Below, one piece after another: positions 1 through 64,000 of a DNA stretch of 64,000 nt. The stretch comes from a virus (lineage: Duplodnaviria > Caudoviricetes). Under the pieces are notes generated by a model. That model searched no databases. It saw nothing but the letters and a program-made list of their open reading frames with translations, and was not told the DNA's origin. The stretch is from the IMG/VR virus record IMGVR_UViG_3300025168_000078, positions 1,949 to 65,948 of that record, one strand, 5' to 3'. Numbering within the stretch: position 1 is the stretch's first letter; every line of letters begins with the position of its first letter. Position numbers and translations under genes: made by a program.

Positions 1-392
1 TCTCTTACCCAGAATTTCATATTACGTCCAGGGTTTGCAACCCATTCCATTGTGTGTATAAGTTTTCGGTAGTTTACCCATTCTGTAACACCTTTTCCTG
101 GTGTTGCCATAACAACATAAGGTTCTAAATCTTCAATTTGTCTTATAGTGTGTTCTACATCATCTAAATCTGATGGTGCAAATAGATTCGTTCGGTAGTC
201 ATACAATTTATTTTTTACCTTTTCCATCTTACCACCCTTATTCATTTCTTGCCACTTTTTATAAAGTGTTTGTTCTTCTACAGACATTTCTTTAAGCATG
301 TCTAGATTATCTATAAGGTTTTGTTTGTTTTCTTCGAAGTTAAAAGAATCCTCAGCCTCTATAATGTCAAATATTGTTGTTTGTTCTCCCAT
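1..392 (-). CDS. DUF4338 / DruA-like domain protein (truncated at window edge; not in ORF track)
   Basis: Hand translation from ATG at 392: MGEQTTIFDIIEAEDSFNFEENKQNL...YRKLIHTMEWVANPGRNMKFWVR, open to the edge. The NPGRxxKF motif resembles phage DUF4338-like proteins. Confidence 0.55.
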   Translation of the reverse strand, partial: MGEQTTIFDIIEAEDSFNFEENKQNLIDNLDMLKEMSVEEQTLYKKWQEMNKGGKMEKVKNKLYDYRTNLFAPSDLDDVEHTIRQIEDLEPYVVMATPGKGVTEWVNYRKLIHTMEWVANPGRNMKFWVR

Positions 393-398
393 ATTATA

Positions 399-427
399 AT
401 AATAATATATTTTAAGTGATATTTCAA
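399..427 (-). promoter_or_regulatory. sigma70-like promoter TTGAAA-N17-TATTAT, 6 nt before ATG
   Basis: Read directly on the minus strand. Confidence 0.6.
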
Positions 428-433
428 GTTTTG

Positions 434-462
434 TTGACTTGTTAATTACCAATATTTATATT
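434..462 (+). promoter_or_regulatory. TTGACT-N17-TATATT promoter overlapping an ATATTTATA motif
   Basis: TTGACT 434-439, TATATT 457-462, ATATTTATA 452-460, ATG at 476. Confidence 0.55.
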
Positions 463-475
463 TAAATAAAAAATT

Positions 476-706
476 ATGGCTTGTAAAAATTGTAAATCCA
501 GTAAGGTGTCCCAAATGTTTAATAATGGAATTAATTCCGTAAAAGGTAACCCTCAATATGACGAATCTGAATTAAGAAATAGATTGTGGGATGATAGTAT
601 GGGTAAATTAAATAAAAAAGAAACTTACCTAATGTGGTTTTTTGGTTGGTTCCCTTTAATTGTAGGTTATTATACCATTATTAGATTTTTGATATCTATC
701 TTTTAA
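476..706 (+). CDS. small hypothetical membrane protein with N-terminal CxxC
   Basis: MACKNCK start, C-terminal hydrophobic helix, upstream promoter motifs. Confidence 0.7.
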   Translation: MACKNCKSSKVSQMFNNGINSVKGNPQYDESELRNRLWDDSMGKLNKKETYLMWFFGWFPLIVGYYTIIRFLISIF

Positions 707-1718
707 AATTTTCTTCTTCTTTTAAGGAGTTAAGTAATTCACTTTCCCTATCATTTAGTTTTTTTGGTGTTTTTATTATCGGTTGGACTACGATATTCCC
801 ATCTGTTTCATTACTTCTAGGCATCCCTTTACCACGAACTGTAAAATTCTGACCTACCTCACTGAAAGGTGGCATTTCCACATTTAAATTAGTATTAAAA
901 TATGGTATAACTATGTTACCACCTAATATTACATCAACAAAATTTATTTCTGGTTCATATATTAAATCTTTACCATTTAATTTAAATACCTTATGCGGTT
1001 CCACCATAACTTGTACGGTAAGATGCCCCGCTGGTGATTTAGGAGCTTCATCACCCATATTTCTAAATGTGAATGATTGTCCAGGCATTAGATTTGTTGG
1101 TATAGCGAAGTCTATATAGGAATCTCGTTGATTCTGGGCTTTACCATTACACGCGTTACAAGTAGTAACTACCATATTACCCGCTCCCGCACAAGTATTA
1201 CACATTTCTTTTCTTATTTGTCTAATAAAAGCATTACCCACCATTCGTTCATGAAATCCCCTACCAGCACATGCTGGACAAATTTGTGTTGTTCCACCAA
1301 ACCCATGACAAGATAAACAATTAATATTTCTACTATATTTTAATCTTTTTGTGGCCCCAAAAAAAACATCGTCTAATGTAACAGAAAGAGGAATGTTCAA
1401 ACTCCTGCCAATATTATCTTGTTGTCTAGATTGGTTTGGTTGGTTTCTAAAAAACTGATTGAATAGGTCGTCCATATTGGACCCTCCCCCACCACCTCCA
1501 CCGTGATGGTGAAATGGGTTTTGCCCTCTAGTGTCATATTCCCTACGTTTATTGTCATTGCTCAAAACATCATAGGCTTCGGACATTTGTTTAAATAGAT
1601 TTTCATCACCACCCTTATCTGGGTGATGTTGTTTGGATAGGGTTCTAAATGATTTTTTTACTTCATCTTTAGTTGCCCCTCTATTTATATTTAAAATTTT
1701 ATAATAATCTTTATTCAT
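696..1718 (-). CDS. dnaJ: DnaJ/Hsp40 co-chaperone (type I)
   Basis: J-domain DYYKIL...HPDK, Gly-rich linker, four CxxCxG repeats (CLSCHGFG, CPACAGRG, CNTCAGAG, CNACNGKA), C-terminal domain. Confidence 0.96.
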   Translation of the reverse strand: MNKDYYKILNINRGATKDEVKKSFRTLSKQHHPDKGGDENLFKQMSEAYDVLSNDNKRREYDTRGQNPFHHHGGGGGGGSNMDDLFNQFFRNQPNQSRQQDNIGRSLNIPLSVTLDDVFFGATKRLKYSRNINCLSCHGFGGTTQICPACAGRGFHERMVGNAFIRQIRKEMCNTCAGAGNMVVTTCNACNGKAQNQRDSYIDFAIPTNLMPGQSFTFRNMGDEAPKSPAGHLTVQVMVEPHKVFKLNGKDLIYEPEINFVDVILGGNIVIPYFNTNLNVEMPPFSEVGQNFTVRGKGMPRSNETDGNIVVQPIIKTPKKLNDRESELLNSLKEEENFKR

Positions 1719-2354
1719 ATGGTTTATAATAGAAATAAATACAAAATTGTCTTATTTAGAAATGGTGAAAGAAATAAAGTTTTCTTTTCTTCTAATAACA
1801 AAAAAAGTATCTTAACTAAGTATAGTAAATTTATAGAAGAAAAAAAGCCTAAATTCATAACAGAATATATTTCTCGTAAGAAGGTTATGTTTGAGTTGGC
1901 AATTATTACTACTGAGGACTCAGATGACGTATTACATGTAAAGGATAATATCGGTAGAAGTCGAAAACTGTCTCTGGGGAACTCTGAGTATAGTATAATT
2001 AAAATATTACCTTACTGGAAAGAGGAATATATCTACGACCATAATACCAAAACAAAGATTACTTTTTCCGAGTTTTTTAAGGTATACTTATCCAGTAACC
2101 CTTTTAAACAAGTTTTTACTTTAAATAATAAGTTGGTGATTCACCAAGATGATTCTTTAAACGTATTTAGTCTTAAAACAGTATCAGACTCTATTAGGTT
2201 GTTAAGGGTGATTGAGGTGGGATTTTTAGATATCGGTAGGTATGACTGTTTATTTGTTGTTGATAGTGATACCGTTCAACGTAAACAATTATATGATTTA
2301 CTGGAGTCTAAGGGGTATAAGAGAAGTTTTTTACAAAAACAATATACTTATTAA
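1719..2354 (+). CDS. hypothetical protein
   Basis: 211-aa ORF filling the gap; TATTTATA motif at 1682-1689 upstream. Confidence 0.8.
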   Translation: MVYNRNKYKIVLFRNGERNKVFFSSNNKKSILTKYSKFIEEKKPKFITEYISRKKVMFELAIITTEDSDDVLHVKDNIGRSRKLSLGNSEYSIIKILPYWKEEYIYDHNTKTKITFSEFFKVYLSSNPFKQVFTLNNKLVIHQDDSLNVFSLKTVSDSIRLLRVIEVGFLDIGRYDCLFVVDSDTVQRKQLYDLLESKGYKRSFLQKQYTY

Positions 2355-2584
2355 TTTTTTAAAAATATAAATTCAACATCACCTATATTAAGAGATATTT
2401 TATCTTGGTTTCTATCGACCCTAACCCTAACAAATTCTTCTATTTCAAGTAGTACCTCGTCAAATTTACCAGATTCTATATTTAATTCTATTTTTTGATT
2501 AACTAGGTATGGGTTATTTTTAATCTTTTCCGCTATTTCAGCACAATCTTCTAAAACTTTAGAAATTTTTTGATTTTCTTCCAT
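2351..2584 (-). CDS. hypothetical protein
   Basis: 77-aa ORF in a tightly packed minus-strand run. Confidence 0.7.
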   Translation of the reverse strand: MEENQKISKVLEDCAEIAEKIKNNPYLVNQKIELNIESGKFDEVLLEIEEFVRVRVDRNQDKISLNIGDVEFIFLKN

Positions 2585-2751
2585 ATTCCTGTACCTCCTT
2601 GGGGTTTTTGTTTAATTTCTCTTTTATTTATAAACTCCTGGATTGTGCTATTCTTTATTTCTTTTATTACTCTTTTTTTATGTTGCAAGATTTCCTGGTG
2701 GTCCTTCAATACTTCCTTTTCCAACCAGGTCTTCAGTTGTTTTTTCTCCAT
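2551..2751 (-). CDS. hypothetical protein
   Basis: 66-aa ORF overlapping its neighbours. Confidence 0.6.
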   Translation of the reverse strand: MEKKQLKTWLEKEVLKDHQEILQHKKRVIKEIKNSTIQEFINKREIKQKPQGGTGIWKKIKKFLKF

Positions 2752-3139
2752 TTAATTCTATATTATTTTTTTCAAAATTAAAATTTAGCTGTCTCAAAGA
2801 ATCTACATTGTTTTCCTCAAACATTTTTTTCAATTCTATCATTTTTAAAGATAATAGACTATTTTTCTCTTCCACATCTTTGTTCCATTTAATTATAGCT
2901 TTTATTTCATCAATTAATATATCACAACTTTCTCCATTAAACATATGAAAAAAAGATACTAGTTTTGAGTCGTTTTGGGTAACCCCCACTTTAATTTGTA
3001 CTTTACCACCTCTACTCTCTAAAACTCTTTTATCTTCCCAACTTAAAGGTAGTTTTAAATCAATAACTATAAACTCTTCATGTTTTCTAATACTATGAAA
3101 ATAGACTCCAAATTCTAATATTTCGCTATATAGTGACAT
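2678..3139 (-). CDS. hypothetical protein
   Basis: 153-aa ORF abutting the upstream stop. Confidence 0.75.
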   Translation of the reverse strand: MSLYSEILEFGVYFHSIRKHEEFIVIDLKLPLSWEDKRVLESRGGKVQIKVGVTQNDSKLVSFFHMFNGESCDILIDEIKAIIKWNKDVEEKNSLLSLKMIELKKMFEENNVDSLRQLNFNFEKNNIELNGEKTTEDLVGKGSIEGPPGNLAT

Positions 3140-3319
3140 TTAATAAATCAAATAAGTAAGTGTGTAGGATATTGCAATACCTAATAAAATTAATTCTTCT
3201 TTAACTAGGGTGTATCTATCGGGGTCTGTTGATAGTAACTTTGTTACGAATAAAAAAGCACTCCTACCTAGGTGTAGTAAAAAAAATATAAATATTAATG
3301 TGTATACCCAACCAGCCAT
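3140..3319 (-). CDS. 59-aa two-TM membrane protein (not in ORF track)
   Basis: MAGWVYTLIFIFFLLHLGRSAFLFVTKLLSTDPDRYTLVKEELILLGIAISYTLTYLIY; exactly fills the gap between neighbouring genes. Confidence 0.7.
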   Translation of the reverse strand: MAGWVYTLIFIFFLLHLGRSAFLFVTKLLSTDPDRYTLVKEELILLGIAISYTLTYLIY

Positions 3320-3493
3320 CTATTTTCTACTTTCTTCTAATATTTCTTTTCTTAGGTCCTGTAGAACACTTTTCAGTTGTTGTGCTGATTTTCTAGCACG
3401 TATCCCAGCACTTTTATTTTTTTTATCAAAAAATTTTTCAGCATCTACTTTTACTGCTGTTACCAATGTTTCTAATTTTGTTAATGTCTCCAT
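3320..3493 (-). CDS. histone H1-like (Hc1-family) small basic protein (not in ORF track)
   Basis: METLTKLETLVTAVKVDAEKFFDKKNKSAGIRARKSAQQLKSVLQDLRKEILEESRK; the DAEKF..K.N.xAG.R.RK pattern matches Bacteroidetes/Chlamydia Hc1-like proteins. Confidence 0.8.
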   Translation of the reverse strand: METLTKLETLVTAVKVDAEKFFDKKNKSAGIRARKSAQQLKSVLQDLRKEILEESRK

Positions 3494-3494
3494 G

Positions 3495-3701
3495 TTATTT
3501 ATTTTCTTTTTCTTTATTTATATAAGTTTCCCAAGTACCAATATTTGCATTAGCCTGGGTTAATTTATTAATTAGTTTCATACTTAACTCTAACTTTTCT
3601 TCAGTTGTGTCCGTGGTTAGATTGAGTACTCTTTCTAATTCGTGTTCTAACTTTTGTTTATCTGTTATAAGCTCGTTACTAATAATATTTAATATTCTCA
3701 T
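3495..3701 (-). CDS. hypothetical coiled-coil protein
   Basis: 68-aa ORF with a promoter immediately upstream. Confidence 0.7.
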   Translation of the reverse strand: MRILNIISNELITDKQKLEHELERVLNLTTDTTEEKLELSMKLINKLTQANANIGTWETYINKEKENK

Positions 3702-3707
3702 AGGTTA

Positions 3708-3736
3708 AACTTAATTAATTATTTAGCCACAGTCAA
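3708..3736 (-). promoter_or_regulatory. TTGACT-N17-TAAGTT promoter, 6 nt before ATG
   Basis: Read directly. Confidence 0.6.
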
Positions 3737-4195
3737 GCTGTCATCTAGAATTTTATATATTTCATTAAACATATCTAATTCTGATTTAGTTTTATTAATA
3801 TATAACGTAAATAATGTACTTAAAAATGACCTAAGTTTTGTAATGTGTTCTTCGTTATTAGTGTGTTGGTAGTAAGACTCGTCAAAAAAATTCCATAAAT
3901 AAACATAGTGTTTACCTTCTTTTCTAAATAGGATATTCTCTTTTTTAAAGTTATTTATTGTCTTCTCCCAACACCAATTAAAATGACCTTTTTTTTCACT
4001 TTCACTTTTTATAATATCTTCACCTAAATAGGTATCAATAATTACCCCATATAGTGAATCCAAATAATCACAAAAAAGTTCAGATTTTTCTGCATTTATA
4101 TTATTAACTTTAACCCATAGATTCATTTCGTCACTACTAATAGGTTCAGTTATATAATTTAAAAATTCTTCAGGTAGTAATCTTCTTCTTTCCAT
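3719..4195 (-). CDS. hypothetical protein
   Basis: 158-aa ORF containing HFNWCWEKT. Confidence 0.8.
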   Translation of the reverse strand: MERRRLLPEEFLNYITEPISSDEMNLWVKVNNINAEKSELFCDYLDSLYGVIIDTYLGEDIIKSESEKKGHFNWCWEKTINNFKKENILFRKEGKHYVYLWNFFDESYYQHTNNEEHITKLRSFLSTLFTLYINKTKSELDMFNEIYKILDDSLTVAK

Positions 4196-4247
4196 ATCTT
4201 TTTGTTAATATAAAGATAGGTGATGTATAGGGGTGAGGTAAATAGAA

Positions 4248-5189
4248 TTACTGAGTATTTTTATTATAAACCCATAATCTTTTCATACTTTCAACATCAA
4301 TTCCAACACCTTCTTTTACTTGTAGCACTTTTTGTACATCTGGTGTGATACCTTTTAGGTTTGTCATGGATGCTTTCTGAGTGGCTATTTTTTCTTTTCT
4401 ACGTTCAGCTGACTTTTTTATTTTTTCCCCTAAATTACTTTTATAACCAACATTACCTAACAATTCCCCGTCTTCATCTTCTTGAGCATTTCCTGTTTCT
4501 GAAGAACCTTCTAGGTAATCGGTTAGTTTTTCCATATTTAAGTTATTAATATCAAAGTCGGCTAATCCTGGATGAGCAAAATCATCTATAAATTCTTGGT
4601 CGTCGTCATTATTTCTATAGTATTGATATCCTATATTTTCTGGGTCTGTTTTTGAGTCTTCCTGGTGGGGGAACTCTGGATTTGTGTTACCTTCAAAAGT
4701 CTCATAGTCTTTAAACTTCTTTTTTGTATCTTTTAGATATTTTTTACTTTCACTACCACTAGTTTTATGTGCTCTTTCATACTCTCGCATTCCCGGGTCT
4801 TTTTTTGCTTCCTTTAATTTTTTTCTCACTAATTTTTTAATAGTGTCTGTGGTAGATTCACTAATTCTAGATTCTTTTGTATCCCCTGTTGGTGACTCTT
4901 CATAGTTTGGGTCATATTTCTTTTTTACTTTGTCTAGGAATTCTTTTGTATCCCCTGACCCTTGTTCAGACATAACCTCTTTAACCATACCATCAATTGT
5001 ATTTTCTAATACCATTTTTTCTGCCATTTCATCAGCGACAGCTTTTAAAGCCTCTTCAATTACTTGAGTTTCTGACGCTTTGATTTCTAAACCTTTATGG
5101 TCACGTGCTAATGCATGATTTTCACCTATTCGGTCTACAGCTTTTCTTATAATTTGTGTTAAATCTGGACTTTTTGCTAGTATTGACAT
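4248..5189 (-). CDS. charged hypothetical protein, candidate internal head protein
   Basis: 313 aa with many [ILV]-x-E sites; GATATTTATA motif upstream. Confidence 0.7.
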   Translation of the reverse strand: MSILAKSPDLTQIIRKAVDRIGENHALARDHKGLEIKASETQVIEEALKAVADEMAEKMVLENTIDGMVKEVMSEQGSGDTKEFLDKVKKKYDPNYEESPTGDTKESRISESTTDTIKKLVRKKLKEAKKDPGMREYERAHKTSGSESKKYLKDTKKKFKDYETFEGNTNPEFPHQEDSKTDPENIGYQYYRNNDDDQEFIDDFAHPGLADFDINNLNMEKLTDYLEGSSETGNAQEDEDGELLGNVGYKSNLGEKIKKSAERRKEKIATQKASMTNLKGITPDVQKVLQVKEGVGIDVESMKRLWVYNKNTQ

Positions 5190-5202
5190 AATTTCTTTTT
5201 AT

Positions 5203-5211
5203 TATAAATAT
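5203..5211 (-). promoter_or_regulatory. ATATTTATA motif (putative late promoter; representative copy)
   Basis: Same motif precedes genes starting at 476, 1718, 1719, 6173, 6560, 9732, 11607, 13990, 28349, 40280, 55096, 57515 and 61223. Confidence 0.65.
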
Positions 5212-5215
5212 CTAT

Positions 5216-5929
5216 TTATTCGTATTTCCCCCCTACGTTTGACCCCATTGTAGAAATTTTACCTATTGGGGTGTTCATTTTTGCTTTACCTACAAGACTA
5301 GTTATTGGTGACTTATAGAAACTTCTACTTATAATCTCTTCTATTTCTTTTTTTACCAAATTTTTAATATAGTCTTTATCTTTACCGGTTTTCTTAGAAA
5401 CTTCATTAATTGCTTTTTTAATTTTATTGTTTTCTGTTAGGTCTAAAGCGTTTATATCTCCTTGATTACAGTATGGGAACTTTTTACATTTGTCTTTTAT
5501 TTTAACAAATTTACCTCCTGGCCATTGTGTTTTTGCCGCTCCTCTCCAATTTTTTTTGTCTTTAGCCCACATTTGTGGTGTTTCATATGACCCTGAACTT
5601 GCAGCTGTAGTTTGTTCACCCACCTCTTCTTGTTTTTCTTTCTTTTTCTTTTTAAATCTTGGGTCAAACCCTAAAGGAGCCGAAAAAGCTCCTGAACTTG
5701 CAGAAGTTGTTTGTTCACCCACTTCCTCTTCCTTATCCCCCTTTACCCATTCAGAGTGTAAAATTCCAGGGTGTATCTCAGCACATTTTTTACCTTTATG
5801 TGTTCTCACTTCTTCTTTTACTTCCTCCATATCTTTTTGATTTTTTAATAAGCTTTTAAAAAACATTTTATCCGGACCCTCAATTGCTTTATTTATAGCG
5901 GCATCAAAATTATTTTGTAATTGTCCCAT
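5216..5929 (-). CDS. hypothetical protein with duplicated EEVGEQTTxASSG motif, candidate head protein
   Basis: 237 aa; two EEVGEQTT(S/A)ASSG repeats; CKKFPYCNQGD motif. Confidence 0.75.
   Translation of the reverse strand: MGQLQNNFDAAINKAIEGPDKMFFKSLLKNQKDMEEVKEEVRTHKGKKCAEIHPGILHSEWVKGDKEEEVGEQTTSASSGAFSAPLGFDPRFKKKKKEKQEEVGEQTTAASSGSYETPQMWAKDKKNWRGAAKTQWPGGKFVKIKDKCKKFPYCNQGDINALDLTENNKIKKAINEVSKKTGKDKDYIKNLVKKEIEEIISRSFYKSPITSLVGKAKMNTPIGKISTMGSNVGGKYE
5592..5728. repeat. imperfect 38-bp direct repeat, 99-bp spacing
   Basis: cctgaacttgcag...tttgttcacccac at 5592 and 5691. Confidence 0.85.
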
Positions 5930-5930
5930 T

Positions 5931-6173
5931 TTATCTAACTCTTTTTAATTCTGATTGCCACATACTACGTCTAAACCAAAATGTTTTATATAACTCTAAC
6001 ATAACCTTACTAACAATATCTACAATTTCTGCCCTAGTATTTCTTCCTTTTTTAATCTCATTAGCCACAACTTTTTCTACCTCATTCTTAAATTGTGGTT
6101 TAGTCATGAAGTCTTTCATTTCTTTTCTAGCGATTCTTGCTATCTCGTCTCTATCTGTTTTTGTTAATGCCAT
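5931..6173 (-). CDS. hypothetical protein
   Basis: 80-aa ORF; ATATTTATA motif at 6178-6186. Confidence 0.75.
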   Translation of the reverse strand: MALTKTDRDEIARIARKEMKDFMTKPQFKNEVEKVVANEIKKGRNTRAEIVDIVSKVMLELYKTFWFRRSMWQSELKRVR

Positions 6174-6185
6174 TACTTATAAATA

Positions 6186-6560
6186 TCAGTTAACGTTAGA
6201 TACTACCCAAGATGATGTAATAATTGTTGCTGCACCTAAAACGAAGTGTATAACTGGTTTATTATACCACTTTGGTCTCAGTTCTTTTGTTAAATCCATA
6301 TATAAATCTATTCTCTGATTTAGTAGGTCAGTTTTCTCACCCATAAAAGCTATATGAAGACTATCTTGTGTGTGTAATGTTTTGTAGTTGGTGATTTGTG
6401 TGTTTAATAAATTAATCTCTAGTTTTTGCAAACTATCATTTTGTTCATACACTTGAAATAGTGAGTCTATTTTAACTACCTCCTGTTCGGTAAAAGTATT
6501 TGTTTGAGTAAAGGCCCATACTGGGGTAATCAATAATAATATTAGTACTAGTTTTTTCAT
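6186..6560 (-). CDS. exported protein with signal peptide and C-terminal TM (spanin-like candidate)
   Basis: MKKLVLILLLITPVWAFTQ signal, helical core, hydrophobic C-terminus. Confidence 0.65.
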   Translation of the reverse strand: MKKLVLILLLITPVWAFTQTNTFTEQEVVKIDSLFQVYEQNDSLQKLEINLLNTQITNYKTLHTQDSLHIAFMGEKTDLLNQRIDLYMDLTKELRPKWYNKPVIHFVLGAATIITSSWVVSNVN

Positions 6561-6588
6561 AGTTTTATTATAAATATAAGGGAGTGTA

Positions 6589-6915
6589 TTAGTTATCGCT
6601 ATTTTTTAAAGCATTTGTATTAAAAGCCGCGACGCACGCATTTAACCTACAACTCCATTTACCACCATCACTAACACCACCTGTTATGACACTCGATTTT
6701 GTTTCCCAGTCTCGCCAATTAGTCTCTATATTACAATATTGCCCATCATAGTGTCCCATTTTAAGTGTGGACCCCTTACAATACTTCTTTTTATCCCTAG
6801 CTTTCTTTTGGTTTTGCCAAGTATCTGATGAATGCTCCCAATCCGAATGTTGTTCCTTAATAATGTTTTTAATTATTTTTGTTAAATCTTTTTCGGTTAG
6901 TTTAATTTTTTTCAT
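6589..6915 (-). CDS. hypothetical protein with N-terminal KLTE..L..II..IIKEQ leader
   Basis: MKKIKLTEKDLTKIIKNIIKEQ followed by a small Cys-containing domain. Confidence 0.75.
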   Translation of the reverse strand: MKKIKLTEKDLTKIIKNIIKEQHSDWEHSSDTWQNQKKARDKKKYCKGSTLKMGHYDGQYCNIETNWRDWETKSSVITGGVSDGGKWSCRLNACVAAFNTNALKNSDN

Positions 6916-7217
6916 AATCTATTTTTTATTGAGTTGGTTGCTTGTTTAGGTGTTTTCTTTTTTGCCTTAGGTTTTTTTGTTTTAAGTTCTTTTAATTCCT
7001 TATCGGTATCATCGATTTTCTTTTTTGTAACTTTCTTTTTCTTTTTAATATACTTTATCTTACCAGTAACCTCACTAGTTTTATTTTCGTTACCTCTAAT
7101 ATTCTTTTTAATCTTCTTAACCTTTCTACTGGAGTTGGTGTTCATCATCCATACAAGCCCTATAAAGAATCCTATGACCCCTAATACCCATTTCCACGAT
7201 TTTTTTAAAAATTCCAT
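6912..7217 (-). CDS. N-terminal TM, Lys-rich coiled-coil protein (i-spanin/holin-like candidate)
   Basis: WKWVLGVIGFFIGLVWMM TM followed by a basic coiled coil; near the amidase. Confidence 0.6.
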   Translation of the reverse strand: MEFLKKSWKWVLGVIGFFIGLVWMMNTNSSRKVKKIKKNIRGNENKTSEVTGKIKYIKKKKKVTKKKIDDTDKELKELKTKKPKAKKKTPKQATNSIKNRL

Positions 7218-7218
7218 A

Positions 7219-7764
7219 TTATTCTTCTTCTTCTATTGCTGTTGTAGATTTTCTATCAGCTAATACCCCCGCCCATTTTGCTGAAAACACCTGATAGTAA
7301 TCTTTTAGTTTATTAATCATGTCGGTAAACTCTTCATCTACCTTAATCATACTTCCTATTATATATACACCATTTTTTTCACCTACACTATAAAAAAATT
7401 CAGTATCAAATTTAACTAGTTTTCCAGACCACTCAACATTATTACGATACATAGTTAACGGTCCATAATCTACCAAATCAGACACTTGTTCTATAAAGTC
7501 GTCCATAGTTTCTTGGTATGTGTTTTTTTCTTCGTCTGTTAGTGTTATATCTGGGGTTGTATAACCACGAACTATCATTTTACCACTAGACACATCATAC
7601 TCTTTTACTTTTTCCTCATCCCTATCTAAAGTTACGTTTTCTAAGTCTACTGGTGTCTTAGTATTTGGAGCTGTAATCTGTTCAAATATATACCTAGACT
7701 TATTAAGTAAGTTCTTCATCTCATCGTAACGTGTATCGTTATATTCTTCTCTATTTTTTCTCAT
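7219..7764 (-). CDS. hypothetical protein
   Basis: 181-aa acidic ORF. Confidence 0.8.
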   Translation of the reverse strand: MRKNREEYNDTRYDEMKNLLNKSRYIFEQITAPNTKTPVDLENVTLDRDEEKVKEYDVSSGKMIVRGYTTPDITLTDEEKNTYQETMDDFIEQVSDLVDYGPLTMYRNNVEWSGKLVKFDTEFFYSVGEKNGVYIIGSMIKVDEEFTDMINKLKDYYQVFSAKWAGVLADRKSTTAIEEEE

Positions 7765-8339
7765 AAAACATTAAAGTTAAAAGATGGGTTAATGTCTGTC
7801 CAGTATTCACTATAATTACTTCTAGACGTAACCCCTCTAAAGTTTTCAATACCTTCTACTAGGACATTATGTCCTATAAAATTATTAGGTATATCATTTT
7901 TATTGCAAACTTCTTTAATTAATTTAGCTGTCTCATTTATCTGAACCGAACTATATTCATCCCAAAAAAGTTTACCTCTCCATTTTTTTTCATGGACTTT
8001 ACTATTATAAATATCACCTAGCCAATCAACATACCTACCATCAGAGCTTCTTCTAGTTAACCAGCCAACATTTTCTAAACAAACCACAATAACCCCACTG
8101 TCATGATATCCCTTAAAATACAATTTGGTTACATCTTTTTTATTTAAAGTATGTACTTTTCCATTTTTTTCAATGAAGTAATTAGGTATTTTTTCATACT
8201 TCCCGTTTACACGTAATTTTAAGCTTTTTAAAAAATCTTTAGCATTTCTATTACTATTACATAATATAACCTGGTTACTACCTTCCTTTATAGGTAAGTT
8301 TTTGTTTAGTATTGGTTTTATTGGGATGTTGAGTGTCAT
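7761..8339 (-). CDS. N-acetylmuramoyl-L-alanine amidase (Amidase_2)-like protein, possibly inactive
   Basis: PNYFIEKNGKVH, VCLENVG, YSSVQINETAKLI and WTDINPSF follow the amidase_2 layout; start uncertain. Confidence 0.6.
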   Translation of the reverse strand: MTLNIPIKPILNKNLPIKEGSNQVILCNSNRNAKDFLKSLKLRVNGKYEKIPNYFIEKNGKVHTLNKKDVTKLYFKGYHDSGVIVVCLENVGWLTRRSSDGRYVDWLGDIYNSKVHEKKWRGKLFWDEYSSVQINETAKLIKEVCNKNDIPNNFIGHNVLVEGIENFRGVTSRSNYSEYWTDINPSFNFNVL

Positions 8340-9732
8340 CTATTATTGTTTGTGTTGTGTCAGTTAATCTATCAAGTGGTATATTATCTTCATTATAAGT
8401 AATGTTAGGTATTTTTGCTAAATTTTCAAGGACTTCCGGCTTAGGTTGTTGTTTTATAATTTTTAAGATTTCCTCTTGGGTACGGAATAACACCTTTGTT
8501 TCTATATGGTCTATGTTCTTTTTCTCCTGCTCATAGTGTAACCCATCATTACCATTTTGTCCTATTATGTTCATTCGCTTTTCTGCCTCTAGCATTAGCT
8601 CATCTTCTTTATTCTTTATATCCTCTGGAATGTTATCAAATTCTTCTAGTGGGTTTTCTTCACCTGTTAGTTCTTTGTAATATGGATTTAATTCACCTGT
8701 TTGTGGGTCGTGTGTTGGTATGTCTATTTGAGTTTTAGGGTAATGTTTATCAACGAATTGTGGGTAGGTTAAATCGTCTAGTGGTTCTTCTTTAATAAAT
8801 TCAATATACTCCTGTAAATCACTAAAGTACTCTTCGTTAACTTCTTCCTCAACTTCTTTATATTTTTCCACATCCTTTTTTAGTTTGTCGTTTGGTGGTT
8901 GTGGGTTGTCTAAATCAAAATCTATTTCTGGTTTTCTTATTTGAGCGAATGCCATATTGGCGGCTACAACTAGTGCGATTGCTAGTGGGTCAAATACAAA
9001 TATAATAAGTAATAAGAACCAGTTAACAACTTGATTCATTGGGTACCCGGTTGTCTCAGCTAAATATTTTAATGGTCCTAATTCACTTTCAGCTTCATTA
9101 GATACTTCTTTGTCTAATAAAGTTATGTCAGTTTTATTAATAGAATCCATTACAGCTTCTATTTTAATATTGATGTTGTCTCTATCGGTAATTGTGGTTT
9201 TTAATTCTGCTTGTAGTGCTCTTCTAGCTGAACTAGATGTTGATGTGATAACTGTTTCAGAATTTTTATCATACCATGATACTTGTTGTGGGTTAGATAA
9301 TGATATTCTTAAATCTGAAATAGATTTGTTTATTTGATTTTTCTCAATAGTTAAGTCTTCTTTTGTTTCTTCAAACCTATCTTGTTTCTGTTCTAGAATT
9401 AGAAGTGATTTATCTAATAGCTCTGATTGGGTTGCTGTTGATTGGTAAGCTCCTGATAAGAATCCATATATACCTCCTGATGTAATTATCATAAGAACAA
9501 AACAAGCAATCGCTAAATAAGTTCTTAACCATTTATTTATAGTGTCCCAGTATTGGTATAGTAGGGAAGCTACTACTAGTTTAGCAAACTCTAATGAACC
9601 TGCCATAATAATTACTTGTGTACTCGCTCCCGCGAATAACTTACTTAATCCGAATACCGAATAGAACGCTGCACTACCTGAAACAGCTAACGCGGATAGT
9701 GCTATTAATAGTGGAAATAATCTTTTTTTCAT
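8278..9732 (-). CDS. multi-TM coiled-coil membrane protein (DUF4407-like topology)
   Basis: Three N-terminal TMs, long coiled coil, ELGPLKY, TM with FVFDPLA, acidic tail. Confidence 0.75.
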   Translation of the reverse strand: MKKRLFPLLIALSALAVSGSAAFYSVFGLSKLFAGASTQVIIMAGSLEFAKLVVASLLYQYWDTINKWLRTYLAIACFVLMIITSGGIYGFLSGAYQSTATQSELLDKSLLILEQKQDRFEETKEDLTIEKNQINKSISDLRISLSNPQQVSWYDKNSETVITSTSSSARRALQAELKTTITDRDNINIKIEAVMDSINKTDITLLDKEVSNEAESELGPLKYLAETTGYPMNQVVNWFLLLIIFVFDPLAIALVVAANMAFAQIRKPEIDFDLDNPQPPNDKLKKDVEKYKEVEEEVNEEYFSDLQEYIEFIKEEPLDDLTYPQFVDKHYPKTQIDIPTHDPQTGELNPYYKELTGEENPLEEFDNIPEDIKNKEDELMLEAEKRMNIIGQNGNDGLHYEQEKKNIDHIETKVLFRTQEEILKIIKQQPKPEVLENLAKIPNITYNEDNIPLDRLTDTTQTIIDDTQHPNKTNTKQKLTYKGR

Positions 9733-9752
9733 TTATCTTTTAATGATAAATA

Positions 9753-10553
9753 TTAATCAGTAAGGTATTCTAACAGCTGGTAGCTCTCATTTCTTAATTT
9801 TCTTAAGGCTTTTTCTTTAATTTGTCTTACTCTTTCTTTAGTTAGACTCAGTTCATCACCAATATCTTGTAGTGTCATCGGTGGTGTCCCATGTATGCCA
9901 TAATAATCAATAACTATATTTCTTTCCCTTTCATCTAAATTACTCATTAATTTAAATAATTCGTCTTTAAGACTTACCTCGTCAGCAAAAATATCTTCAG
10001 GGTTATCAGCATTTTTATTCTCAAGAATGTCAACTAATGTATCACCTTCATCATTAATTGGTTTGTCGTAGTTGAATGTTTTTGGTAGTAAAGCTAGTTT
10101 ACTTGACATCACCTCTATTTCTTCACCAATTTTCTTTTTTTCTCTATGTAGTTCTTGAATTATATTTACCGGTAACCTGATTGTTCTTGCGTTCTCATTT
10201 AAACATTGTAATATGGATTGTTTAACCCACCAAACAGCGTAAGATATAAACCTAAATCCTTTATCCCAATCAAAATTCTTAATTGCTTTTAACAAACCTA
10301 AGTTTCCTTCCGCTATCAAATCACTCAATTCAATTCCTTGTCCTTGGTATTCTTTTGCGACACTAATTACAAATCTAAGGTTGCCTTCTAACAATTCTTT
10401 ATTAATATCATCAATGACTTCTACTGGGGTTTCCTTGTTTGCTATTAATTTAGCTAATTCTTTTTCTCTAGCGGGTGTTAAAACTTTTATTTTTCTAACA
10501 TCTTTTAGGTAGTGAGATATTTCTTGTTGGTTTATGAATGTATTTTTTGCCAT
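9753..10553 (-). CDS. RNA polymerase sigma-70 factor (RpoD/SigA family, Bacteroidetes-like)
   Basis: Region 2 NLRFVISVAKEY...DLIAEGNLGL...GFRFISYAVWW; region 4 MTLQDIGDELSLTKERVRQIKEKALRKLR; no region 1.1. Confidence 0.95.
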   Translation of the reverse strand: MAKNTFINQQEISHYLKDVRKIKVLTPAREKELAKLIANKETPVEVIDDINKELLEGNLRFVISVAKEYQGQGIELSDLIAEGNLGLLKAIKNFDWDKGFRFISYAVWWVKQSILQCLNENARTIRLPVNIIQELHREKKKIGEEIEVMSSKLALLPKTFNYDKPINDEGDTLVDILENKNADNPEDIFADEVSLKDELFKLMSNLDERERNIVIDYYGIHGTPPMTLQDIGDELSLTKERVRQIKEKALRKLRNESYQLLEYLTD

Positions 10554-10604
10554 TTATTATTCTTTTAATTATTAATACTACAATTAGTGTACCATGACAT
10601 ATTA

Positions 10605-10621
10605 ACTGACTTTTTGTCAGT
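10605..10621. promoter_or_regulatory. inverted repeat ACTGAC-N5-GTCAGT (operator-like)
   Basis: Palindromic arms in the 5' region of the sigma gene. Confidence 0.55.
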
Positions 10622-10638
10622 ATATTGTCTTTACGGCA

Positions 10639-10670
10639 CAAAGATAATAAATAACTTTTAAACTAACAAA
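10639..10670 (-). promoter_or_regulatory. Bacteroidetes -33/-7 promoter TTTG-N20-TATCTTTG
   Basis: Exact match to the TTTG-N19-21-TAnnTTTG consensus upstream of the sigma gene. Confidence 0.7.
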
Positions 10671-10677
10671 TAATTTA

Positions 10678-11055
10678 CTAGGAAATAAGGTAAGGTTTTA
10701 AGGCTTTTAAAGCTTCTTCTGAATTATCAAAAAAGTATTCTTTTAATTCTTCTGGGATTACTAGGTCTGGGATAGCTAAACTTCTATATATTTTCACACC
10801 AACATTGTCCTCTATTTCAATCAAAGGAACATACCCAATTGCTGGTATGTCTTTTGATATATCTAGGAACTCCCATCTATTATCGGCTTCTTCTGACGTT
10901 CTCTTGGGTCTACCGTTTTCATCATTTTCTACTGTTATAGATTTGACCATAAAAGGTATTTTATTTTCGGATAATATTTTTTTTAACTCATCACAGTCAG
11001 GACACCCATCTTCACTGAATACCGTTAATTTATATTTTTGACTATCTAATTTCAT
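10678..11055 (-). CDS. glutaredoxin/NrdH-like redoxin
   Basis: VFSEDGCPDCDELKKIL and YVPLI (cis-Pro) motifs. Confidence 0.8.
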   Translation of the reverse strand: MKLDSQKYKLTVFSEDGCPDCDELKKILSENKIPFMVKSITVENDENGRPKRTSEEADNRWEFLDISKDIPAIGYVPLIEIEDNVGVKIYRSLAIPDLVIPEELKEYFFDNSEEALKALKPYLIS

Positions 11056-11061
11056 ATTATT

Positions 11062-11607
11062 TTATTTATTAAATTTATTTAAGAATTCTTTTTCTTCTAT
11101 TGTTAAACTACCCATTCCTTCATCAATAATTTTATCTAAAAGACAATCTAAAGTAAATGGTCGTAGTATTTTAGATGGTTGTGGGTTCGTGTTTTTTACC
11201 ATTTTATTTACTTTTGACTCTACTATCATTCTTAGTTGTTTAGATATTTTTTCTGCCAAAGCTGGGTCTATGTTGTGAGGTGGCCTCATCTTACCTGTGT
11301 TACCAAAAAGATGTTGTTCTAAAATACCGTCTAGTCTATAAGCTAACTTTCTTGGTTTAGGCATTAAAAAAAATGTACTAATATAAGGTGTTAGGAATTC
11401 TTTAAGCATGTCATCAATCTCTTCAAACGACATTTTAGATTTTATACACATTATCATTACATGGTCCCCAGTTATAAAACTAAATTCATCATGTAATACT
11501 ATGCTTTCCATTAAATCCTTAATGTTGTTAAATATATCTGAATTTTTTTCTACTTTGGTCCAATTACCAAACATAAATAAAAGATATTTTTTAATGTTGT
11601 TTCCCAT
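11062..11607 (-). CDS. hypothetical protein with C-terminal DUF6576-like motif
   Basis: LDCLLDKIIDEGMGSLTIEEKEFL at the C-terminus. Confidence 0.65.
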   Translation of the reverse strand: MGNNIKKYLLFMFGNWTKVEKNSDIFNNIKDLMESIVLHDEFSFITGDHVMIMCIKSKMSFEEIDDMLKEFLTPYISTFFLMPKPRKLAYRLDGILEQHLFGNTGKMRPPHNIDPALAEKISKQLRMIVESKVNKMVKNTNPQPSKILRPFTLDCLLDKIIDEGMGSLTIEEKEFLNKFNK

Positions 11608-11623
11608 ATACTATAAATATTTA

Positions 11624-13948
11624 TTAAATTGTAGAAATATTTTTTTCTTTATTTATTGTTATTATGTTGTCTGACCATTCCCTAACTAAGGGATTGTGTG
11701 TGATTAAGAATATATTTTCAAAATAATCTTTAACTCTACTAAAGAAAAGCCCAACCTGGTCTAAATTTTCATTACTTACTTTACCTAAAACCTCATCAAA
11801 TACTGTTATATTAGGTCTGGGTAAACAAGATACTTTGGTTAGGACGGTTCTAATAGCCAATGAAGCTAAGGTTTTTTCAAAACCACTACCAGTAGAAAGA
11901 AGTTTTTCTACACCACTGTCATTATCTACCATCCAAAACTCCACCTCATTTTTATCGTTTACTCTTATTTCTACCATAAAGTTAGTTACATCCGACAAAA
12001 GTCTCATTAGTTCAGAATTAAGTTTGGGTACTACACTTTTTACTATTGTTTTTATTATTCCATTTTTACCAAATACTGTTAAATAAGCTCTGAAAATTTC
12101 TTCTACTTCATTTTCTTTTTTAATTTTATCTATTTTATTTTTATCTTCTAGAATTATTAACTCACAATTACTTATGTTGTTATTATTTCCCTCTATGGAC
12201 CTAACTAGATTATCTTTATCGTTGATTGATTTGTCTATGGTGGAGTTTATGGTTAGTATTTCTTTTTCTAACCTACTGTTGTTTTCTAGTCTTTCTTTAT
12301 TTTCTTTCCACTTACTTAATTTATTTTTTAGTTTTTCCACCACAAGTTCTTTTTGTCCAACTTCCAGAGTCAGTCTTTCTTTTTTTAGTATTTCTTTTTC
12401 ATACTCATCAAATACTATTTTTTTTGTGGTTAGTTCTTCTATTTTATTATTAAATAATTTTAATTTTTCTTTATCTTGTTTTATGTCATTCTTTAAAAAA
12501 TTATTTTCTTTTTCTAGTTTTTTTATTTCTTTAGTGTGGTCTACATCTTTAATTGTTTGTTTACATAGTGGACAGATTTCAGACTCTTTTAGGTTTTCTA
12601 GAGTTTTTTCTAAATTTTTTAAATTTATTTTATCTTTAATGTGTTTAGTATTTAAGTCGTCCCTCTCTAATGTATCCCCCCTTAGTAATTCTAGGTCTAC
12701 TTCTACAGGAATTTCTCTATCCCCATAAACTTTTAATTTTAGATTTAAAGTGTCTAATAATGATTTTTCAGACACTATAGTTTCTTCAATAAGTCTGGGG
12801 TTAACATTTTGAATCTCTGTATCAATGTCAGTTATTTTCTGACTCATTAAAGTATCCCTTAAATTATTATTATTTTTTAATTCTTGGGTGATTATTTTTA
12901 ACTTATCTTTATTATCAATATTTTTTTCTAGAAGGTTGGTTTTCTCTTCGTTCTGTCTTTTTATATTCTGTTTTAAATCCTCAACGTTATAAACATTGGA
13001 AATTAGCTTCTTGGACCATTCAGAATACATTTTTTTACATTTAACTTCTTTTTCTTTTAGTATTTCTAGCCCTATAAATCTACTTAGGATATCACCTCTT
13101 TCTGTGGGTTTGGAGTCTATTAAGGATTCTAGGTTTCCGGCGGTGGTCAGTACTGTTAATAAGAAATCATTCATAGTACCTATAGACTCTTTTATAAATT
13201 TTTCGGTTTCTCGTCTTTGCTCTCCAGTAAAATTTTGTAAAGACCCGTCTTTTTTTCTTTCTAAAAATTCTAGGCTTGTACTAACAGACCAGTCCCCCTT
13301 TTTTGTTTTCTTCCTTTTAATTTTTCTAAGTATTATATAATCAGCACCATCTATCTCTACCTCACCTTGTACTAACACTTCATTAACTTTTTTAAATCTA
13401 TTAAATATTTCACTAGCTTTTGTAGTTCTAGTGGTAGAGTTAAAAAATAAGAATAGTATAAGGTCTACCGCTAAAACTGTCTTACCACCAAAGTTTGATG
13501 GGTTTGAGTCAACTACTGTTATTCCCCCTAGTTTATCAAAATCTATCCTGTTATTCTCCCCAAATGATAGAAAATTAGAAAATTTTATATTTTTTATGTA
13601 TACTCTTTTGTACTTGGTGTCATTTTCCACTTCATCCGCTATTTTTGCGTTTACCTTATCATCTAATCTCTTTAATAGGTCAAGGTTTACCATAATATCA
13701 TTTGCCATAACAAATTGTGACATTAGGTTTCTTTGGTAGGACATGTCCATAACATTTTGTTCTAAATCAATGTCTAGTTCTTCACCAGATTTTCTATCTA
13801 TGGTTCTAGTAAGAACTGTTACGTTTTTAGAATTGTATTTATTTTGGAAGTAACTTCTTACTCGTTTAATCCTTTCTTGTGTAAAATTTTCTGGTGCATC
13901 GTCCCATGTTACCTTAATAAAGGGATTTTCTAATTTATCTATTTCCAT
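11624..13948 (-). CDS. sbcC: SbcC/Rad50 (T4 gp46-like) SMC ATPase
   Basis: NFLSFG, Walker A NFGGKT, Zn-hook CPLC within coiled coil, SGFE signature, Walker B VFDE, LITH. Confidence 0.92.
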   Translation of the reverse strand: MEIDKLENPFIKVTWDDAPENFTQERIKRVRSYFQNKYNSKNVTVLTRTIDRKSGEELDIDLEQNVMDMSYQRNLMSQFVMANDIMVNLDLLKRLDDKVNAKIADEVENDTKYKRVYIKNIKFSNFLSFGENNRIDFDKLGGITVVDSNPSNFGGKTVLAVDLILFLFFNSTTRTTKASEIFNRFKKVNEVLVQGEVEIDGADYIILRKIKRKKTKKGDWSVSTSLEFLERKKDGSLQNFTGEQRRETEKFIKESIGTMNDFLLTVLTTAGNLESLIDSKPTERGDILSRFIGLEILKEKEVKCKKMYSEWSKKLISNVYNVEDLKQNIKRQNEEKTNLLEKNIDNKDKLKIITQELKNNNNLRDTLMSQKITDIDTEIQNVNPRLIEETIVSEKSLLDTLNLKLKVYGDREIPVEVDLELLRGDTLERDDLNTKHIKDKINLKNLEKTLENLKESEICPLCKQTIKDVDHTKEIKKLEKENNFLKNDIKQDKEKLKLFNNKIEELTTKKIVFDEYEKEILKKERLTLEVGQKELVVEKLKNKLSKWKENKERLENNSRLEKEILTINSTIDKSINDKDNLVRSIEGNNNNISNCELIILEDKNKIDKIKKENEVEEIFRAYLTVFGKNGIIKTIVKSVVPKLNSELMRLLSDVTNFMVEIRVNDKNEVEFWMVDNDSGVEKLLSTGSGFEKTLASLAIRTVLTKVSCLPRPNITVFDEVLGKVSNENLDQVGLFFSRVKDYFENIFLITHNPLVREWSDNIITINKEKNISTI

Positions 13949-13954
13949 ATGTTA

Positions 13955-13983
13955 AATATCGTATATTTATTAATATAAATCAA
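13955..13983 (-). promoter_or_regulatory. TTGATT-N17-GATATT promoter-like element, 6 nt before sbcC ATG
   Basis: Same geometry as the other promoters of this class. Confidence 0.45.
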
Positions 13984-13989
13984 TATGAA

Positions 13990-14805
13990 GTGAAGATAGT
14001 AATTAAAGAAGAACAATATAAGTTTCTAGTTGAGTCTAGTAGATTATGGCCTACGGGAGAGATGGATATCGATGTGGAAACCTTACCTAATTCCCCCGTA
14101 GTTCCTGGTGGCAACCCATTCACCCGTTTTTTATCTAATACCGTACCTGAAGTAGTAGAGTGGTTTAGAAAATTGGAGATGGATGAATTAGATAAGGCCT
14201 CATTATCTTACCTTAGTCGTACTAATATTAAATTATTTATAAAAGGTTTTAATTTATTCCAAAAATATAATTCAAAAGCAAAATATAAGCAAGTATCTGG
14301 TGAACCTAATATTACACCATTACCAACCTCTAGTATATATACTGGTAGTGATGGTATAATTAATAGTTACTACCAAGCAAAAAGATTCGGGAGAAAACAT
14401 CATGGTGTCGACCTTAATACACAAGGAGATGTTAACCGTCAACCTATTGTTGCGACATGTAGTGGTGTTGTAACACAATCAAAGTATGGTGTTGGTGCTT
14501 GTGGTGGGATGGTAACTATGATGTGTGATGGTGGTAAATTCGTACAGTATTGTCATTTAGGTTATGTAATACCGGCACGGGTTATTAGAGGAGTGTCCGT
14601 CCCTCAAGGATTCCCATTAGGTATTAGTGGTGGTGAAGGACATGTAGACGGTGAGGGCAAGGCTGGTAGAAGTAGTGGTGCACACCTACATTATTCGATA
14701 TTAGATGGTTCTGGTAATTCTCTTAACCCACATAATTTATACCCAAAATTATTCCCTGGACCTACAACACCAAAAAGTATGAGTGGTGGGCCTAAGGGTC
14801 ACTAG
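13990..14805 (+). CDS. M23 family metallopeptidase
   Basis: HHGVD (HxxxD), YCHL and SSGAHLHY (HxH) motifs; GTG start. Confidence 0.9.
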   Translation: MKIVIKEEQYKFLVESSRLWPTGEMDIDVETLPNSPVVPGGNPFTRFLSNTVPEVVEWFRKLEMDELDKASLSYLSRTNIKLFIKGFNLFQKYNSKAKYKQVSGEPNITPLPTSSIYTGSDGIINSYYQAKRFGRKHHGVDLNTQGDVNRQPIVATCSGVVTQSKYGVGACGGMVTMMCDGGKFVQYCHLGYVIPARVIRGVSVPQGFPLGISGGEGHVDGEGKAGRSSGAHLHYSILDGSGNSLNPHNLYPKLFPGPTTPKSMSGGPKGH

Positions 14806-15800
14806 TTAAAGTACTTTTTAAAGTGTTTGTTTTTATATTTTTCTAATTTACTATATAGTTTACCATTTTTACTACCTTTTATATCATCCATTAAACTTTT
14901 TAATTCTTGTTTAGTTCGTGGCATTAAACTATTCATTATTTCGGTGGGTATTGTGGTTGTCCCCCAATATGTAAATGTTTGGATATACCCTAGATTTACC
15001 CCTATATCTTTATTAATGAGTGTGTATGTGGATTTATTCTTTAAAAACATCAATACTCTAACAAAAAACGAATCTATTATACTTTTAGTTTTTACCTTAA
15101 TATAAGTGGTGTTTTCATCTTTAAATTTGGTGAACTCTTCTATCGTTTTCATTTCTAAAAACTTATTTTTAATCTCTCTTAGTCTTTTCTTAGTTATCTC
15201 TTTATCATTTTCTAATTGTAGTATCATGGTTGACATGCCATTAAAATGAAGATAGTTTAAAGGTGTTTGTTTAATTGTTTTACCTTTTTTAAATATATTA
15301 GATGAAAAAATAACGTCCTCAAACCCCCAATAATAAGTTTCATCATAACCGCCAATCTCATTAAATTTACTCCTCTCCATAACTAACGGAACTTCCTTTA
15401 GGTAATCTGTGTGTGATACAACTTTATATGGTTTTGCGTTGGTGTATAATTCTGGACTAGTAGCGTATACGTGGTCGTTTAACTGGTTGGTGGTTTTTAT
15501 TACCCAATTATAATCTAACATCTCACAATCGTCATGAAATATAGCAATATATTTATATTTTGCGTGTTTCACCCCACAATTAAAGGCTTTGGGTAGGTGG
15601 TATGGTTCTGATTTTATTACTTTTATATTGTCAGTTTCATTAATTTTAAATTTGTTATTTGGGTTATTGTCAACTACTATAATTTCCACGTCCCACCCAT
15701 TTAATGTTTTAGTGGTGTTTATAATACTTGGGATTGTTCTTTTTTTAACGAACTCGTTATTAAATGTGTTTATTATAATACAGGAAATAGTTTTATCCAT
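14802..15800 (-). CDS. glycosyltransferase family 2
   Basis: EIIVVDNN, AFNCG, FHDD, IGGYDE, WGFED. Confidence 0.88.
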   Translation of the reverse strand: MDKTISCIIINTFNNEFVKKRTIPSIINTTKTLNGWDVEIIVVDNNPNNKFKINETDNIKVIKSEPYHLPKAFNCGVKHAKYKYIAIFHDDCEMLDYNWVIKTTNQLNDHVYATSPELYTNAKPYKVVSHTDYLKEVPLVMERSKFNEIGGYDETYYWGFEDVIFSSNIFKKGKTIKQTPLNYLHFNGMSTMILQLENDKEITKKRLREIKNKFLEMKTIEEFTKFKDENTTYIKVKTKSIIDSFFVRVLMFLKNKSTYTLINKDIGVNLGYIQTFTYWGTTTIPTEIMNSLMPRTKQELKSLMDDIKGSKNGKLYSKLEKYKNKHFKKYFN

Positions 15801-17006
15801 TTACCAACCCTCCTTAATAGATTCTACAATATACTCTCTTTCTTCTTTGGTTAACCACCACCCAACAGGAATGGAGACCATCTTATTAACTAGTTTGTCA
15901 ATATTAGGTAAGTTTACTTTATATTGACTAACACATGAGTGTTTATCATTCCTTTCGTGAATCCTACTTACCATAATTTCTTTTCTTTTCATTAACTCTA
16001 TAAAACTTTTTTGCCTTTCTACTTTTATTGTGTAAACCCAATGTGAAGAACTGTTATTACCATTCTCGAATACTTCAACATCTTTTATATTTTTTAATTC
16101 TTCAGTGTAGTATGACGCATTTTGTCTATGTTTTTCTATAATAGTCTCTATATGGGGTAAATTACTTAAACCTATAGTTGCACAAACATCATTCATATGA
16201 AATTTAAACCCCCACTCTTCTATATTATTTTCACACCTAAAATCTTTAGTGTTTTCTTCTCTATCAATACCATACCACCTTAACAGTTTAGCTCTTTTTA
16301 GTGACCTGTTATCTGGTAAAATTAAACACCCACCATCTACTGATGTTAGATGTTTAATAGCTTGGAAGCTGTACACAACAAAATTATCGTGGTTAGTACT
16401 ACCTAATTTTCTACCTTTGTAAGTTGACCCAAAAGCATGTGCAGCATCTTCAATAACTACCGGTCTAAATCCGTACTTTTCTTTACAAACATCCTTTATT
16501 CGTTCAACACTATCTAAATCTATTGGGCTTCCACCCCAATGCACTAACATTATAATTTTAGTCTTTGGGGATAGTTTGTGTTCTAAATCTTCTAAGCACA
16601 TATTACATGTGTCGAGGTTAGCGTCTACCCATTTTATCTCCAAACCATTAGCTAGAATTGGCCAATTTGTGGCGGTACAAGTTAATGGACACGTTAACAC
16701 TTCATCACCAGGATTTAATCCAGGCCATTCACTTAATTGTGGTGCGTGTTTATATGTATTTTCAATAAGATTATTGGGTTTTTTTAGCATGTGTATCGCT
16801 AAATGTAAGGCTGACGTTGCTGAATTTAAAACTACTAGATTTTTGTTCCCAAAATATATTTTTAATTTATCTTCAAAGTCTTTTACTTTTTTACCTTCCC
16901 CCACAAACCCAGACATTAAAACCTCTCCCACATTTTTAGGTGCGGTATTAGACATGAAAACTTTAAATAGTGGTATTGGTTTATGTATAGATATTAATTG
17001 ACTCAT
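15801..17006 (-). CDS. DegT/DnrJ/EryC1/StrS PLP-dependent sugar aminotransferase
   Basis: NSATSALHLA, IEDAAHAFG, SFQAIKHLTSVDGG. Start placed at 17006 from promoter position (track gives 17024). Confidence 0.93.
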   Translation of the reverse strand: MSQLISIHKPIPLFKVFMSNTAPKNVGEVLMSGFVGEGKKVKDFEDKLKIYFGNKNLVVLNSATSALHLAIHMLKKPNNLIENTYKHAPQLSEWPGLNPGDEVLTCPLTCTATNWPILANGLEIKWVDANLDTCNMCLEDLEHKLSPKTKIIMLVHWGGSPIDLDSVERIKDVCKEKYGFRPVVIEDAAHAFGSTYKGRKLGSTNHDNFVVYSFQAIKHLTSVDGGCLILPDNRSLKRAKLLRWYGIDREENTKDFRCENNIEEWGFKFHMNDVCATIGLSNLPHIETIIEKHRQNASYYTEELKNIKDVEVFENGNNSSSHWVYTIKVERQKSFIELMKRKEIMVSRIHERNDKHSCVSQYKVNLPNIDKLVNKMVSIPVGWWLTKEEREYIVESIKEGW

Positions 17007-17012
17007 GTATAA

Positions 17013-17041
17013 AGTATAAACCATTATAAAACATAAATCAA
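17013..17041 (-). promoter_or_regulatory. TTGATT-N17-TATACT promoter, 6 nt before ATG
   Basis: Read directly. Confidence 0.6.
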
Positions 17042-17050
17042 ATTTTATCT

Positions 17051-17362
17051 TTAGTCCTTTGGTGGTCTGTTCTCTTCAAACCACTCAATTATTGCGTTTA
17101 GTGCCCATACTGACCCTGAAGCTAACATACCATCAAAAAATATATTTGTGTATGGTATTGTAATCATTGTTATTGTTGGTGAGTAGAATGCTATAGCAAA
17201 GAAAAACCCTACCCATGTAGAGGTACACATCATACACCCCAGTAGGTCACCAAAAAAAGTAGAATGTCTAGTTATCCAATCTCTCGGTGTGTCGAATATT
17301 GACCCAAATACCAAAATTTGAGACATTCCATAAGCTGCTAAAATCCATATAATTGTTTCCAT
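17051..17362 (-). CDS. DUF1360-like membrane protein
   Basis: TM helices with LLGCMMCTSTWVG (CxxCxxxW). Confidence 0.65.
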   Translation of the reverse strand: METIIWILAAYGMSQILVFGSIFDTPRDWITRHSTFFGDLLGCMMCTSTWVGFFFAIAFYSPTITMITIPYTNIFFDGMLASGSVWALNAIIEWFEENRPPKD

Positions 17363-17366
17363 AATA

Positions 17367-17813
17367 TTAATCTAAATAGGGGTCTTGTAAGTTAGATGAT
17401 TTTAAATGAGTTGTTCTTCTATTTACTGTAACATTTTTAAAATGTTCTAGGACATCATCTTGTTCTTTTATTTTATTTTTTTGTTTTTTATTTATCACTT
17501 CTTGTTCACGTAATTGTTCTTTTAAAATTTTTAACTCTGAAATTAACTGTTCATTATCTACTTCCCTAGTTATTATTTTTTCTACTATAACTTCTTTTTC
17601 TACTATAACTTCTTTTATTACTTCTTTTATTACTTCCTTTTCTACGGGTACTTCTTGAATTTGTGATTTTGGTAGGAAGGGTGACACACCGTATTTATCT
17701 AAGGTTAGTCCGTCCTTGGTACATTTAACAATAAATTCATCGATTTCTTCAATGCCATTCAATTTACAGTATTCTGTAAATTCCTTTTTTAATTTATTAT
17801 TAATCTCAACCAT
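17367..17813 (-). CDS. hypothetical protein with KEVI/VEK repeats
   Basis: EKEVIKEVIKEVIVEKEVIVEK followed by coiled coil. Confidence 0.75.
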   Translation of the reverse strand: MVEINNKLKKEFTEYCKLNGIEEIDEFIVKCTKDGLTLDKYGVSPFLPKSQIQEVPVEKEVIKEVIKEVIVEKEVIVEKIITREVDNEQLISELKILKEQLREQEVINKKQKNKIKEQDDVLEHFKNVTVNRRTTHLKSSNLQDPYLD

Positions 17814-18591
17814 TTATTAAAATCTCTTTTTCATTCTCTAAATCTTCTATATCAGTTATTCTAAAGTTAAGATATGGTTGTGTATTATCAAGATTAAAAA
17901 ACTTATATTTTTCTGTGGTTATGTCGTATACACCGTACCCATGATTTTTAATACTTTCTCCAAAGTTTTGAATTATCATTGAACCTACCATATACGCTTT
18001 TTTATTACCTGGAATCTTGAATGTTTGTTTTTTATGAATGTCCCCAGCTAATACAACATCACAACCAGTAAACCTGTCAACACTGTAACCATCAGTAAAT
18101 ACAAACCCAAAATCATTAGAAGCTCCTTCAATGGGTCCATGAAAAAGACCTATTTTATATAACGGACTGTCTTGGGGTATGTCAGGACTTACATTGTGGT
18201 TTCTTAGTGAGTAAACACACCACAATACATTGTTATCCTCATAGCACCCTTTTTCTTTATAATAAACTATATTTTCGTTATTTAGACTGTCTATAATTGG
18301 TGAGATTGCATCTAGTCTATCCATGTTGTTTTCTAAAAAATCATGATTACCAATAAGATATATACATTTACAGATTTTTGCGGTTTCTTTCATAAACCAA
18401 GACATTAAACTTATCAATTCTGGTGTCATTTGGTTTTTGGAATGTACGAAATCTCCAGTAAAAACTATTCTATCTGGTTTTAAATCTTTCCATTTAGTTA
18501 ATGCTAAGTCTAGAACTTTTTTATCTCTATTATGTTGTTTGTATAATTTAAGATGTAGGTCCGAATAATGTATTATTTTATTTATTTCCAT
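17806..18591 (-). CDS. sbcD: SbcD/Mre11 (gp47-like) metallophosphoesterase nuclease
   Basis: SDLH, GDFVH, GNHD, FHG and GDIH motifs; GS..QNFGE. Confidence 0.88.
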   Translation of the reverse strand: MEINKIIHYSDLHLKLYKQHNRDKKVLDLALTKWKDLKPDRIVFTGDFVHSKNQMTPELISLMSWFMKETAKICKCIYLIGNHDFLENNMDRLDAISPIIDSLNNENIVYYKEKGCYEDNNVLWCVYSLRNHNVSPDIPQDSPLYKIGLFHGPIEGASNDFGFVFTDGYSVDRFTGCDVVLAGDIHKKQTFKIPGNKKAYMVGSMIIQNFGESIKNHGYGVYDITTEKYKFFNLDNTQPYLNFRITDIEDLENEKEILING

Positions 18592-19283
18592 AGGTCTTTT
18601 ATAGATTTTGTGTGTATCCCGAAAAACCTGAATACTAAAAGTAATATTATATTAAAACAAGTAAATATTAATATTTCCAGCCAATACCAATGAAACAAGT
18701 AGATAATATAAACTAAAAATAACATTCCACATAAAATAGACTGAGCGTTGTAGTATAACATTATTACCATATCATATAACTTTTTACTGGTCTTATATAA
18801 CCAGGTTAAACCCGTTAGTGGGTGTGTGTCTGTTTGTGCCCTATATTTAACATCTTTAACCAATACCAGTACCATATATAGAATTACAGATATACAAATT
18901 AAAGGTAACAATGCGTAATAAATAAAAAATGCTAGTGTTGGTATGTACATTATTTTTAAGTCTGTGAATGTGTCGGCCTCATCAGATTTTAGTTCGGGTA
19001 ATTCTACCCATATATCCTCTTCTTCACCATATATTTTTTTAAGTAGTTCTACCCTATGATTCCCATCTAAAATTTCATACCTACCTAATTTATTTCTAGA
19101 TGGTCTTACTTTTATAAATCCGTATTTTTCTGTGTCGTAACCTTTTTTAATTATACTATTCTCCAATCCACCCCAACCATACGGAAGTGCAATTTTTTTA
19201 ATTCTTTGTATCCAATTGGTGGAGTCAAACCTACCGTCTATTTGGTTTAATTTTACCTTAACTATATCTCCTAAGTTATTCAT
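18582..19283 (-). CDS. ParB/Srx-like N-terminal domain fused to multi-TM region
   Basis: IKVR...YEILDGNHRV motif; 3-4 hydrophobic helices in the C-terminal half. Confidence 0.7.
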   Translation of the reverse strand: MNNLGDIVKVKLNQIDGRFDSTNWIQRIKKIALPYGWGGLENSIIKKGYDTEKYGFIKVRPSRNKLGRYEILDGNHRVELLKKIYGEEEDIWVELPELKSDEADTFTDLKIMYIPTLAFFIYYALLPLICISVILYMVLVLVKDVKYRAQTDTHPLTGLTWLYKTSKKLYDMVIMLYYNAQSILCGMLFLVYIIYLFHWYWLEILIFTCFNIILLLVFRFFGIHTKSIKDLWK

Positions 19284-20047
19284 TTTTTCATTATTTTTAG
19301 TATTTCTTCACTAAAATCATAACATTTTATAATTTTGTACGTGTCATTATTCTCATTAAACCAAACTATATAGTTATCACCTAACTGTAATTCAGTATTT
19401 CGTTCTACTATTAATTTATAAAACGATAGTTGGAGTGAGTATGTATTTAATTCGCAGACGTCAAGGTGTGATAGTGGTTCTTTAAATTGTTGCCATTTAT
19501 TTTTATCTTTTATAGCTTTATTGGTTTTCCAATCCCATATTTCTAATTTCTTAGATTTTTCATTGTAGAATAGTTGGTCAATCATTCCCGTAACACCCCA
19601 TTCAACATCACCAACCACTACCTCCGCTCTAACAGGTATTAACCTACCAAATGATTTGTCATAAAATTCTTTAAACATTACTTGTAGGGTTGTGACAGCT
19701 TCCTTACAGGTTAACATATTCTCTACACTACCTAACATTTCGGTTATTTTATGTTCTGGGAATGGGAATAATTTATTAGTTAAAAAATTTTCTGCATATT
19801 CATGAAAAGCGGAGCCTTTTTCACATGAAAAGTCTGCTTTATATTTCCATTCTTTTAATATTTCTTCTTTAGTAATTCCTCTTTCATCTGCTTTTTTTTG
19901 TGACCAATATTCCTTATCAAAAGGATGTTTATAGTCAGATAAGATTCCTGTTACTGATTTTGTTTTAACCCCATCTAAATAATAGATATGTTCTTTATCA
20001 TGAAACTTAATATTATTAAATTTAGCTAATTCTTTTGTTATCTTCAT
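19280..20047 (-). CDS. PD-(D/E)XK exonuclease
   Basis: SVTG, GSAFH, GMIDQL, IWDWKT, YSLQLSFY. Confidence 0.88.
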   Translation of the reverse strand: MKITKELAKFNNIKFHDKEHIYYLDGVKTKSVTGILSDYKHPFDKEYWSQKKADERGITKEEILKEWKYKADFSCEKGSAFHEYAENFLTNKLFPFPEHKITEMLGSVENMLTCKEAVTTLQVMFKEFYDKSFGRLIPVRAEVVVGDVEWGVTGMIDQLFYNEKSKKLEIWDWKTNKAIKDKNKWQQFKEPLSHLDVCELNTYSLQLSFYKLIVERNTELQLGDNYIVWFNENNDTYKIIKCYDFSEEILKIMKK

Positions 20048-20958
20048 AATAGTTGTATTTTTTTTAAACTTTCTACCCCACCTAAGTCACCAATATCTTT
20101 ATCTTTGGGTGGTTTAGTTAACCATATTTTATTTGTGAGTCTTCCTCCGTCTAACTTTCTATATAGTTTCCTAGCGTCTTCCCAAGCATCCCCATCTAAA
20201 CATATTATAATATTTTTTTTAGCGTTGTCATATAATTTACCCCATAATTTATCACTAACACTTTTACCTAAAACTGGGATAGAATTATCAACAAATACCA
20301 TATCAAAAACCCCTTCGACCAAATATATGTCTTTTTCCCAATCTATTAAATGTTCATTAAAAATTATTTTATCTTTTTCAGCTTCTGGATTTTTATACTT
20401 ATTTTTATGTCCAACATACGACCTAGAAACAAAATAATTAATTTCACCTTTATCATCAAAAGATGGTACTATTATCCTACCCCTATATTTTCCTTCTGTG
20501 GTATAACCAATGGAGTGTTTTATAATCATTTCATTAGTTATATTCCTTTTTAGGAGGTAGTTGTAGGCTTCTTTGTACGGTATTGTCAATTTATTTGCTT
20601 TGGTGAATGAAATGTATTCTTTTGGTAGTTTTACATCTTCGTACTTTCTAATAGTTTTTTTTATAAAGTCCCCACCTATTAGTTCCCAAGTAGATTTATG
20701 CCTTTTGTTACCCCACTTTAAAAATAATTTATTTAAAGACCCGTGAGTATTGTAAACTTCTGAACAAGCCCAACACTTATAAACACCCTGTGCGTAATTA
20801 ACTTCAAAATTACCCTTACCATCCCCCTTATCCAAACCCTTAATGTCATAAGAACAAACTGGACAATCAAATGATATTTGAGAGTTATTTGGGTAGTGTG
20901 AATTTATTTCACCTAAAACTTCTTGTAATAATTCTAATAATAGTGGGGAGTCATCCAT
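20044..20958 (-). CDS. dnaG: DNA primase (Zn finger + TOPRIM)
   Basis: CPVC...CWAC, YLLKR, RIIVP, KYKNP, VEGVFD, LDGDA. Confidence 0.9.
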   Translation of the reverse strand: MDDSPLLLELLQEVLGEINSHYPNNSQISFDCPVCSYDIKGLDKGDGKGNFEVNYAQGVYKCWACSEVYNTHGSLNKLFLKWGNKRHKSTWELIGGDFIKKTIRKYEDVKLPKEYISFTKANKLTIPYKEAYNYLLKRNITNEMIIKHSIGYTTEGKYRGRIIVPSFDDKGEINYFVSRSYVGHKNKYKNPEAEKDKIIFNEHLIDWEKDIYLVEGVFDMVFVDNSIPVLGKSVSDKLWGKLYDNAKKNIIICLDGDAWEDARKLYRKLDGGRLTNKIWLTKPPKDKDIGDLGGVESLKKIQLL

Positions 20959-20965
20959 GAATATA

Positions 20966-20994
20966 AAGGTATGGAATTTTTAAATACTAGTCAA
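20966..20994 (-). promoter_or_regulatory. TTGACT-N17-TACCTT promoter, 7 nt before primase ATG
   Basis: Read directly. Confidence 0.65.
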
Positions 20995-21591
20995 TTACCA
21001 AATTGTTTTTTGTTTCATTTGACCTAGAACACATGTGTAAGCATCTGACATGTCGTAATTTTCTTTTTTTAATGTATTGTTTCTAGTATAAACCCAAGTA
21101 AGGTGAGACTCTTTATCGGAAACTTTTTGCCATATAATATGTTTTTTATCACAACCCTTACTATACCCCCCAAATAAAACTTTTTTACCTTTTTTATTTT
21201 CAGTGTATAGGTCTGGAAAAGCAAATTTTCTAGAATCGTATGTAGATATAAATTCTGGTATGATACCTAAAACTTCATATATAACTCTAGTTATTAAAGA
21301 ATTATACCTAATTAAAGTTGCTACTGTTCTAACATTATTAGAACTGATTAATGGTTCTTCAATTATTACTTTAGTGATTCCAAATTTTTGGTAGTCGGTA
21401 AGTTTCTCTTTAAACTGATTTGCTTTGGCCATCATCTCCTCAATTTTATTTTCTGGCTTGGGTTTAATTTTTGGTGAGAAGTGGGTCAACTCTAAAAGTT
21501 CCTGTTTCTCGATGTCAAAAAGTGCCCATCCTATAGTTTTAGTAGATATGTCTAAACCAAGTACCTTTGGTCTTTTTCCAATTTTAGTCAT
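20995..21591 (-). CDS. RuvC-like Holliday junction resolvase
   Basis: LGLDISTKTIGWA, VIIEE, DMSDA RNase H-fold acidic residues. Confidence 0.8.
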   Translation of the reverse strand: MTKIGKRPKVLGLDISTKTIGWALFDIEKQELLELTHFSPKIKPKPENKIEEMMAKANQFKEKLTDYQKFGITKVIIEEPLISSNNVRTVATLIRYNSLITRVIYEVLGIIPEFISTYDSRKFAFPDLYTENKKGKKVLFGGYSKGCDKKHIIWQKVSDKESHLTWVYTRNNTLKKENYDMSDAYTCVLGQMKQKTIW

Positions 21592-21601
21592 GTACTAAAT
21601 A

Positions 21602-22789
21602 TTAGAATTTTAATTTTAAAGTCAAGTTTACTGGTGTATTTTTTGTCTTTTTTATAGGTCTATCTGGTTTAGCTATGGCTAATAATCTATCTTGCCCATC
21701 ATATAATCCTATTTCAGTTATATATGATGAAGATATATCTGATAGGTCCCATATTTGATTAACATCACCAAAAGGTGTTTTAAATTGTATACCACTGTCT
21801 TCACCACCAGCCCCATAGTATGGTGATTCAGAACTTGCTGCGGTTTGATTTTCTGTTATATAGAATTCTCCAGAATCAGCAACCACATTAATTGACATAA
21901 TCCATTCTTTTTCGAAAGAGTAGTAACTACAGGAAGCGGAAGTAGCACCAGTAAAATGTACCTGTGTGAAGGCTGAAGAGTTACCACCATATGTCTGAGA
22001 CCCACCACTTGATGCTCCTGAAAACATAAACCCTGGTAATGCAACATTATTAGTTGTTAAAGCAGAACTACTTAAAACTATAAATCCTTTATCTAGATAA
22101 CAAATACCTACTGGTTTATCGTTAGTTTGTGCGTAAGCTTTTGGTGTGTTACTACTAGATATGGTATTACCAAACCTAAAGTTATCCGTACCCCCACCTA
22201 CGTAACCGTTAGGTGTTAAACCTTCTTGCCATCCGTTTGCCCAACTAGTAATTGTGGAATTAGAAGCCGATAAGGTTGGGCCCCCCATTTCATCACAAAA
22301 TAGAAAAGCTATATTAGACGATGGTATTCCAGGTCTACCAACCAAACTTCCGGATATTATTGGATTTCCAAAATATTCTGCTTGACTGGAGTTGTCTGAA
22401 GATGTGGGAATTGGTTCGTAATAAGAACTATACATGTCATATGTACCACCACTGTTGTTTGGGATTACTAATTTTATAGTTCTACCGTCTATTAGTTCCC
22501 CATAGGTGTTATTAGGTATATCTACAACTATAATATCAGCAACATTTAACCCACTCATACCGGTATTTACCCAACTAGAAGTATAATTAGTTGTCTGTGC
22601 GGAATTAGTTGGTAGGTTAAATGAAGTGTATAGATTAGAGAATGCTCTACCATTAGTTGCACTTCTTTGTACCGAGGTAAATGTTAAATTTGTACCACTT
22701 ATTGTATTCCATCCGGTGCCTGCACTGAAAGGAACTAGAACAGCTTCTATAGTTTTTTGATTTGTTTGTATTTTCTTTAATTTTCCCAT
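21602..22789 (-). CDS. virion structural protein with tail-collar-like C-terminus
   Basis: ITEIGLYDGQDRLLAIAKPDRPIKK; S/T/G/N-rich. Confidence 0.75.
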   Translation of the reverse strand: MGKLKKIQTNQKTIEAVLVPFSAGTGWNTISGTNLTFTSVQRSATNGRAFSNLYTSFNLPTNSAQTTNYTSSWVNTGMSGLNVADIIVVDIPNNTYGELIDGRTIKLVIPNNSGGTYDMYSSYYEPIPTSSDNSSQAEYFGNPIISGSLVGRPGIPSSNIAFLFCDEMGGPTLSASNSTITSWANGWQEGLTPNGYVGGGTDNFRFGNTISSSNTPKAYAQTNDKPVGICYLDKGFIVLSSSALTTNNVALPGFMFSGASSGGSQTYGGNSSAFTQVHFTGATSASCSYYSFEKEWIMSINVVADSGEFYITENQTAASSESPYYGAGGEDSGIQFKTPFGDVNQIWDLSDISSSYITEIGLYDGQDRLLAIAKPDRPIKKTKNTPVNLTLKLKF

Positions 22790-22790
22790 T

Positions 22791-23222
22791 TTAATACCAT
22801 TGTTTATAATTATTTGAGTTAGGACGTACGTCTAAACTTAAGGACGCTCTACCAACAAAGTAAAGTTTTACCATATGAAAAGGGCTAGCGTCAGTTGTAG
22901 CGTTATCATTTTGTTGGGTCCCTGGAAAAACTTTTGTAGCTGTGAGTTGCGTATTTCCTGGATAATCTGTAAACATAATCTTTCCTTTGTCTGGTGGACT
23001 CACCACAGATATATATTTAGATGCTTTGTATTGTGCTCCATATTCACCAGGTGTACCAAAAAACTCTAGACCACTTTTTGCTTTTACAAAATCCACAAAT
23101 CTATTTCTTCCACCAGGTACATTTTGTGTATCAAAATAAAGTAATGGAACTCTTTGTGCATTCTTACTATTCTCAGTAAAATTACTGTGTTTTCTATACC
23201 AATTTAATGCATTTATATTCAT
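22791..23222 (-). CDS. hypothetical (probable structural) protein
   Basis: 143-aa ORF in the structural operon. Confidence 0.65.
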   Translation of the reverse strand: MNINALNWYRKHSNFTENSKNAQRVPLLYFDTQNVPGGRNRFVDFVKAKSGLEFFGTPGEYGAQYKASKYISVVSPPDKGKIMFTDYPGNTQLTATKVFPGTQQNDNATTDASPFHMVKLYFVGRASLSLDVRPNSNNYKQWY

Positions 23223-23228
23223 AATTTT

Positions 23229-25112
23229 TTATATTTGTTGACCACTTATTAATTTTCTAAATAGAGCTTTTCCACCACTAGTTTGCCACGCATATGTGGA
23301 TGCACTAACAAACCCATACCCTCTTGGGTCTTGTGAGTACGAACTTTGGTCGGCTCCTGCTTCACCATAAAATCTAATTGTCGAGTTATCAAAAACCCTA
23401 TAATAGTTTTGGGACATTAGGTTATTATAGGATATGGATTGTTTTACAGCATCTTTATTAAATTTAAACCTTACTGTTACTTTACATGGGGTTGCGTTAG
23501 GTGAATCTAACGAATGTACATTCCAAGTAATAGGTATTGATATGTTATAAGAACTTATACCTGTACCACTTAACCCTCCTTTGAATCCACCAGTGTATGT
23601 ATCTGTTTTCCAAAAGCTATTTAGTTGTCCTGCGACATTAAGAAAAATATCATCACTCATTTTCATCATTCTAGTACCTAAAGTATAATATGGTTCTTGT
23701 TGTGCAACAACTTTATTAGCTTCTATTCTGTTACCATTATCACGTGATGGATAAATATTAAAATAAGGTGCTCCTGATTTATATCCTTGTTGGGATTGTA
23801 CCCAATTAGATGTATATTCTAGTCCACCCACTAAAAGACCATATGTGTCTGATGGGTGTGTTGTTGTGGTTATATTTATCCCCTTTGCTTCTTGGTTATT
23901 AATATTAACATACTCTCCTTGATTCTTTGTTAATCTTTTAAGTTTTATTGGGTAGTATGTCGGACTTAACTCACTTGTTGCTACATTTAGTACTAGTCTT
24001 GCGGATGTAATAGTTGTGTTTATGTTGGAGTATCCATTTGCCCCTAGTTGTGCGGTGTCGGTAGTTAAACTACTTTCCATATCTACAGATGTTACGAACC
24101 CAACAAACACATTTTTAATATTATCGACTTGTGTGGACCATCCATCCATCATACTAGTCATATTAAAGATTGGGTAGGATTCCCCATTTTGATTCCATAC
24201 ATTTATCCCTCCACTATTTAAATAACCAACATCAAACGCGGCAAATCCTATCCCAGCATTCCCAGCTCCCTTAACATATCTAGTATTCGTTGCGTTAATT
24301 CCTGGTGAAAATACCATTGAGAACGGAGAAGCTATTTTTGTACCTTTTAGGTTGGTTTGCGAGAAGTCTATCCCGGTGTGTTCTCCTCTACCCATAAATG
24401 CTCCACCAGCTAAAGCCAACGCATTATAGTACGAATCGTCTTTTTGTGGAACTAATTTAACATTTTCACTTTTTAATGTTGTTCCATTATATACTTTAAC
24501 ACTATCCCAAAAATCTAAATACTGACCTATCCCGTGTTCACTTAAATCATTTAATAAAGTTAAATATTCATTATTACTTTTTACGTTTAAAACGTCATTA
24601 TAATAATTAGTTACTGAGTCACTTATTCCTGTAGGGTCACTTGAGAGTATGTCTTTGTGGTCATCCACATATCTTAGACTTAACAGTTTATTTAGTACAA
24701 AATAGTCATGTAGGTAAACATCTATCTCTACATTATCTCTATAGTGTTTTACTAAGTTATCACTCCCTCTAAATCCTATAGCGACATAGGTTTTTGGGCT
24801 CGCAATAATTTTATTGTTTTGTGGTGTACTCCAAACAAAGTTATTTAACTTGTATCCGTTATTTACGGCTTGTCTAAAGTTTGTTAGATTACCCGTTACA
24901 TTTGGTAGGTAACCTAATTGTGCCGAATCATTACTGGTATTTGTACTATCTGCATGTATTTGTGTATTCCTATAATCTATATCCCCATCAGAAATACCAA
25001 ATTTATCAAATAAATCCATAACCTGAGTTCCAGAGTTTAGCATTTTATTACGCCCCTCATCAGTTAGAGTTAACCTCAATGTTATAGTGGTTGCACTATC
25101 TATATATCCCAT
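23229..25112 (-). CDS. virion structural protein (LTxxGR...FxxSDxDxDY N-module)
   Basis: MGYID...LTDEGRNKM...KFGISDGDIDY. Confidence 0.75.
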   Translation of the reverse strand: MGYIDSATTITLRLTLTDEGRNKMLNSGTQVMDLFDKFGISDGDIDYRNTQIHADSTNTSNDSAQLGYLPNVTGNLTNFRQAVNNGYKLNNFVWSTPQNNKIIASPKTYVAIGFRGSDNLVKHYRDNVEIDVYLHDYFVLNKLLSLRYVDDHKDILSSDPTGISDSVTNYYNDVLNVKSNNEYLTLLNDLSEHGIGQYLDFWDSVKVYNGTTLKSENVKLVPQKDDSYYNALALAGGAFMGRGEHTGIDFSQTNLKGTKIASPFSMVFSPGINATNTRYVKGAGNAGIGFAAFDVGYLNSGGINVWNQNGESYPIFNMTSMMDGWSTQVDNIKNVFVGFVTSVDMESSLTTDTAQLGANGYSNINTTITSARLVLNVATSELSPTYYPIKLKRLTKNQGEYVNINNQEAKGINITTTTHPSDTYGLLVGGLEYTSNWVQSQQGYKSGAPYFNIYPSRDNGNRIEANKVVAQQEPYYTLGTRMMKMSDDIFLNVAGQLNSFWKTDTYTGGFKGGLSGTGISSYNISIPITWNVHSLDSPNATPCKVTVRFKFNKDAVKQSISYNNLMSQNYYRVFDNSTIRFYGEAGADQSSYSQDPRGYGFVSASTYAWQTSGGKALFRKLISGQQI

Positions 25113-25164
25113 ATTATTATCCTATTATTATATAATTATCTTGTTATTTGATTTCTGTTATATT

Positions 25165-25941
25165 TTAAACACATTTTAAACAGTCCCCGTTACAAGGTGA
25201 TTTATTTCCTAAATGTTCACAAAGCAAACAAAAAACTTCTTTATCTGAACAAAAATTATTTATGTCTACATTATTAAATTTCATACATTCCATAAAACTA
25301 GTTAAATCTAATATATCTACCTTACCATCACCATTAAAATCTCCCATTAACTCCTCACCCTCATAATTGTTTGCTCCTACAAAATTTAACATGGTTTTTA
25401 AATCCGTAATATCTATCTGACCATCAGTATTGAAGTCTGCACATGTTATACAATATGATGGGTAATAGTTAGTTACATTTTTACCTAGTGTCCAACAACT
25501 ACTCTCCATTCCACTTTCGGGGTTATCTATTTCCCCGTATTTCGGTTGTGGTGTGTACGTATGCCATAAAGTAGAGTTTACTGGATTTACTCCATAACAT
25601 GTTTCATGTAATCTAACCGCCCCATTTTTTACATCACATCGTGGACCTACCATTACCGAAGTTGTAGTTCCATATGTTGTTGATAGTGTTGTCGGTTCTC
25701 CACCTCTTAAATCCGGTAAATCATAAAAACAAGAACCTGTAAGTGCACTTAATGTTAGTTGATTAACACAATTACCGTCACCTACAAATCTTCTATAGTC
25801 TATATCAGAATCCGACAACCCAAATTTATCTAACGCACTAAAAAACCCACCAGTACTTAACACACTTTTGCCATAATCTGACAAATACATTCTAAATGTA
25901 TTGCCCGATAAAGTATTATTATGTATATTTAAATAACCCAT
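25165..25941 (-). CDS. structural protein with C-terminal dockerin-like (paired Ca-loop) domain
   Basis: Same N-module; ADFNTDGQIDITDL and GDFNGDGKVDILDL. Confidence 0.8.
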   Translation of the reverse strand: MGYLNIHNNTLSGNTFRMYLSDYGKSVLSTGGFFSALDKFGLSDSDIDYRRFVGDGNCVNQLTLSALTGSCFYDLPDLRGGEPTTLSTTYGTTTSVMVGPRCDVKNGAVRLHETCYGVNPVNSTLWHTYTPQPKYGEIDNPESGMESSCWTLGKNVTNYYPSYCITCADFNTDGQIDITDLKTMLNFVGANNYEGEELMGDFNGDGKVDILDLTSFMECMKFNNVDINNFCSDKEVFCLLCEHLGNKSPCNGDCLKCV

Positions 25942-28349
25942 TAAAAATCAATAGCTATTACAAATTGTTGGGTCCCAGTACGTTGGACTGGATTTTGAAA
26001 TTTTGCTATAGCCATTAAGTCTGGGAATCCATTTTCATTATCAAATAACCCAACCTCAGTTAGTAGGGGCGTGGTTATAGTGTTGTTATTATTATTATAG
26101 TTTGTCCATGTTGGGTTAGTTGATGTTACAAATTCATTAGTACCTAACTGTACCACATGTTTCATCTCATAGATAGTTGCCATTATATCTGTTTCTATTG
26201 TCCCATATAAAAAGTATTCGTCACCAAATTGTAATTTTTCACTATCGATACCTGTTTGTGGTATAGTAATAAAAGTATTTAGTGTATAAGCTGTAAGTGC
26301 TGAATAGCAACATAAACAACTAGCGTCAAAATCGTTACCTGTTAAATTAAAAGTCTTATTGATTAGGTTAGGTGCTTGTATTTTACCACCAACAACATGA
26401 TTTGGTATTTCATTGGTTACGGTTTTATATTTCCAAGCGGTTGGTTGGAGGACTCCTCCGTTTGGCACCACCTGTGTAAGTAGGTGTAGTCCATCCGCTT
26501 CAAATCCAGTACCTCCAGCTGTAAAGTCTCTTAAATATGGAAATTCCGGACCAAAAGTTACCGATAAGTCAAATGAATCTTCACCTGGAGATAATGTTTC
26601 ATGAACATAGTAGTTACAATGTAACCCGGTTGTCATCCCCGTACCGTTTGTAAAGAAATAAGTAACATATAATGTATCACCCACAGCTTGTAGAACACCA
26701 CTGGTACATCCTGTACTGTCACAGGTACCAGCAGGTAATTTATTTGTTTTAGGTGCTGGTAGTGTCCAACTTCTATTAGATTTGTATGACATTGCTGTTA
26801 ATAATTCTTCATCATCAATAACCAACATTTTGTAATCTGGAAATACTTTACCCACTCTGTTTGGTGTGGTTCCACTTCCTGCGTTATCATCCCATAGTGT
26901 GTAATACCTAAGACCATCATCATTCATATTAATATTCAAGTTAGATTGCATAATATTAGGTTGTGTTGGGAAAACATTATACCCCGGTGGGTCCACATAA
27001 AACGTTTGTCCCAATTCAGTTTCATTACCAGCTCCAGTACCGGTACCTGAACCATTAGAACTCTTTTTATGCCACATTAACCACGGTAGATGTAATTTAA
27101 AGTTTTTAGCTTCACCTATAGTGGTTAGTGGGTTATATCCTTGTTGTTTTAATGCAAATTTTTCTCCGTAAAAATCAGTTGTAGTGTTATTAGTGTAGTG
27201 AATGAATCCTGCACATTTTTGTTGGGATGGTAGTACTGTTCTAACATTATCGAAGGAGTCATAGTACCAAGTACCCCAACTAACCCCGTGATATGTGTCA
27301 GTTTTAACATCACCAAAGAAAGTTTGTCCGTTATCACTTTCTAACCCAAAATATTCTTTTGACCCACAATAACCACTAGACCCGTAATATTGAGCGCTTT
27401 CATATGTAGGTGTGGTCACCCCAGCTACTGTATGTGTCCAATTAATATTCATATTCCATATTTTTACATCCGTAGCGGAAGCACTTGAACAATTGTTAAA
27501 CGATAGTGTGTCGTCACACCAATCAGAAGTAGTGGCTGCTGTATTGTAAATACTAGAAGTGGTTAATGGGTTTGCTGAAAAAGAAGGGTATACTTTAACA
27601 TACATACAAGTACCAGTAAAAGCAGAATATGTAGTTGTATCCGAAGAATAATTAGGTAGAACCCTATCAACAGTTAAAGTTAAAGAAACATTTGTTTGTG
27701 CACTATTACTATTACCACCAAGTACTTGATAAAACAGTGTTTGGGATGCGGCAGTATAATTTAATTCTGAACAATTAGTTCCACTATAACCATAAGTAAT
27801 AGAAAGTAGGTCACCCACCACTGGTGTATAATTTTGTGTACTACAGGTTGCACTTACTATAGCTAAGGTGGTAGTTCCAGTTAAAGCTGAAAAACAGGTT
27901 GTCCAATTAGACGATAATGTATAACTACTACCAGTATTTGCTGAAAAAGATGTGTATGCCCCAACTAAAGCTTCCGCTGGAGTTTGTGTGGGAACCTCAA
28001 AAAATCCTCTTGCCGTAGCGGTATTAAATACTTCTTCGTATGTATGTTGGGCTATGGTTGGTCCAAAGGTGTCTCCAGTAGCGATACCACCATTTAATGG
28101 GTATTTAACATGACCTTTATTTTTTTCTGGTAATGGTGTTAAATTTTGTGCGTTATGTTCAGCTTGTAATATATTAATACCACTACTTAATTGTGTTGGT
28201 AGAGTGCTATAACAATCATAGCACATTTCACTATCTCCTAGTTGGAATAGACTTATGTTTAGTTTTCCTTCGGATAGTTTTTTTCTACCAGCGTCTGTTA
28301 ATCGAGCGACAATAGCTCCTTGTGTACTGTTTTTAATTATATAACTCAT
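25941..28349 (-). CDS. virion structural protein with both tail-collar-like N- and C-modules
   Basis: LTDAGRKKL...FQLGDSE at the N-terminus; TEVGLFD...LMAIAK at the C-terminus. Confidence 0.75.
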   Translation of the reverse strand: MSYIIKNSTQGAIVARLTDAGRKKLSEGKLNISLFQLGDSEMCYDCYSTLPTQLSSGINILQAEHNAQNLTPLPEKNKGHVKYPLNGGIATGDTFGPTIAQHTYEEVFNTATARGFFEVPTQTPAEALVGAYTSFSANTGSSYTLSSNWTTCFSALTGTTTLAIVSATCSTQNYTPVVGDLLSITYGYSGTNCSELNYTAASQTLFYQVLGGNSNSAQTNVSLTLTVDRVLPNYSSDTTTYSAFTGTCMYVKVYPSFSANPLTTSSIYNTAATTSDWCDDTLSFNNCSSASATDVKIWNMNINWTHTVAGVTTPTYESAQYYGSSGYCGSKEYFGLESDNGQTFFGDVKTDTYHGVSWGTWYYDSFDNVRTVLPSQQKCAGFIHYTNNTTTDFYGEKFALKQQGYNPLTTIGEAKNFKLHLPWLMWHKKSSNGSGTGTGAGNETELGQTFYVDPPGYNVFPTQPNIMQSNLNINMNDDGLRYYTLWDDNAGSGTTPNRVGKVFPDYKMLVIDDEELLTAMSYKSNRSWTLPAPKTNKLPAGTCDSTGCTSGVLQAVGDTLYVTYFFTNGTGMTTGLHCNYYVHETLSPGEDSFDLSVTFGPEFPYLRDFTAGGTGFEADGLHLLTQVVPNGGVLQPTAWKYKTVTNEIPNHVVGGKIQAPNLINKTFNLTGNDFDASCLCCYSALTAYTLNTFITIPQTGIDSEKLQFGDEYFLYGTIETDIMATIYEMKHVVQLGTNEFVTSTNPTWTNYNNNNNTITTPLLTEVGLFDNENGFPDLMAIAKFQNPVQRTGTQQFVIAIDF

Positions 28350-28384
28350 ATTTTTCTTTATTTATAAATACATTTTATCTCACT

Positions 28385-31300
28385 TTAAGAAGTAACCAAA
28401 CCAATACCATTTATATTTTTGTTATTGGATGGTGAAAAGAACACATCATTAGTTATTTCAAACCCGACAAGGTCTGTTGATGACTCTGTGATTGTGTTTT
28501 CTCCATTCATAAGTGGGTAGTATCTTCTTATCAATACTTTATAGGAATAGTTTCCTGGTGCGGGTGGGTTTAACTGAAAGCTGTTTAATAATGTTCCAGT
28601 AACCTCCATATCATTTATTTGTTGTAATTGTTCTATATTATTCCCTTCACTGTCAAACATCTGTATAATAACTTCATCTTTTAGGTTATTTCCTTTGTAG
28701 TATGACACAGGCACTACTGGGTTTTTAGTTGTGGAAAATTGTATTACTTGATAGATGGTCCTATAAAAAAGACTTATTGTATCACCGGATTGATAGTTAG
28801 AGGTACCTAATCGTAGTTGTATTTTTGTATCTCCAGCTTTTCTATAATCTGTGTCATTTACTTGGGTTATTCCATTTATAGCAACTACGACAGCCCCCAC
28901 AGATTGTTTATCTAAATTAATATAATAGTACCCATTTTCTGAATATATTGTTTCAGCACTAGATGCAGAAACTGAGTTAGGAATTATTAGATTCTGAGTA
29001 TACGACCCTCCAGCAGCATCATACACAAATTGTAGTGTATCCCCATTTCTTACTGTCTCAGGAAAAAATACACAAGCTCTAGACGTTGTTAAATATCTAT
29101 AATCACCTGTAGGTCCAGTAGATGTGGAAGCACTAACTCCTGGTGTCAAAATAACACCATTTGCTGTTACTAGTGGCCTAGAAGCACTATTTGTTTGTAG
29201 TGTATATATAAAAGTATAAGCACTGTAAGTACTAGCAGTTATGTCTGGCATATCTGATATGGTAATTCTTTCAGTTTTTAGTGATGGGGAATATGTTGGT
29301 GTTGCGAATGTTCCGTCATCAAATTTTAAATTTGGTACCGGTGGGTTGGATAATAGTACCATATAAAAATCTTTGTTATTATTTACTTGACTATTAGGTG
29401 GGTATTGAGCTGTATCAATCCAAACATCCGAATTTTTATCTTTAAATAAATAACTTAATCGTACTATATATTGCCACGATATATCAATATCAAAACCATT
29501 AAAAGGTAAATAAGTTTGTGCACTAAAAACAAGGCTTTTAATTCCTGGGTCTACATAGGATGGTAACGTATCAAAAAGTGCTTCATAAACAGGTACGGTA
29601 GCCACTTCATCAGTTTCTTGTAAATAAGGATATATCCTAAATTTTGGATACATGTTTCCAAATGCTATATCTGAGTTATCCCCGCCAAAATAAAAATCCA
29701 CATTTTTACCAAACCCACATGGGTCACCATCACAAATACTAAAACAGCCACCATCCACACATAACCTTCTATCATAATCCGCTGTATTATAAATTTGTAA
29801 TCTAGGTTGCCCACCTTTAGTTTGTGTTAGTTTATCTTTTGGTGAACTTAGTCCAGCTATAGTAACTGATGGTTCAGGCATAGTTTGTAAACTAACTTTA
29901 ACCCTAGGTGATACTTGTGGCACTCCTGGTTCACTACTAACATATTGTGTTGTTGGTTTATTTTTTATAATGTTGATTGTGGTTCCAGTAGTTGCAGTAA
30001 TTTCTATAGTCTTACTAGGTCCGTCTTCTTGACCACACCTAGGCGTGGTTATAACGGACTCAACTGGGTCACCACTAAATTGCATATGATACCATCCTGA
30101 TTCTGGTACCGACGTTTCTTCAAACCCTATATTTTTAGACCCTAAATATTTACATAAACTATATTCATCCGCCCAAATTGGGGCACTCGCTGTATTTCCG
30201 GACCATGTAGTTTTATCTAGTAAGTTAAACTCTATATCGTAAGCTGGGTTATACGGGTTAGAGTCTGTCAATCCTTTTGTTTTACCCGCAGTAACACTTG
30301 TTCCCATAGTATCAGTTATTTGTATATTGAACTGTTCACCTACAGTACCGGAACGAATTACTTTAACTCTTATAGCCCCAACATTATTCCATTGGGTCTG
30401 CCCACTAAATGGGGACTTTGTACCACTATTCTTAATTACTGTGGTGTACCCATAATTAGGGTTAGAGATACTACTACAACCGTTATTGGTTATCCCACTT
30501 AACCCATCATCCCAACAATCCATAAACTCACTTATAGGTGTTTTATTAAATCCGTAAGCACTCTGATTTTTGTTATTGTTTACAAATATACTACCACTTG
30601 GGGCGAACTGGATTGATAGTGTGTGGGTCACACCTGTTGGTCCGTATTTACCATATGTATCTCTAAAAGATGCTAAAATTAAAGACATGCTTGAGGTGTC
30701 ATTAGATAAAGATGAAAGAGATGTTTGCCAAGTATAGTTGTTGTAAGAACATAAACTAACCATACCTATTGCTTGGGTTCCGTTTGCTCCTGTACCACAG
30801 AAAAACTTATCTTGGGACCCGGTTAGTATTGAGTTGGCCGCAATTACAACATTACTTTCATTTATTGTAATATCCGTACTTAGTACATTAGTTGTCGTTA
30901 CCCCATATGTAGCACCAGTTAGTGTTGATGTGGCTATAGGACTACCTTCATGACCATAATCTTCTCTGGGGTCATAGGTAACCCAAGCTATATTAGAATC
31001 TCTGGTTGGGTAATTTATTACCATTTTATTAATTACTGTATTATAATAAAAACATCCTATGTTTACGTTAAGAGCTGGATTTATACTGTCAGGACCTAGA
31101 TTGGTTCCTTCGGTCATAGTCATTGCTGTTGCACCTAAGTACCAAGTATTACTAGAGTTGGTTTTCCTAGTGTCGGTCGCTCCAGTATAAAACCAACAAT
31201 AGGGGTCGTCAACATAAATTTCTCCGTTACCCCCTAAACCACTTTCAAAATATCTAGTACCACCACCATATGGTGCAGGTCCCCAACCAGCTTGAAAAAA

Positions 31301-31933
31301 TATAGTGCTATTCGCATTTGGTATATATTTCTTCCACTTATTAAATAGACTTGTTGCGTTTATTGTCCACCCTCTATAAACACCACCATCATTATAATCG
31401 TAAGAAGTACACCCAGTATTATCAGGTGAAGTGGTGGTATTTAATGGTGAATCTTCAACAACACTTAAAGAATACATACCATTTTTTATATCTGTAAAAG
31501 TATGTTGTGTATCCGCACTAGTACCGTAATGAGTATCAATTAATGCACCGTCTTTACGTAATTCATATTTATAACTTAAGGTTTTAGTTTCAGAAGAAAC
31601 AACAGTTATTTCTCCTAGTTTGTTTGGGTCTAGGATACAACTACTGTCAGTTAGTGAAGCTGAAATTTGCGGTACTGTAAAAGCACTTAAAGAAATAAGT
31701 GTACTACCTGTACCACCATTAACATCCGTTATTGATGCCAAGTAGTCACCACTACACAAATTTATAATGTCCCAAGTAGTAGCACTAAAACCAGTGTCTG
31801 CTGACCAATTAACAATATATGGGGCTGTACCACCAGAAACTTGTGTATTTAAGATGGCACCACTACAAGTACCACTTAACGTACTCGTTAATATAAACCC
31901 ACTCATATGTATACTACCTTGATATACTGCCAT
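28385..31933 (-). CDS. large structural/adhesin protein with N-terminal SprB-like repeat
   Basis: VSGGTAPYIVNWS...IINLCSGDYLASITDVNG; C-terminal VxxNG...DY repeats. Confidence 0.75.
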   Translation of the reverse strand: MAVYQGSIHMSGFILTSTLSGTCSGAILNTQVSGGTAPYIVNWSADTGFSATTWDIINLCSGDYLASITDVNGGTGSTLISLSAFTVPQISASLTDSSCILDPNKLGEITVVSSETKTLSYKYELRKDGALIDTHYGTSADTQHTFTDIKNGMYSLSVVEDSPLNTTTSPDNTGCTSYDYNDGGVYRGWTINATSLFNKWKKYIPNANSTIFFQAGWGPAPYGGGTRYFESGLGGNGEIYVDDPYCWFYTGATDTRKTNSSNTWYLGATAMTMTEGTNLGPDSINPALNVNIGCFYYNTVINKMVINYPTRDSNIAWVTYDPREDYGHEGSPIATSTLTGATYGVTTTNVLSTDITINESNVVIAANSILTGSQDKFFCGTGANGTQAIGMVSLCSYNNYTWQTSLSSLSNDTSSMSLILASFRDTYGKYGPTGVTHTLSIQFAPSGSIFVNNNKNQSAYGFNKTPISEFMDCWDDGLSGITNNGCSSISNPNYGYTTVIKNSGTKSPFSGQTQWNNVGAIRVKVIRSGTVGEQFNIQITDTMGTSVTAGKTKGLTDSNPYNPAYDIEFNLLDKTTWSGNTASAPIWADEYSLCKYLGSKNIGFEETSVPESGWYHMQFSGDPVESVITTPRCGQEDGPSKTIEITATTGTTINIIKNKPTTQYVSSEPGVPQVSPRVKVSLQTMPEPSVTIAGLSSPKDKLTQTKGGQPRLQIYNTADYDRRLCVDGGCFSICDGDPCGFGKNVDFYFGGDNSDIAFGNMYPKFRIYPYLQETDEVATVPVYEALFDTLPSYVDPGIKSLVFSAQTYLPFNGFDIDISWQYIVRLSYLFKDKNSDVWIDTAQYPPNSQVNNNKDFYMVLLSNPPVPNLKFDDGTFATPTYSPSLKTERITISDMPDITASTYSAYTFIYTLQTNSASRPLVTANGVILTPGVSASTSTGPTGDYRYLTTSRACVFFPETVRNGDTLQFVYDAAGGSYTQNLIIPNSVSASSAETIYSENGYYYINLDKQSVGAVVVAINGITQVNDTDYRKAGDTKIQLRLGTSNYQSGDTISLFYRTIYQVIQFSTTKNPVVPVSYYKGNNLKDEVIIQMFDSEGNNIEQLQQINDMEVTGTLLNSFQLNPPAPGNYSYKVLIRRYYPLMNGENTITESSTDLVGFEITNDVFFSPSNNKNINGIGLVTS

Positions 31934-34900
31934 TTATTTTAATTCTATTTTTCCACATGTTATGTCATCAGGGATACATCTACCGAATTCCTGACACCAA
32001 TAAAAACCTTTCTTACATATACCCCCTTTTTCTTCCTCAGCAGGTTTAATTGACCCATCTTTTTCTATTGTTTTTTCTTCATCATACCCTTTTATTACCA
32101 TATCCTCCACCTCTTCTGGTTTTTTTGGTTCTACAGGTTTTCCTTCGTCTACTATCACCTTTGTACACCTTTTTTCACATTCTTCTATTGTCTTATATTC
32201 CCCCCTATCAGATAGTCTACATATACCCTCAATACAAGAATATAACATATTTACTGGTGGTGGTGGTGGCGGTGGTCCTACTGGTGGTACTATTGGTGTT
32301 TCGCAACATTCTATCGAATATGTTTCTGGAATTCTACCAATAACTGAACCGTCACCACACGGACACCCCTCAAATGTTGTTTGAGTTGAAGTAAATCCTG
32401 CTCCTCCACCCATACTAGCTCCTCCACCTCTTGGTCCTCCACCTCCTCTTGGCCCTCTTGGTCCTCCTCTACCTTCTCCATCTACACCTCTACCTTCACC
32501 TTCAGGTGGGCTTGGTGGTGGACTTGGTGGTCTTGTCCCACTATCATTTCCTTTGTCTATAGGTTCTGGCACATTTCCTTTAGTTTTAGTTATAATACCA
32601 GTATCTACTTGTGGTAAATAGGCATTTTGACCTTTACAATCGCCTAACACTACTGGTGTACAATTAGTGTGTAAACTTTTACAATAATTATTTGCCTTTT
32701 CTATACATCCTTGACAATTACTAACCTCTAAATCAGTTAATTCGTTAGTTATCCCATATATGGGGTCTAGTTTTAATTGTTCCGCTAATAGTTGTCCACA
32801 CTTACAATAGTACTGACATTTATCAGTTTGTGTAGCAACTTTGGCTGGTTTACTTCTATTAGTTACACCACCCAAAATTGTAACTTCTTTACCACCTATA
32901 CTTATTTTTGACCCATCGTTAGTTAATTTCCATTTATCTGGGGTTGTTTTATGTAAAATATCATAGGCAGAAAGTACTTGGGTTGTTGAACAAGGCATGT
33001 GAAAATCGCAGTCTGTCGTAACAATTATATAATTACTAACCTCACCACCAAAATAATTTTTAAATACATTTTTAATAACGTACGATTGAGCTAATTGTGG
33101 AAATTTATATATACACGTAGCTCTATCATCATTATTATACGTTGGTAAGTAAAAGCAGAATACACCATCTTTTTTCATTGTGGTCATTTTACCATTACTT
33201 TGTGGTGCTAATGTATAATCTTTTATGGTATTAGACTCTATTAATCTTTGCCATTTATTAGTTATTTTATTACTTTTAATATTCCATATTAACTTTTGGT
33301 CTTTCCCATCAGAGTCTATAAACATCTGGTTTTTAAATGTAGTATCATCTATGGTCGGTGGTTGTATATTCCCACATCTCTTGTCAGACAAATATAATGA
33401 ACCGTTTAATGTAACTACGCCCCCTATATCACTATTTGTCATCTTAAATGGTTTTGATGTCTTTGTTTGGTCAAAAAATAAATTTTTCTCGACAACCTCG
33501 TCCGCTAATTTAATCCCTCTAAACCAAGGTGATTCTACTGGGCTTCCACTGAAGTTTAATTTACTCCCAAGATTTGCATCTATGTTTGTTTCACCCACTA
33601 AAGAGTAGTGTCCTCCCTTTGAGGTTGTCGACCAACTTCCCTCATATAGTAGTTGGATTGTATCTCCACTCGCTAGGTTTATAAATCCAGTGTCCACTGT
33701 AACCGGGATAGATTTGTGGAAAATAGTTGATGAGGATACACCACTTAAAATACATGAGTTAGCCCCACTAGTAGTCACATCATTAGGGCTTACTTCTAAT
33801 GTTAAGTAATCATCCGCAGAACCATCACCCTCACACCTTAAAACCTCAAAACTTTTCAAAATTGTTTTTGTTGCTCCAGTACCTGAAGTTTTTACTATTT
33901 TTGTAATGAATGAAAAATCTAATACACCAGTATTGTCTGGAACATCGTATTCATCACCAATTTTATATCTTACACCTGGATTGTACTTAAATCCAGTATC
34001 TTGTAATACTGTGGTAGTTTCTCCATCACCGGCTTTTATTATCGAAGTATTTATTAACCTTTTAATTTCGTAATCGTTAGTTGGGTAATTGGTAGTAAAC
34101 GCTGATGGGAATGCATTTGTAATATATTGACACCATTTGGTGTCTGTATATTTGATATCTAGATAGGCTTTATACGTAAATCTGTATACTCCGGAACTCC
34201 TAGCGGAAAACGTCATATAGTTATCTGGGTCTGTATTATCTAACCCAACACTACCACCATTTTCACTATAAACCTCGGAAAAAGCGTAAGGGGCATAATT
34301 TTCTGTTAAGTCACCTATTAATGTTAAATTCTGAGCCCTAACTATATTACTAATAGGTATTATAGTTTCAGCTGAAAATGAAGAGGCACTTATATGTAAA
34401 TCATAAGTCTTATTTGGTTCGTTTTCACTAGTAGAAGTGGCAGAAAAAGCAGAATATTGTGGTACGGTATTATTAAATGTGGTGAAACAAAAATCAGTAC
34501 TACTATTTTTAGCGATAGGTGCGTACTGATATAATGGAGTTAATAATATCTGTTCTGTACTTTTTTTATCCTTTCCTGTTATAAACCCTATTTTAGGGTC
34601 AGAGTGAAAGTATCCACTATAATAACCCCCTCCAGGCAACACATAAGATTTGTCGTTAGTATATAAAGAATTTTGTGTACCTTCATATTTTGACCCTAGT
34701 TTTGACCTCTTTTTAGGGCATATTGTTATTGTATTTATATATAAATTTGTGTCGTAGGTAAATCTAACATCATTATATTGGTCTATTGTTGTTCTTTCTA
34801 TCCATTGGGAGATTTTGGTGTATGTTCTTTTTACCGGTTCTTTTATGCCGTTAGGGTTCATTACTAGGTATCCCTCAACATTTCCTATTTGTTGTTTCTT

Positions 34901-35971
34901 TAAACTATCTGTAAAGGCTAATAATTGTTCTCTACTTGAGAATCTCAGTGTTAAACATTTGTTGGCAGAAGAAAAGAGGTCGTTATCTCTAATTTCATTC
35001 ACCCAATTTAGTGGGTATACCTTTTTACCATTTTTCTTTACTCCTCTAGATGGTGTAATATTACCATCATTATCCACCTCTCTAGAAACATTATAAGGTA
35101 TTTCTATAATATTATTAGCACTTAAATTAAATGAAGATAAATTAACATTATTATAATTCTTGTTCTGTACCGCATAAACCTCACTACTTATTAATTGTAG
35201 ACTTTCAGTTTCCACATTTTGTTTTAATAACTGATTTTTATAATCATACAATACTTCTTGAGACGCTAAATCAGATTTAGTTAAACTTATATATACATTA
35301 TTTAATTTAATGTTTTGTGGTTTATTAATAATTGGACATACTGGTTTAATAGTTATAACATCACCCTCTATAATACGTGTTTCATCTATACCAATCTTAA
35401 ATCCTAGTGATTTGGTGTACTGTCCTCCAGTTTCCATATACATATCCATATCAAAAGATATGTTACTATTCTTATTTTTATTTATTCGAACTTTTGGTAG
35501 TATCATTTGTATCGCATGATTTTTACCGTTTATAGTTTTACCAAAATGTCTGATGGCTCCTTGCCCCTCGTTTATACTTCTACCCACACTAGCGTTAAAG
35601 TAATTTTTATGAGATAAAAAAGCTCCAAAGCTTCTATCTTTAATTTCTTCAAAACCAAACACACCATTACTATTTTTAAAGACCTCCAAAATGATATCAG
35701 TACTACCAATACTTAAATTCTGAAAATGATTTTCTAGGGTTAGACTACTAGAATCAAACATTAAAAATAATCTGGTGTTATTATTATCATCAACTTGTAA
35801 TACTGCGTCCACCGCTTTAGTATTATTGTAAGTTATGGTATAACATCTACTTTTATTACAATTTTTATTAACACTATAGTATTGTAAATTACCAGACACA
35901 AAGAATTCAAAAACTAGTTTGTCTGATAATTCTCTAAAATCTATTTTAGTTCTATATATTTTATTCTCCAT
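31934..35971 (-). CDS. large structural protein with Cys-rich and Pro/RGG low-complexity C-terminus
   Basis: 1345 aa; PPSPPPSPP, RGGPRGPRGGGG, YSCIEGICRLSDRGEYKTIEECEKRC. Confidence 0.75.
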   Translation of the reverse strand: MENKIYRTKIDFRELSDKLVFEFFVSGNLQYYSVNKNCNKSRCYTITYNNTKAVDAVLQVDDNNNTRLFLMFDSSSLTLENHFQNLSIGSTDIILEVFKNSNGVFGFEEIKDRSFGAFLSHKNYFNASVGRSINEGQGAIRHFGKTINGKNHAIQMILPKVRINKNKNSNISFDMDMYMETGGQYTKSLGFKIGIDETRIIEGDVITIKPVCPIINKPQNIKLNNVYISLTKSDLASQEVLYDYKNQLLKQNVETESLQLISSEVYAVQNKNYNNVNLSSFNLSANNIIEIPYNVSREVDNDGNITPSRGVKKNGKKVYPLNWVNEIRDNDLFSSANKCLTLRFSSREQLLAFTDSLKKQQIGNVEGYLVMNPNGIKEPVKRTYTKISQWIERTTIDQYNDVRFTYDTNLYINTITICPKKRSKLGSKYEGTQNSLYTNDKSYVLPGGGYYSGYFHSDPKIGFITGKDKKSTEQILLTPLYQYAPIAKNSSTDFCFTTFNNTVPQYSAFSATSTSENEPNKTYDLHISASSFSAETIIPISNIVRAQNLTLIGDLTENYAPYAFSEVYSENGGSVGLDNTDPDNYMTFSARSSGVYRFTYKAYLDIKYTDTKWCQYITNAFPSAFTTNYPTNDYEIKRLINTSIIKAGDGETTTVLQDTGFKYNPGVRYKIGDEYDVPDNTGVLDFSFITKIVKTSGTGATKTILKSFEVLRCEGDGSADDYLTLEVSPNDVTTSGANSCILSGVSSSTIFHKSIPVTVDTGFINLASGDTIQLLYEGSWSTTSKGGHYSLVGETNIDANLGSKLNFSGSPVESPWFRGIKLADEVVEKNLFFDQTKTSKPFKMTNSDIGGVVTLNGSLYLSDKRCGNIQPPTIDDTTFKNQMFIDSDGKDQKLIWNIKSNKITNKWQRLIESNTIKDYTLAPQSNGKMTTMKKDGVFCFYLPTYNNDDRATCIYKFPQLAQSYVIKNVFKNYFGGEVSNYIIVTTDCDFHMPCSTTQVLSAYDILHKTTPDKWKLTNDGSKISIGGKEVTILGGVTNRSKPAKVATQTDKCQYYCKCGQLLAEQLKLDPIYGITNELTDLEVSNCQGCIEKANNYCKSLHTNCTPVVLGDCKGQNAYLPQVDTGIITKTKGNVPEPIDKGNDSGTRPPSPPPSPPEGEGRGVDGEGRGGPRGPRGGGGPRGGGASMGGGAGFTSTQTTFEGCPCGDGSVIGRIPETYSIECCETPIVPPVGPPPPPPPVNMLYSCIEGICRLSDRGEYKTIEECEKRCTKVIVDEGKPVEPKKPEEVEDMVIKGYDEEKTIEKDGSIKPAEEEKGGICKKGFYWCQEFGRCIPDDITCGKIELK

Positions 35972-35973
35972 AA

Positions 35974-38900
35974 TTAATATGCTGACGTACTACCCACATT
36001 TATTCTTCCACCACTATTAGGTGTTTGAGTTCTATTTCCACCATTAGGGGTTTGGGTTGGGGATATTCCTCGTGTAGGAACATCTGTGGGTCCTGAATTA
36101 TTACTATTACCTAAGGTATATGTATTTACCCACTCAACACCAGATGCGCCCAATTCTCTAAAACCATCAACACATACAAAATTATCAGTTCCACCTTGTT
36201 TTGTAAATATCTGTTGTGATGTATACTTTTTTTTATTAGTGTGAAATTCATTCGCTAAAAGATTTGTGACGTAACTAACTATTTCACTACCAAATAACTC
36301 TCCTTGATTATCAATAGTGTAGCTATTGGAGTAGGAGGATGTGGGGTTTACTGTTACCCCACTAATAATATTATTATAATATTCTGTACCAACTAAAGGA
36401 TTGGCGGGGGGTGGGAACGATATAGGCATAGTTGAAAATTGTGGGTTATTTGTTCCTGTGTACCCACTTAATGCTATATTTAATGCTCCTGTTGTCGCAC
36501 TTTGACTTACAGTCCCTGATAAACTAAAACATCTATATACAAATTTATCTCTATGAAATACTGAATTTTGTACTTTTACACCACTTGTCCATAAAGTAGT
36601 CGCGGGGACCATTTGTTCTATAATTTTAATCCAGTAATCACCCATTGCTTGAGCATACTCTATCATTTTATTATACGTATATTGATTATTACCACCACAA
36701 TTTTTAGTTAAGTAATCAATATACATTTGTTGTAGGGTTGGGTATCCACCAGTTCTTCCATCATTTATAGTCATCCTATTCTTGGTGTCGATAAAAAGTC
36801 TCCAAAAATACCTATTAAATGTCTTAAAATCATATTTTTTAGCGTCTATTTGTGGGTTTGTTGAATCCCAGATACCACCAAAATTAGGGTATGGTGGTGG
36901 TAACGAACCACCACTAAACATACAATTACTTTTTACTGATTGTTGCCAAACATCATAAACTAACGCCTGACCCACATTTAAACTTAAATCAACATTTTTT
37001 ACATTTATAACCAATCTTTCATCTGTGGTTTGGTAGTAGGCATCTCTATTTTTAAATGTAAAGTCTCTAGTTTGTAGTCCTGGGTCTTGGTGCACCCACG
37101 ATTTCTTATCGTCTATAACCCTATTTAAACCAAATCCGAAAGGCATATGTGGAAATCTCCAAAATCTATCTAAATAAGGTGATTTTACATCGTTAGAGTA
37201 TTTTCCAGCGGTCCAAAATCCCCCCCACGTAAAATCTACAAACTTTTGTACTATGGTTGGGTTACACCCACTTATGGTTGAGTTGTCATTATCTATAACC
37301 AGCTCTGATTGGTGGTCTTCCGTTCTTTCAAACCAACCGGCTCCTCTTTGGAAAAAATAGTTGTTTGTTACTCTAGGTTGTGTAGGGTACCCATCTTTAG
37401 TTACTGGGTAATCACCTTGCTCCCCATTTATATCATATAATTTAAATGGGTTTTGTGTTGTAGCTGTCGCTATATACCACCCAGGTAGTCCTTGGTTGAC
37501 CAGGACTGGACTATATTTAATCTTACCACTTGTGTATGACCCACCGGATATTGTTGACCATATGTAGTCAAATTTATCCATATTAAATTTTGTGTCAGCT
37601 ATAACCACATATTCATTAAATTCTATTAAAGCTTCTGGTGCCCCTAATAAGCCCAATAAAAATTCTATAGATTTTCTTGTACCTTTGGACTTAAATAAAT
37701 AAGACGTATTCATTAGTATTCTTCTATATAATTCAACGTCTAATTCGGCTGGTGTTTTTCCTATGCTGGAACCAGAATATTGTGGTGTGGATACACCTAA
37801 AACACTATTCAAAAAAGTATCATTGTCTAGTGTGGATGGGGTTGCCCACCCTAAAGTTTGTGCAAAATTCTTAATTAATTTATTAGGTATATTATTAGTA
37901 CCTTCATAGGTAACGTTAGTCATATAAGCAATACCGTCTACATAGGTTTTTATATCATCAAAACTTCTTCCATATATCTGAAGTGTTTTTTCTACTTTTT
38001 GTCCTGATGTGTCAAATTCTTTTAGTATCGGGGAAGTTAAAAATCTAGATACCAGGTTAGTTTTTTCCATGTCTAGTTCATCACCTATATTAGATAGTTC
38101 GGTTAAGTAGTCGGTATATTTAGTGGTTGTTACATCTATATTTATATCATCTTGTAACGGCCATGTCTTATCTACGTAATTATAAAAAGTTTTTCCGAAA
38201 GTATTTTCCCCAATAGTGGTAAATGTTGAAGTATATATAGGTCTTATGTCTCTATTCATTAAAAACCCTTCAACTCCTTTGAACAGTTTAAATTGTTCTT
38301 CCGATTTTTCTATATTTGGTTTTATATAAAATGGTGTAGTTGTTGTCGTCGCTGTCCCAAATGGTTTACCTTTAATGACTAATTCGATATATGTTGTTGA
38401 TGTGTTTTGGGGTGTTAGTTCTATAATTTTATATTCTTTAGCGTTTACCGTCCCCGTAAAACTTATTGCGTAATTTTTAAATTCTTTTGTTAGATTTCTT
38501 AGTTTAGCTACGGTACCATCAGCGACATTCACTAACGTATTAGCGGTATAACCAAACATATCCAAATTATTAATAATTTGTTCTTTAGTAACATTGTCTT
38601 TTATTAGATTTCCGTTTGTGGTAAACTCTATGTCGAATGGGTTAGATAGGTAGTTAACATTTACTTTAAGTGTTGTTTCTTGTGTCTCACTATCATAAAC
38701 AATATTAGTAGCTGTCGTATATCCTGATACATTATTTACATCTATACCATCTACAAAGATTGCTCCTGGAAAAAAATTAACAATACTTTGTGTAGCGACT
38801 GATAACCTTTTTTTAAGAGACCCATATAAAACAAGTTTTTTTATGTCATTAGTATCATTATTTATAAAAACTTCTAAATTACTATTAAGTAATAATTTAG

Positions 38901-39129
38901 CATTTTCAGTACTAGAAATATTTAAAGACTCTAGTGTTATTGGAGCGGAAAAAGATTCTAATGAGTCCGTCAGAGCAGAACTAGTAATACTTAAGTTTTG
39001 TTGTGAGGAAAAAGTACCCATAGTCATCTGGGATGTACCATCGGTAAATTGTAACCCTACTAAACTATCACTAAAAGTGTCTGTTCCTTTATTAGGTGCG
39101 GGAGGATATCTGAATCTATTACTAGCCAT
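35974..39129 (-). CDS. baseplate wedge protein (P2 gpI/T4 gp7-like motif)
   Basis: LIKNFAQTLGW...YRRIL...LFKSKGTRKSIEFLL. Confidence 0.65.
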   Translation of the reverse strand: MASNRFRYPPAPNKGTDTFSDSLVGLQFTDGTSQMTMGTFSSQQNLSITSSALTDSLESFSAPITLESLNISSTENAKLLLNSNLEVFINNDTNDIKKLVLYGSLKKRLSVATQSIVNFFPGAIFVDGIDVNNVSGYTTATNIVYDSETQETTLKVNVNYLSNPFDIEFTTNGNLIKDNVTKEQIINNLDMFGYTANTLVNVADGTVAKLRNLTKEFKNYAISFTGTVNAKEYKIIELTPQNTSTTYIELVIKGKPFGTATTTTTPFYIKPNIEKSEEQFKLFKGVEGFLMNRDIRPIYTSTFTTIGENTFGKTFYNYVDKTWPLQDDINIDVTTTKYTDYLTELSNIGDELDMEKTNLVSRFLTSPILKEFDTSGQKVEKTLQIYGRSFDDIKTYVDGIAYMTNVTYEGTNNIPNKLIKNFAQTLGWATPSTLDNDTFLNSVLGVSTPQYSGSSIGKTPAELDVELYRRILMNTSYLFKSKGTRKSIEFLLGLLGAPEALIEFNEYVVIADTKFNMDKFDYIWSTISGGSYTSGKIKYSPVLVNQGLPGWYIATATTQNPFKLYDINGEQGDYPVTKDGYPTQPRVTNNYFFQRGAGWFERTEDHQSELVIDNDNSTISGCNPTIVQKFVDFTWGGFWTAGKYSNDVKSPYLDRFWRFPHMPFGFGLNRVIDDKKSWVHQDPGLQTRDFTFKNRDAYYQTTDERLVINVKNVDLSLNVGQALVYDVWQQSVKSNCMFSGGSLPPPYPNFGGIWDSTNPQIDAKKYDFKTFNRYFWRLFIDTKNRMTINDGRTGGYPTLQQMYIDYLTKNCGGNNQYTYNKMIEYAQAMGDYWIKIIEQMVPATTLWTSGVKVQNSVFHRDKFVYRCFSLSGTVSQSATTGALNIALSGYTGTNNPQFSTMPISFPPPANPLVGTEYYNNIISGVTVNPTSSYSNSYTIDNQGELFGSEIVSYVTNLLANEFHTNKKKYTSQQIFTKQGGTDNFVCVDGFRELGASGVEWVNTYTLGNSNNSGPTDVPTRGISPTQTPNGGNRTQTPNSGGRINVGSTSAY

Positions 39130-39137
39130 AATCCTTA

Positions 39138-40058
39138 TTAAACTATTATTTGATTAAATGCTTTACTAAAATCAATATTATTTCCTCTATTTTGTCTCAC
39201 TTCATATAATTGGTCGTTAAACTCATCTCTGACTTCATATAAATCATATTGCATATAGAGGTTATTTAATCCAGATAAGTCATATAGGGTGTATATACCA
39301 TCATCAATTGACTTGGTTTGGTTACCATATAAAGCTATGGCTAGTGTATCAAAGTCATGGTCAACCATTTCTATATCTAGGACTGTTGGATTAAAGAATG
39401 TGTTAGTTATAATAACGTTTTGTCCTGGTGCACCAATAAAAGGTATTGCGTTTGGATTATTTGTTGGTGAACTAGTTGGCGTTAGAGTACAAAATATTAA
39501 ATTGGTTTCGGAATTAGTATATGTATACCTAGGTGATTGTTGATTAGGTTGTGAACTAGTTGCTGGTTCTGCTTGACAAAAAAAGTTAGATGTGACTATC
39601 CTAAAGAAGTTGGCCCTCTTTTTGGTTACGTCGTCTATTTCCATATATTCTATTCTATACCCAACCAATCCTTGTGCCACAAATCTACCTCTAAATTGTG
39701 CTGGTATAGAATTTAAGTCAAAAACTAACCCTTTTACGTTGGGTAGTGATGATAGTATCCCACAGTCTACAATACTTGTTCTAATTTCTATAGGTCTTAT
39801 ATACACCGTATATATACCTTTGTTAGAGAATACACTAGATGGTAAATTTAGATTGTATAAACCACCTAATACTTCTGTACCACTTACACCACCTGTTGCT
39901 AGTCCGTGCGTTATAGGTGATAGTACAGCGGTAGAGGGAAGCTCATTAACTGAAAATGGTTGTGTAGCGTCCCTACTAGGTGTATAGTGATAGATTATCT
40001 GTATATCTTGTACTGATACATCTGCGGGTCTTTTTATTCCATATGCTCCTAATGCCAT
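39138..40058 (-). CDS. probable baseplate/structural protein
   Basis: 306-aa beta-rich ORF in the baseplate operon. Confidence 0.7.
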   Translation of the reverse strand: MALGAYGIKRPADVSVQDIQIIYHYTPSRDATQPFSVNELPSTAVLSPITHGLATGGVSGTEVLGGLYNLNLPSSVFSNKGIYTVYIRPIEIRTSIVDCGILSSLPNVKGLVFDLNSIPAQFRGRFVAQGLVGYRIEYMEIDDVTKKRANFFRIVTSNFFCQAEPATSSQPNQQSPRYTYTNSETNLIFCTLTPTSSPTNNPNAIPFIGAPGQNVIITNTFFNPTVLDIEMVDHDFDTLAIALYGNQTKSIDDGIYTLYDLSGLNNLYMQYDLYEVRDEFNDQLYEVRQNRGNNIDFSKAFNQIIV

Positions 40059-40280
40059 CTATATTTGTTTTTCTATTTTATAATACCCGTGTCCATGATA
40101 CTCTAATTCTCCCATGTTAGGGGTTTGTCCTAATCTTTGTGGTCTTTCAAATACACTAATAACACCTCTTTCAATAAATATATTTGACCTTGTTTCTGGA
40201 CGTGTACATACATTCATTAACACTTCTTCTTTTGTCAACGGTACTATACAACCAGTTACTTTTACAATATTAAATGCCAT
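40059..40280 (-). CDS. small structural protein (IFIERG...RLG motif)
   Basis: 73 aa with its own ATATTTATT motif at 40293-40301. Confidence 0.7.
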   Translation of the reverse strand: MAFNIVKVTGCIVPLTKEEVLMNVCTRPETRSNIFIERGVISVFERPQRLGQTPNMGELEYHGHGYYKIEKQI

Positions 40281-40330
40281 AAGTTATTTTATAATAAATA
40301 TCGGACTCTTAATTTATATTATTCATTTTA

Positions 40331-43300
40331 TTAACCTTCATTTAAATTTATTCTACTTGCTACGCACTTACACTGACTCCAACTCCATTGGTACCCCATT
40401 GCACACGATTCTGTTTGTATACAAGGAGCTTCTATTAACTCCATTGGCTCATGGTCATGGTCATGTGGGTCACTAGGCCCTCCAGTACAACAATGACCCC
40501 ATTGTTGACAAAATAAATAACAATCGTGGTTAATGTTTAGTGCCGCACCACTTGCACAGTGAACACAACAATTACTAAGTGGCATAGACTTACATGGGTC
40601 ATTTGGGTGACAGTTAACTTCTGTTTCATCTGGCTTACACTCACACGTTGGGTGGTTTTGGATAAGGTAAACTACGTTACCTGCACTATCCATACAGCAT
40701 TTTTTACAAATATCTACCGGTCCCCCCGTACAATCTTGCCAGTTACCTGAACTATCGTAACCACAATTTTTCCATGCATATCCTTGGGAATTTATAATTA
40801 AGACGTCATTGATAATTTGGCATGGTATAACACTTGTCCTAGACTCTTTTATCCCCAAAGGACCCACTACTGGGTTACTGTCCAATACACAACAATGACA
40901 ACACTGTTCATTTGCTGTGTTTGGTATACAGTCATTCTCAAAATAATTCCCATAGACCCCATTGTATGGTACGTAATTTATAGGTCCTGTTAAATCACTA
41001 GCTAAAGTAATGGCACATTCACCACACTCACCAACAGTAGGGTTACAAGGGTCACCATTATCATTAAACCCACAATCCATCCACATACCACCACCAATGT
41101 TTTGACCTATGCTTACTGATGGTTGATTCCCCAGTGCACATCTAGGTGGTGCACTCATTTTAGCTTGTAATGTAGCGTCTTGTGGGTCAGATGGGTCTAC
41201 CCACTTAACACAACAGTAACAACACTCATCATCTGGGTCCACCACACAATTATTTAGTGGGTAATTAAGTGGTGATGTCCAATTCCCTAAAAATGTAATT
41301 GGTGCGGTTAAATATAAACCTAGTGTAAGAGCACAATCCTCACAACCGATAAGTGGTGGTGAACAAGCTGCTACACACATTGGGTAACTCGCGTATTGTC
41401 CTAATCCCGTTCCTGGGTCATAGCAAGTTCCCTGGTCACAATCCCATGACTGTACCATAACATTTGGACTACAACAATTTTGTCCATAGTGGTTTTGGCA
41501 ATCACTAAGGTTAGCGTAACAACCATTACCTACTGTAAAACATGTTGGGTCTACTAAACATTCACATTCATCGTCACCCCAATCAAAACATCTATAATAT
41601 GTCTGTGGGCCACAACACGTATTTGGGTCCGTTTGACAGTCTAATAGTGATAAGCTACCACTTAGTGCTGTTGCGTCAAAAACACAATTACAAATCAATT
41701 GTTGTTGTGGGCTTAATGTTTGTTCACACACCCAAAACCCTGAAGGGGGTAAAAAACAACATGTAGTTTGACTTGCTTGACATGAAGGTAGGTTTGGAAA
41801 ACCAATAGTGGCCGCTGGGTCCCATACACAGTTACAATTACCATCACACACAAATGCTCCCGGTACTGGTGGTTCAGAACAACAGTTATTTGGGTAATCG
41901 TTTTCACAATCAAGTTTATTGTCATAAATCCCAGTTCCACTTGGTAGACATTCACATTCATCATCACCCCAATCAAAACATTCCCATTTTTGTAGTGGTT
42001 GGGTATAACAACAGAAATTAGGGTCGTTTTCACAACTAATAGCGTCAATAAATGAGTTCGGGGCAACAGCGGCTGCATTTTGTACACACGTACAATCGGA
42101 TATACAACATGGTTCTGCAATAAATCTATCACAATTAATAAATGAAAGTAACCCACCAGCTTCAGCGTTACACCCATTAGGCATTGAAGCAGTTGCTCCT
42201 AAAGAATTCCCGATAATATGAGCTATAACACTATAATCACATTGATACCCTTGGTACACCCCATAGGCTCCTACATTTAGTCCTGTATTTAACTGAACTG
42301 CTGGAGCTCCCAATGCAACCGCAGTATCAACATAATCTTTAAGTGTGTAGAACATTTGGACTGACCCGGCTATAGCGTCTAATATTAAATTATGCATACC
42401 ATTTCCTTTGACGTATTGATAGTCATTGTTTGGGGCTCTACAACATGTAGTTCCTTGTAACGCTGGAGGACATGCTAACGTCCATTTTGCCCATCTATAA
42501 GCACTAAAGTCCGCACTTATACCATATGACGCTATAATAGTTTCATAACTCCATATATCAGTAGGATAAAGGAAACTATTATTTGCCATTTCGTCGTTAA
42601 TATCTTGTGAGTCCCAACCTAAATTTACTAGATTCGAAGATTCGTTTGAATCCAGTATTGGGGTATTCACACAATGGTCAGTGTAATTACTAGGTGTAAA
42701 ACTTTGGACACATTCCCAAGGTACCGGAATATAACAACAAGTTGTAGTATCGTTTTCACACGCTGTTTGGTTTGGATACCCGGAAAGTGCTGCTGGGTCA
42801 AATATACAACTACAAACTGCTCCTACATCACATACATAATATCCTGTAGTAGCAGATTCACAACATGGGTGAGCACCAGGACCAAAGGAATCAATAACAT
42901 CTTGACAATCTTGTTCTGTATTATACTGACCTCCATTTCCAATCACACTGTTACAATAACACGGTGATGTTGTGCAAATACATAAATTAGGGTCTGCGTA
43001 GTCGTACCCACTAACATTTAGACTATTGTTAGGTATACCGTATGTTGCGGCCCATGTAGAGTCATTTCCAGATTCATTATTTGCTTGACCACAATGTATC
43101 TGAAAAGCTGCCCAATTTTCTGGGTGTGTGTTGGATAGGCTTAGTCCTAGTATCCCCAACATTGTTGCTTGGTTCACAAAATCAGCGTAGGAAGTTGTGG
43201 ATAGGCCTCCTCCAGGAATTGCTGCGTCCACTACTGGGTCAGCATTACAACTTTTTATCTTTAACCCAACACTCATCCATTGTCCACCATACGATGTATC

Positions 43301-46300
43301 ACAAGCACTATTACCAGCAGTTTCAACTCTAATTCCACTATGTGGTGTTGACTGTAGTCCGTTTGATGCGATGGCTATGTACTGCATGTACTCACTAAAG
43401 TTTGGTATCAACCCCCCAGCCCACGGTAAAGTAGGGTCTGTAGCACCATCCAAATATACGACTCCGTTACAACTGTTTGTTTGTGTACCTTCTATACAAT
43501 TCCAACTAATAACGTTAACTGGTCCGATACATCCAGTATCACATGGTATCCATATTAAATTTCCAGTACCACCACCATTTTCCCATACTGGTGTATTGGT
43601 TTGGTAGTCATTCCAATATGCTTCATACCAGTCGAATGGTGTTAAAGCTCCATGGGTAGGTTGTGTGTAACTATCAGTAACACACACGTAACAACATGTG
43701 GTACTACTATAGGAAGGTGGACCAAATGTTTGTGTAAATAACACTACGTCACCTAACTGGTATAGTGTGGTATTATCCCATATAGAACCTAGTGTAGATG
43801 GGGTAGGTGGTATTGACATAGTAGTATTGGATAAAATCCAATTGCTATTTATATTATCCCACGAATAGTAATTAACACTACCTATTTGTATACATTCATA
43901 ACAGTTACAGCAATTGTCTGTTGGTGAATTTGTATATGGTCCGTTATTAACACTAAACGTACACCCTGTCATACTATCAAATACTGGGGTACAGGTGGTT
44001 GTTTGATTTAAAAACACACATACACACCCATTTATACAATCACCACATAAAAAATTACATTCTGCTTGACATAAGGCCATAGAAGGGTATGGTCCAGAAG
44101 CAAATGTTAAAGGTGGATTGGTGGCTAGGTACCCAGTACAACCGTCTAAATCATCACAATAATATTCTGTGGTAGCTGCTGAACAAGGATAATAACCAAT
44201 TGTTGATGTTGTTGTTATCTGACAGTCTGAAGGGTTAAGTTGTGGGACGGCACCAGTACAACACAAAGTTTGCCCCCATTCCAACTCACAGAACCCACTA
44301 CCAGGTGGTGAACATTGACAGCAAAATACACATTGGTCTTCACAATCTTGAAGACTAGCAAACCCAGTACCCCCGTTAGTATAACTAACTTGACCTATCC
44401 CCCACGCTTGTGCCTGTACACTTGGAGACGCACCATTAATGTAGGATGATGATACACAAGCCGAAACTCCTGGTGTCCCATACAACCCATTTATCGCACC
44501 ATTTTGGTCACAAAAATAAGTAGTTGCTACACAACAATCACAATTATTAGTATGCATCCAACAATCAAACGCCGACACATATGTTGGTACTGGTGGTGAA
44601 GCTGGGTTGGAGAGAAATGTACAGGAGCATCCCGCAAAACTTAGTGGGTCTGGATTACAAGTCCACGTACACCACTCTTGACAGGCAGCTATACTAGTAA
44701 ATTGTCCTGGGTATGAACCGTGTCCAGGTGGTATAGGTATACACCCTAACCCCGCTGTATTTGACATTGGTTCACAATTAGAAGAATCATCACAATTAAA
44801 CGTCACACCTGAAGTATCACAACAATCTAAGGCTCCTGTTGGTGCTGCTATAGCTAAACAATCATTGAATGTAGTTAACGGAAATGTAGGTGCGAATAAC
44901 CCTGGTGGTACAGTAGGTGGGTAATTAGGATACATAATACTAGCTGTTGATAGTTGTAGTATGGTATCTGTTTGAGTTATCCAATCATATTGGGATACAC
45001 ATCCGGTTTCATCTATTCCTCCTATTATTTCCTCACAAAAACAACTTGCCCCACATTCATTATCACATGTCCCTATATCACCATAACAATTTTGTGATGT
45101 CTGAGTGAAGTTTACATCTATTACACATGAGGAGACAATACACCCAGCTGGGGTACACTCAAATGTATCACCGCTGTCACCACAACATGGTCCACAAGGT
45201 TCACCACATATAGGAGAAGGTACTGTACCTCCTGCTGTATGGTCACAAGCTAACCAACAATTAGGTGTTCCATCCGTTGCTGGACCATCATCTGGAGTAA
45301 AAACAGTGCAATCATAAACAATACCGGTACCAAGAGGGTCTGTTCCCGCTGTACCCACCCCTAACCAAGGACAAGCACAAAGATAACAACAAGGGTTGTC
45401 CATTGTACCTGGTGAATTAGGGTCCCAATAAGAAACTATATCACCTTCACCATAAAATAAATTATTATCCCAGTACCCTTTATCTGTAAATACGGGGTTA
45501 CCTGGGTCTGGTTCTAACCAATTACAAGCACACATACAACTATCAGCATCAGGACAACACTCATACTCGTCTGGTGTAGTATTGGGTATAACACATAGGT
45601 CTGTGGTACATTCAATTATATCACAATAAGGTAGTCCATACAGACCTTGTGTCACAATTGTATTCCCAGCAGCATTTGGTCCACCATGAGAACACATCTC
45701 AACATTACCAAGTGGTAAAAACCAGTAACATGGATAATATCCTGCTGGGAACATTTGGGTTGTACCTGTTCCAGCTATAAAGTCATCGTCATTACAAGCT
45801 GCGTGACAACATCTAGTTGCTTCACAACATTCGCCAGATGTAGCATACCCAGTAAATGGTGGTGGTTGAGAAAACGTTACCCCTAGTTGTGCCATAACAT
45901 AAGCACTCGGGTATTGTGTGCACCCTTCCGAGGTTGGTGTTCCATCGTCATTAAGAACACAATCCCAACCTACGTCACATTCACAATATTCGTCACATTG
46001 TGTGTAAGAGGTAAAGGTTGGTGGAACTCCGAATGGGTCTGGTGGCCAATAAGGACACCCTGGTTGACCATTATTGTTTGGGTCTGCGTACATTGAGCAA
46101 GGTGTTTGACTTGTACAATCACAAACTATACAAGTTGTTAAAGCGGTACAGTTTTGGTTACATAAATCTTCGTTAGGTACTGGCCACCCACAACCTAAAG
46201 TCCAACACGGAATACATGGTGAATTCATTGTCTCACAACTCCAACCACATTGAGTTATTCCAGCTGGATTAGCTGTTTGACAGGAATATTGGGTTGAGTA

Positions 46301-48844
46301 ACTACCCCCTATTGTAACTTCATAACACCCTTGTTCACAATCATAATTCCACCCTGTATACTCACAACATGTATCTGATATTAAGGGTACCCCGTGATTA
46401 CATGCCCATTGTGCTGTTGGTAGCCATGGACCATCCTCAAAATATAATTGGTGTATATTCGCTATATACTCTGCTTGACTAAAAGGTGGTGGTATTGGAG
46501 AAGGTAATGTATTTATCACATTAGTTATCAAACTCGTATATACTGGTATTCCTGTTAGAAAATCTTCAGCACAGGATATTAGACTACAACATTCTCCAGC
46601 CGGACCTGTAGCTGTGGTACATGACCAAGCTGGTGGTTCACACCAATCCATACAATCATCAGGGTTTTGAAAAACTGGTCCAGCATAAGGGTCGGCTGGG
46701 TCAAAATTAGTATATTGTGGGTTATTTGTTGTTATTTCTATACATCCATTACAACTATATTGTGTGATATTACCCAGTTCATCCCCACATAACCATCTAT
46801 CCGGATAACATTCACCGTCATTATAATCATCAATACAGTCACCATAAAATGGGTAACCATTTAATGTAAAAGGTCCTTGTGGTGTTGTTACCGTTAATGC
46901 TGAAGAATTTATAAAATCACAACTAGTAGTACTAACACTTGTTAAGTCCTGAGGACATATCCAAGAACCACAACCTATATAGTCCCATTCATTACTATTA
47001 GTAAATGCACTTGGGGAACCTAAATTACCTGTTGCTAAAGCTTGGTAACAATTACTATCTAACCCAGTAACATATTGTCCTGTAGTATAACTATTACCGT
47101 TCGCGTATACACCACCTAAAAGTGGGACACCCAAAGATATTTCTGGAGCAAGTTGTACTATAGTTGGGTCTTCACATGGTACTGTGGTACCTGGAGGGCA
47201 TACTAAACAAGACTGGTCACACGCTTCCCAAATATGTTTAGTTGGTAATCCATTATCGTACCAAACTCCTTGATATGTCTCTGTTGGTGGTACGAATGCC
47301 CATGGTGATGGTGAACTAGTTTGGTTTATATCTTCAACGGCCATATAACAACAACATTGTCCGTAGTTTTCATCAAAAATTATATCACCACGAACATAAT
47401 CTACACTGGAACTCCACACACCTTTCTGAAAAGATGGTCCTGACAAGATGCTCATCGGTACTCCAGTTATTCTATCAGTATATTCGTCTTTGGTCTCACA
47501 AAAAGCACAATCTTCTAATAAACATTTAAAACAATCGTACGCTCCAAAAGCTAAAGAATTTAACCCACAACTGGTTGCGTTATAGAGGGTTATCCCATTA
47601 GAAAAGTCATATAATTCTACTGTCGCAGCGTTATTCACACCAGAACTAATAGTATATGCTGTATAACCGTTAGTCGCTTGTGTTATTTGACCAATCATAG
47701 CTGGTACTATTTCATCCGTTACTGGGTTGACTACATCAGAACCTAACTCTGTTGGTACGAGTTCAAAATATCCAGGAGGTAAGAAAGGACTCCCTGATGG
47801 TGTTGAGGAATATGTTTGGAATAGACTTAGCATACTTTCTGTTACACCTGAAACATCGAAGCATGCAGTTGGACTTAACGCACTGTACTGCATGATATCG
47901 GTACCAGAATCCCATGGTGTTCCTGGTGATATCTCATGGAACCCACTTGAAATTTGTGTTCCTAGGTGGTTATAGATTGGATATTCTTGTGGTGGAATTC
48001 CCACAACCGGACCTAGTGCTTTTAATTGTGGGTAAGACATAAATGGAACCCAAATAGTTTGACTTACTGACATAGGACCCCAGGGTGTTTCTTGTGTTAT
48101 GGTAATTTTTTTCTGCATGGGTGTAGTATTGGTATACGTATGTGCAGTACTTAAATTAGGGTATTGTAGTATAGCTTGTTGAGCGCCCCCAAAACTAATA
48201 GTATATGGGGATTCTTGTAGTGACTTGTAGTAAGAAAAATCTGTAGTGTTATATACCCGTATTTTCATAGGGTTATTGGTGTCTGCGGTAACTATAAAAT
48301 TACTAAATATTTCTTTTTGACTTATGTTTCCGTCCCAAATAGAATAATGACCTATATCATTAAAATCTTGGGTTAGTTTTAATGTTATTTGACTTAAATT
48401 TTCCTCTAGTGGGTCGACACAAAAGCAACCTCCCACATTTTGAGTAAAGGTGTATTGGTTTGCGTTGGTTAGGTCTTTAAGATGGATTAGTTCGTCATAA
48501 CTCCCGTTTTGTATGAATGTACCACTAAATATTGCTTTAAGTCCCATAAACTTAACATACCCGAACTGACCTATATTTGTGCATTGAGCTAGATTTGTGG
48601 ATGTAAACTGGTCATTAAGTAACACACAAGGGTTAGATATGGAACACCCCCTTAACTCTTCTGGAAATGTGGTCACATCCCCACTCAAACTTAATTGTAC
48701 CTGACTAGTTGTGGAATTGTACATAGTAACTCCCGAACAGTTAGTACTGTAATTTATAGGCCAGTAGTCGGTGCCTCCCGAACAGGGGATACTCCAATAA
48801 CTGGGTGCATTTTTTCTTGTTATTCTAAACTTTTGTACTTCCAT
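40331..48844 (-). CDS. giant 2837-aa Cys/Pro-rich repeat protein, probable fibre/adhesin
   Basis: Uninterrupted ORF; many [WYF]xC...C...G.[YF].[ST]...C...C repeats; about six W/Y-x5-Y-xx-(GD)-type modules. Confidence 0.85.
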   Translation of the reverse strand: MEVQKFRITRKNAPSYWSIPCSGGTDYWPINYSTNCSGVTMYNSTTSQVQLSLSGDVTTFPEELRGCSISNPCVLLNDQFTSTNLAQCTNIGQFGYVKFMGLKAIFSGTFIQNGSYDELIHLKDLTNANQYTFTQNVGGCFCVDPLEENLSQITLKLTQDFNDIGHYSIWDGNISQKEIFSNFIVTADTNNPMKIRVYNTTDFSYYKSLQESPYTISFGGAQQAILQYPNLSTAHTYTNTTPMQKKITITQETPWGPMSVSQTIWVPFMSYPQLKALGPVVGIPPQEYPIYNHLGTQISSGFHEISPGTPWDSGTDIMQYSALSPTACFDVSGVTESMLSLFQTYSSTPSGSPFLPPGYFELVPTELGSDVVNPVTDEIVPAMIGQITQATNGYTAYTISSGVNNAATVELYDFSNGITLYNATSCGLNSLAFGAYDCFKCLLEDCAFCETKDEYTDRITGVPMSILSGPSFQKGVWSSSVDYVRGDIIFDENYGQCCCYMAVEDINQTSSPSPWAFVPPTETYQGVWYDNGLPTKHIWEACDQSCLVCPPGTTVPCEDPTIVQLAPEISLGVPLLGGVYANGNSYTTGQYVTGLDSNCYQALATGNLGSPSAFTNSNEWDYIGCGSWICPQDLTSVSTTSCDFINSSALTVTTPQGPFTLNGYPFYGDCIDDYNDGECYPDRWLCGDELGNITQYSCNGCIEITTNNPQYTNFDPADPYAGPVFQNPDDCMDWCEPPAWSCTTATGPAGECCSLISCAEDFLTGIPVYTSLITNVINTLPSPIPPPFSQAEYIANIHQLYFEDGPWLPTAQWACNHGVPLISDTCCEYTGWNYDCEQGCYEVTIGGSYSTQYSCQTANPAGITQCGWSCETMNSPCIPCWTLGCGWPVPNEDLCNQNCTALTTCIVCDCTSQTPCSMYADPNNNGQPGCPYWPPDPFGVPPTFTSYTQCDEYCECDVGWDCVLNDDGTPTSEGCTQYPSAYVMAQLGVTFSQPPPFTGYATSGECCEATRCCHAACNDDDFIAGTGTTQMFPAGYYPCYWFLPLGNVEMCSHGGPNAAGNTIVTQGLYGLPYCDIIECTTDLCVIPNTTPDEYECCPDADSCMCACNWLEPDPGNPVFTDKGYWDNNLFYGEGDIVSYWDPNSPGTMDNPCCYLCACPWLGVGTAGTDPLGTGIVYDCTVFTPDDGPATDGTPNCWLACDHTAGGTVPSPICGEPCGPCCGDSGDTFECTPAGCIVSSCVIDVNFTQTSQNCYGDIGTCDNECGASCFCEEIIGGIDETGCVSQYDWITQTDTILQLSTASIMYPNYPPTVPPGLFAPTFPLTTFNDCLAIAAPTGALDCCDTSGVTFNCDDSSNCEPMSNTAGLGCIPIPPGHGSYPGQFTSIAACQEWCTWTCNPDPLSFAGCSCTFLSNPASPPVPTYVSAFDCWMHTNNCDCCVATTYFCDQNGAINGLYGTPGVSACVSSSYINGASPSVQAQAWGIGQVSYTNGGTGFASLQDCEDQCVFCCQCSPPGSGFCELEWGQTLCCTGAVPQLNPSDCQITTTSTIGYYPCSAATTEYYCDDLDGCTGYLATNPPLTFASGPYPSMALCQAECNFLCGDCINGCVCVFLNQTTTCTPVFDSMTGCTFSVNNGPYTNSPTDNCCNCYECIQIGSVNYYSWDNINSNWILSNTTMSIPPTPSTLGSIWDNTTLYQLGDVVLFTQTFGPPSYSSTTCCYVCVTDSYTQPTHGALTPFDWYEAYWNDYQTNTPVWENGGGTGNLIWIPCDTGCIGPVNVISWNCIEGTQTNSCNGVVYLDGATDPTLPWAGGLIPNFSEYMQYIAIASNGLQSTPHSGIRVETAGNSACDTSYGGQWMSVGLKIKSCNADPVVDAAIPGGGLSTTSYADFVNQATMLGILGLSLSNTHPENWAAFQIHCGQANNESGNDSTWAATYGIPNNSLNVSGYDYADPNLCICTTSPCYCNSVIGNGGQYNTEQDCQDVIDSFGPGAHPCCESATTGYYVCDVGAVCSCIFDPAALSGYPNQTACENDTTTCCYIPVPWECVQSFTPSNYTDHCVNTPILDSNESSNLVNLGWDSQDINDEMANNSFLYPTDIWSYETIIASYGISADFSAYRWAKWTLACPPALQGTTCCRAPNNDYQYVKGNGMHNLILDAIAGSVQMFYTLKDYVDTAVALGAPAVQLNTGLNVGAYGVYQGYQCDYSVIAHIIGNSLGATASMPNGCNAEAGGLLSFINCDRFIAEPCCISDCTCVQNAAAVAPNSFIDAISCENDPNFCCYTQPLQKWECFDWGDDECECLPSGTGIYDNKLDCENDYPNNCCSEPPVPGAFVCDGNCNCVWDPAATIGFPNLPSCQASQTTCCFLPPSGFWVCEQTLSPQQQLICNCVFDATALSGSLSLLDCQTDPNTCCGPQTYYRCFDWGDDECECLVDPTCFTVGNGCYANLSDCQNHYGQNCCSPNVMVQSWDCDQGTCYDPGTGLGQYASYPMCVAACSPPLIGCEDCALTLGLYLTAPITFLGNWTSPLNYPLNNCVVDPDDECCYCCVKWVDPSDPQDATLQAKMSAPPRCALGNQPSVSIGQNIGGGMWMDCGFNDNGDPCNPTVGECGECAITLASDLTGPINYVPYNGVYGNYFENDCIPNTANEQCCHCCVLDSNPVVGPLGIKESRTSVIPCQIINDVLIINSQGYAWKNCGYDSSGNWQDCTGGPVDICKKCCMDSAGNVVYLIQNHPTCECKPDETEVNCHPNDPCKSMPLSNCCVHCASGAALNINHDCYLFCQQWGHCCTGGPSDPHDHDHEPMELIEAPCIQTESCAMGYQWSWSQCKCVASRINLNEG
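41558..41981. repeat. 34-bp near-exact direct repeat (encodes CFDWGDDECEC), 390-bp spacing
   Basis: acattcacattcatc(g/a)tcaccccaatcaaaacat at 41558 and 41948. Confidence 0.9.
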
Positions 48845-48847
48845 ATA

Positions 48848-49723
48848 TTAAGGGTTTATATATTCATAAAATCTTATAGGGTAACTGGTTGGCGGGTTGT
48901 CTTCCCTACCAACTATCTGACCTAAGACTCCGGTATTATAATTATTAATGTTAAAGGTTCTAACCTCATAATAATATTTAGGTCCTACTAACGCAGGATT
49001 TATATTAAGTTTAACTTGATAATAAAACCAATTCCTAAAATCGTATGCTTCTGGTAATGGGGTTGGTGGGCTTTCATTTATCATTTTTATTACTTTACCA
49101 GTTTTAGCGTTAAAAAATTTACAAGACATATAAAAAGTATCCATATCGTATATATCTCTTTTTTTCAACCATTGTATGTAATAGTTTTCATTTATCCCTT
49201 TATTTGGGCCTAAAATCATTGTAGGACTGTAAACACCATATACTGGTGGGATTATACCTTGTGCAATTTGGCTATAGTATTCATATGGGTCTTCCTCTGG
49301 TATTACTTGTCTTTCTACCTTTATACAATTATTTAAAGGCATAATAACAGAAAACATTAATTTCTGTTCTTCCCTTACTGGGGAATCGTAATAATCAAGT
49401 TTAAAAAAGCTTTTATTAACAGCACTACTCTTTTTTGCTAACTCTTTTTGTGTATACCCCAATAAAGTAAAGTCATCATTATAGGTTTGGGAATTATAGT
49501 CACGGAACTGGAATTTGTAATATATTTTATTGTCGGGTGGAAAAAGGTGTGAATATCTGGTTGTTTCATAATCTATAATTGGATTTATATTATCCTGTAA
49601 TTCCACTTCATCGTATATCTCTAAAAGTTGCTCTCTTCCTACTTCATCAAAATTTTGACTTATAGGAATGGTAATATTCTTATCACCTAAAGAAGCTTTT
49701 ATCTGTATTCTATTGACAGTCAT
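48848..49723 (-). CDS. probable baseplate/structural protein
   Basis: SFFKLDYYDS and FYMSCKFFNAKTG; operon context. Confidence 0.7.
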   Translation of the reverse strand: MTVNRIQIKASLGDKNITIPISQNFDEVGREQLLEIYDEVELQDNINPIIDYETTRYSHLFPPDNKIYYKFQFRDYNSQTYNDDFTLLGYTQKELAKKSSAVNKSFFKLDYYDSPVREEQKLMFSVIMPLNNCIKVERQVIPEEDPYEYYSQIAQGIIPPVYGVYSPTMILGPNKGINENYYIQWLKKRDIYDMDTFYMSCKFFNAKTGKVIKMINESPPTPLPEAYDFRNWFYYQVKLNINPALVGPKYYYEVRTFNINNYNTGVLGQIVGREDNPPTSYPIRFYEYINP

Positions 49724-51488
49724 CTACGTAATCGTTTATTATAGTTATTCCAGAATATAGAGTTCCATCTGGATAGGAAAATATAGGCTCTATATTAAAA
49801 TTTAAATCTAAATGTGGGTAGTGTGCATCATTTAAATATGGATAATCAACACCATGAACTTCGTCTTCGTAATACCCTATAGGTAAAATAGCTCTCCACC
49901 TAAACACACTTTCTGATAAAGAATATGTTGCATATTGAGGTGATGTAAATAGTGTATCGTTAGAACTTATACTGGTAGAAAATTTTCTAATAGGTATTCT
50001 ATGGTGTGGTTCATACCTGTATATAGACTTTATAAAATCATTAGGTGTGTCGGGTTGTCGCATAACGTCCTTATTAAATTTAAGTGAGTGTCCTATTTCT
50101 GAAATTATAGTTTCTTTTAATTCGTATGGGTTATATTCTACAAACGCTCCTCTAAATGTTGTACCACTAGGTGGTAAGTTTACTGCGTTATTTGCAGTTT
50201 GTGTTAAATTTACCCAATTAGTATTATTATCTATAAATGGGTCTACATACCCATTTTTTCTAAAATTCCAATCCCACCCGTACCCAGCTGGGGATTGGTG
50301 GCTCTGATAATTCCACATTAGATTTTTATTACTAGGTAGTATAGTTAGATATAAGTCCCCTATTGGTCTATTTAAATTATCAAAATAGTCGGTCCTATCA
50401 ATATCTAAATTAACATTCCATAAATAAGATTTAAATTCTTCTGTTATTACTGTTTTTTCCCCGTACCCTGGTGGTGTCTTTTTTTGTTTAAAGACTCTTC
50501 CTTTCCTATTAAATATCCCAGACTCAAACCCTGTCCTATCTAAAGAATAATCATTAGGGTTTGTTATTAATTTATGTTTATGGGTATAATAGTTAGATGT
50601 AAACTCTATAGGGTTCCCTAAATTTATCATCCTTTTAAAGGTACCTACTGGGTTTGGTGGGAGTGTAGAACTATCTAAACTCCTTAGGTATATGTTTATT
50701 ATGTATTTTTCAGTGCCGGCAATTTCACTACCTAGGGAATCTACCCTAAAAGTGTTTTGTATGGATGTGTAGGTAGCACCTTGTAAATCATATGATGTTG
50801 TTAAATATGTTGTTAGGTTTGTTGCGTTTGGGAAAGTACTTAATGTGGTCCCACTCTGTAATACAATATACTCACCAACTTCTAAACCATGTGGTACTGG
50901 ACTTGTAAATTGTGCAGCGTCTCTACCATCAATACTTATGATTTCTAGTTGGAATGGGATTCCATCTCCAGCTACAAAATTTAAGCCTTCTAGGTTGTTG
51001 GTGTCTGGATTAAAATAGAAAGTCATAGATTCATTTTCTTCTGAACCATGTATGTAGGATATGTAAGTTAACCAATTGTCTTGATATGCGGTTAAGGAAT
51101 TATATACACTAGTGTTGGATGACCCATAATTCTTTTGGGGAATAAAGTTAAATGTGTCAGCTGGTGGTAACCCTGTGCAGGGTCCCCCATTGGGACATCC
51201 TAAATAAGCAGGTAAAAAAAACATGCTATTTAAAAATTCACTATCATCAGTATCCCCACTTATAACATTATTATACAAAATAGAAACATTGCCATACATC
51301 CTATATATATCACAACTTTCTCTCTCTAGTTCAAATTGGGTTTGTAAGTTTAGTACTAGATTTCTATCACCTTCTATCATATTTCTTACATCAGATGATA
51401 GAAATGGTTGTAACCCTACATTTTTATCTTGTGCTCCAGCAAACCTGGAACTACCCTTAACAATTCTTATATTTTTTCTATTACTCAT
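49710..51488 (-). CDS. probable baseplate/structural protein
   Basis: 592 aa; DNLNRP..LYLT and YPYLNDAHYP; operon context. Confidence 0.7.
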   Translation of the reverse strand: MSNRKNIRIVKGSSRFAGAQDKNVGLQPFLSSDVRNMIEGDRNLVLNLQTQFELERESCDIYRMYGNVSILYNNVISGDTDDSEFLNSMFFLPAYLGCPNGGPCTGLPPADTFNFIPQKNYGSSNTSVYNSLTAYQDNWLTYISYIHGSEENESMTFYFNPDTNNLEGLNFVAGDGIPFQLEIISIDGRDAAQFTSPVPHGLEVGEYIVLQSGTTLSTFPNATNLTTYLTTSYDLQGATYTSIQNTFRVDSLGSEIAGTEKYIINIYLRSLDSSTLPPNPVGTFKRMINLGNPIEFTSNYYTHKHKLITNPNDYSLDRTGFESGIFNRKGRVFKQKKTPPGYGEKTVITEEFKSYLWNVNLDIDRTDYFDNLNRPIGDLYLTILPSNKNLMWNYQSHQSPAGYGWDWNFRKNGYVDPFIDNNTNWVNLTQTANNAVNLPPSGTTFRGAFVEYNPYELKETIISEIGHSLKFNKDVMRQPDTPNDFIKSIYRYEPHHRIPIRKFSTSISSNDTLFTSPQYATYSLSESVFRWRAILPIGYYEDEVHGVDYPYLNDAHYPHLDLNFNIEPIFSYPDGTLYSGITIINDYVDDCQ

Positions 51489-54400
51489 TATATTACACCA
51501 TCCGCTAATTCTTCATCTATATATTTTCTTACAAATATATTAAACGATGTATTCCCAGGTCTTAAACCAAAATAAAAGAATAAGGGTTGTGAGAAAACCA
51601 TTTGTTTATCACTCATACTGGTCATTACTGGATAGGAATTGGGGTGGGTAAACCCTAATTCTTGACCTAAATCGTTTTGGAAAAACCCAGCACTTTGTAT
51701 ATACCCACCCGCGCCTGGACCTCCTGATGGCCATGAAAGATTTGGTACGTGAATGTCACTTTGAAAACTGTAAAATAGTGATGGTACTGTTGACATACCA
51801 GGGGCATTCATTGAGTGTCTATGTACGTACTCACCTTTAGTGTACATCCAATCGTTAAAATCACTACCAAAGCCAGGGGCTAGTGGATTAGCGTTATTAC
51901 TAGAGGTTTCCCAAGCATAAAATGGTACTCGTTGTGTGGCCGCTGACAACTCTAAGGTAAGACATTCTATTAGATTTTCTGCGTCCATTATAGTTTCTGT
52001 TTGGCCTGTAAATAAAAGTGGTTCCCACTGAATTGGGTAATATTTATTACAGGATGCGTTTACTGCGTGGTCTACCCAAGTGGTTATATCAAAATTAGGT
52101 TCTGGGTATTCTAAACCACCTAACGCATCAGTATCATCATTTGGTAGCATGGTGTTATTATCATAGTCACATTTACACTGTGTATTACCTAAATTAGCTT
52201 CGTACCCATAGACCCCCAACATACAATTTTGCATTAATGCTTGTCCAACATCACCACCAACAGACATTTCTGGTCTTGGGTAAAAGGTACTGATTGAGCT
52301 ACTATCGTTTAGTAATTTTACGTTATATATGTCCATAACTAGGTCTGTTATGTCTTGGAATGTGGTACTCCCTATTTGGTCGGTAACTGAACAGTCTTCG
52401 GCAAAGTTAGTATCTAAACATATTTGTTGTATACATTGATTTCTAGAACCCATGTCAACCATAGTTGTTGGAAATAGTATGTGTCGGTCCATGTCTCCAT
52501 CTGCATGATTGTTGGATGACCCGTTACCATTAAACGACCACCATGGTGAATATACACCATCTGTATCACCAATAAACTGTCCGTCGGTTTTTGAAGGTCC
52601 TATAGTCCTAAAAGGTGTAGACCTATAAAAGAAAGTATTATCGTCTGGATGTAGGTATGTTAATTTTTTACACCACCTTGATTTTGTAGCGTATGTACCT
52701 TCTGGGTATGCTGGGTTAGACTCATCAAATTCCAACTTAGCATTAAACTGAAACATATATAAAAATCCACTTACCCAATTATTTTCCCAATAGTAATTCA
52801 TAACACCATTACAAAGTGCTGACGCCATTTTTTCCCTTCTAGCCCATTGACGAAAAACAACCATATTTAAATTTTCAAATAGACAAGCTGGGTTAAAACA
52901 TATAACCTTAATATAACATCCACCACCAGCAATACCAGCTGTTCCATCTGTTTCTGGTTGTGGTGCACATTGTCCGTCATAATACACAGCTGAATTATAA
53001 CCATAGTTGTCATTACAACACACATAAGTATCGTCGGTAGGTTCACAACAATCATGTTGGAAGTTTCCACCAATTGTAGTGTTTAGTGAACCGTTTCCTA
53101 CTGGACATGGTGAACCATTATTTGTACCCCCAGTTGTTGGTGGGTCTCCAGGACATGGGAAATTATTAGCTAGGTCAATCATTTGTGCGTTAGTGTTAGG
53201 TCTACACAAACATTTTTCACATTCTGGATACTTGGTTTGTCTAAGTTTAAATAAAATGAATCCTAGTGGGATACCAAAATACTCACATTTTTCTCCACAA
53301 CCAAAACCTGTTAAATTAATTTGACTACATAATTTAGGTGGTGTTGGTATATAGTTTGACATATTTATGATTGTAACACCCCAAAGACTAATATTTATAT
53401 CCCAAATAGCACACCACATTTTACATATAGCCCAAATGATAATTAATACCGGTGCCAGCATTGTACCAATTAGTACGGCTAGTATACTTACCACTAAATC
53501 TATAATCATAAAAAGCATACCTAAAAAACCTATTATAAAAGTATTTAAGAAAATAATAAATTTAACTTGTCTTACAGCACTATTTATGGGGAAAAACATA
53601 GCTGAAGTGGAGCATTGTTGTTCTTGTTCAGGCAATATATTTTTTATCCCAATAAATTGTCTTCTACCACCATGTTTTACATGGTCATGAAATTGGGAAA
53701 ATGTATACACACGATTAAATGTCATTTCATAAAAATAGTCATCCGCTCCTGGTAATAAATTTCTTTGTGCCCAAGGATGGTAGTCTGCATAATCAGTAGA
53801 GAAAGCGTACGACCTTCTATCTATACCTGGCCAATCACCGTCATTATTGTCTTGGGTTGTAAACTCGTGTATATTTGGTACCAAGTAGGAACCTACCCGT
53901 CTAAATCTTGCACCACCAGTTGCTTTTTCTGGTCTAACCCTAAACCTATATCTTGCTCTTGTTGGTACACCAACATCTGGGTCACCAGATTTAACTAGGT
54001 CTCCAAATTCATCTGTAATTAAATGGTCTAAATTCATTGGCATATGAACAAGAAAAGCTCCATAACTATCTATAACTCTACCACCATTAGATAGGTAGTA
54101 TCTTTCTAGTATTGGTACTGTTCCACCTATTGGGTTTGCGTAATCCCAACTTGATGTGCCGGCGTCCCAAGCTGGAAAAGCGTTTGGGTTTTCTTCAAGG
54201 AATGGGGTATATCTAATAGCATCAATCATTCCTGGTTTGGTTATTAAACTACACAATTCCCCCATACTAGCTCTTGGTCTACAGTTCATATTAACCGAAT
54301 CCTTGTCTGTATCTTGACCCACACTACCCATAAACACAGCGTTAGGTTGTAATTTAAATCCTGAGTTACCTAAATCAAAGTCTACCCTTGTAATTGAGGC

Positions 54401-55096
54401 TCTACAAAATTCTTCGTCACCCCAAAAAGGTCTAACATCTATAGCTTTTTGTTGATTTATAAGTTGGGGTAAAGCATCTATGGAATCATTTGTTTTAAAT
54501 TTTGCTCCATCAAACTCACTAGGTGAATACCCCATATTCTTAAAGTCTTCTGGTAATAGAGAAAAACAACCAATATCACTTAAATCAATATCCATAACTA
54601 CTGATTGTTGTCCGATGGGGACACCATATATCATGAAATCACCAGCTTCATTTGTTTTAGCGGTAAATTTATAGTATTTGTTAAATACGTATTCCACATC
54701 TTGGTCCGCAAGTATTCTTGGTAGAGATGGGAAACTTCCTATTGGTACGTGGCAATTAAAGTTAGGGTCTGAGCTTAATAAATTATATCTTTTACCATCA
54801 TCATTTAAATCCCAAACTTCTTTGTATGGGTAGATTGCCCTTATAACTGGGTTATCTTCATCTATATCATCTAATGGTATGAATATAGATACTTTTGCGT
54901 TTGGTACTCCGTACCCACCGTTAGTTATGACTCTACCAACAACAACACCAAAATCCGCACACATTCGTGTATAAACTTCTTGTTGTGTTAGGGATAGACT
55001 TAGTATCTCTAATAAATCAAAATCTTGTTTTAATTCAAAAGTTACTTTCTTATCTTTACCTACTTGAGTTCTTACTCTAAACGATGACTGAGACAT
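51488..55096 (-). CDS. large structural protein with prealbumin-like N-domain and central hydrophobic segment
   Basis: GVVVGRV...GVPNAKVSIFI, TNEAGDFMIYGVPIG; ~55-aa hydrophobic stretch; Cys-rich region. Confidence 0.75.
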   Translation of the reverse strand: MSQSSFRVRTQVGKDKKVTFELKQDFDLLEILSLSLTQQEVYTRMCADFGVVVGRVITNGGYGVPNAKVSIFIPLDDIDEDNPVIRAIYPYKEVWDLNDDGKRYNLLSSDPNFNCHVPIGSFPSLPRILADQDVEYVFNKYYKFTAKTNEAGDFMIYGVPIGQQSVVMDIDLSDIGCFSLLPEDFKNMGYSPSEFDGAKFKTNDSIDALPQLINQQKAIDVRPFWGDEEFCRASITRVDFDLGNSGFKLQPNAVFMGSVGQDTDKDSVNMNCRPRASMGELCSLITKPGMIDAIRYTPFLEENPNAFPAWDAGTSSWDYANPIGGTVPILERYYLSNGGRVIDSYGAFLVHMPMNLDHLITDEFGDLVKSGDPDVGVPTRARYRFRVRPEKATGGARFRRVGSYLVPNIHEFTTQDNNDGDWPGIDRRSYAFSTDYADYHPWAQRNLLPGADDYFYEMTFNRVYTFSQFHDHVKHGGRRQFIGIKNILPEQEQQCSTSAMFFPINSAVRQVKFIIFLNTFIIGFLGMLFMIIDLVVSILAVLIGTMLAPVLIIIWAICKMWCAIWDINISLWGVTIINMSNYIPTPPKLCSQINLTGFGCGEKCEYFGIPLGFILFKLRQTKYPECEKCLCRPNTNAQMIDLANNFPCPGDPPTTGGTNNGSPCPVGNGSLNTTIGGNFQHDCCEPTDDTYVCCNDNYGYNSAVYYDGQCAPQPETDGTAGIAGGGCYIKVICFNPACLFENLNMVVFRQWARREKMASALCNGVMNYYWENNWVSGFLYMFQFNAKLEFDESNPAYPEGTYATKSRWCKKLTYLHPDDNTFFYRSTPFRTIGPSKTDGQFIGDTDGVYSPWWSFNGNGSSNNHADGDMDRHILFPTTMVDMGSRNQCIQQICLDTNFAEDCSVTDQIGSTTFQDITDLVMDIYNVKLLNDSSSISTFYPRPEMSVGGDVGQALMQNCMLGVYGYEANLGNTQCKCDYDNNTMLPNDDTDALGGLEYPEPNFDITTWVDHAVNASCNKYYPIQWEPLLFTGQTETIMDAENLIECLTLELSAATQRVPFYAWETSSNNANPLAPGFGSDFNDWMYTKGEYVHRHSMNAPGMSTVPSLFYSFQSDIHVPNLSWPSGGPGAGGYIQSAGFFQNDLGQELGFTHPNSYPVMTSMSDKQMVFSQPLFFYFGLRPGNTSFNIFVRKYIDEELADGVI

Positions 55097-55213
55097 ATCT
55101 ATTTTTTACTGATTATTCTTTTAAATTTAAAGTTAAAAGTGTTATGGCATATATGAAATAAATAGTTCTTCTACCAAAAGTAAAAGTAACGTTGGTTACT
55201 AAAATAGTAAAGT

Positions 55214-57055
55214 TTAGGTGTAAATAGGTTTAGTTGGTTTTTTAACTCTAATAACTATATCTTTCTGTGGCATTCTTATTTGTAGTATCTCATCAGGTTG
55301 TGCGAATACTGTGTCGTCTATAAGACCAATCTCTCTAGTAGAAGGGTTAATGTATGGTTGTGATGTTACTGATTCAGAATATCCATCACCCACTTTATTA
55401 TAGACTTTTAGGTCTACTACAGTTATTATCCCGATTTGTTTTTGGATGTTACCTCTCAGTGCACTAACAGATAAGTCCTTACCCATTTCCATTTTATCAA
55501 CAGAAAAATAATCACTTATTTTTGTTATTACGTTAGCAACAACTTCTCCTGGATTTATAGAACTTTCTACAATAAGGGAAGTTTCTACGGACAAATCTAT
55601 AACATTTGCAGAACCAACAACTATATAATCATTCATCATCCTATAATTAGATAAATAATTAGCGATATTATCTTTAAGTGTTTTACTAACAAAACTTGTT
55701 AATTTACCATCTGGGGTATAAGATAATATATCTAAATTTACTTTATTTTCTATTTCTTGTACACCCACTTTCGCGGCGGCTCCAAATGTCGCTGGCATCG
55801 TTCTTAACTCTGATATATAATCTTGTATGGTAACCGCTCTATTTTGTGCCGCAAAATTATATGATATATAATTTCGTATTTCTTCTGTTGTCATTGGGTT
55901 TGCTCCCCCTATAGCTGCGGTAGTGTTGGTTACCGCCAAACTTTGTTTTACCGACTCGTTTATCGTTTGGCTAGGACCTACAACCACAAAGTCTACAGTA
56001 CCTAAATTAGTTATAGCTCCCGCTCCAATATTTGATGATTGACCTCCACCTACTCTATATTGTATAAATAAGGTGGTGTTACCTTTAACCATAGTCCCTA
56101 AAGATATATTATTCATAAATTTAGACATATCTAGTTTAATACCTTTAGATGAAAAATCGTCTAGTAAACTTTGGGATGTGTTGTTCCCACTACCAAAGGT
56201 TAGGTGAAAAAATCCTTCTGGGGTAAACTCGGTTATAAATCTTTGGTCTGCTGTGATGTATTTCCCCACTTTAATTCCTGGTTTATCTGATGGGGAAGAT
56301 GGGTCTTCCACAAAAACTTCATTTTGTGCTAACGCATCTACTTCATACCATCTATCACTTACTGGAGAATTAAAATCTAGGTTAGTTGGTAGTGTTTGGT
56401 ACCCTAATCCTGGTTTTTGTATTACTGAAGTAACACCTATTACATTTTTTTCTGGTAAAAATAACTTATAGAAAGGTTTGTTTAGTGAGTCAGTAATTTC
56501 TTTCTTAAATATTCTAGTAATCCCATTAACCACAACTTCTTTTTTAATTATAGTATAATTTTGTATTATACCATTACCACTTCTGTTTGGTATCTTAGTT
56601 TGGTTTGGTATTCCTTCTGCACTATATTGTGAAGAGAAGTCACAATCATCAATTAATTCGAATATTTGTCCTCCGCCCCTAAATTGTGAACCTTTCCTTA
56701 ATAAACCCAAATACCTAAAATCTTCTTTATCACCCAATACTGGAACCACTATAGATATTTCACAAACACTTACTGAAGGTCTATTTCCTGGTATTTTTAA
56801 TGCGTAAGTTCTAGCTAAATTATATAAAGAACTTCTTTCTTGTGCGAATTGTAGTACTGTTTCTTGGAACGTTCTGTCTATTTGGAAATTTAGATTATCT
56901 GCTACTGCTGCGTTCAAATCTAAAAATACTGAATATATTGAAGCGTCATTAGCATTTTTTATTAAGTCTGGGTAGTAAGTGTTAGTTAACCTTAATAATT
57001 CATTCCTAATCCCTAGAAAATCCCTTTCTGTGTACGCTATTTTTTTATCTGCCAT
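55214..57055 (-). CDS. baseplate wedge subunit (T4 gp6 / baseplate J-like)
   Basis: YTERDF..IR..L, LQFAQERSSLYNLA, FGSG, YRVGGG, QNRAVTIQDY. Confidence 0.88.
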   Translation of the reverse strand: MADKKIAYTERDFLGIRNELLRLTNTYYPDLIKNANDASIYSVFLDLNAAVADNLNFQIDRTFQETVLQFAQERSSLYNLARTYALKIPGNRPSVSVCEISIVVPVLGDKEDFRYLGLLRKGSQFRGGGQIFELIDDCDFSSQYSAEGIPNQTKIPNRSGNGIIQNYTIIKKEVVVNGITRIFKKEITDSLNKPFYKLFLPEKNVIGVTSVIQKPGLGYQTLPTNLDFNSPVSDRWYEVDALAQNEVFVEDPSSPSDKPGIKVGKYITADQRFITEFTPEGFFHLTFGSGNNTSQSLLDDFSSKGIKLDMSKFMNNISLGTMVKGNTTLFIQYRVGGGQSSNIGAGAITNLGTVDFVVVGPSQTINESVKQSLAVTNTTAAIGGANPMTTEEIRNYISYNFAAQNRAVTIQDYISELRTMPATFGAAAKVGVQEIENKVNLDILSYTPDGKLTSFVSKTLKDNIANYLSNYRMMNDYIVVGSANVIDLSVETSLIVESSINPGEVVANVITKISDYFSVDKMEMGKDLSVSALRGNIQKQIGIITVVDLKVYNKVGDGYSESVTSQPYINPSTREIGLIDDTVFAQPDEILQIRMPQKDIVIRVKKPTKPIYT

Positions 57056-57056
57056 A

Positions 57057-57515
57057 TTATAAATTTATTATTACAAAATCTTTAGTCCTAAAAACCCCAT
57101 CACCAGCACTATAATCTATTCTAACTCGAATTGCGTACTCACTCTCTGATTCACCTATAAAATTAAAACTATTTATGTCTGTTATAGGGTCAGTTGTCTC
57201 CTCTTCTTCTAACCTGACGTCATCAGCTGTTTTAACCTCAACATTATTTACCACTAAATTAGGTATGTATTTACTTACCGCTTCTCTAATTTCACTGTCT
57301 ATAGCTATTTTAGTTGTTGTATCCATTTGTTCAAAAACATACTTAACCAAGTTAGTACCAAAATCTGGTAAAAAGTACCGTGACCCTTTTACCGTCAATA
57401 TAAGGTGTATTAAATTAGACCTAACTTCACTATCAGTAGTTTTGTTTAACCCTAGGAAAAATCCTTGGTCACTATCATTAAATGGAAATTTTATACCGTA
57501 TCTTTGGTTAGGCAT
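57057..57515 (-). CDS. baseplate gp25/GPW family protein
   Basis: GIKFPF, NLIHLILTVKGSRYFLPDFGTNL. Confidence 0.9.
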   Translation of the reverse strand: MPNQRYGIKFPFNDSDQGFFLGLNKTTDSEVRSNLIHLILTVKGSRYFLPDFGTNLVKYVFEQMDTTTKIAIDSEIREAVSKYIPNLVVNNVEVKTADDVRLEEEETTDPITDINSFNFIGESESEYAIRVRIDYSAGDGVFRTKDFVIINL

Positions 57516-57542
57516 TCTTTTTTATAATAAATACTTGGAAAT

Positions 57543-57749
57543 TTAGTTTGTGTTTTTATTATCTTTTTTGTATCTGGGCCAAAAAGGACAGTGTTTACAC
57601 CCACTACCACAACAACTCCCTCTTTTTTTATGATACTCTTCTGTCATTACCATATTACCACCATCCCAATAAAAGTCTTGGGGTTGTAATTTAGGTTTAA
57701 TAAATTCTTTATAGTGTAGTTCACTAATCCAATCGTCTCTTCTCGTCAT
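57543..57749 (-). CDS. DUF5522-like Cys-rich small protein
   Basis: VMTEEYHKKRGSCCGSGCKHCP. Confidence 0.75.
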   Translation of the reverse strand: MTRRDDWISELHYKEFIKPKLQPQDFYWDGGNMVMTEEYHKKRGSCCGSGCKHCPFWPRYKKDNKNTN

Positions 57750-57930
57750 TTTCTATTTCTTTTATTTCTTCATTATGTCCACAGTGGGGACATATTATTA
57801 AAATAGGTACCTTTTTTTCATTTTCTGGTACATTATTAGAAATTAAATGGTGGTCAGCAATTGACCACCATTTTTCACATGCACCACAATTAAAATGGTA
57901 CAACACTTCTTTACTAACTTTATGCTTCAT
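57724..57930 (-). CDS. small zinc-ribbon protein
   Basis: CGAC...CPHC. Confidence 0.7.
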   Translation of the reverse strand: MKHKVSKEVLYHFNCGACEKWWSIADHHLISNNVPENEKKVPILIICPHCGHNEEIKEIENDEKRRLD

Positions 57931-59830
57931 TTAATTCGTCAACTTTTTTTTTCTCAATACTTTCTAAATCAACATCTATTTCACAGGTTCCACCAGCACA
58001 AGCTAATTCACCAGATAAATTTGTATTGTCTTCTATTTCTATAACTTTTGATAAATCCACATCTTTAAGTGTTTCTAACATTTTTTCATATGTCTCTTCA
58101 TCTATATCTTCAAATGGAGCTTGTATATATGTCCCACCATTATAAGGTAATACTGATAATCCATTATAGTATTTTCTATTTTCCCACATCCATTCACCTG
58201 CTGCATCCCATTCATGGTCTCTTAAAGAAATGGTTGCTGATACATTATGGGTGTTTGAACCTTTTCTATGTCCAGCTTTAACCCACTCTTGTGCTACTTT
58301 TTTAACTCTTTCAAGTAGTTGGAATGGTGATTCGGTTCTCATTATAGAACCTTCAGGTGCCTTTTGTGGTATACCTATTACTGCGGTATCATGAGGCCTG
58401 AAATATTCATCTTCGACTAATTCTGGGTGGTGGATAACTAAATGGTGGTATATAGATTCATTCTTACCAACTCTAATTCTTCTAATGTAATAATCGTTAT
58501 GCCACGCATGAATACCTGATGAAGTTCCTAATGTCAATGATGTTGTTCCTGCAGGTTTAACTGTGGTACATCTTGCTGATTGGTTTATCCCAATTAGTTT
58601 AGACACTCTAGTATTTTCTCTCTTTACCAAACTTGCTGACTTTGACATATCATAGTCTAACACTTTACCAGAACCAATACCTGTCATTGACACACCAATT
58701 AAAGCATCTTTCTCTGTAGTCTCTTGCCATATTTCTCTTAGATAGTGGAAATTAGTGTATCCAGCCTGAAGTGTACCTATAAACGCTGCTACTTTTACTC
58801 TTGTATTTAAGTCTTCTTGTGATTCTATATTAGATACATTTACCTCACATAAGTTACAGAATTGGTTTGGTCTTAGTGCAATTTCACAACATGGATTTGT
58901 TCCCCAATCTTTATCGTTGTTGAAATAAATTCCTGGTTCACCTGCTCCAGATAATTCTACTCTTTTCCACAAATCCATAAAAAACTCTTTGGTGATTTTA
59001 TGTCTCATTAGACACGCTGAGTTGTTCGCTCTACCACGTTGGGAATTTAGTTCCCACCAATTACCTGTTTTACATGAAATCATTTGTTCATCATCAGCAG
59101 AAAACAAACTAATTAGTGCTGCTCTTCTGATACCTCCAGCGAGTACAGCGTCTGCAATATAACAGACAATATCATGCACTTCTAGTGTTGTCAGTTGGTC
59201 TCCATTTTCTTTTTCGTCTAATATTCCTTTAATTTTTACTAAACACTCTTTTAATGGTTGTGGACCCGGAGCTTTTCCCCCTGAGGTCACAAGTCTCGCA
59301 CCTTTTGCTCTAATATCTGAAAAATCAAATTCAATACTCGACCCACCACCATTCATATAGGACTTCATAAGAACTTTAATTGAGTCTGCCCATCCTTCGA
59401 TTGAGTCCCCGATTAGAAATCTTTTTTTTCTTTTCGAGTATGGTTTTTGGATTACTGGTAGTTTTTCAACATGGTGTTTTTGAACGGAGTAACCCACACC
59501 TGTACCCCCCAATAGTAGGAACATTGTTTCACTAAAAGAATCAACAGCTTCAATTGGTAGGTATGCACAATTATAAATTCTATTTGGGCTTATTTCAATT
59601 GGTTTACCACCGAATTGCATTGACCTCATTGATGGTAAAACTTTTTTATCGTACACAAATTCATATTTTTCATTTATTTCATCCGTTAATTCTGGATATT
59701 TTTTAATATGCATATTTTTATTACGTGTTACTAATTCTTCCCATGTCTCTCTTCTGTTTAATTCTGGTAAGTATTTTGCATACTTCATATAAACTGTAAT
59801 ATCCGAAAGGATTCTATTTGATACCTCCAT
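57920..59830 (-). CDS. nrdJ: class II (B12-dependent) ribonucleotide reductase, monomeric type
   Basis: PSMR, NCAY, GTGVG, TNPCCEI, FCNL, TTVKPAGT, C-terminal CAGGTC; no beta subunit nearby. Confidence 0.9.
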   Translation of the reverse strand: MEVSNRILSDITVYMKYAKYLPELNRRETWEELVTRNKNMHIKKYPELTDEINEKYEFVYDKKVLPSMRSMQFGGKPIEISPNRIYNCAYLPIEAVDSFSETMFLLLGGTGVGYSVQKHHVEKLPVIQKPYSKRKKRFLIGDSIEGWADSIKVLMKSYMNGGGSSIEFDFSDIRAKGARLVTSGGKAPGPQPLKECLVKIKGILDEKENGDQLTTLEVHDIVCYIADAVLAGGIRRAALISLFSADDEQMISCKTGNWWELNSQRGRANNSACLMRHKITKEFFMDLWKRVELSGAGEPGIYFNNDKDWGTNPCCEIALRPNQFCNLCEVNVSNIESQEDLNTRVKVAAFIGTLQAGYTNFHYLREIWQETTEKDALIGVSMTGIGSGKVLDYDMSKSASLVKRENTRVSKLIGINQSARCTTVKPAGTTSLTLGTSSGIHAWHNDYYIRRIRVGKNESIYHHLVIHHPELVEDEYFRPHDTAVIGIPQKAPEGSIMRTESPFQLLERVKKVAQEWVKAGHRKGSNTHNVSATISLRDHEWDAAGEWMWENRKYYNGLSVLPYNGGTYIQAPFEDIDEETYEKMLETLKDVDLSKVIEIEDNTNLSGELACAGGTCEIDVDLESIEKKKVDELNEA

Positions 59831-59843
59831 ATTTTATTTTTTA

Positions 59844-61223
59844 TTAATTATTTTTATTTATTACTTGTTGTCTTCTCTGTAGTGCTTGAGTGACCCTTTC
59901 TCTGTTTCTTTGTGTTTTTTCTTCCTCGAAACCTAAGAATGTTTGTGTAGTTTCGGTATCGATTTCTAAAGTACCATTATCAAACTTACAGTTTTCAAAT
60001 ATGACCCCATCTCTACCTAATCGGGATTTTACTATAGCTATTGTAGCTAACCCCATCTCTTTTTGTTGTAATGTTTTTGCGACTGATATAATTACATGAC
60101 CTACTTGAGCTTTTTTAATTGACCCACCCATCATATCAGTCGTTACGACCTCAGAACTTATAGAGGTTCTATTACCTTGTGTAGCTGTCCACCCCGCTAA
60201 GTTAAGTTCGTGACACATACCTTCAAATTTTCTCATAACAGAACCTTCACCTTTCCATTCATCATTAAAAGCTCTGTCTGGTAATATACAATCAATATAA
60301 TCAATTAAAATCATATCTAATTTAACTCCATCCGCTTCAATTTTTCTTACTTGATTTTTAATCTGTAGTATAGTCATTTCATCTGATGGTAATTTTTTAA
60401 GTATTAGTCTACCACCAGTTTTTTTCATTTCGTCAGCTTTTTCTAAAACTGTTTCTTTATGGTCACTTAGTTCGTCGTTGACTATTCCGGTCCAACAAGT
60501 AAAATGTTTTCTCTGTATAATTTTTGGGTTATCTTCAAAAAATATTTGTAGTACATTGTACCCCATATTAAAAGCTGTATTAGCAAATCTTGTTAACATT
60601 GTTGTTTTACCTACACCAGTAGGGGCTAATACAACACCAATCTCACCTTTAGCTAAACCACCATTTAGAATGTTATCTAAACCATCCACCCCTGTAGGTA
60701 GTGGGTGTCTATAGTCTTCATCTAGTAATTTATCCAATTCTGTAAAAATTTCAAAACTTCCATTATCACCGTCACCTATTATGATAGCTTTTCTAATGTA
60801 TTCTTCGCATTTATCATAACTTTCGAAATCACCTTTCTCCATTATACTTTCTACTTTACGAATAGCTTTTTTAAGTTCTTGTTGTTTACAAAATTTAATA
60901 GACTTTTCTTTAACGAATAAATGGTCTTCAAAAGAAGCTTCTTTAATCTCTTTTAACATATCAAATATGTTTTTTCTTGCCATTTCAGAAGAAATTTCTA
61001 TCCTAGTTAGTTGGTCTAACGCATCAAATGATGGTGAGGTTTCGTATTTCTCATAATATTCTTTAATTAATTGCATAATTAATTTAAAGTATTGGTTATC
61101 AAAATATTTAGCTAAAATAGCGTCTATTATAGACCTGAAGAAGTTATTATCAGTTATTATTAAATTTACTAGTTTGAGTTGAAAGTTATACCCTAGATAA
61201 CCAAAATTTTTATTGTCATTCAT
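59844..61223 (-). CDS. dnaB: replicative DnaB-family (T4 gp41-like) helicase
   Basis: APTGVGKT, IDYID, WTATQ, KSRLG. Confidence 0.92.
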   Translation of the reverse strand: MNDNKNFGYLGYNFQLKLVNLIITDNNFFRSIIDAILAKYFDNQYFKLIMQLIKEYYEKYETSPSFDALDQLTRIEISSEMARKNIFDMLKEIKEASFEDHLFVKEKSIKFCKQQELKKAIRKVESIMEKGDFESYDKCEEYIRKAIIIGDGDNGSFEIFTELDKLLDEDYRHPLPTGVDGLDNILNGGLAKGEIGVVLAPTGVGKTTMLTRFANTAFNMGYNVLQIFFEDNPKIIQRKHFTCWTGIVNDELSDHKETVLEKADEMKKTGGRLILKKLPSDEMTILQIKNQVRKIEADGVKLDMILIDYIDCILPDRAFNDEWKGEGSVMRKFEGMCHELNLAGWTATQGNRTSISSEVVTTDMMGGSIKKAQVGHVIISVAKTLQQKEMGLATIAIVKSRLGRDGVIFENCKFDNGTLEIDTETTQTFLGFEEEKTQRNRERVTQALQRRQQVINKNN

Positions 61224-61253
61224 ATATTAATTTCTTTATTAATAAATACCTTA

Positions 61254-61703
61254 TTAATTATTAATTAAACTATAATCTTGGTAGTATGTTGTAACTTTCT
61301 TATCCGATAGTAAGTTGGTTAGTTCTCCCAATATGGTTGTCATTTTTGGTCTTATGTCCACCGTAAATCTAACCTTAGGGGGGTATACTTTAGCTAGAAA
61401 AATTCTAGTGTAGACCACTTGGTTACCTTTTTTAATTGTTAGAGCGAAGTAATCTTCTTCTGTGTTGGTGTCTATATTATTATTTCTATAGTTACTGTCT
61501 AGTAAAAATAACGTTTTACGTTTTAATTCCTCTTCTAACTCATCTTTTAGATTTGTAATATAGTGGTGTAGGTCTAGTGAGTGCGCAGCTGAGTAATTGA
61601 AGTCTCTAACTGTGAAATATCTTTGACATACTATATTCTTTCCTAATGTTAGTACAAATTCACATTTTTGTATATTTTCTGTTTTTTGTTTCATTTTATT
61701 CAT
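61254..61703 (-). CDS. hypothetical protein
   Basis: NIVCQRYF and YPPKVRFTVDIR; lies between exonuclease and helicase. Confidence 0.8.
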   Translation of the reverse strand: MNKMKQKTENIQKCEFVLTLGKNIVCQRYFTVRDFNYSAAHSLDLHHYITNLKDELEEELKRKTLFLLDSNYRNNNIDTNTEEDYFALTIKKGNQVVYTRIFLAKVYPPKVRFTVDIRPKMTTILGELTNLLSDKKVTTYYQDYSLINN

Positions 61704-62700
61704 TTATTTTATTTTTATAAAAATCTTTTTCTATTCTTGTTAATCTTAAAAATGGCCTTACAAAATCTACCCAAGCATCATCTTTCTTAGGTAAAATATT
61801 AAGAATTCCATCTGACATCATCAAGCCTAGAGCGTTTTTCCAGTGTCTTCCTGTTGGGTCTATGGCTTCTTTTGATAATCCTTTTATTCCTTCTATAGCT
61901 TCTTCTGTTAAAAATTGTTCACCAATACCTATAATAGTGTGGTTGATGTATAATATGTTTTGTTGTTGTTTGTTTTGTGTTATACCATTTATGATATTTT
62001 TTTCTTTTTGTGTGGGTTTGTCTTTTTCGTTGATTGTGTCTATGACTTGTTTTAGTGTAACTTTTCCTTCTAGTATTTCCGGTTTTATTTTTATTAACGA
62101 TTTTACCCCTACCATTTTTATACCGTATATATTATCCGAAGAGTCACCACAAATAGTTTTAACCAACCTTACATTGTTGTGAGGTATATTTATGCCGTTT
62201 AATGGTACCATATCCCCATATTTAAATAACTTATTTAATGAAATTATGTATAACGACACTGTTGGGGATATGAGTTGTAATAGGTCTCTATCCGAGGTAA
62301 GAATAATAATTTCCTCATCTTTAGATTTGTCACAATAATAACCTATACAATCATCTGCTTCACATAAATCAAACGTAGAATGTCTAACGTAAAGTTCTTC
62401 TAGATATTCTTGTACACGTAATTTTTGTCTAGAGTAGGATTGTAGGTCATCTTCCGATTTCTTTTTTAATCTTCTATTTAATTTATAATCTGGGTATAAT
62501 TTAAGACGTGGGTGTGTATTTTCTTTACCATCCCAAAACACAACAACCTTTGTTATGAGATAACTATCAATGTGTTTTCTTAGGTTGTTTAAAAAATGAT
62601 ACAGACCACCTATGTGGTCTGCACCATTATACATATTTTTTATACCATGAAAACCCGTACTTAATAAAGAATTTCCGTCAACTAATAATGTTCTTGTCAA
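61696..62700 (-). CDS. 5'-3' exonuclease / flap endonuclease (Pol I N-terminal, T4 RNase H-like)
   Basis: LLVDGNSL, FWDG, YKLNR, EADD, SDRDLLQL, GDSSDNI; TTG start. Confidence 0.92.
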   Translation of the reverse strand: MTRTLLVDGNSLLSTGFHGIKNMYNGADHIGGLYHFLNNLRKHIDSYLITKVVVFWDGKENTHPRLKLYPDYKLNRRLKKKSEDDLQSYSRQKLRVQEYLEELYVRHSTFDLCEADDCIGYYCDKSKDEEIIILTSDRDLLQLISPTVSLYIISLNKLFKYGDMVPLNGINIPHNNVRLVKTICGDSSDNIYGIKMVGVKSLIKIKPEILEGKVTLKQVIDTINEKDKPTQKEKNIINGITQNKQQQNILYINHTIIGIGEQFLTEEAIEGIKGLSKEAIDPTGRHWKNALGLMMSDGILNILPKKDDAWVDFVRPFLRLTRIEKDFYKNKINE

Positions 62701-62731
62701 AACACACTTTTAAAAGGTTAAACAATTTTTT

Positions 62732-63169
62732 TTACTTTACTACTTCTAATAACTCAATTTCAAAATTTAAATCTTCACCAGCTAGTGGGTGATTCATATT
62801 TAAATTGATGTCCTCTTCATTAATTTTAACTATCTGTCCTTGTACTGGTCTATCTTCTGCATCCTTACCTTGTACAAACCCTTCTAGTTGGAAATCCATG
62901 TCTTGTGGGAAGTCACTCTTAGGTACTGTTATTACAGCTTCTTCCATATACTTACCGTAAGCTTTTTCTGATTTTATTTCTACATTAACTTTTTCACCAA
63001 CATTTAATTTTTTTACCGCATCATTAAACCCCATAAGTAAGTTTCCGTCATCAATAACAAATTCTAACCCACTTTCTCCTCTATCTCTAGAGTCATCAAA
63101 TTTGGTACCGTCTCCTAAAGTGCCTACATAATGTACTTTTACTTTGTCTCCTGTTTTTAATTTAGTCAT
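62732..63169 (-). CDS. slyD: FKBP-type peptidyl-prolyl isomerase (SlyD-like, no His-rich tail)
   Basis: VKVHYVGTL.DGTKFD, AYG, NHPLAGEDLNFEIEL. Confidence 0.92.
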   Translation of the reverse strand: MTKLKTGDKVKVHYVGTLGDGTKFDDSRDRGESGLEFVIDDGNLLMGFNDAVKKLNVGEKVNVEIKSEKAYGKYMEEAVITVPKSDFPQDMDFQLEGFVQGKDAEDRPVQGQIVKINEEDINLNMNHPLAGEDLNFEIELLEVVK

Positions 63170-63998
63170 TTTCTTTTTCTATTTTTAAGTCGAAATCGCC
63201 ACCGGACCCCAATTGGTTAGTCCAAAATGTAGCATATTCTTGTTTATATTTTTCAATTGATTTTTTTTCTTCTACCGCTTCTCTTCCAGAAACAAACCCA
63301 TGTGGAGTTATTAAAATTTTACCATCCTCATAACCCAAACCATTTACGTGATTTTTCATAATGGTTATTTTTGTCCTGGTGGCAAATTTTACTTTTCTTT
63401 TATCTCTAACAGCAGAAATATTTGTTGTCCCCGCATTTTTTTGGTTTCCAAACCTAAAAACTAAAGTGGAGTTTAACCATAAAGATTCTCCTCCTTTTGC
63501 CTTAATTTTTGGTTGTCCAAATGGGTTGTCTGGTAGTTCTACCCATGGTTGATTTACCACTACTAGTGTATTTGTGTATTTAGAATCCTGTCTTCTTGAT
63601 TTACCTATTCTTTGGTTTAACCCCATACCTATTTTGTCAGCTAAGGTAGCTGCGTTATGCATTTTACCACCTTTACCATCAAATGTCATTTTACATGGTA
63701 CGGAACCAACAGAATCCCACAAAAATAATAAATCGTATTCTAATTCTCCCTTATCTTGAGCATCTAACAACTCGTTTACGTAATCAGTTATTTGTTCTAT
63801 ATACTGAAAATCGTTATTGAATAGGAAGAATCCGTCCCAGTCTACTTCACCGGTAGTTTTGTCCACAACTTCTTCACAATCAAAACCCAAAAGTTTAGCG
63901 TGTTCAAACCCCCATTTTTGTTCGGTAATAATTAGTACTGGTAAAATACCCTTACTTTGTGCATCAACAGCTGATTTTATTAGAGCTGTAGTTTTACC
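63162..63998 (-). CDS. recA: RecA/UvsX recombinase (N-terminus beyond window)
   Basis: Frame extends upstream of the track ORF to the edge: GKTTALIKSAVDAQSKGILPVLIITEQKW; also WDSVGS, VNQ, KGG. Confidence 0.85.
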   Translation of the reverse strand, partial: GKTTALIKSAVDAQSKGILPVLIITEQKWGFEHAKLLGFDCEEVVDKTTGEVDWDGFFLFNNDFQYIEQITDYVNELLDAQDKGELEYDLLFLWDSVGSVPCKMTFDGKGGKMHNAATLADKIGMGLNQRIGKSRRQDSKYTNTLVVVNQPWVELPDNPFGQPKIKAKGGESLWLNSTLVFRFGNQKNAGTTNISAVRDKRKVKFATRTKITIMKNHVNGLGYEDGKILITPHGFVSGREAVEEKKSIEKYKQEYATFWTNQLGSGGDFDLKIEKEND

Positions 63999-64000
63999 GG

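Follow-up and report, generated by a model that had tools for sequence, protein, structure and literature searches.

The window analyzed here, a 64,000-nt stretch of an IMG/VR virus record, contains a single ATG-started ORF of 2837 aa without an internal stop (40331..48844, minus strand; translation table 11). Its product, referred to below as the giant protein, has a computed mass of ~305.5 kDa, a pI of 4.05 and a net charge of about -238, and contains 240 Cys (8.46%), 224 Pro (7.9%), 287 Asp and Glu, and 49 Lys and Arg (1.7%). The Cys share of the other 46 window ORFs is 0-5.4%, and at most 2.9% in all but two of them. Only 8 Cys fall in aa 1-400, and beyond this point the density rises to 5-15 Cys per 100 aa, except for two Cys-poor inserts (2 Cys in aa 1801-1900 and 3 in aa 2101-2200). 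These counts confirm the extreme Cys richness after the N-terminal region that a preliminary description of this DNA had reported, and the three repeat strings quoted there were all located (aa 2467-2494, 1561-1596 and 2003-2037). Its claim that a signal peptide is absent also agrees with the hydropathy profile, in which the N-terminus is hydrophilic (mean Kyte-Doolittle value of -0.6 over 30 aa) and all 19-residue windows stay at or below 1.51.

The giant gene is located four ORFs downstream of a gp25-like ORF (57057..57515, minus strand), after a gp6-like ORF (55214..57055, minus strand) and three ORFs without assignment, and a gap of 3 bases separates it from its upstream neighbor on the same strand. 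The gp25-like ORF matches phrog_261 at 5e-16 and also phrog_43, the gp6-like ORF matches phrog_219 at 7.7e-18, and the PHROG families matched by the two ORFs are annotated as baseplate wedge subunits. With the ORF intact and both genes upstream on the same strand, the earlier placement of a 2837-aa ORF in a baseplate operon holds. Downstream of the giant gene are large ORFs of 1051, 1345, 1182, and 802 aa with no assigned family. An ORF of 73 aa, absent from the ORF list, lies between the giant gene and its next neighbor (Table 1). It is 60-83% identical in all 30 loci where the 306-aa gene downstream is seen as well, and its counterpart in a distant clade is the C-terminus of a second Cys-rich ORF of 1064 aa; it is probably part of the same assembly as the giant protein. 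The window also holds a full DnaJ gene and a glutaredoxin-like gene. Among five records of the phage group, DnaJ is found in four, thioredoxin in two, and a glutaredoxin-like gene in all five.

The homologues and the syntenic loci show that the giant protein family is real. The 31 giant homologues are 1811-2990 aa long with 7.4-8.7% Cys, and in 46 related IMG/VR loci a gp25-like gene, a gp6-like gene, three further ORFs and the giant gene follow one another in this order. The upstream 291-aa gene is present in 46 of 46 loci and the downstream 306-aa gene in all 30 loci that reach far enough, and the neighboring proteins are mostly 50-76% identical within the near clade. In the alignment with 30 homologues, over which Cys conservation was counted, 150 of the 240 Cys are conserved to at least 90% and Cys accounts for 120 of the 217 invariant columns; these 120 residues persist across relatives that are only 32-42% identical. 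Alignment occupancy and identity stay high up to aa 1800 and are low beyond it. For the closest relative (P0002, 82% identical), identity drops from 87-97% over aa 1-700 to 44-61% over aa 2501-2800, and shorter orthologues of 829-2138 aa start with the same N-terminal region. Every relative comes from metagenomes, and in the gp6-like protein the identity to the nearest cultured phages is only ~27%. Members of the clade are found widely across marine metagenomes, from sources that include Tara, ENA, JGI, and Logan, and their contigs reach 286 kb. CheckV estimates the 66-kb record to be 20% complete, which implies a genome of ~320 kb.

Table 1. Positions of the giant gene, its parts and its neighbors in the window
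Feature	Position	Strand	Residues	Content or basis
Whole gene	40331..48844	-	2837 aa	240 Cys; 31 giant homologues and 46 syntenic IMG/VR loci
Conserved N-terminal region, Cys-poor, mostly beta	47525..48844	-	aa 1-440	9 Cys, all conserved to at least 90%
Ig-like/PKD-like beta-sandwich	48005..48397	-	aa ~150-280	Foldseek and VIA-align on predicted model
Conserved Cys-rich trunk	43445..47524	-	aa 441-1800	132 Cys, 114 conserved to at least 90% in 30 homologues
W..Y..GD.V....CCCY.AV beta domain	47210..47437	-	aa ~470-545	pLDDT 85-90, best-modelled part of the trunk
CBM5/12-like (chitin-binding type 3-like) domain	46970..47116	-	aa 577-625	VIA-align on predicted model
Kunitz-like hairpin-plus-helix Cys unit (example)	46634..46804	-	aa 681-737	All-PDB VIA-align
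Second Kunitz-like hairpin-plus-helix unit	45977..46144	-	aa 901-956	All-PDB VIA-align
Variable distal third	40334..43444	-	aa 1801-2837	Occupancy 0.09-0.52; 99 Cys, 27 conserved to at least 90%
First Cys-poor globular insert	42989..43489	-	aa 1786-1952	2-3 Cys per 100 aa
Two 6-Cys modules	42731..42985	-	aa 1954-2038	Module HMM i-E 3.6e-4 and 1.9e-10
Second Cys-poor insert	42095..42727	-	aa 2040-2250	2-3 Cys per 100 aa
Six tandem modules	41333..42136	-	aa 2237-2504	Five 6-Cys and one simpler 4-Cys (aa 2467-2494)
Duplicated tip unit	40709..41359	-	aa 2496-2712	G-C-[DE]-[DE]-C...W..Y..N-[DE]-C-V-x-D-P-x-D-x-C-C-Y-C-C-V; self-BLAST
Cys-rich C-terminal end	40334..40708	-	aa 2713-2837	Acidic His/Asp linker and terminal C-x5-C-x2-G-x2-W-x4-C-x-C
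Unlisted 73-aa ORF	40062..40280	-	73 aa	Between giant gene and next gene
Upstream genes	48848..57515	-		gp25-like, gp6-like, then ORFs of 1202, 592, and 291 aa; PHROG wedge matches and kept order

Domain organization of the giant protein

The N-terminal region (aa 1-440) has no PDB sequence relative, and its AF2 model has a mean pLDDT of 65.7, with the first 26 aa below 50. Foldseek aligns this model to PKD domains at a probability of 1.00 but with E values of 0.007-0.033 (TMt 0.54-0.68 for four PKD structures), the best being 4l9d_A (TMt 0.68, rmsd 3.1 over 87 columns). An all-PDB search with VIA-align also finds 4l9d_A (Z 6.7, rmsd 2.9, 80 aa, model residues 177-273), with Ig and FN3 folds likewise at Z 6-7.6. 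Pfam PKD has no match in the region, and what both structure searches retrieve for the model are generic folds of the Ig, PKD, and FN3 types, with no known baseplate protein among them. A W-G-D...H-x-Y...I-T-I-T pattern was read by eye in the PKD-like part. These Ig/PKD-like beta-sandwiches would hold the giant protein on the baseplate as its presumed anchor.

The trunk, with an alignment occupancy of 0.5-0.9, was modelled for aa 441-1000 (mean pLDDT 72.0) as a series of short hairpins with a helix after each. Foldseek matches this model best to phage 7-7-1 tail fibres (E 2.4e-4, probability 0.90) and to the Milano receptor-binding complex. The beta domain at aa ~470-545 shows no clear fold match of its own in VIA-align. 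Related copies lie at aa 1125-1157 and 1671-1773 (self-BLAST of 459-540 against 1671-1755, E 1.2e-4), and the assignment of all W..Y..GD.V-type copies, including the tip units, is by motif and self-similarity only. The CBM5/12-like domain at aa 577-625 of the predicted model aligns to the CBM of a Vibrio chitin oligosaccharide deacetylase (Z 5.9, rmsd 1.2 Å, 46 aa, 24-32% identity), to the chitinase B binding domain (VIA-align Z 5.0-5.2), and to the same CBM5/12 domain in fibres of cyanophage A-1(L), Milano, 7-7-1, Pam1, and Pa193 (Z 4.0-4.6). The CBM5/12 match was also recovered by an all-PDB search independent of Foldseek, and matches for the domain in BFVD are phage 'CBM5/12' and 'ChiA1-BD' proteins. 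Its conserved aromatic and Gly residues are Y586, G589, Y600, W620, and Y622, and G589, C599, W620, and Y622 are invariant. The glycan-binding proposed in the preliminary description thus gains one clear fold match on a predicted model, but not a Pfam CBM_5_12 match, either for the whole protein (no Pfam family at E at most 1) or for excised aa 560-640 (none at E at most 10). The CBM5/12 fold is also purely structural in other fibres.

The hairpin-helix units of the trunk, at model residues 241-297 and 461-516, align to Kunitz domains including APPI (Z 3.4), BPTI (Z 3.3), bikunin, TFPI, boophilin, and others. Kunitz domains account for 19 of the 48 matches listed (49 chains had Z of at least 2 among 48,161), at Z 2.1-3.4 over 36-43 residues; these are weak matches, as Z is at most 3.4 and middling Z values are common with VIA-align. 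No other structural look-alike of the units is present among the all-PDB matches listed. The trunk may be pictured as a string of small domains, in which CBM5/12-like beta domains are combined with 30-55-residue hairpin-plus-helix units resembling a Kunitz core. Each small unit would be locked by two or three intradomain disulfides, which would produce a long, acidic, protease- and shear-resistant stalk.

The distal third would comprise two Cys-poor globular inserts, eight 6- or 4-Cys modules, and a duplicated CCYCC-containing tip unit. The inserts have no Pfam family above threshold and no usable ESM Atlas match. The tip duplication is seen in self-BLAST (2494-2567 against 2600-2674, E 4e-7), and the tip units in 16 homologues share 24 invariant columns, 17 of which are Cys, while the linkers between them vary. 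The tip unit has no PDB sequence relative, and the tip is the stretch most divergent from P0002; it is presumed to be the specificity determinant. This fastest-changing part would set host specificity, probably by binding surface polysaccharides. The terminal C-x5-C-x2-G-x2-W-x4-C-x-C motif recurs in several homologues.

Cysteine modules

The repeats of the giant protein go beyond chance similarity. Masked self-BLAST yields 16 pairs at E of at most 0.01 (best 1.5e-15), and an HMM of the module finds 10 copies in the giant protein and 239 in 44 family sequences. When both strands of the window were screened (121 ORFs, each 60 aa or longer), this HMM matched the giant protein only (E 2.2e-23). 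The 6-Cys consensus is ar-x-C-x(n)-C-x-C-[VI]-x-D-P-..-G-x-Y-x-x-L-x-D-C-x-x-D-x(n)-C-C, and the six Cys are invariant in 65 module copies with a mean identity of ~27%. Modules most often carry 6 Cys (93 of 207 unique copies) or 4 Cys, and some copies align with 3 or 5. The spacing within modules is 2-20 residues for C1-C2 and 5-13 for C4-C5. The six invariant Cys per module and the 120 invariant Cys in the family bear out the earlier proposal of small Cys-stapled domains.

The preliminary description had ranked the giant protein as the best candidate for an undescribed system in this DNA. The Cys repeats have no match in Pfam, PHROGs, NCBIfam, or PDB sequences, so the Cys modules do not correspond to a well-characterised phage domain there; the CBM5/12-like fold, in contrast, is already common in phage fibres, and that part of the protein is a known phage domain. 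Against PDB sequences, the module profile gives weak matches only, including the Kunitz-type ornithodorin (E 1.1), whose aligned stretch shares the module end [FY]-x-[ST]-x3-C-x3-C. Only 27 matches to the 6-Cys repeat are found among 1.84 billion representative proteins, several being family members or fragments, and judged from these searches the 6-Cys form appears almost confined to the giant family.

A related 4-Cys module, [YW]-N-C-x2-G-x-C-x-D-P-G-x-G-x-G-x-Y-x-T-L-x2-C-x3-C, occurs in metagenomic virus-like proteins. An HMM built exclusively from such modules of six unrelated metagenomic proteins matches the giant protein (E 9.4e-5) and the 1345-aa ORF (E 1.4e-4), with no further match among the 121 window ORFs, and the copy at aa 2467-2494 of the giant protein fits the 4-Cys consensus. 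The metagenomic 4-Cys proteins are 224-1045 aa long with tandem, near-identical copies, whereas the giant protein mainly carries the 6-Cys form, which has a C-x-C and ends in CC. Elsewhere the 4-Cys modules adjoin GH16, DUF285 'surface protein', LamG-like, and thaumatin-like domains. One metagenomic protein rich in 4-Cys modules, P0074, has an N-terminal part outside the modules, and this part matches proteins annotated as virion structural in Cellulophaga phages. The 4-Cys module is unnamed in the sources searched and lies outside every Pfam family.

Role and chemistry of the giant protein

The giant protein is very probably a tail or baseplate appendage, judging from sequence and gene order. 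Synteny in 46 of 46 loci, the conserved N-terminus and trunk, the hypervariable tip, and the Foldseek matches to fibres all support this part of the preliminary description. As expected of a fibre or receptor-binding protein, the gene lies inside a tail/baseplate module whose order is kept in 46 loci, and the proximal part is conserved while the distal part is variable. The most likely reading, in which we have moderate confidence, is a peripheral baseplate protein of an uncultured marine jumbo myophage that serves as a modular adhesin or receptor-binding appendage, anchored on the baseplate and stapled by disulfides. We infer that it is present in the virion and binds glycans, and the oligomeric state and time of oxidation given here are likewise proposals. 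The bead-like make-up of Ig, CBM, and mini-domains would suit a single chain as well as a homotrimeric fibre.

Alternatively, the giant protein could be a structural component of the baseplate or of a network, without a receptor role, with the 1051-, 1345-, 1182-, and 802-aa ORFs encoding the real fibres. It might then be a greatly enlarged analogue of one of the large T4-type proteins of the wedge or periphery (by gene order, the slot after gp6, gp7, gp8, gp9) or of the Milano/7-7-1 'garland'. The position of the gene inside the wedge gene run and not at its end, the family-wide conservation of two thirds of its length, and the four large unassigned ORFs downstream all fit such a role, as do the disulfide networks reported to serve mechanical stability in Milano and 7-7-1 (PMC10811340, PMC12796354). 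The distal third is nevertheless hypervariable, with the tip diverging fastest between close relatives, and the CBM5/12-like domain is present, as in fibres. A hypervariable tip is the usual mark of a host-recognition part. Neither model matched T4-type gp7 or gp10 in Foldseek or VIA-align, an absence that is weak evidence, and overall we consider a purely structural role unlikely. It is highly improbable that the product stays outside the virion, either released at lysis to bind polysaccharide or particles or acting as an intracellular scaffold or decoy. The absence of a structural annotation in PHROGs and Pfam would be compatible with such a product, but strict synteny, tight one-strand spacing with the baseplate genes including the 3-base gap upstream, fold matches to phage fibres, the 4-Cys module in the neighboring 1345-aa ORF, and the Cellulophaga phage-like N-terminus of P0074 all argue against it.

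The invariance of the Cys residues within the family indicates that they are structural, and we infer disulfides rather than metal. Modules stapled by metal (Zn, or a metallothionein-like Cys-rich cluster) in a protein that is still a baseplate appendage would fit a product made without a signal peptide and assembled in the reducing cytoplasm, the failure to find an oxidase gene, the dense CC, CxC, and CCYCC motifs, the C-x2-C that begins each tip unit, and the His/Asp-rich acidic linkers near the tip. Against this, C-x2-C occurs no more often than expected (16 copies against 18.1), the giant protein lacks knuckles of the CPxC and CxxCG types, and aa 431-2837 contain only 26 His; the paired C-x2-C with fixed spacing typical of zinc ribbons and knuckles is not seen, the Cys spacing being highly variable. 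The invariant Cys of a module number six, which is not divisible by four, and related 4-Cys modules lie beside GH16, DUF285, LamG-like, and thaumatin-like domains. Kunitz, the sole look-alike of the units among the matches listed, is a metal-free three-disulfide fold. Because AlphaFold models metal-binding domains confidently even without metal, the pLDDT of the trunk does not discriminate between disulfide and metal. Paired gain and loss also favors disulfides, since 10 of the 30 groups of co-varying Cys columns in the trunk are pairs, although this analysis is confounded by relatedness and has 16 singletons. Counting against disulfides, the total number of Cys is even in only 18 of 30 homologues, and some module copies align with 3 or 5 Cys. 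We regard metal stapling of the small modules as quite unlikely. A metal could nevertheless be bound by the C-x2-C and CCYCC motifs of the tip and by the acidic linkers rich in His and Asp.

If disulfides are formed, the domains would fold in the cytoplasm and be stapled on oxidation, either upon or following lysis, in oxic sea water, or at a late stage of infection. An Erv1/ALR-type oxidase is the cytoplasmic disulfide pathway of poxviruses and other large DNA viruses, while thioredoxin and glutaredoxin are normally reductants or ribonucleotide-reductase partners. No match to Erv1/ALR (PF04777) or DsbA (PF01323) was found in five incomplete records of the phage group (20-72% complete), where controls gave 0 of 14 genomes for Erv1/ALR likewise and 9 of 14 for DsbA; the suggestion of oxidation with phage help thus found no support in these records.

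Phage receptor-binding proteins are known to be modular, and a few phages are now known to use disulfide bonds; 240 Cys, 120 of them invariant, is a different scale from the known disulfide-using phages. If the protein is disulfide-bonded, forming more than 100 specific disulfides in a reducing cytoplasm without a recognisable oxidase would be a sharp folding problem, and its 28-50-residue modules, which tolerate large loop variation, would be very small and probably very stable binding scaffolds. They would also represent two unannotated domain families, the 6-Cys form nearly private to the clade and the 4-Cys form wider in metagenomic virus-like proteins, and naming both would make thousands of 'hypothetical' residues in marine viromes annotatable. 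A bolder version, which we put forward only tentatively and consider rather doubtful, is a clade-wide host-recognition appendage of ~300 kDa with about fifty mini-domains and some 120 disulfides, an undescribed oxidative folding route, and an unnamed virus-borne Kunitz-like family. If true, it would be an extracellular-matrix-style architecture made in the bacterial cytoplasm, by phage-driven oxidation of the cytoplasm, with help from the phage DnaJ and glutaredoxin-like proteins, or by self-templated oxidation after lysis.

Comparison with known systems

The likeness to Kunitz/BPTI (PF00014) lies in a small beta-hairpin followed by a C-terminal helix with C-x3-C after [FY]-x-[ST]-x3. Unlike Kunitz domains, the modules of the giant protein have 4 or 6 Cys in another order (ar-x-C, C(-x-C), then C-x3-C or C...CC). 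The units span 28-50 residues and give no hint of protease inhibition. Pfam Kunitz has no match in the giant protein and the canonical six-Cys spacing is not found, so the resemblance in the predicted model appears to be one of shape only, with membership not established.

The 'Moraphages' are described as aquatic jumbo phages, mainly freshwater, with genomes up to 307 kb, core genes that include gp25, gp6, and glutaredoxin, frequent DnaJ, and predicted Bacteroidota hosts (PMC12619734). The window of the giant protein also has gp25-like, gp6-like, DnaJ, and glutaredoxin-like genes, but its clade is marine, and the word 'cysteine' is absent from the main text of the Moraphages paper.

The preliminary description took phage fibres to be normally Cys-poor, with virions assembled in a reducing cytoplasm, a view corrected by documented cases: the fibres of Pam3 are experimentally shown to be disulfide-linked to the wedge (PMC9942802), Milano has an experimentally shown disulfide network in its sheath and baseplate (PMC10811340), and the capsid proteins of 7-7-1 are disulfide-bonded, with 2.58% Cys against 1.45% in the proteome, a content called unusual (PMC12796354). 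According to these reports, the three phages have contractile tails and a baseplate, fibres, sheath or capsid held by disulfides despite cytoplasmic assembly (PMC10811340, PMC12796354, PMC9942802), as would be the case for the phage of the giant protein. The fold likeness of the trunk model to 7-7-1 and Milano is limited to the shared CBM5/12-like domain, and the copies in the giant protein have extra conserved Cys (C599, or CCC/CCYCC). As those reports describe them, Milano, 7-7-1, and Pam3 use few Cys per protein, mainly for links between subunits, whereas the giant protein places its Cys inside dozens of small autonomous domains. Disulfide-bonded virions are thus not a new phenomenon, and what is new here, relative to these documented cases, is the scale.

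The giant gene, its neighbourhood and its family

The giant gene is an uninterrupted ATG-started ORF of 2837 codons, and it is real and strongly conserved. Its product (305.5 kDa, pI 4.05, net charge about -238) contains 240 Cys (8.46%), 224 Pro (7.9%), 49 Lys plus Arg, and 287 Asp plus Glu residues, and Thr, Gly, Ser, and Asn are plentiful. Eight Cys lie in residues 1-400, and from about residue 430 on there are 5-15 per 100 residues, this Cys-rich part being broken by two Cys-poor inserts (about aa 1790-1950 and 2040-2250). In the remaining 46 window ORFs, Cys makes up 0-5.4% of the residues, mostly less than 2%. Self-BLAST of the masked protein yields 16 pairs at E <= 0.01 (top 1.5e-15). 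An HMM of a unit of about 40 residues finds 10 copies in the giant protein (E 2.2e-23) and scores E 1.9 or worse on the rest of the 121 window ORFs searched (at least 60 aa, both strands). Composition, self-BLAST, and HMM confirm the Cys-rich repeat ORF of the preliminary description, and all three repeat strings quoted there are found in the protein. The N-terminus is not hydrophobic and a membrane segment is absent, in agreement with the earlier claim that there is no signal peptide. Elsewhere in the window, a 124-aa ORF without a Pfam match has a hydrophobic, signal-peptide-like start (MKKLVLILLLITPVWAF...).

CheckV rates the source IMG/VR record (65,948 bases) as 20% complete and related records of 210 kb and 232 kb as 66% and 72% complete, indicating a jumbo genome of roughly 320 kb. 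Between the gp6-like ORF and the giant gene lie ORFs of 1202, 592, and 291 aa, in that order and on the same strand, and the last is separated from the giant gene by 3 bases. Genes for ribonucleotide reductase, a DnaB-like helicase, an exonuclease, and a UvsX-like protein are located further upstream. Downstream, the 73-aa ORF is followed by ORFs of 306, 1051, 1345, 1182, and 802 aa, and none of these has a Pfam or PHROG family. No terminator-like site was found between the giant gene and the next gene, and no tRNA genes were found in the window. The closest records of the phage collection are an uncultured 484-kb phage, Microcystis phage Mel-JY01, and Flavobacterium phage immuto, whose gp6-like proteins are only about 27% identical to the one in the window. 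In the annotation of Mel-JY01 and immuto, baseplate and fibre genes follow gp6, with the largest CDSs being about 1265-1340 aa. Among the large putative fibre genes of the window, a 258-aa ORF has the second highest Cys content (5.4%) and matches the dockerin type I/EF-hand-like calcium-binding family PF00404 (E 9.5e-8). In addition, a DegT/DnrJ/EryC1-type sugar aminotransferase adjoins a family 2 glycosyltransferase, forming a sugar-modification pair in the phage genome.

Coordinates of the features discussed, in the window unless locus L043 is named
Feature	Coordinates	Strand	Remark
Giant gene	40331..48844	-	2837 aa
gp25-like ORF	57057..57515	-	PHROG baseplate wedge family match; upstream of giant gene
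gp6-like ORF	55214..57055	-	PHROG baseplate wedge family match; upstream of giant gene
Starts of giant, 291-, 592-, and 1202-aa proteins	48844, 49723, 51488, 55096	-	similar start motif
73-aa ORF	40062..40280	-	directly downstream of giant gene, before 306-aa gene; below the ORF lister's length cut-off
1345-aa ORF	31934..35971		
Module copy in 1345-aa ORF	32165..32242	-	aa 1244-1269
258-aa ORF	25165..25941	-	dockerin-like match
Sugar-modification pair	14802..17024	-	
Sugar aminotransferase	15801..17024	-	
Family 2 glycosyltransferase	14802..15800	-	
Glutaredoxin-like protein	10678..11055	-	125 aa
124-aa ORF	6186..6560	-	signal-peptide-like start
DnaJ	696..1718	-	
L043, second Cys-rich ORF	12794..15988		1064 aa
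L043, 1170-aa neighbour	16925..20437		

The 73-aa ORF is not a read-through from the giant gene, because it lies in another frame and several stops intervene. All 30 related loci in which the 306-aa gene is seen have this ORF as well, at 60-83% identity, and in L043, a related IMG/VR locus, a second Cys-rich ORF has a C-terminus homologous to this free-standing ORF. The ORF has the look of a conserved adaptor or docking piece, which can be fused or free. When aa 1-440 and the upstream 291-aa protein were modelled as a complex, the score was 0.02 (mark 0.32), which counts neither way on binding. An N-terminal domain common to the giant, 291-aa, and 1202-aa proteins, suggested by a Q-[DN]-F-D motif, was dropped (hhalign probability 0.5%, E 0.11-0.12). 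A short, basic, strand-like motif of similar form (M-x3-[RK]-[IF]-x-[IV]-[KR] or close) opens the giant, 291-aa, 592-aa, and 1202-aa proteins, and it may act as a docking strand common to them; comparing profiles of the longer N-terminal regions gave no significant result.

Searching 5.8 billion proteins by indexed words recovered 31 homologues of the giant protein (1811-2990 aa, one of them 82% identical), all metagenomic, without a Pfam domain or name, and on contigs of up to 286 kb. An alignment-derived pattern scan of IMG/VR found 46 loci, a pattern from the single protein found none, and tblastn with the complete protein as query gave no match at 1e-5 in 50,697 phage records, a search in which the low-complexity filter may hide module matches. 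The 291-aa gene lies directly upstream in 46 of 46 loci, and the 306-aa gene and 73-aa ORF lie downstream in all 30 loci that extend far enough. Neighbouring proteins in the near clade (L002-L038) mostly show 50-76% identity to their counterparts in the window, and the giant protein shows 32-49%. Nine loci of a more distant clade encode a shorter orthologue (873-1254 aa, 3.4-6.4% Cys), which is followed by the second Cys-rich ORF in L043, the single distant-clade locus examined. Another 11 proteins, 829-2138 aa long, also have the N-terminal region.

In an alignment of 30 giant proteins (mean column identity 31%), 217 columns are invariant, 120 of which are Cys, and 150 of the 240 Cys are at least 90% conserved. 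The Cys themselves are under strong purifying selection. Occupancy and conservation are high over aa 1-1800 and low beyond, and identity to the 82%-identical relative is 87-97% in aa 1-700 and 44-61% in aa 2501-2800. A protein that recognises the host and is anchored through its N-terminus would be expected to show such a gradient. Full-text searches, within the library covered, brought up no paper on a Cys-rich giant phage tail protein or on its module.

Predicted folds and repeat modules

The AlphaFold2 model of aa 1-440, built with 33 homologues, is mostly beta (mean pLDDT 65.7), with the first 26 residues unmodelled. Its Foldseek matches include PKD domains, with prob 1.00 and a TMt of at most 0.68, and, at E 6.9e-4, a surface glycan-binding protein of Bacteroides, and all-PDB VIA-align matches residues of about 150-280 to generic Ig, FN3, and PKD sandwiches at Z 6-7.6, a range rated middling by the tool. 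Neither search matched the model to a baseplate protein of known structure.

In the AlphaFold2 model of aa 441-1000 (31 homologues, mean pLDDT 72.0, 344 of 560 residues at least 70), the recurring element is a short hairpin with a helix after it. Foldseek ranks the phage 7-7-1 tail fibres first (E 2.4e-4), then the Milano receptor-binding complex, and then the tandem binding modules of a Vibrio chitin oligosaccharide deacetylase. VIA-align places the fibre and deacetylase match at aa 577-625, a CBM5/12-type segment (Z 5.9, rmsd 1.2 Å, 46 residues, 24-32% identity). Fibres of cyanophage A-1(L), Milano, 7-7-1, Pam1, and Pa193 contain this small domain too, and BFVD gives phage proteins labelled CBM5/12, ChiA1-BD, or chitin-binding type 3; Pfam gave no match to the segment. 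Only 49 of the 48,161 representative chains in the all-PDB search attain Z 2. Kunitz domains make up 19 of the 48 listed rows (Z 2.1-3.4, 36-43 aligned residues) and most of the rows outside the CBM/fibre group, and they match the hairpin-helix units at aa 681-737, 901-956, and 627-677; in a separate VIA-align search, BPTI scores Z 3.3. Pfam (the whole protein and ten excised segments), PHROGs, and NCBIfam gave no family, and a PDB sequence search with module, N-terminus, trunk, and tip profiles gave nothing below E 0.29. Sub-threshold hits to DUF4240, Reprolysin_4, and DUF5417 (E 0.016-0.14) were taken as chance.

Across the window and 16 loci, 65 copies of the 6-Cys module align with six invariant Cys at a mean identity of 27%. 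The consensus order is aromatic-x-C, a highly variable loop, C-x-C-[VI]-x-D-P, G-x-Y-x-x-L-x-D-C, a variable loop, and C-C. The module HMM search proposed in the preliminary description was run, and it found few matches, only 27 among 1.84 billion representative proteins at E <= 0.001, and none in known-family libraries. Several of the 27 are giant-family members or fragments, and the others carry a 4-Cys form ending [FY]-x-[ST]-x3-C-x3-C, in which the modules adjoin a GH16 domain or transmembrane segments or form long tandem arrays. One such array, used as a word-indexed query, found 64 proteins with no source name on any; Pfam assigned only sub-threshold EGF_TEN (PF25024) to the module arrays, in 3 of 64, with DUF285, LamG-like, and thaumatin domains elsewhere. 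Within the window, an HMM from 27 outside 4-Cys modules matches just two ORFs, the giant one (E 9.4e-5) and, with a single copy, the 1345-aa ORF (E 1.4e-4). From this match and the rarity of the 6-Cys form it follows that the 6-Cys module is a clade-specific elaboration of a wider, unannotated 4-Cys module. The N-terminal part of one 4-Cys carrier, the metagenomic protein P0074, is similar to annotated virion structural proteins of Cellulophaga phages. Another motif, G-C-x-D-P-x-A-x-N-[YF]...D-D-G-x-C-x-Y, is repeated in the second Cys-rich ORF of L043, recurs near the C-terminus of the 1170-aa neighbour and in the metagenomic protein P0096, and was not found by pattern in the twelve window ORFs scanned.

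The distal third consists of the two Cys-poor inserts, eight modules (two in aa 1954-2038 and six in aa 2237-2504), a duplicated tip unit, and a Cys-rich end. The inserts matched nothing in any library searched, and the ESM Atlas gave no usable match for aa 1940-2500 or aa 1780-2250. The tip unit has the motif G-C-[DE]-[DE]-C...W..Y..N-[DE]-C-V-x-D-P-x-D-x-C-C-Y-C-C-V.

Disulfides or metal, and the oxidation route

The Cys of the giant protein are probably held in disulfides rather than by metal. Kunitz domains are metal-free and defined by disulfides, and their prevalence among the look-alikes of the hairpin-helix units outside the CBM/fibre group favours disulfides, as do the greatly differing lengths of the inter-Cys loops and the extracellular type of composition. 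The spacing of the Cys points the same way, since C-x2-C is not enriched (16 versus 18.1 expected in 1000 shuffles), CC is mildly enriched (31 versus 22, z 2.2), and CPxC and CxxCG knuckles are absent from the protein. The prevailing number of Cys per module, mostly 6 (93 of 207 unique copies) or 4, also argues for disulfides. Among the 52 variable trunk Cys columns, the groups gained or lost include ten local pairs, two fours, and 16 singletons, and the ten pairs lend further support, with relatedness confounding this count. At the tip unit, C-x2-C and CCYCC are candidate metal ligands, and that no sulfhydryl oxidase or DsbA gene was found in the five records of the phage group also counts against disulfides. 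The disulfide reading is also weakened by the Cys totals, which are even in only 18 of 30 homologues, and by module copies that align with odd numbers of Cys.

An Erv1/ALR oxidase was found in 0 of 5 records, in a search whose control rang nowhere either, and DsbA in 0 of 5, where the control gave a signal in 9 of 14 genomes. Two of the 5 records encode a thioredoxin and all 5 encode glutaredoxin-like proteins; both are usual partners of ribonucleotide reductase. The glutaredoxin-like protein of the window has the active-site motif CPDC. The DnaJ of the window is full-length, with a J domain, a CXXCXGXG zinc-finger domain, and a C-terminal domain, and DnaJ occurs in 4 of 5 records. E. coli DnaJ reportedly has disulfide-isomerase-like activity, which is a lead only. 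The one record in which DnaJ is missing, of 232 kb, encodes an orthologue of the giant protein with only 873 aa and 3.4% Cys; this is one instance, and the genome is incomplete. A pattern scan of genome contigs, which is not a best-hit search, matched the window's DnaJ along most of its length at 24-33% identity, chiefly in Patescibacteria and other MAGs.

Proposed role and comparison with known phages

We read the giant protein as modular, with a receptor-binding or baseplate role, in a phage that makes use of disulfides. That it belongs to the virion or baseplate is very likely, and glycan binding is a tentative proposal with somewhat less than even chances. The protein would form a baseplate-anchored chain of roughly fifty small domains, with the conserved N-terminus and trunk providing attachment and reach and intradomain disulfides lending the acidic stalk rigidity and resistance. 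Host surface polysaccharide would be bound by the CBM5/12-like domains and by the tip units, which evolve fast, and oxidation would take place at or after lysis, or late in infection. An unusually sharp question raised by the protein is by what means, and at what stage, about 120 disulfides would be formed.

In several traits the phage group is like the 'moraphages' (PMC12619734): a jumbo genome, gp25 and gp6 among the core genes, glutaredoxin, DnaJ, and hosts predicted to be Bacteroidota. The main text of that paper does not mention cysteine. Pam3 fibres are disulfide-bonded to the wedge and released by DTT (PMC9942802), and a disulfide network of phage Milano, in its sheath and its baseplate, prevents contraction until reduced (PMC10811340). 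For phage 7-7-1, Cys amounts to 2.58% in the capsid proteins and 1.45% in the proteome, the latter termed unusual against 0.9% in T4 (PMC12796354). The earlier premise that fibres are normally Cys-poor is thus a rule to which exceptions are known. The giant protein differs from Pam3, Milano, and 7-7-1 in density, with 8.46% Cys over 2837 residues, and in its use of autonomous mini-domains, whereas the Cys of those phages form mainly inter-subunit links. Disulfide-bonded phage particles are already documented, and what is new here is the Cys density, the use in autonomous mini-domains, and the two unannotated module families.
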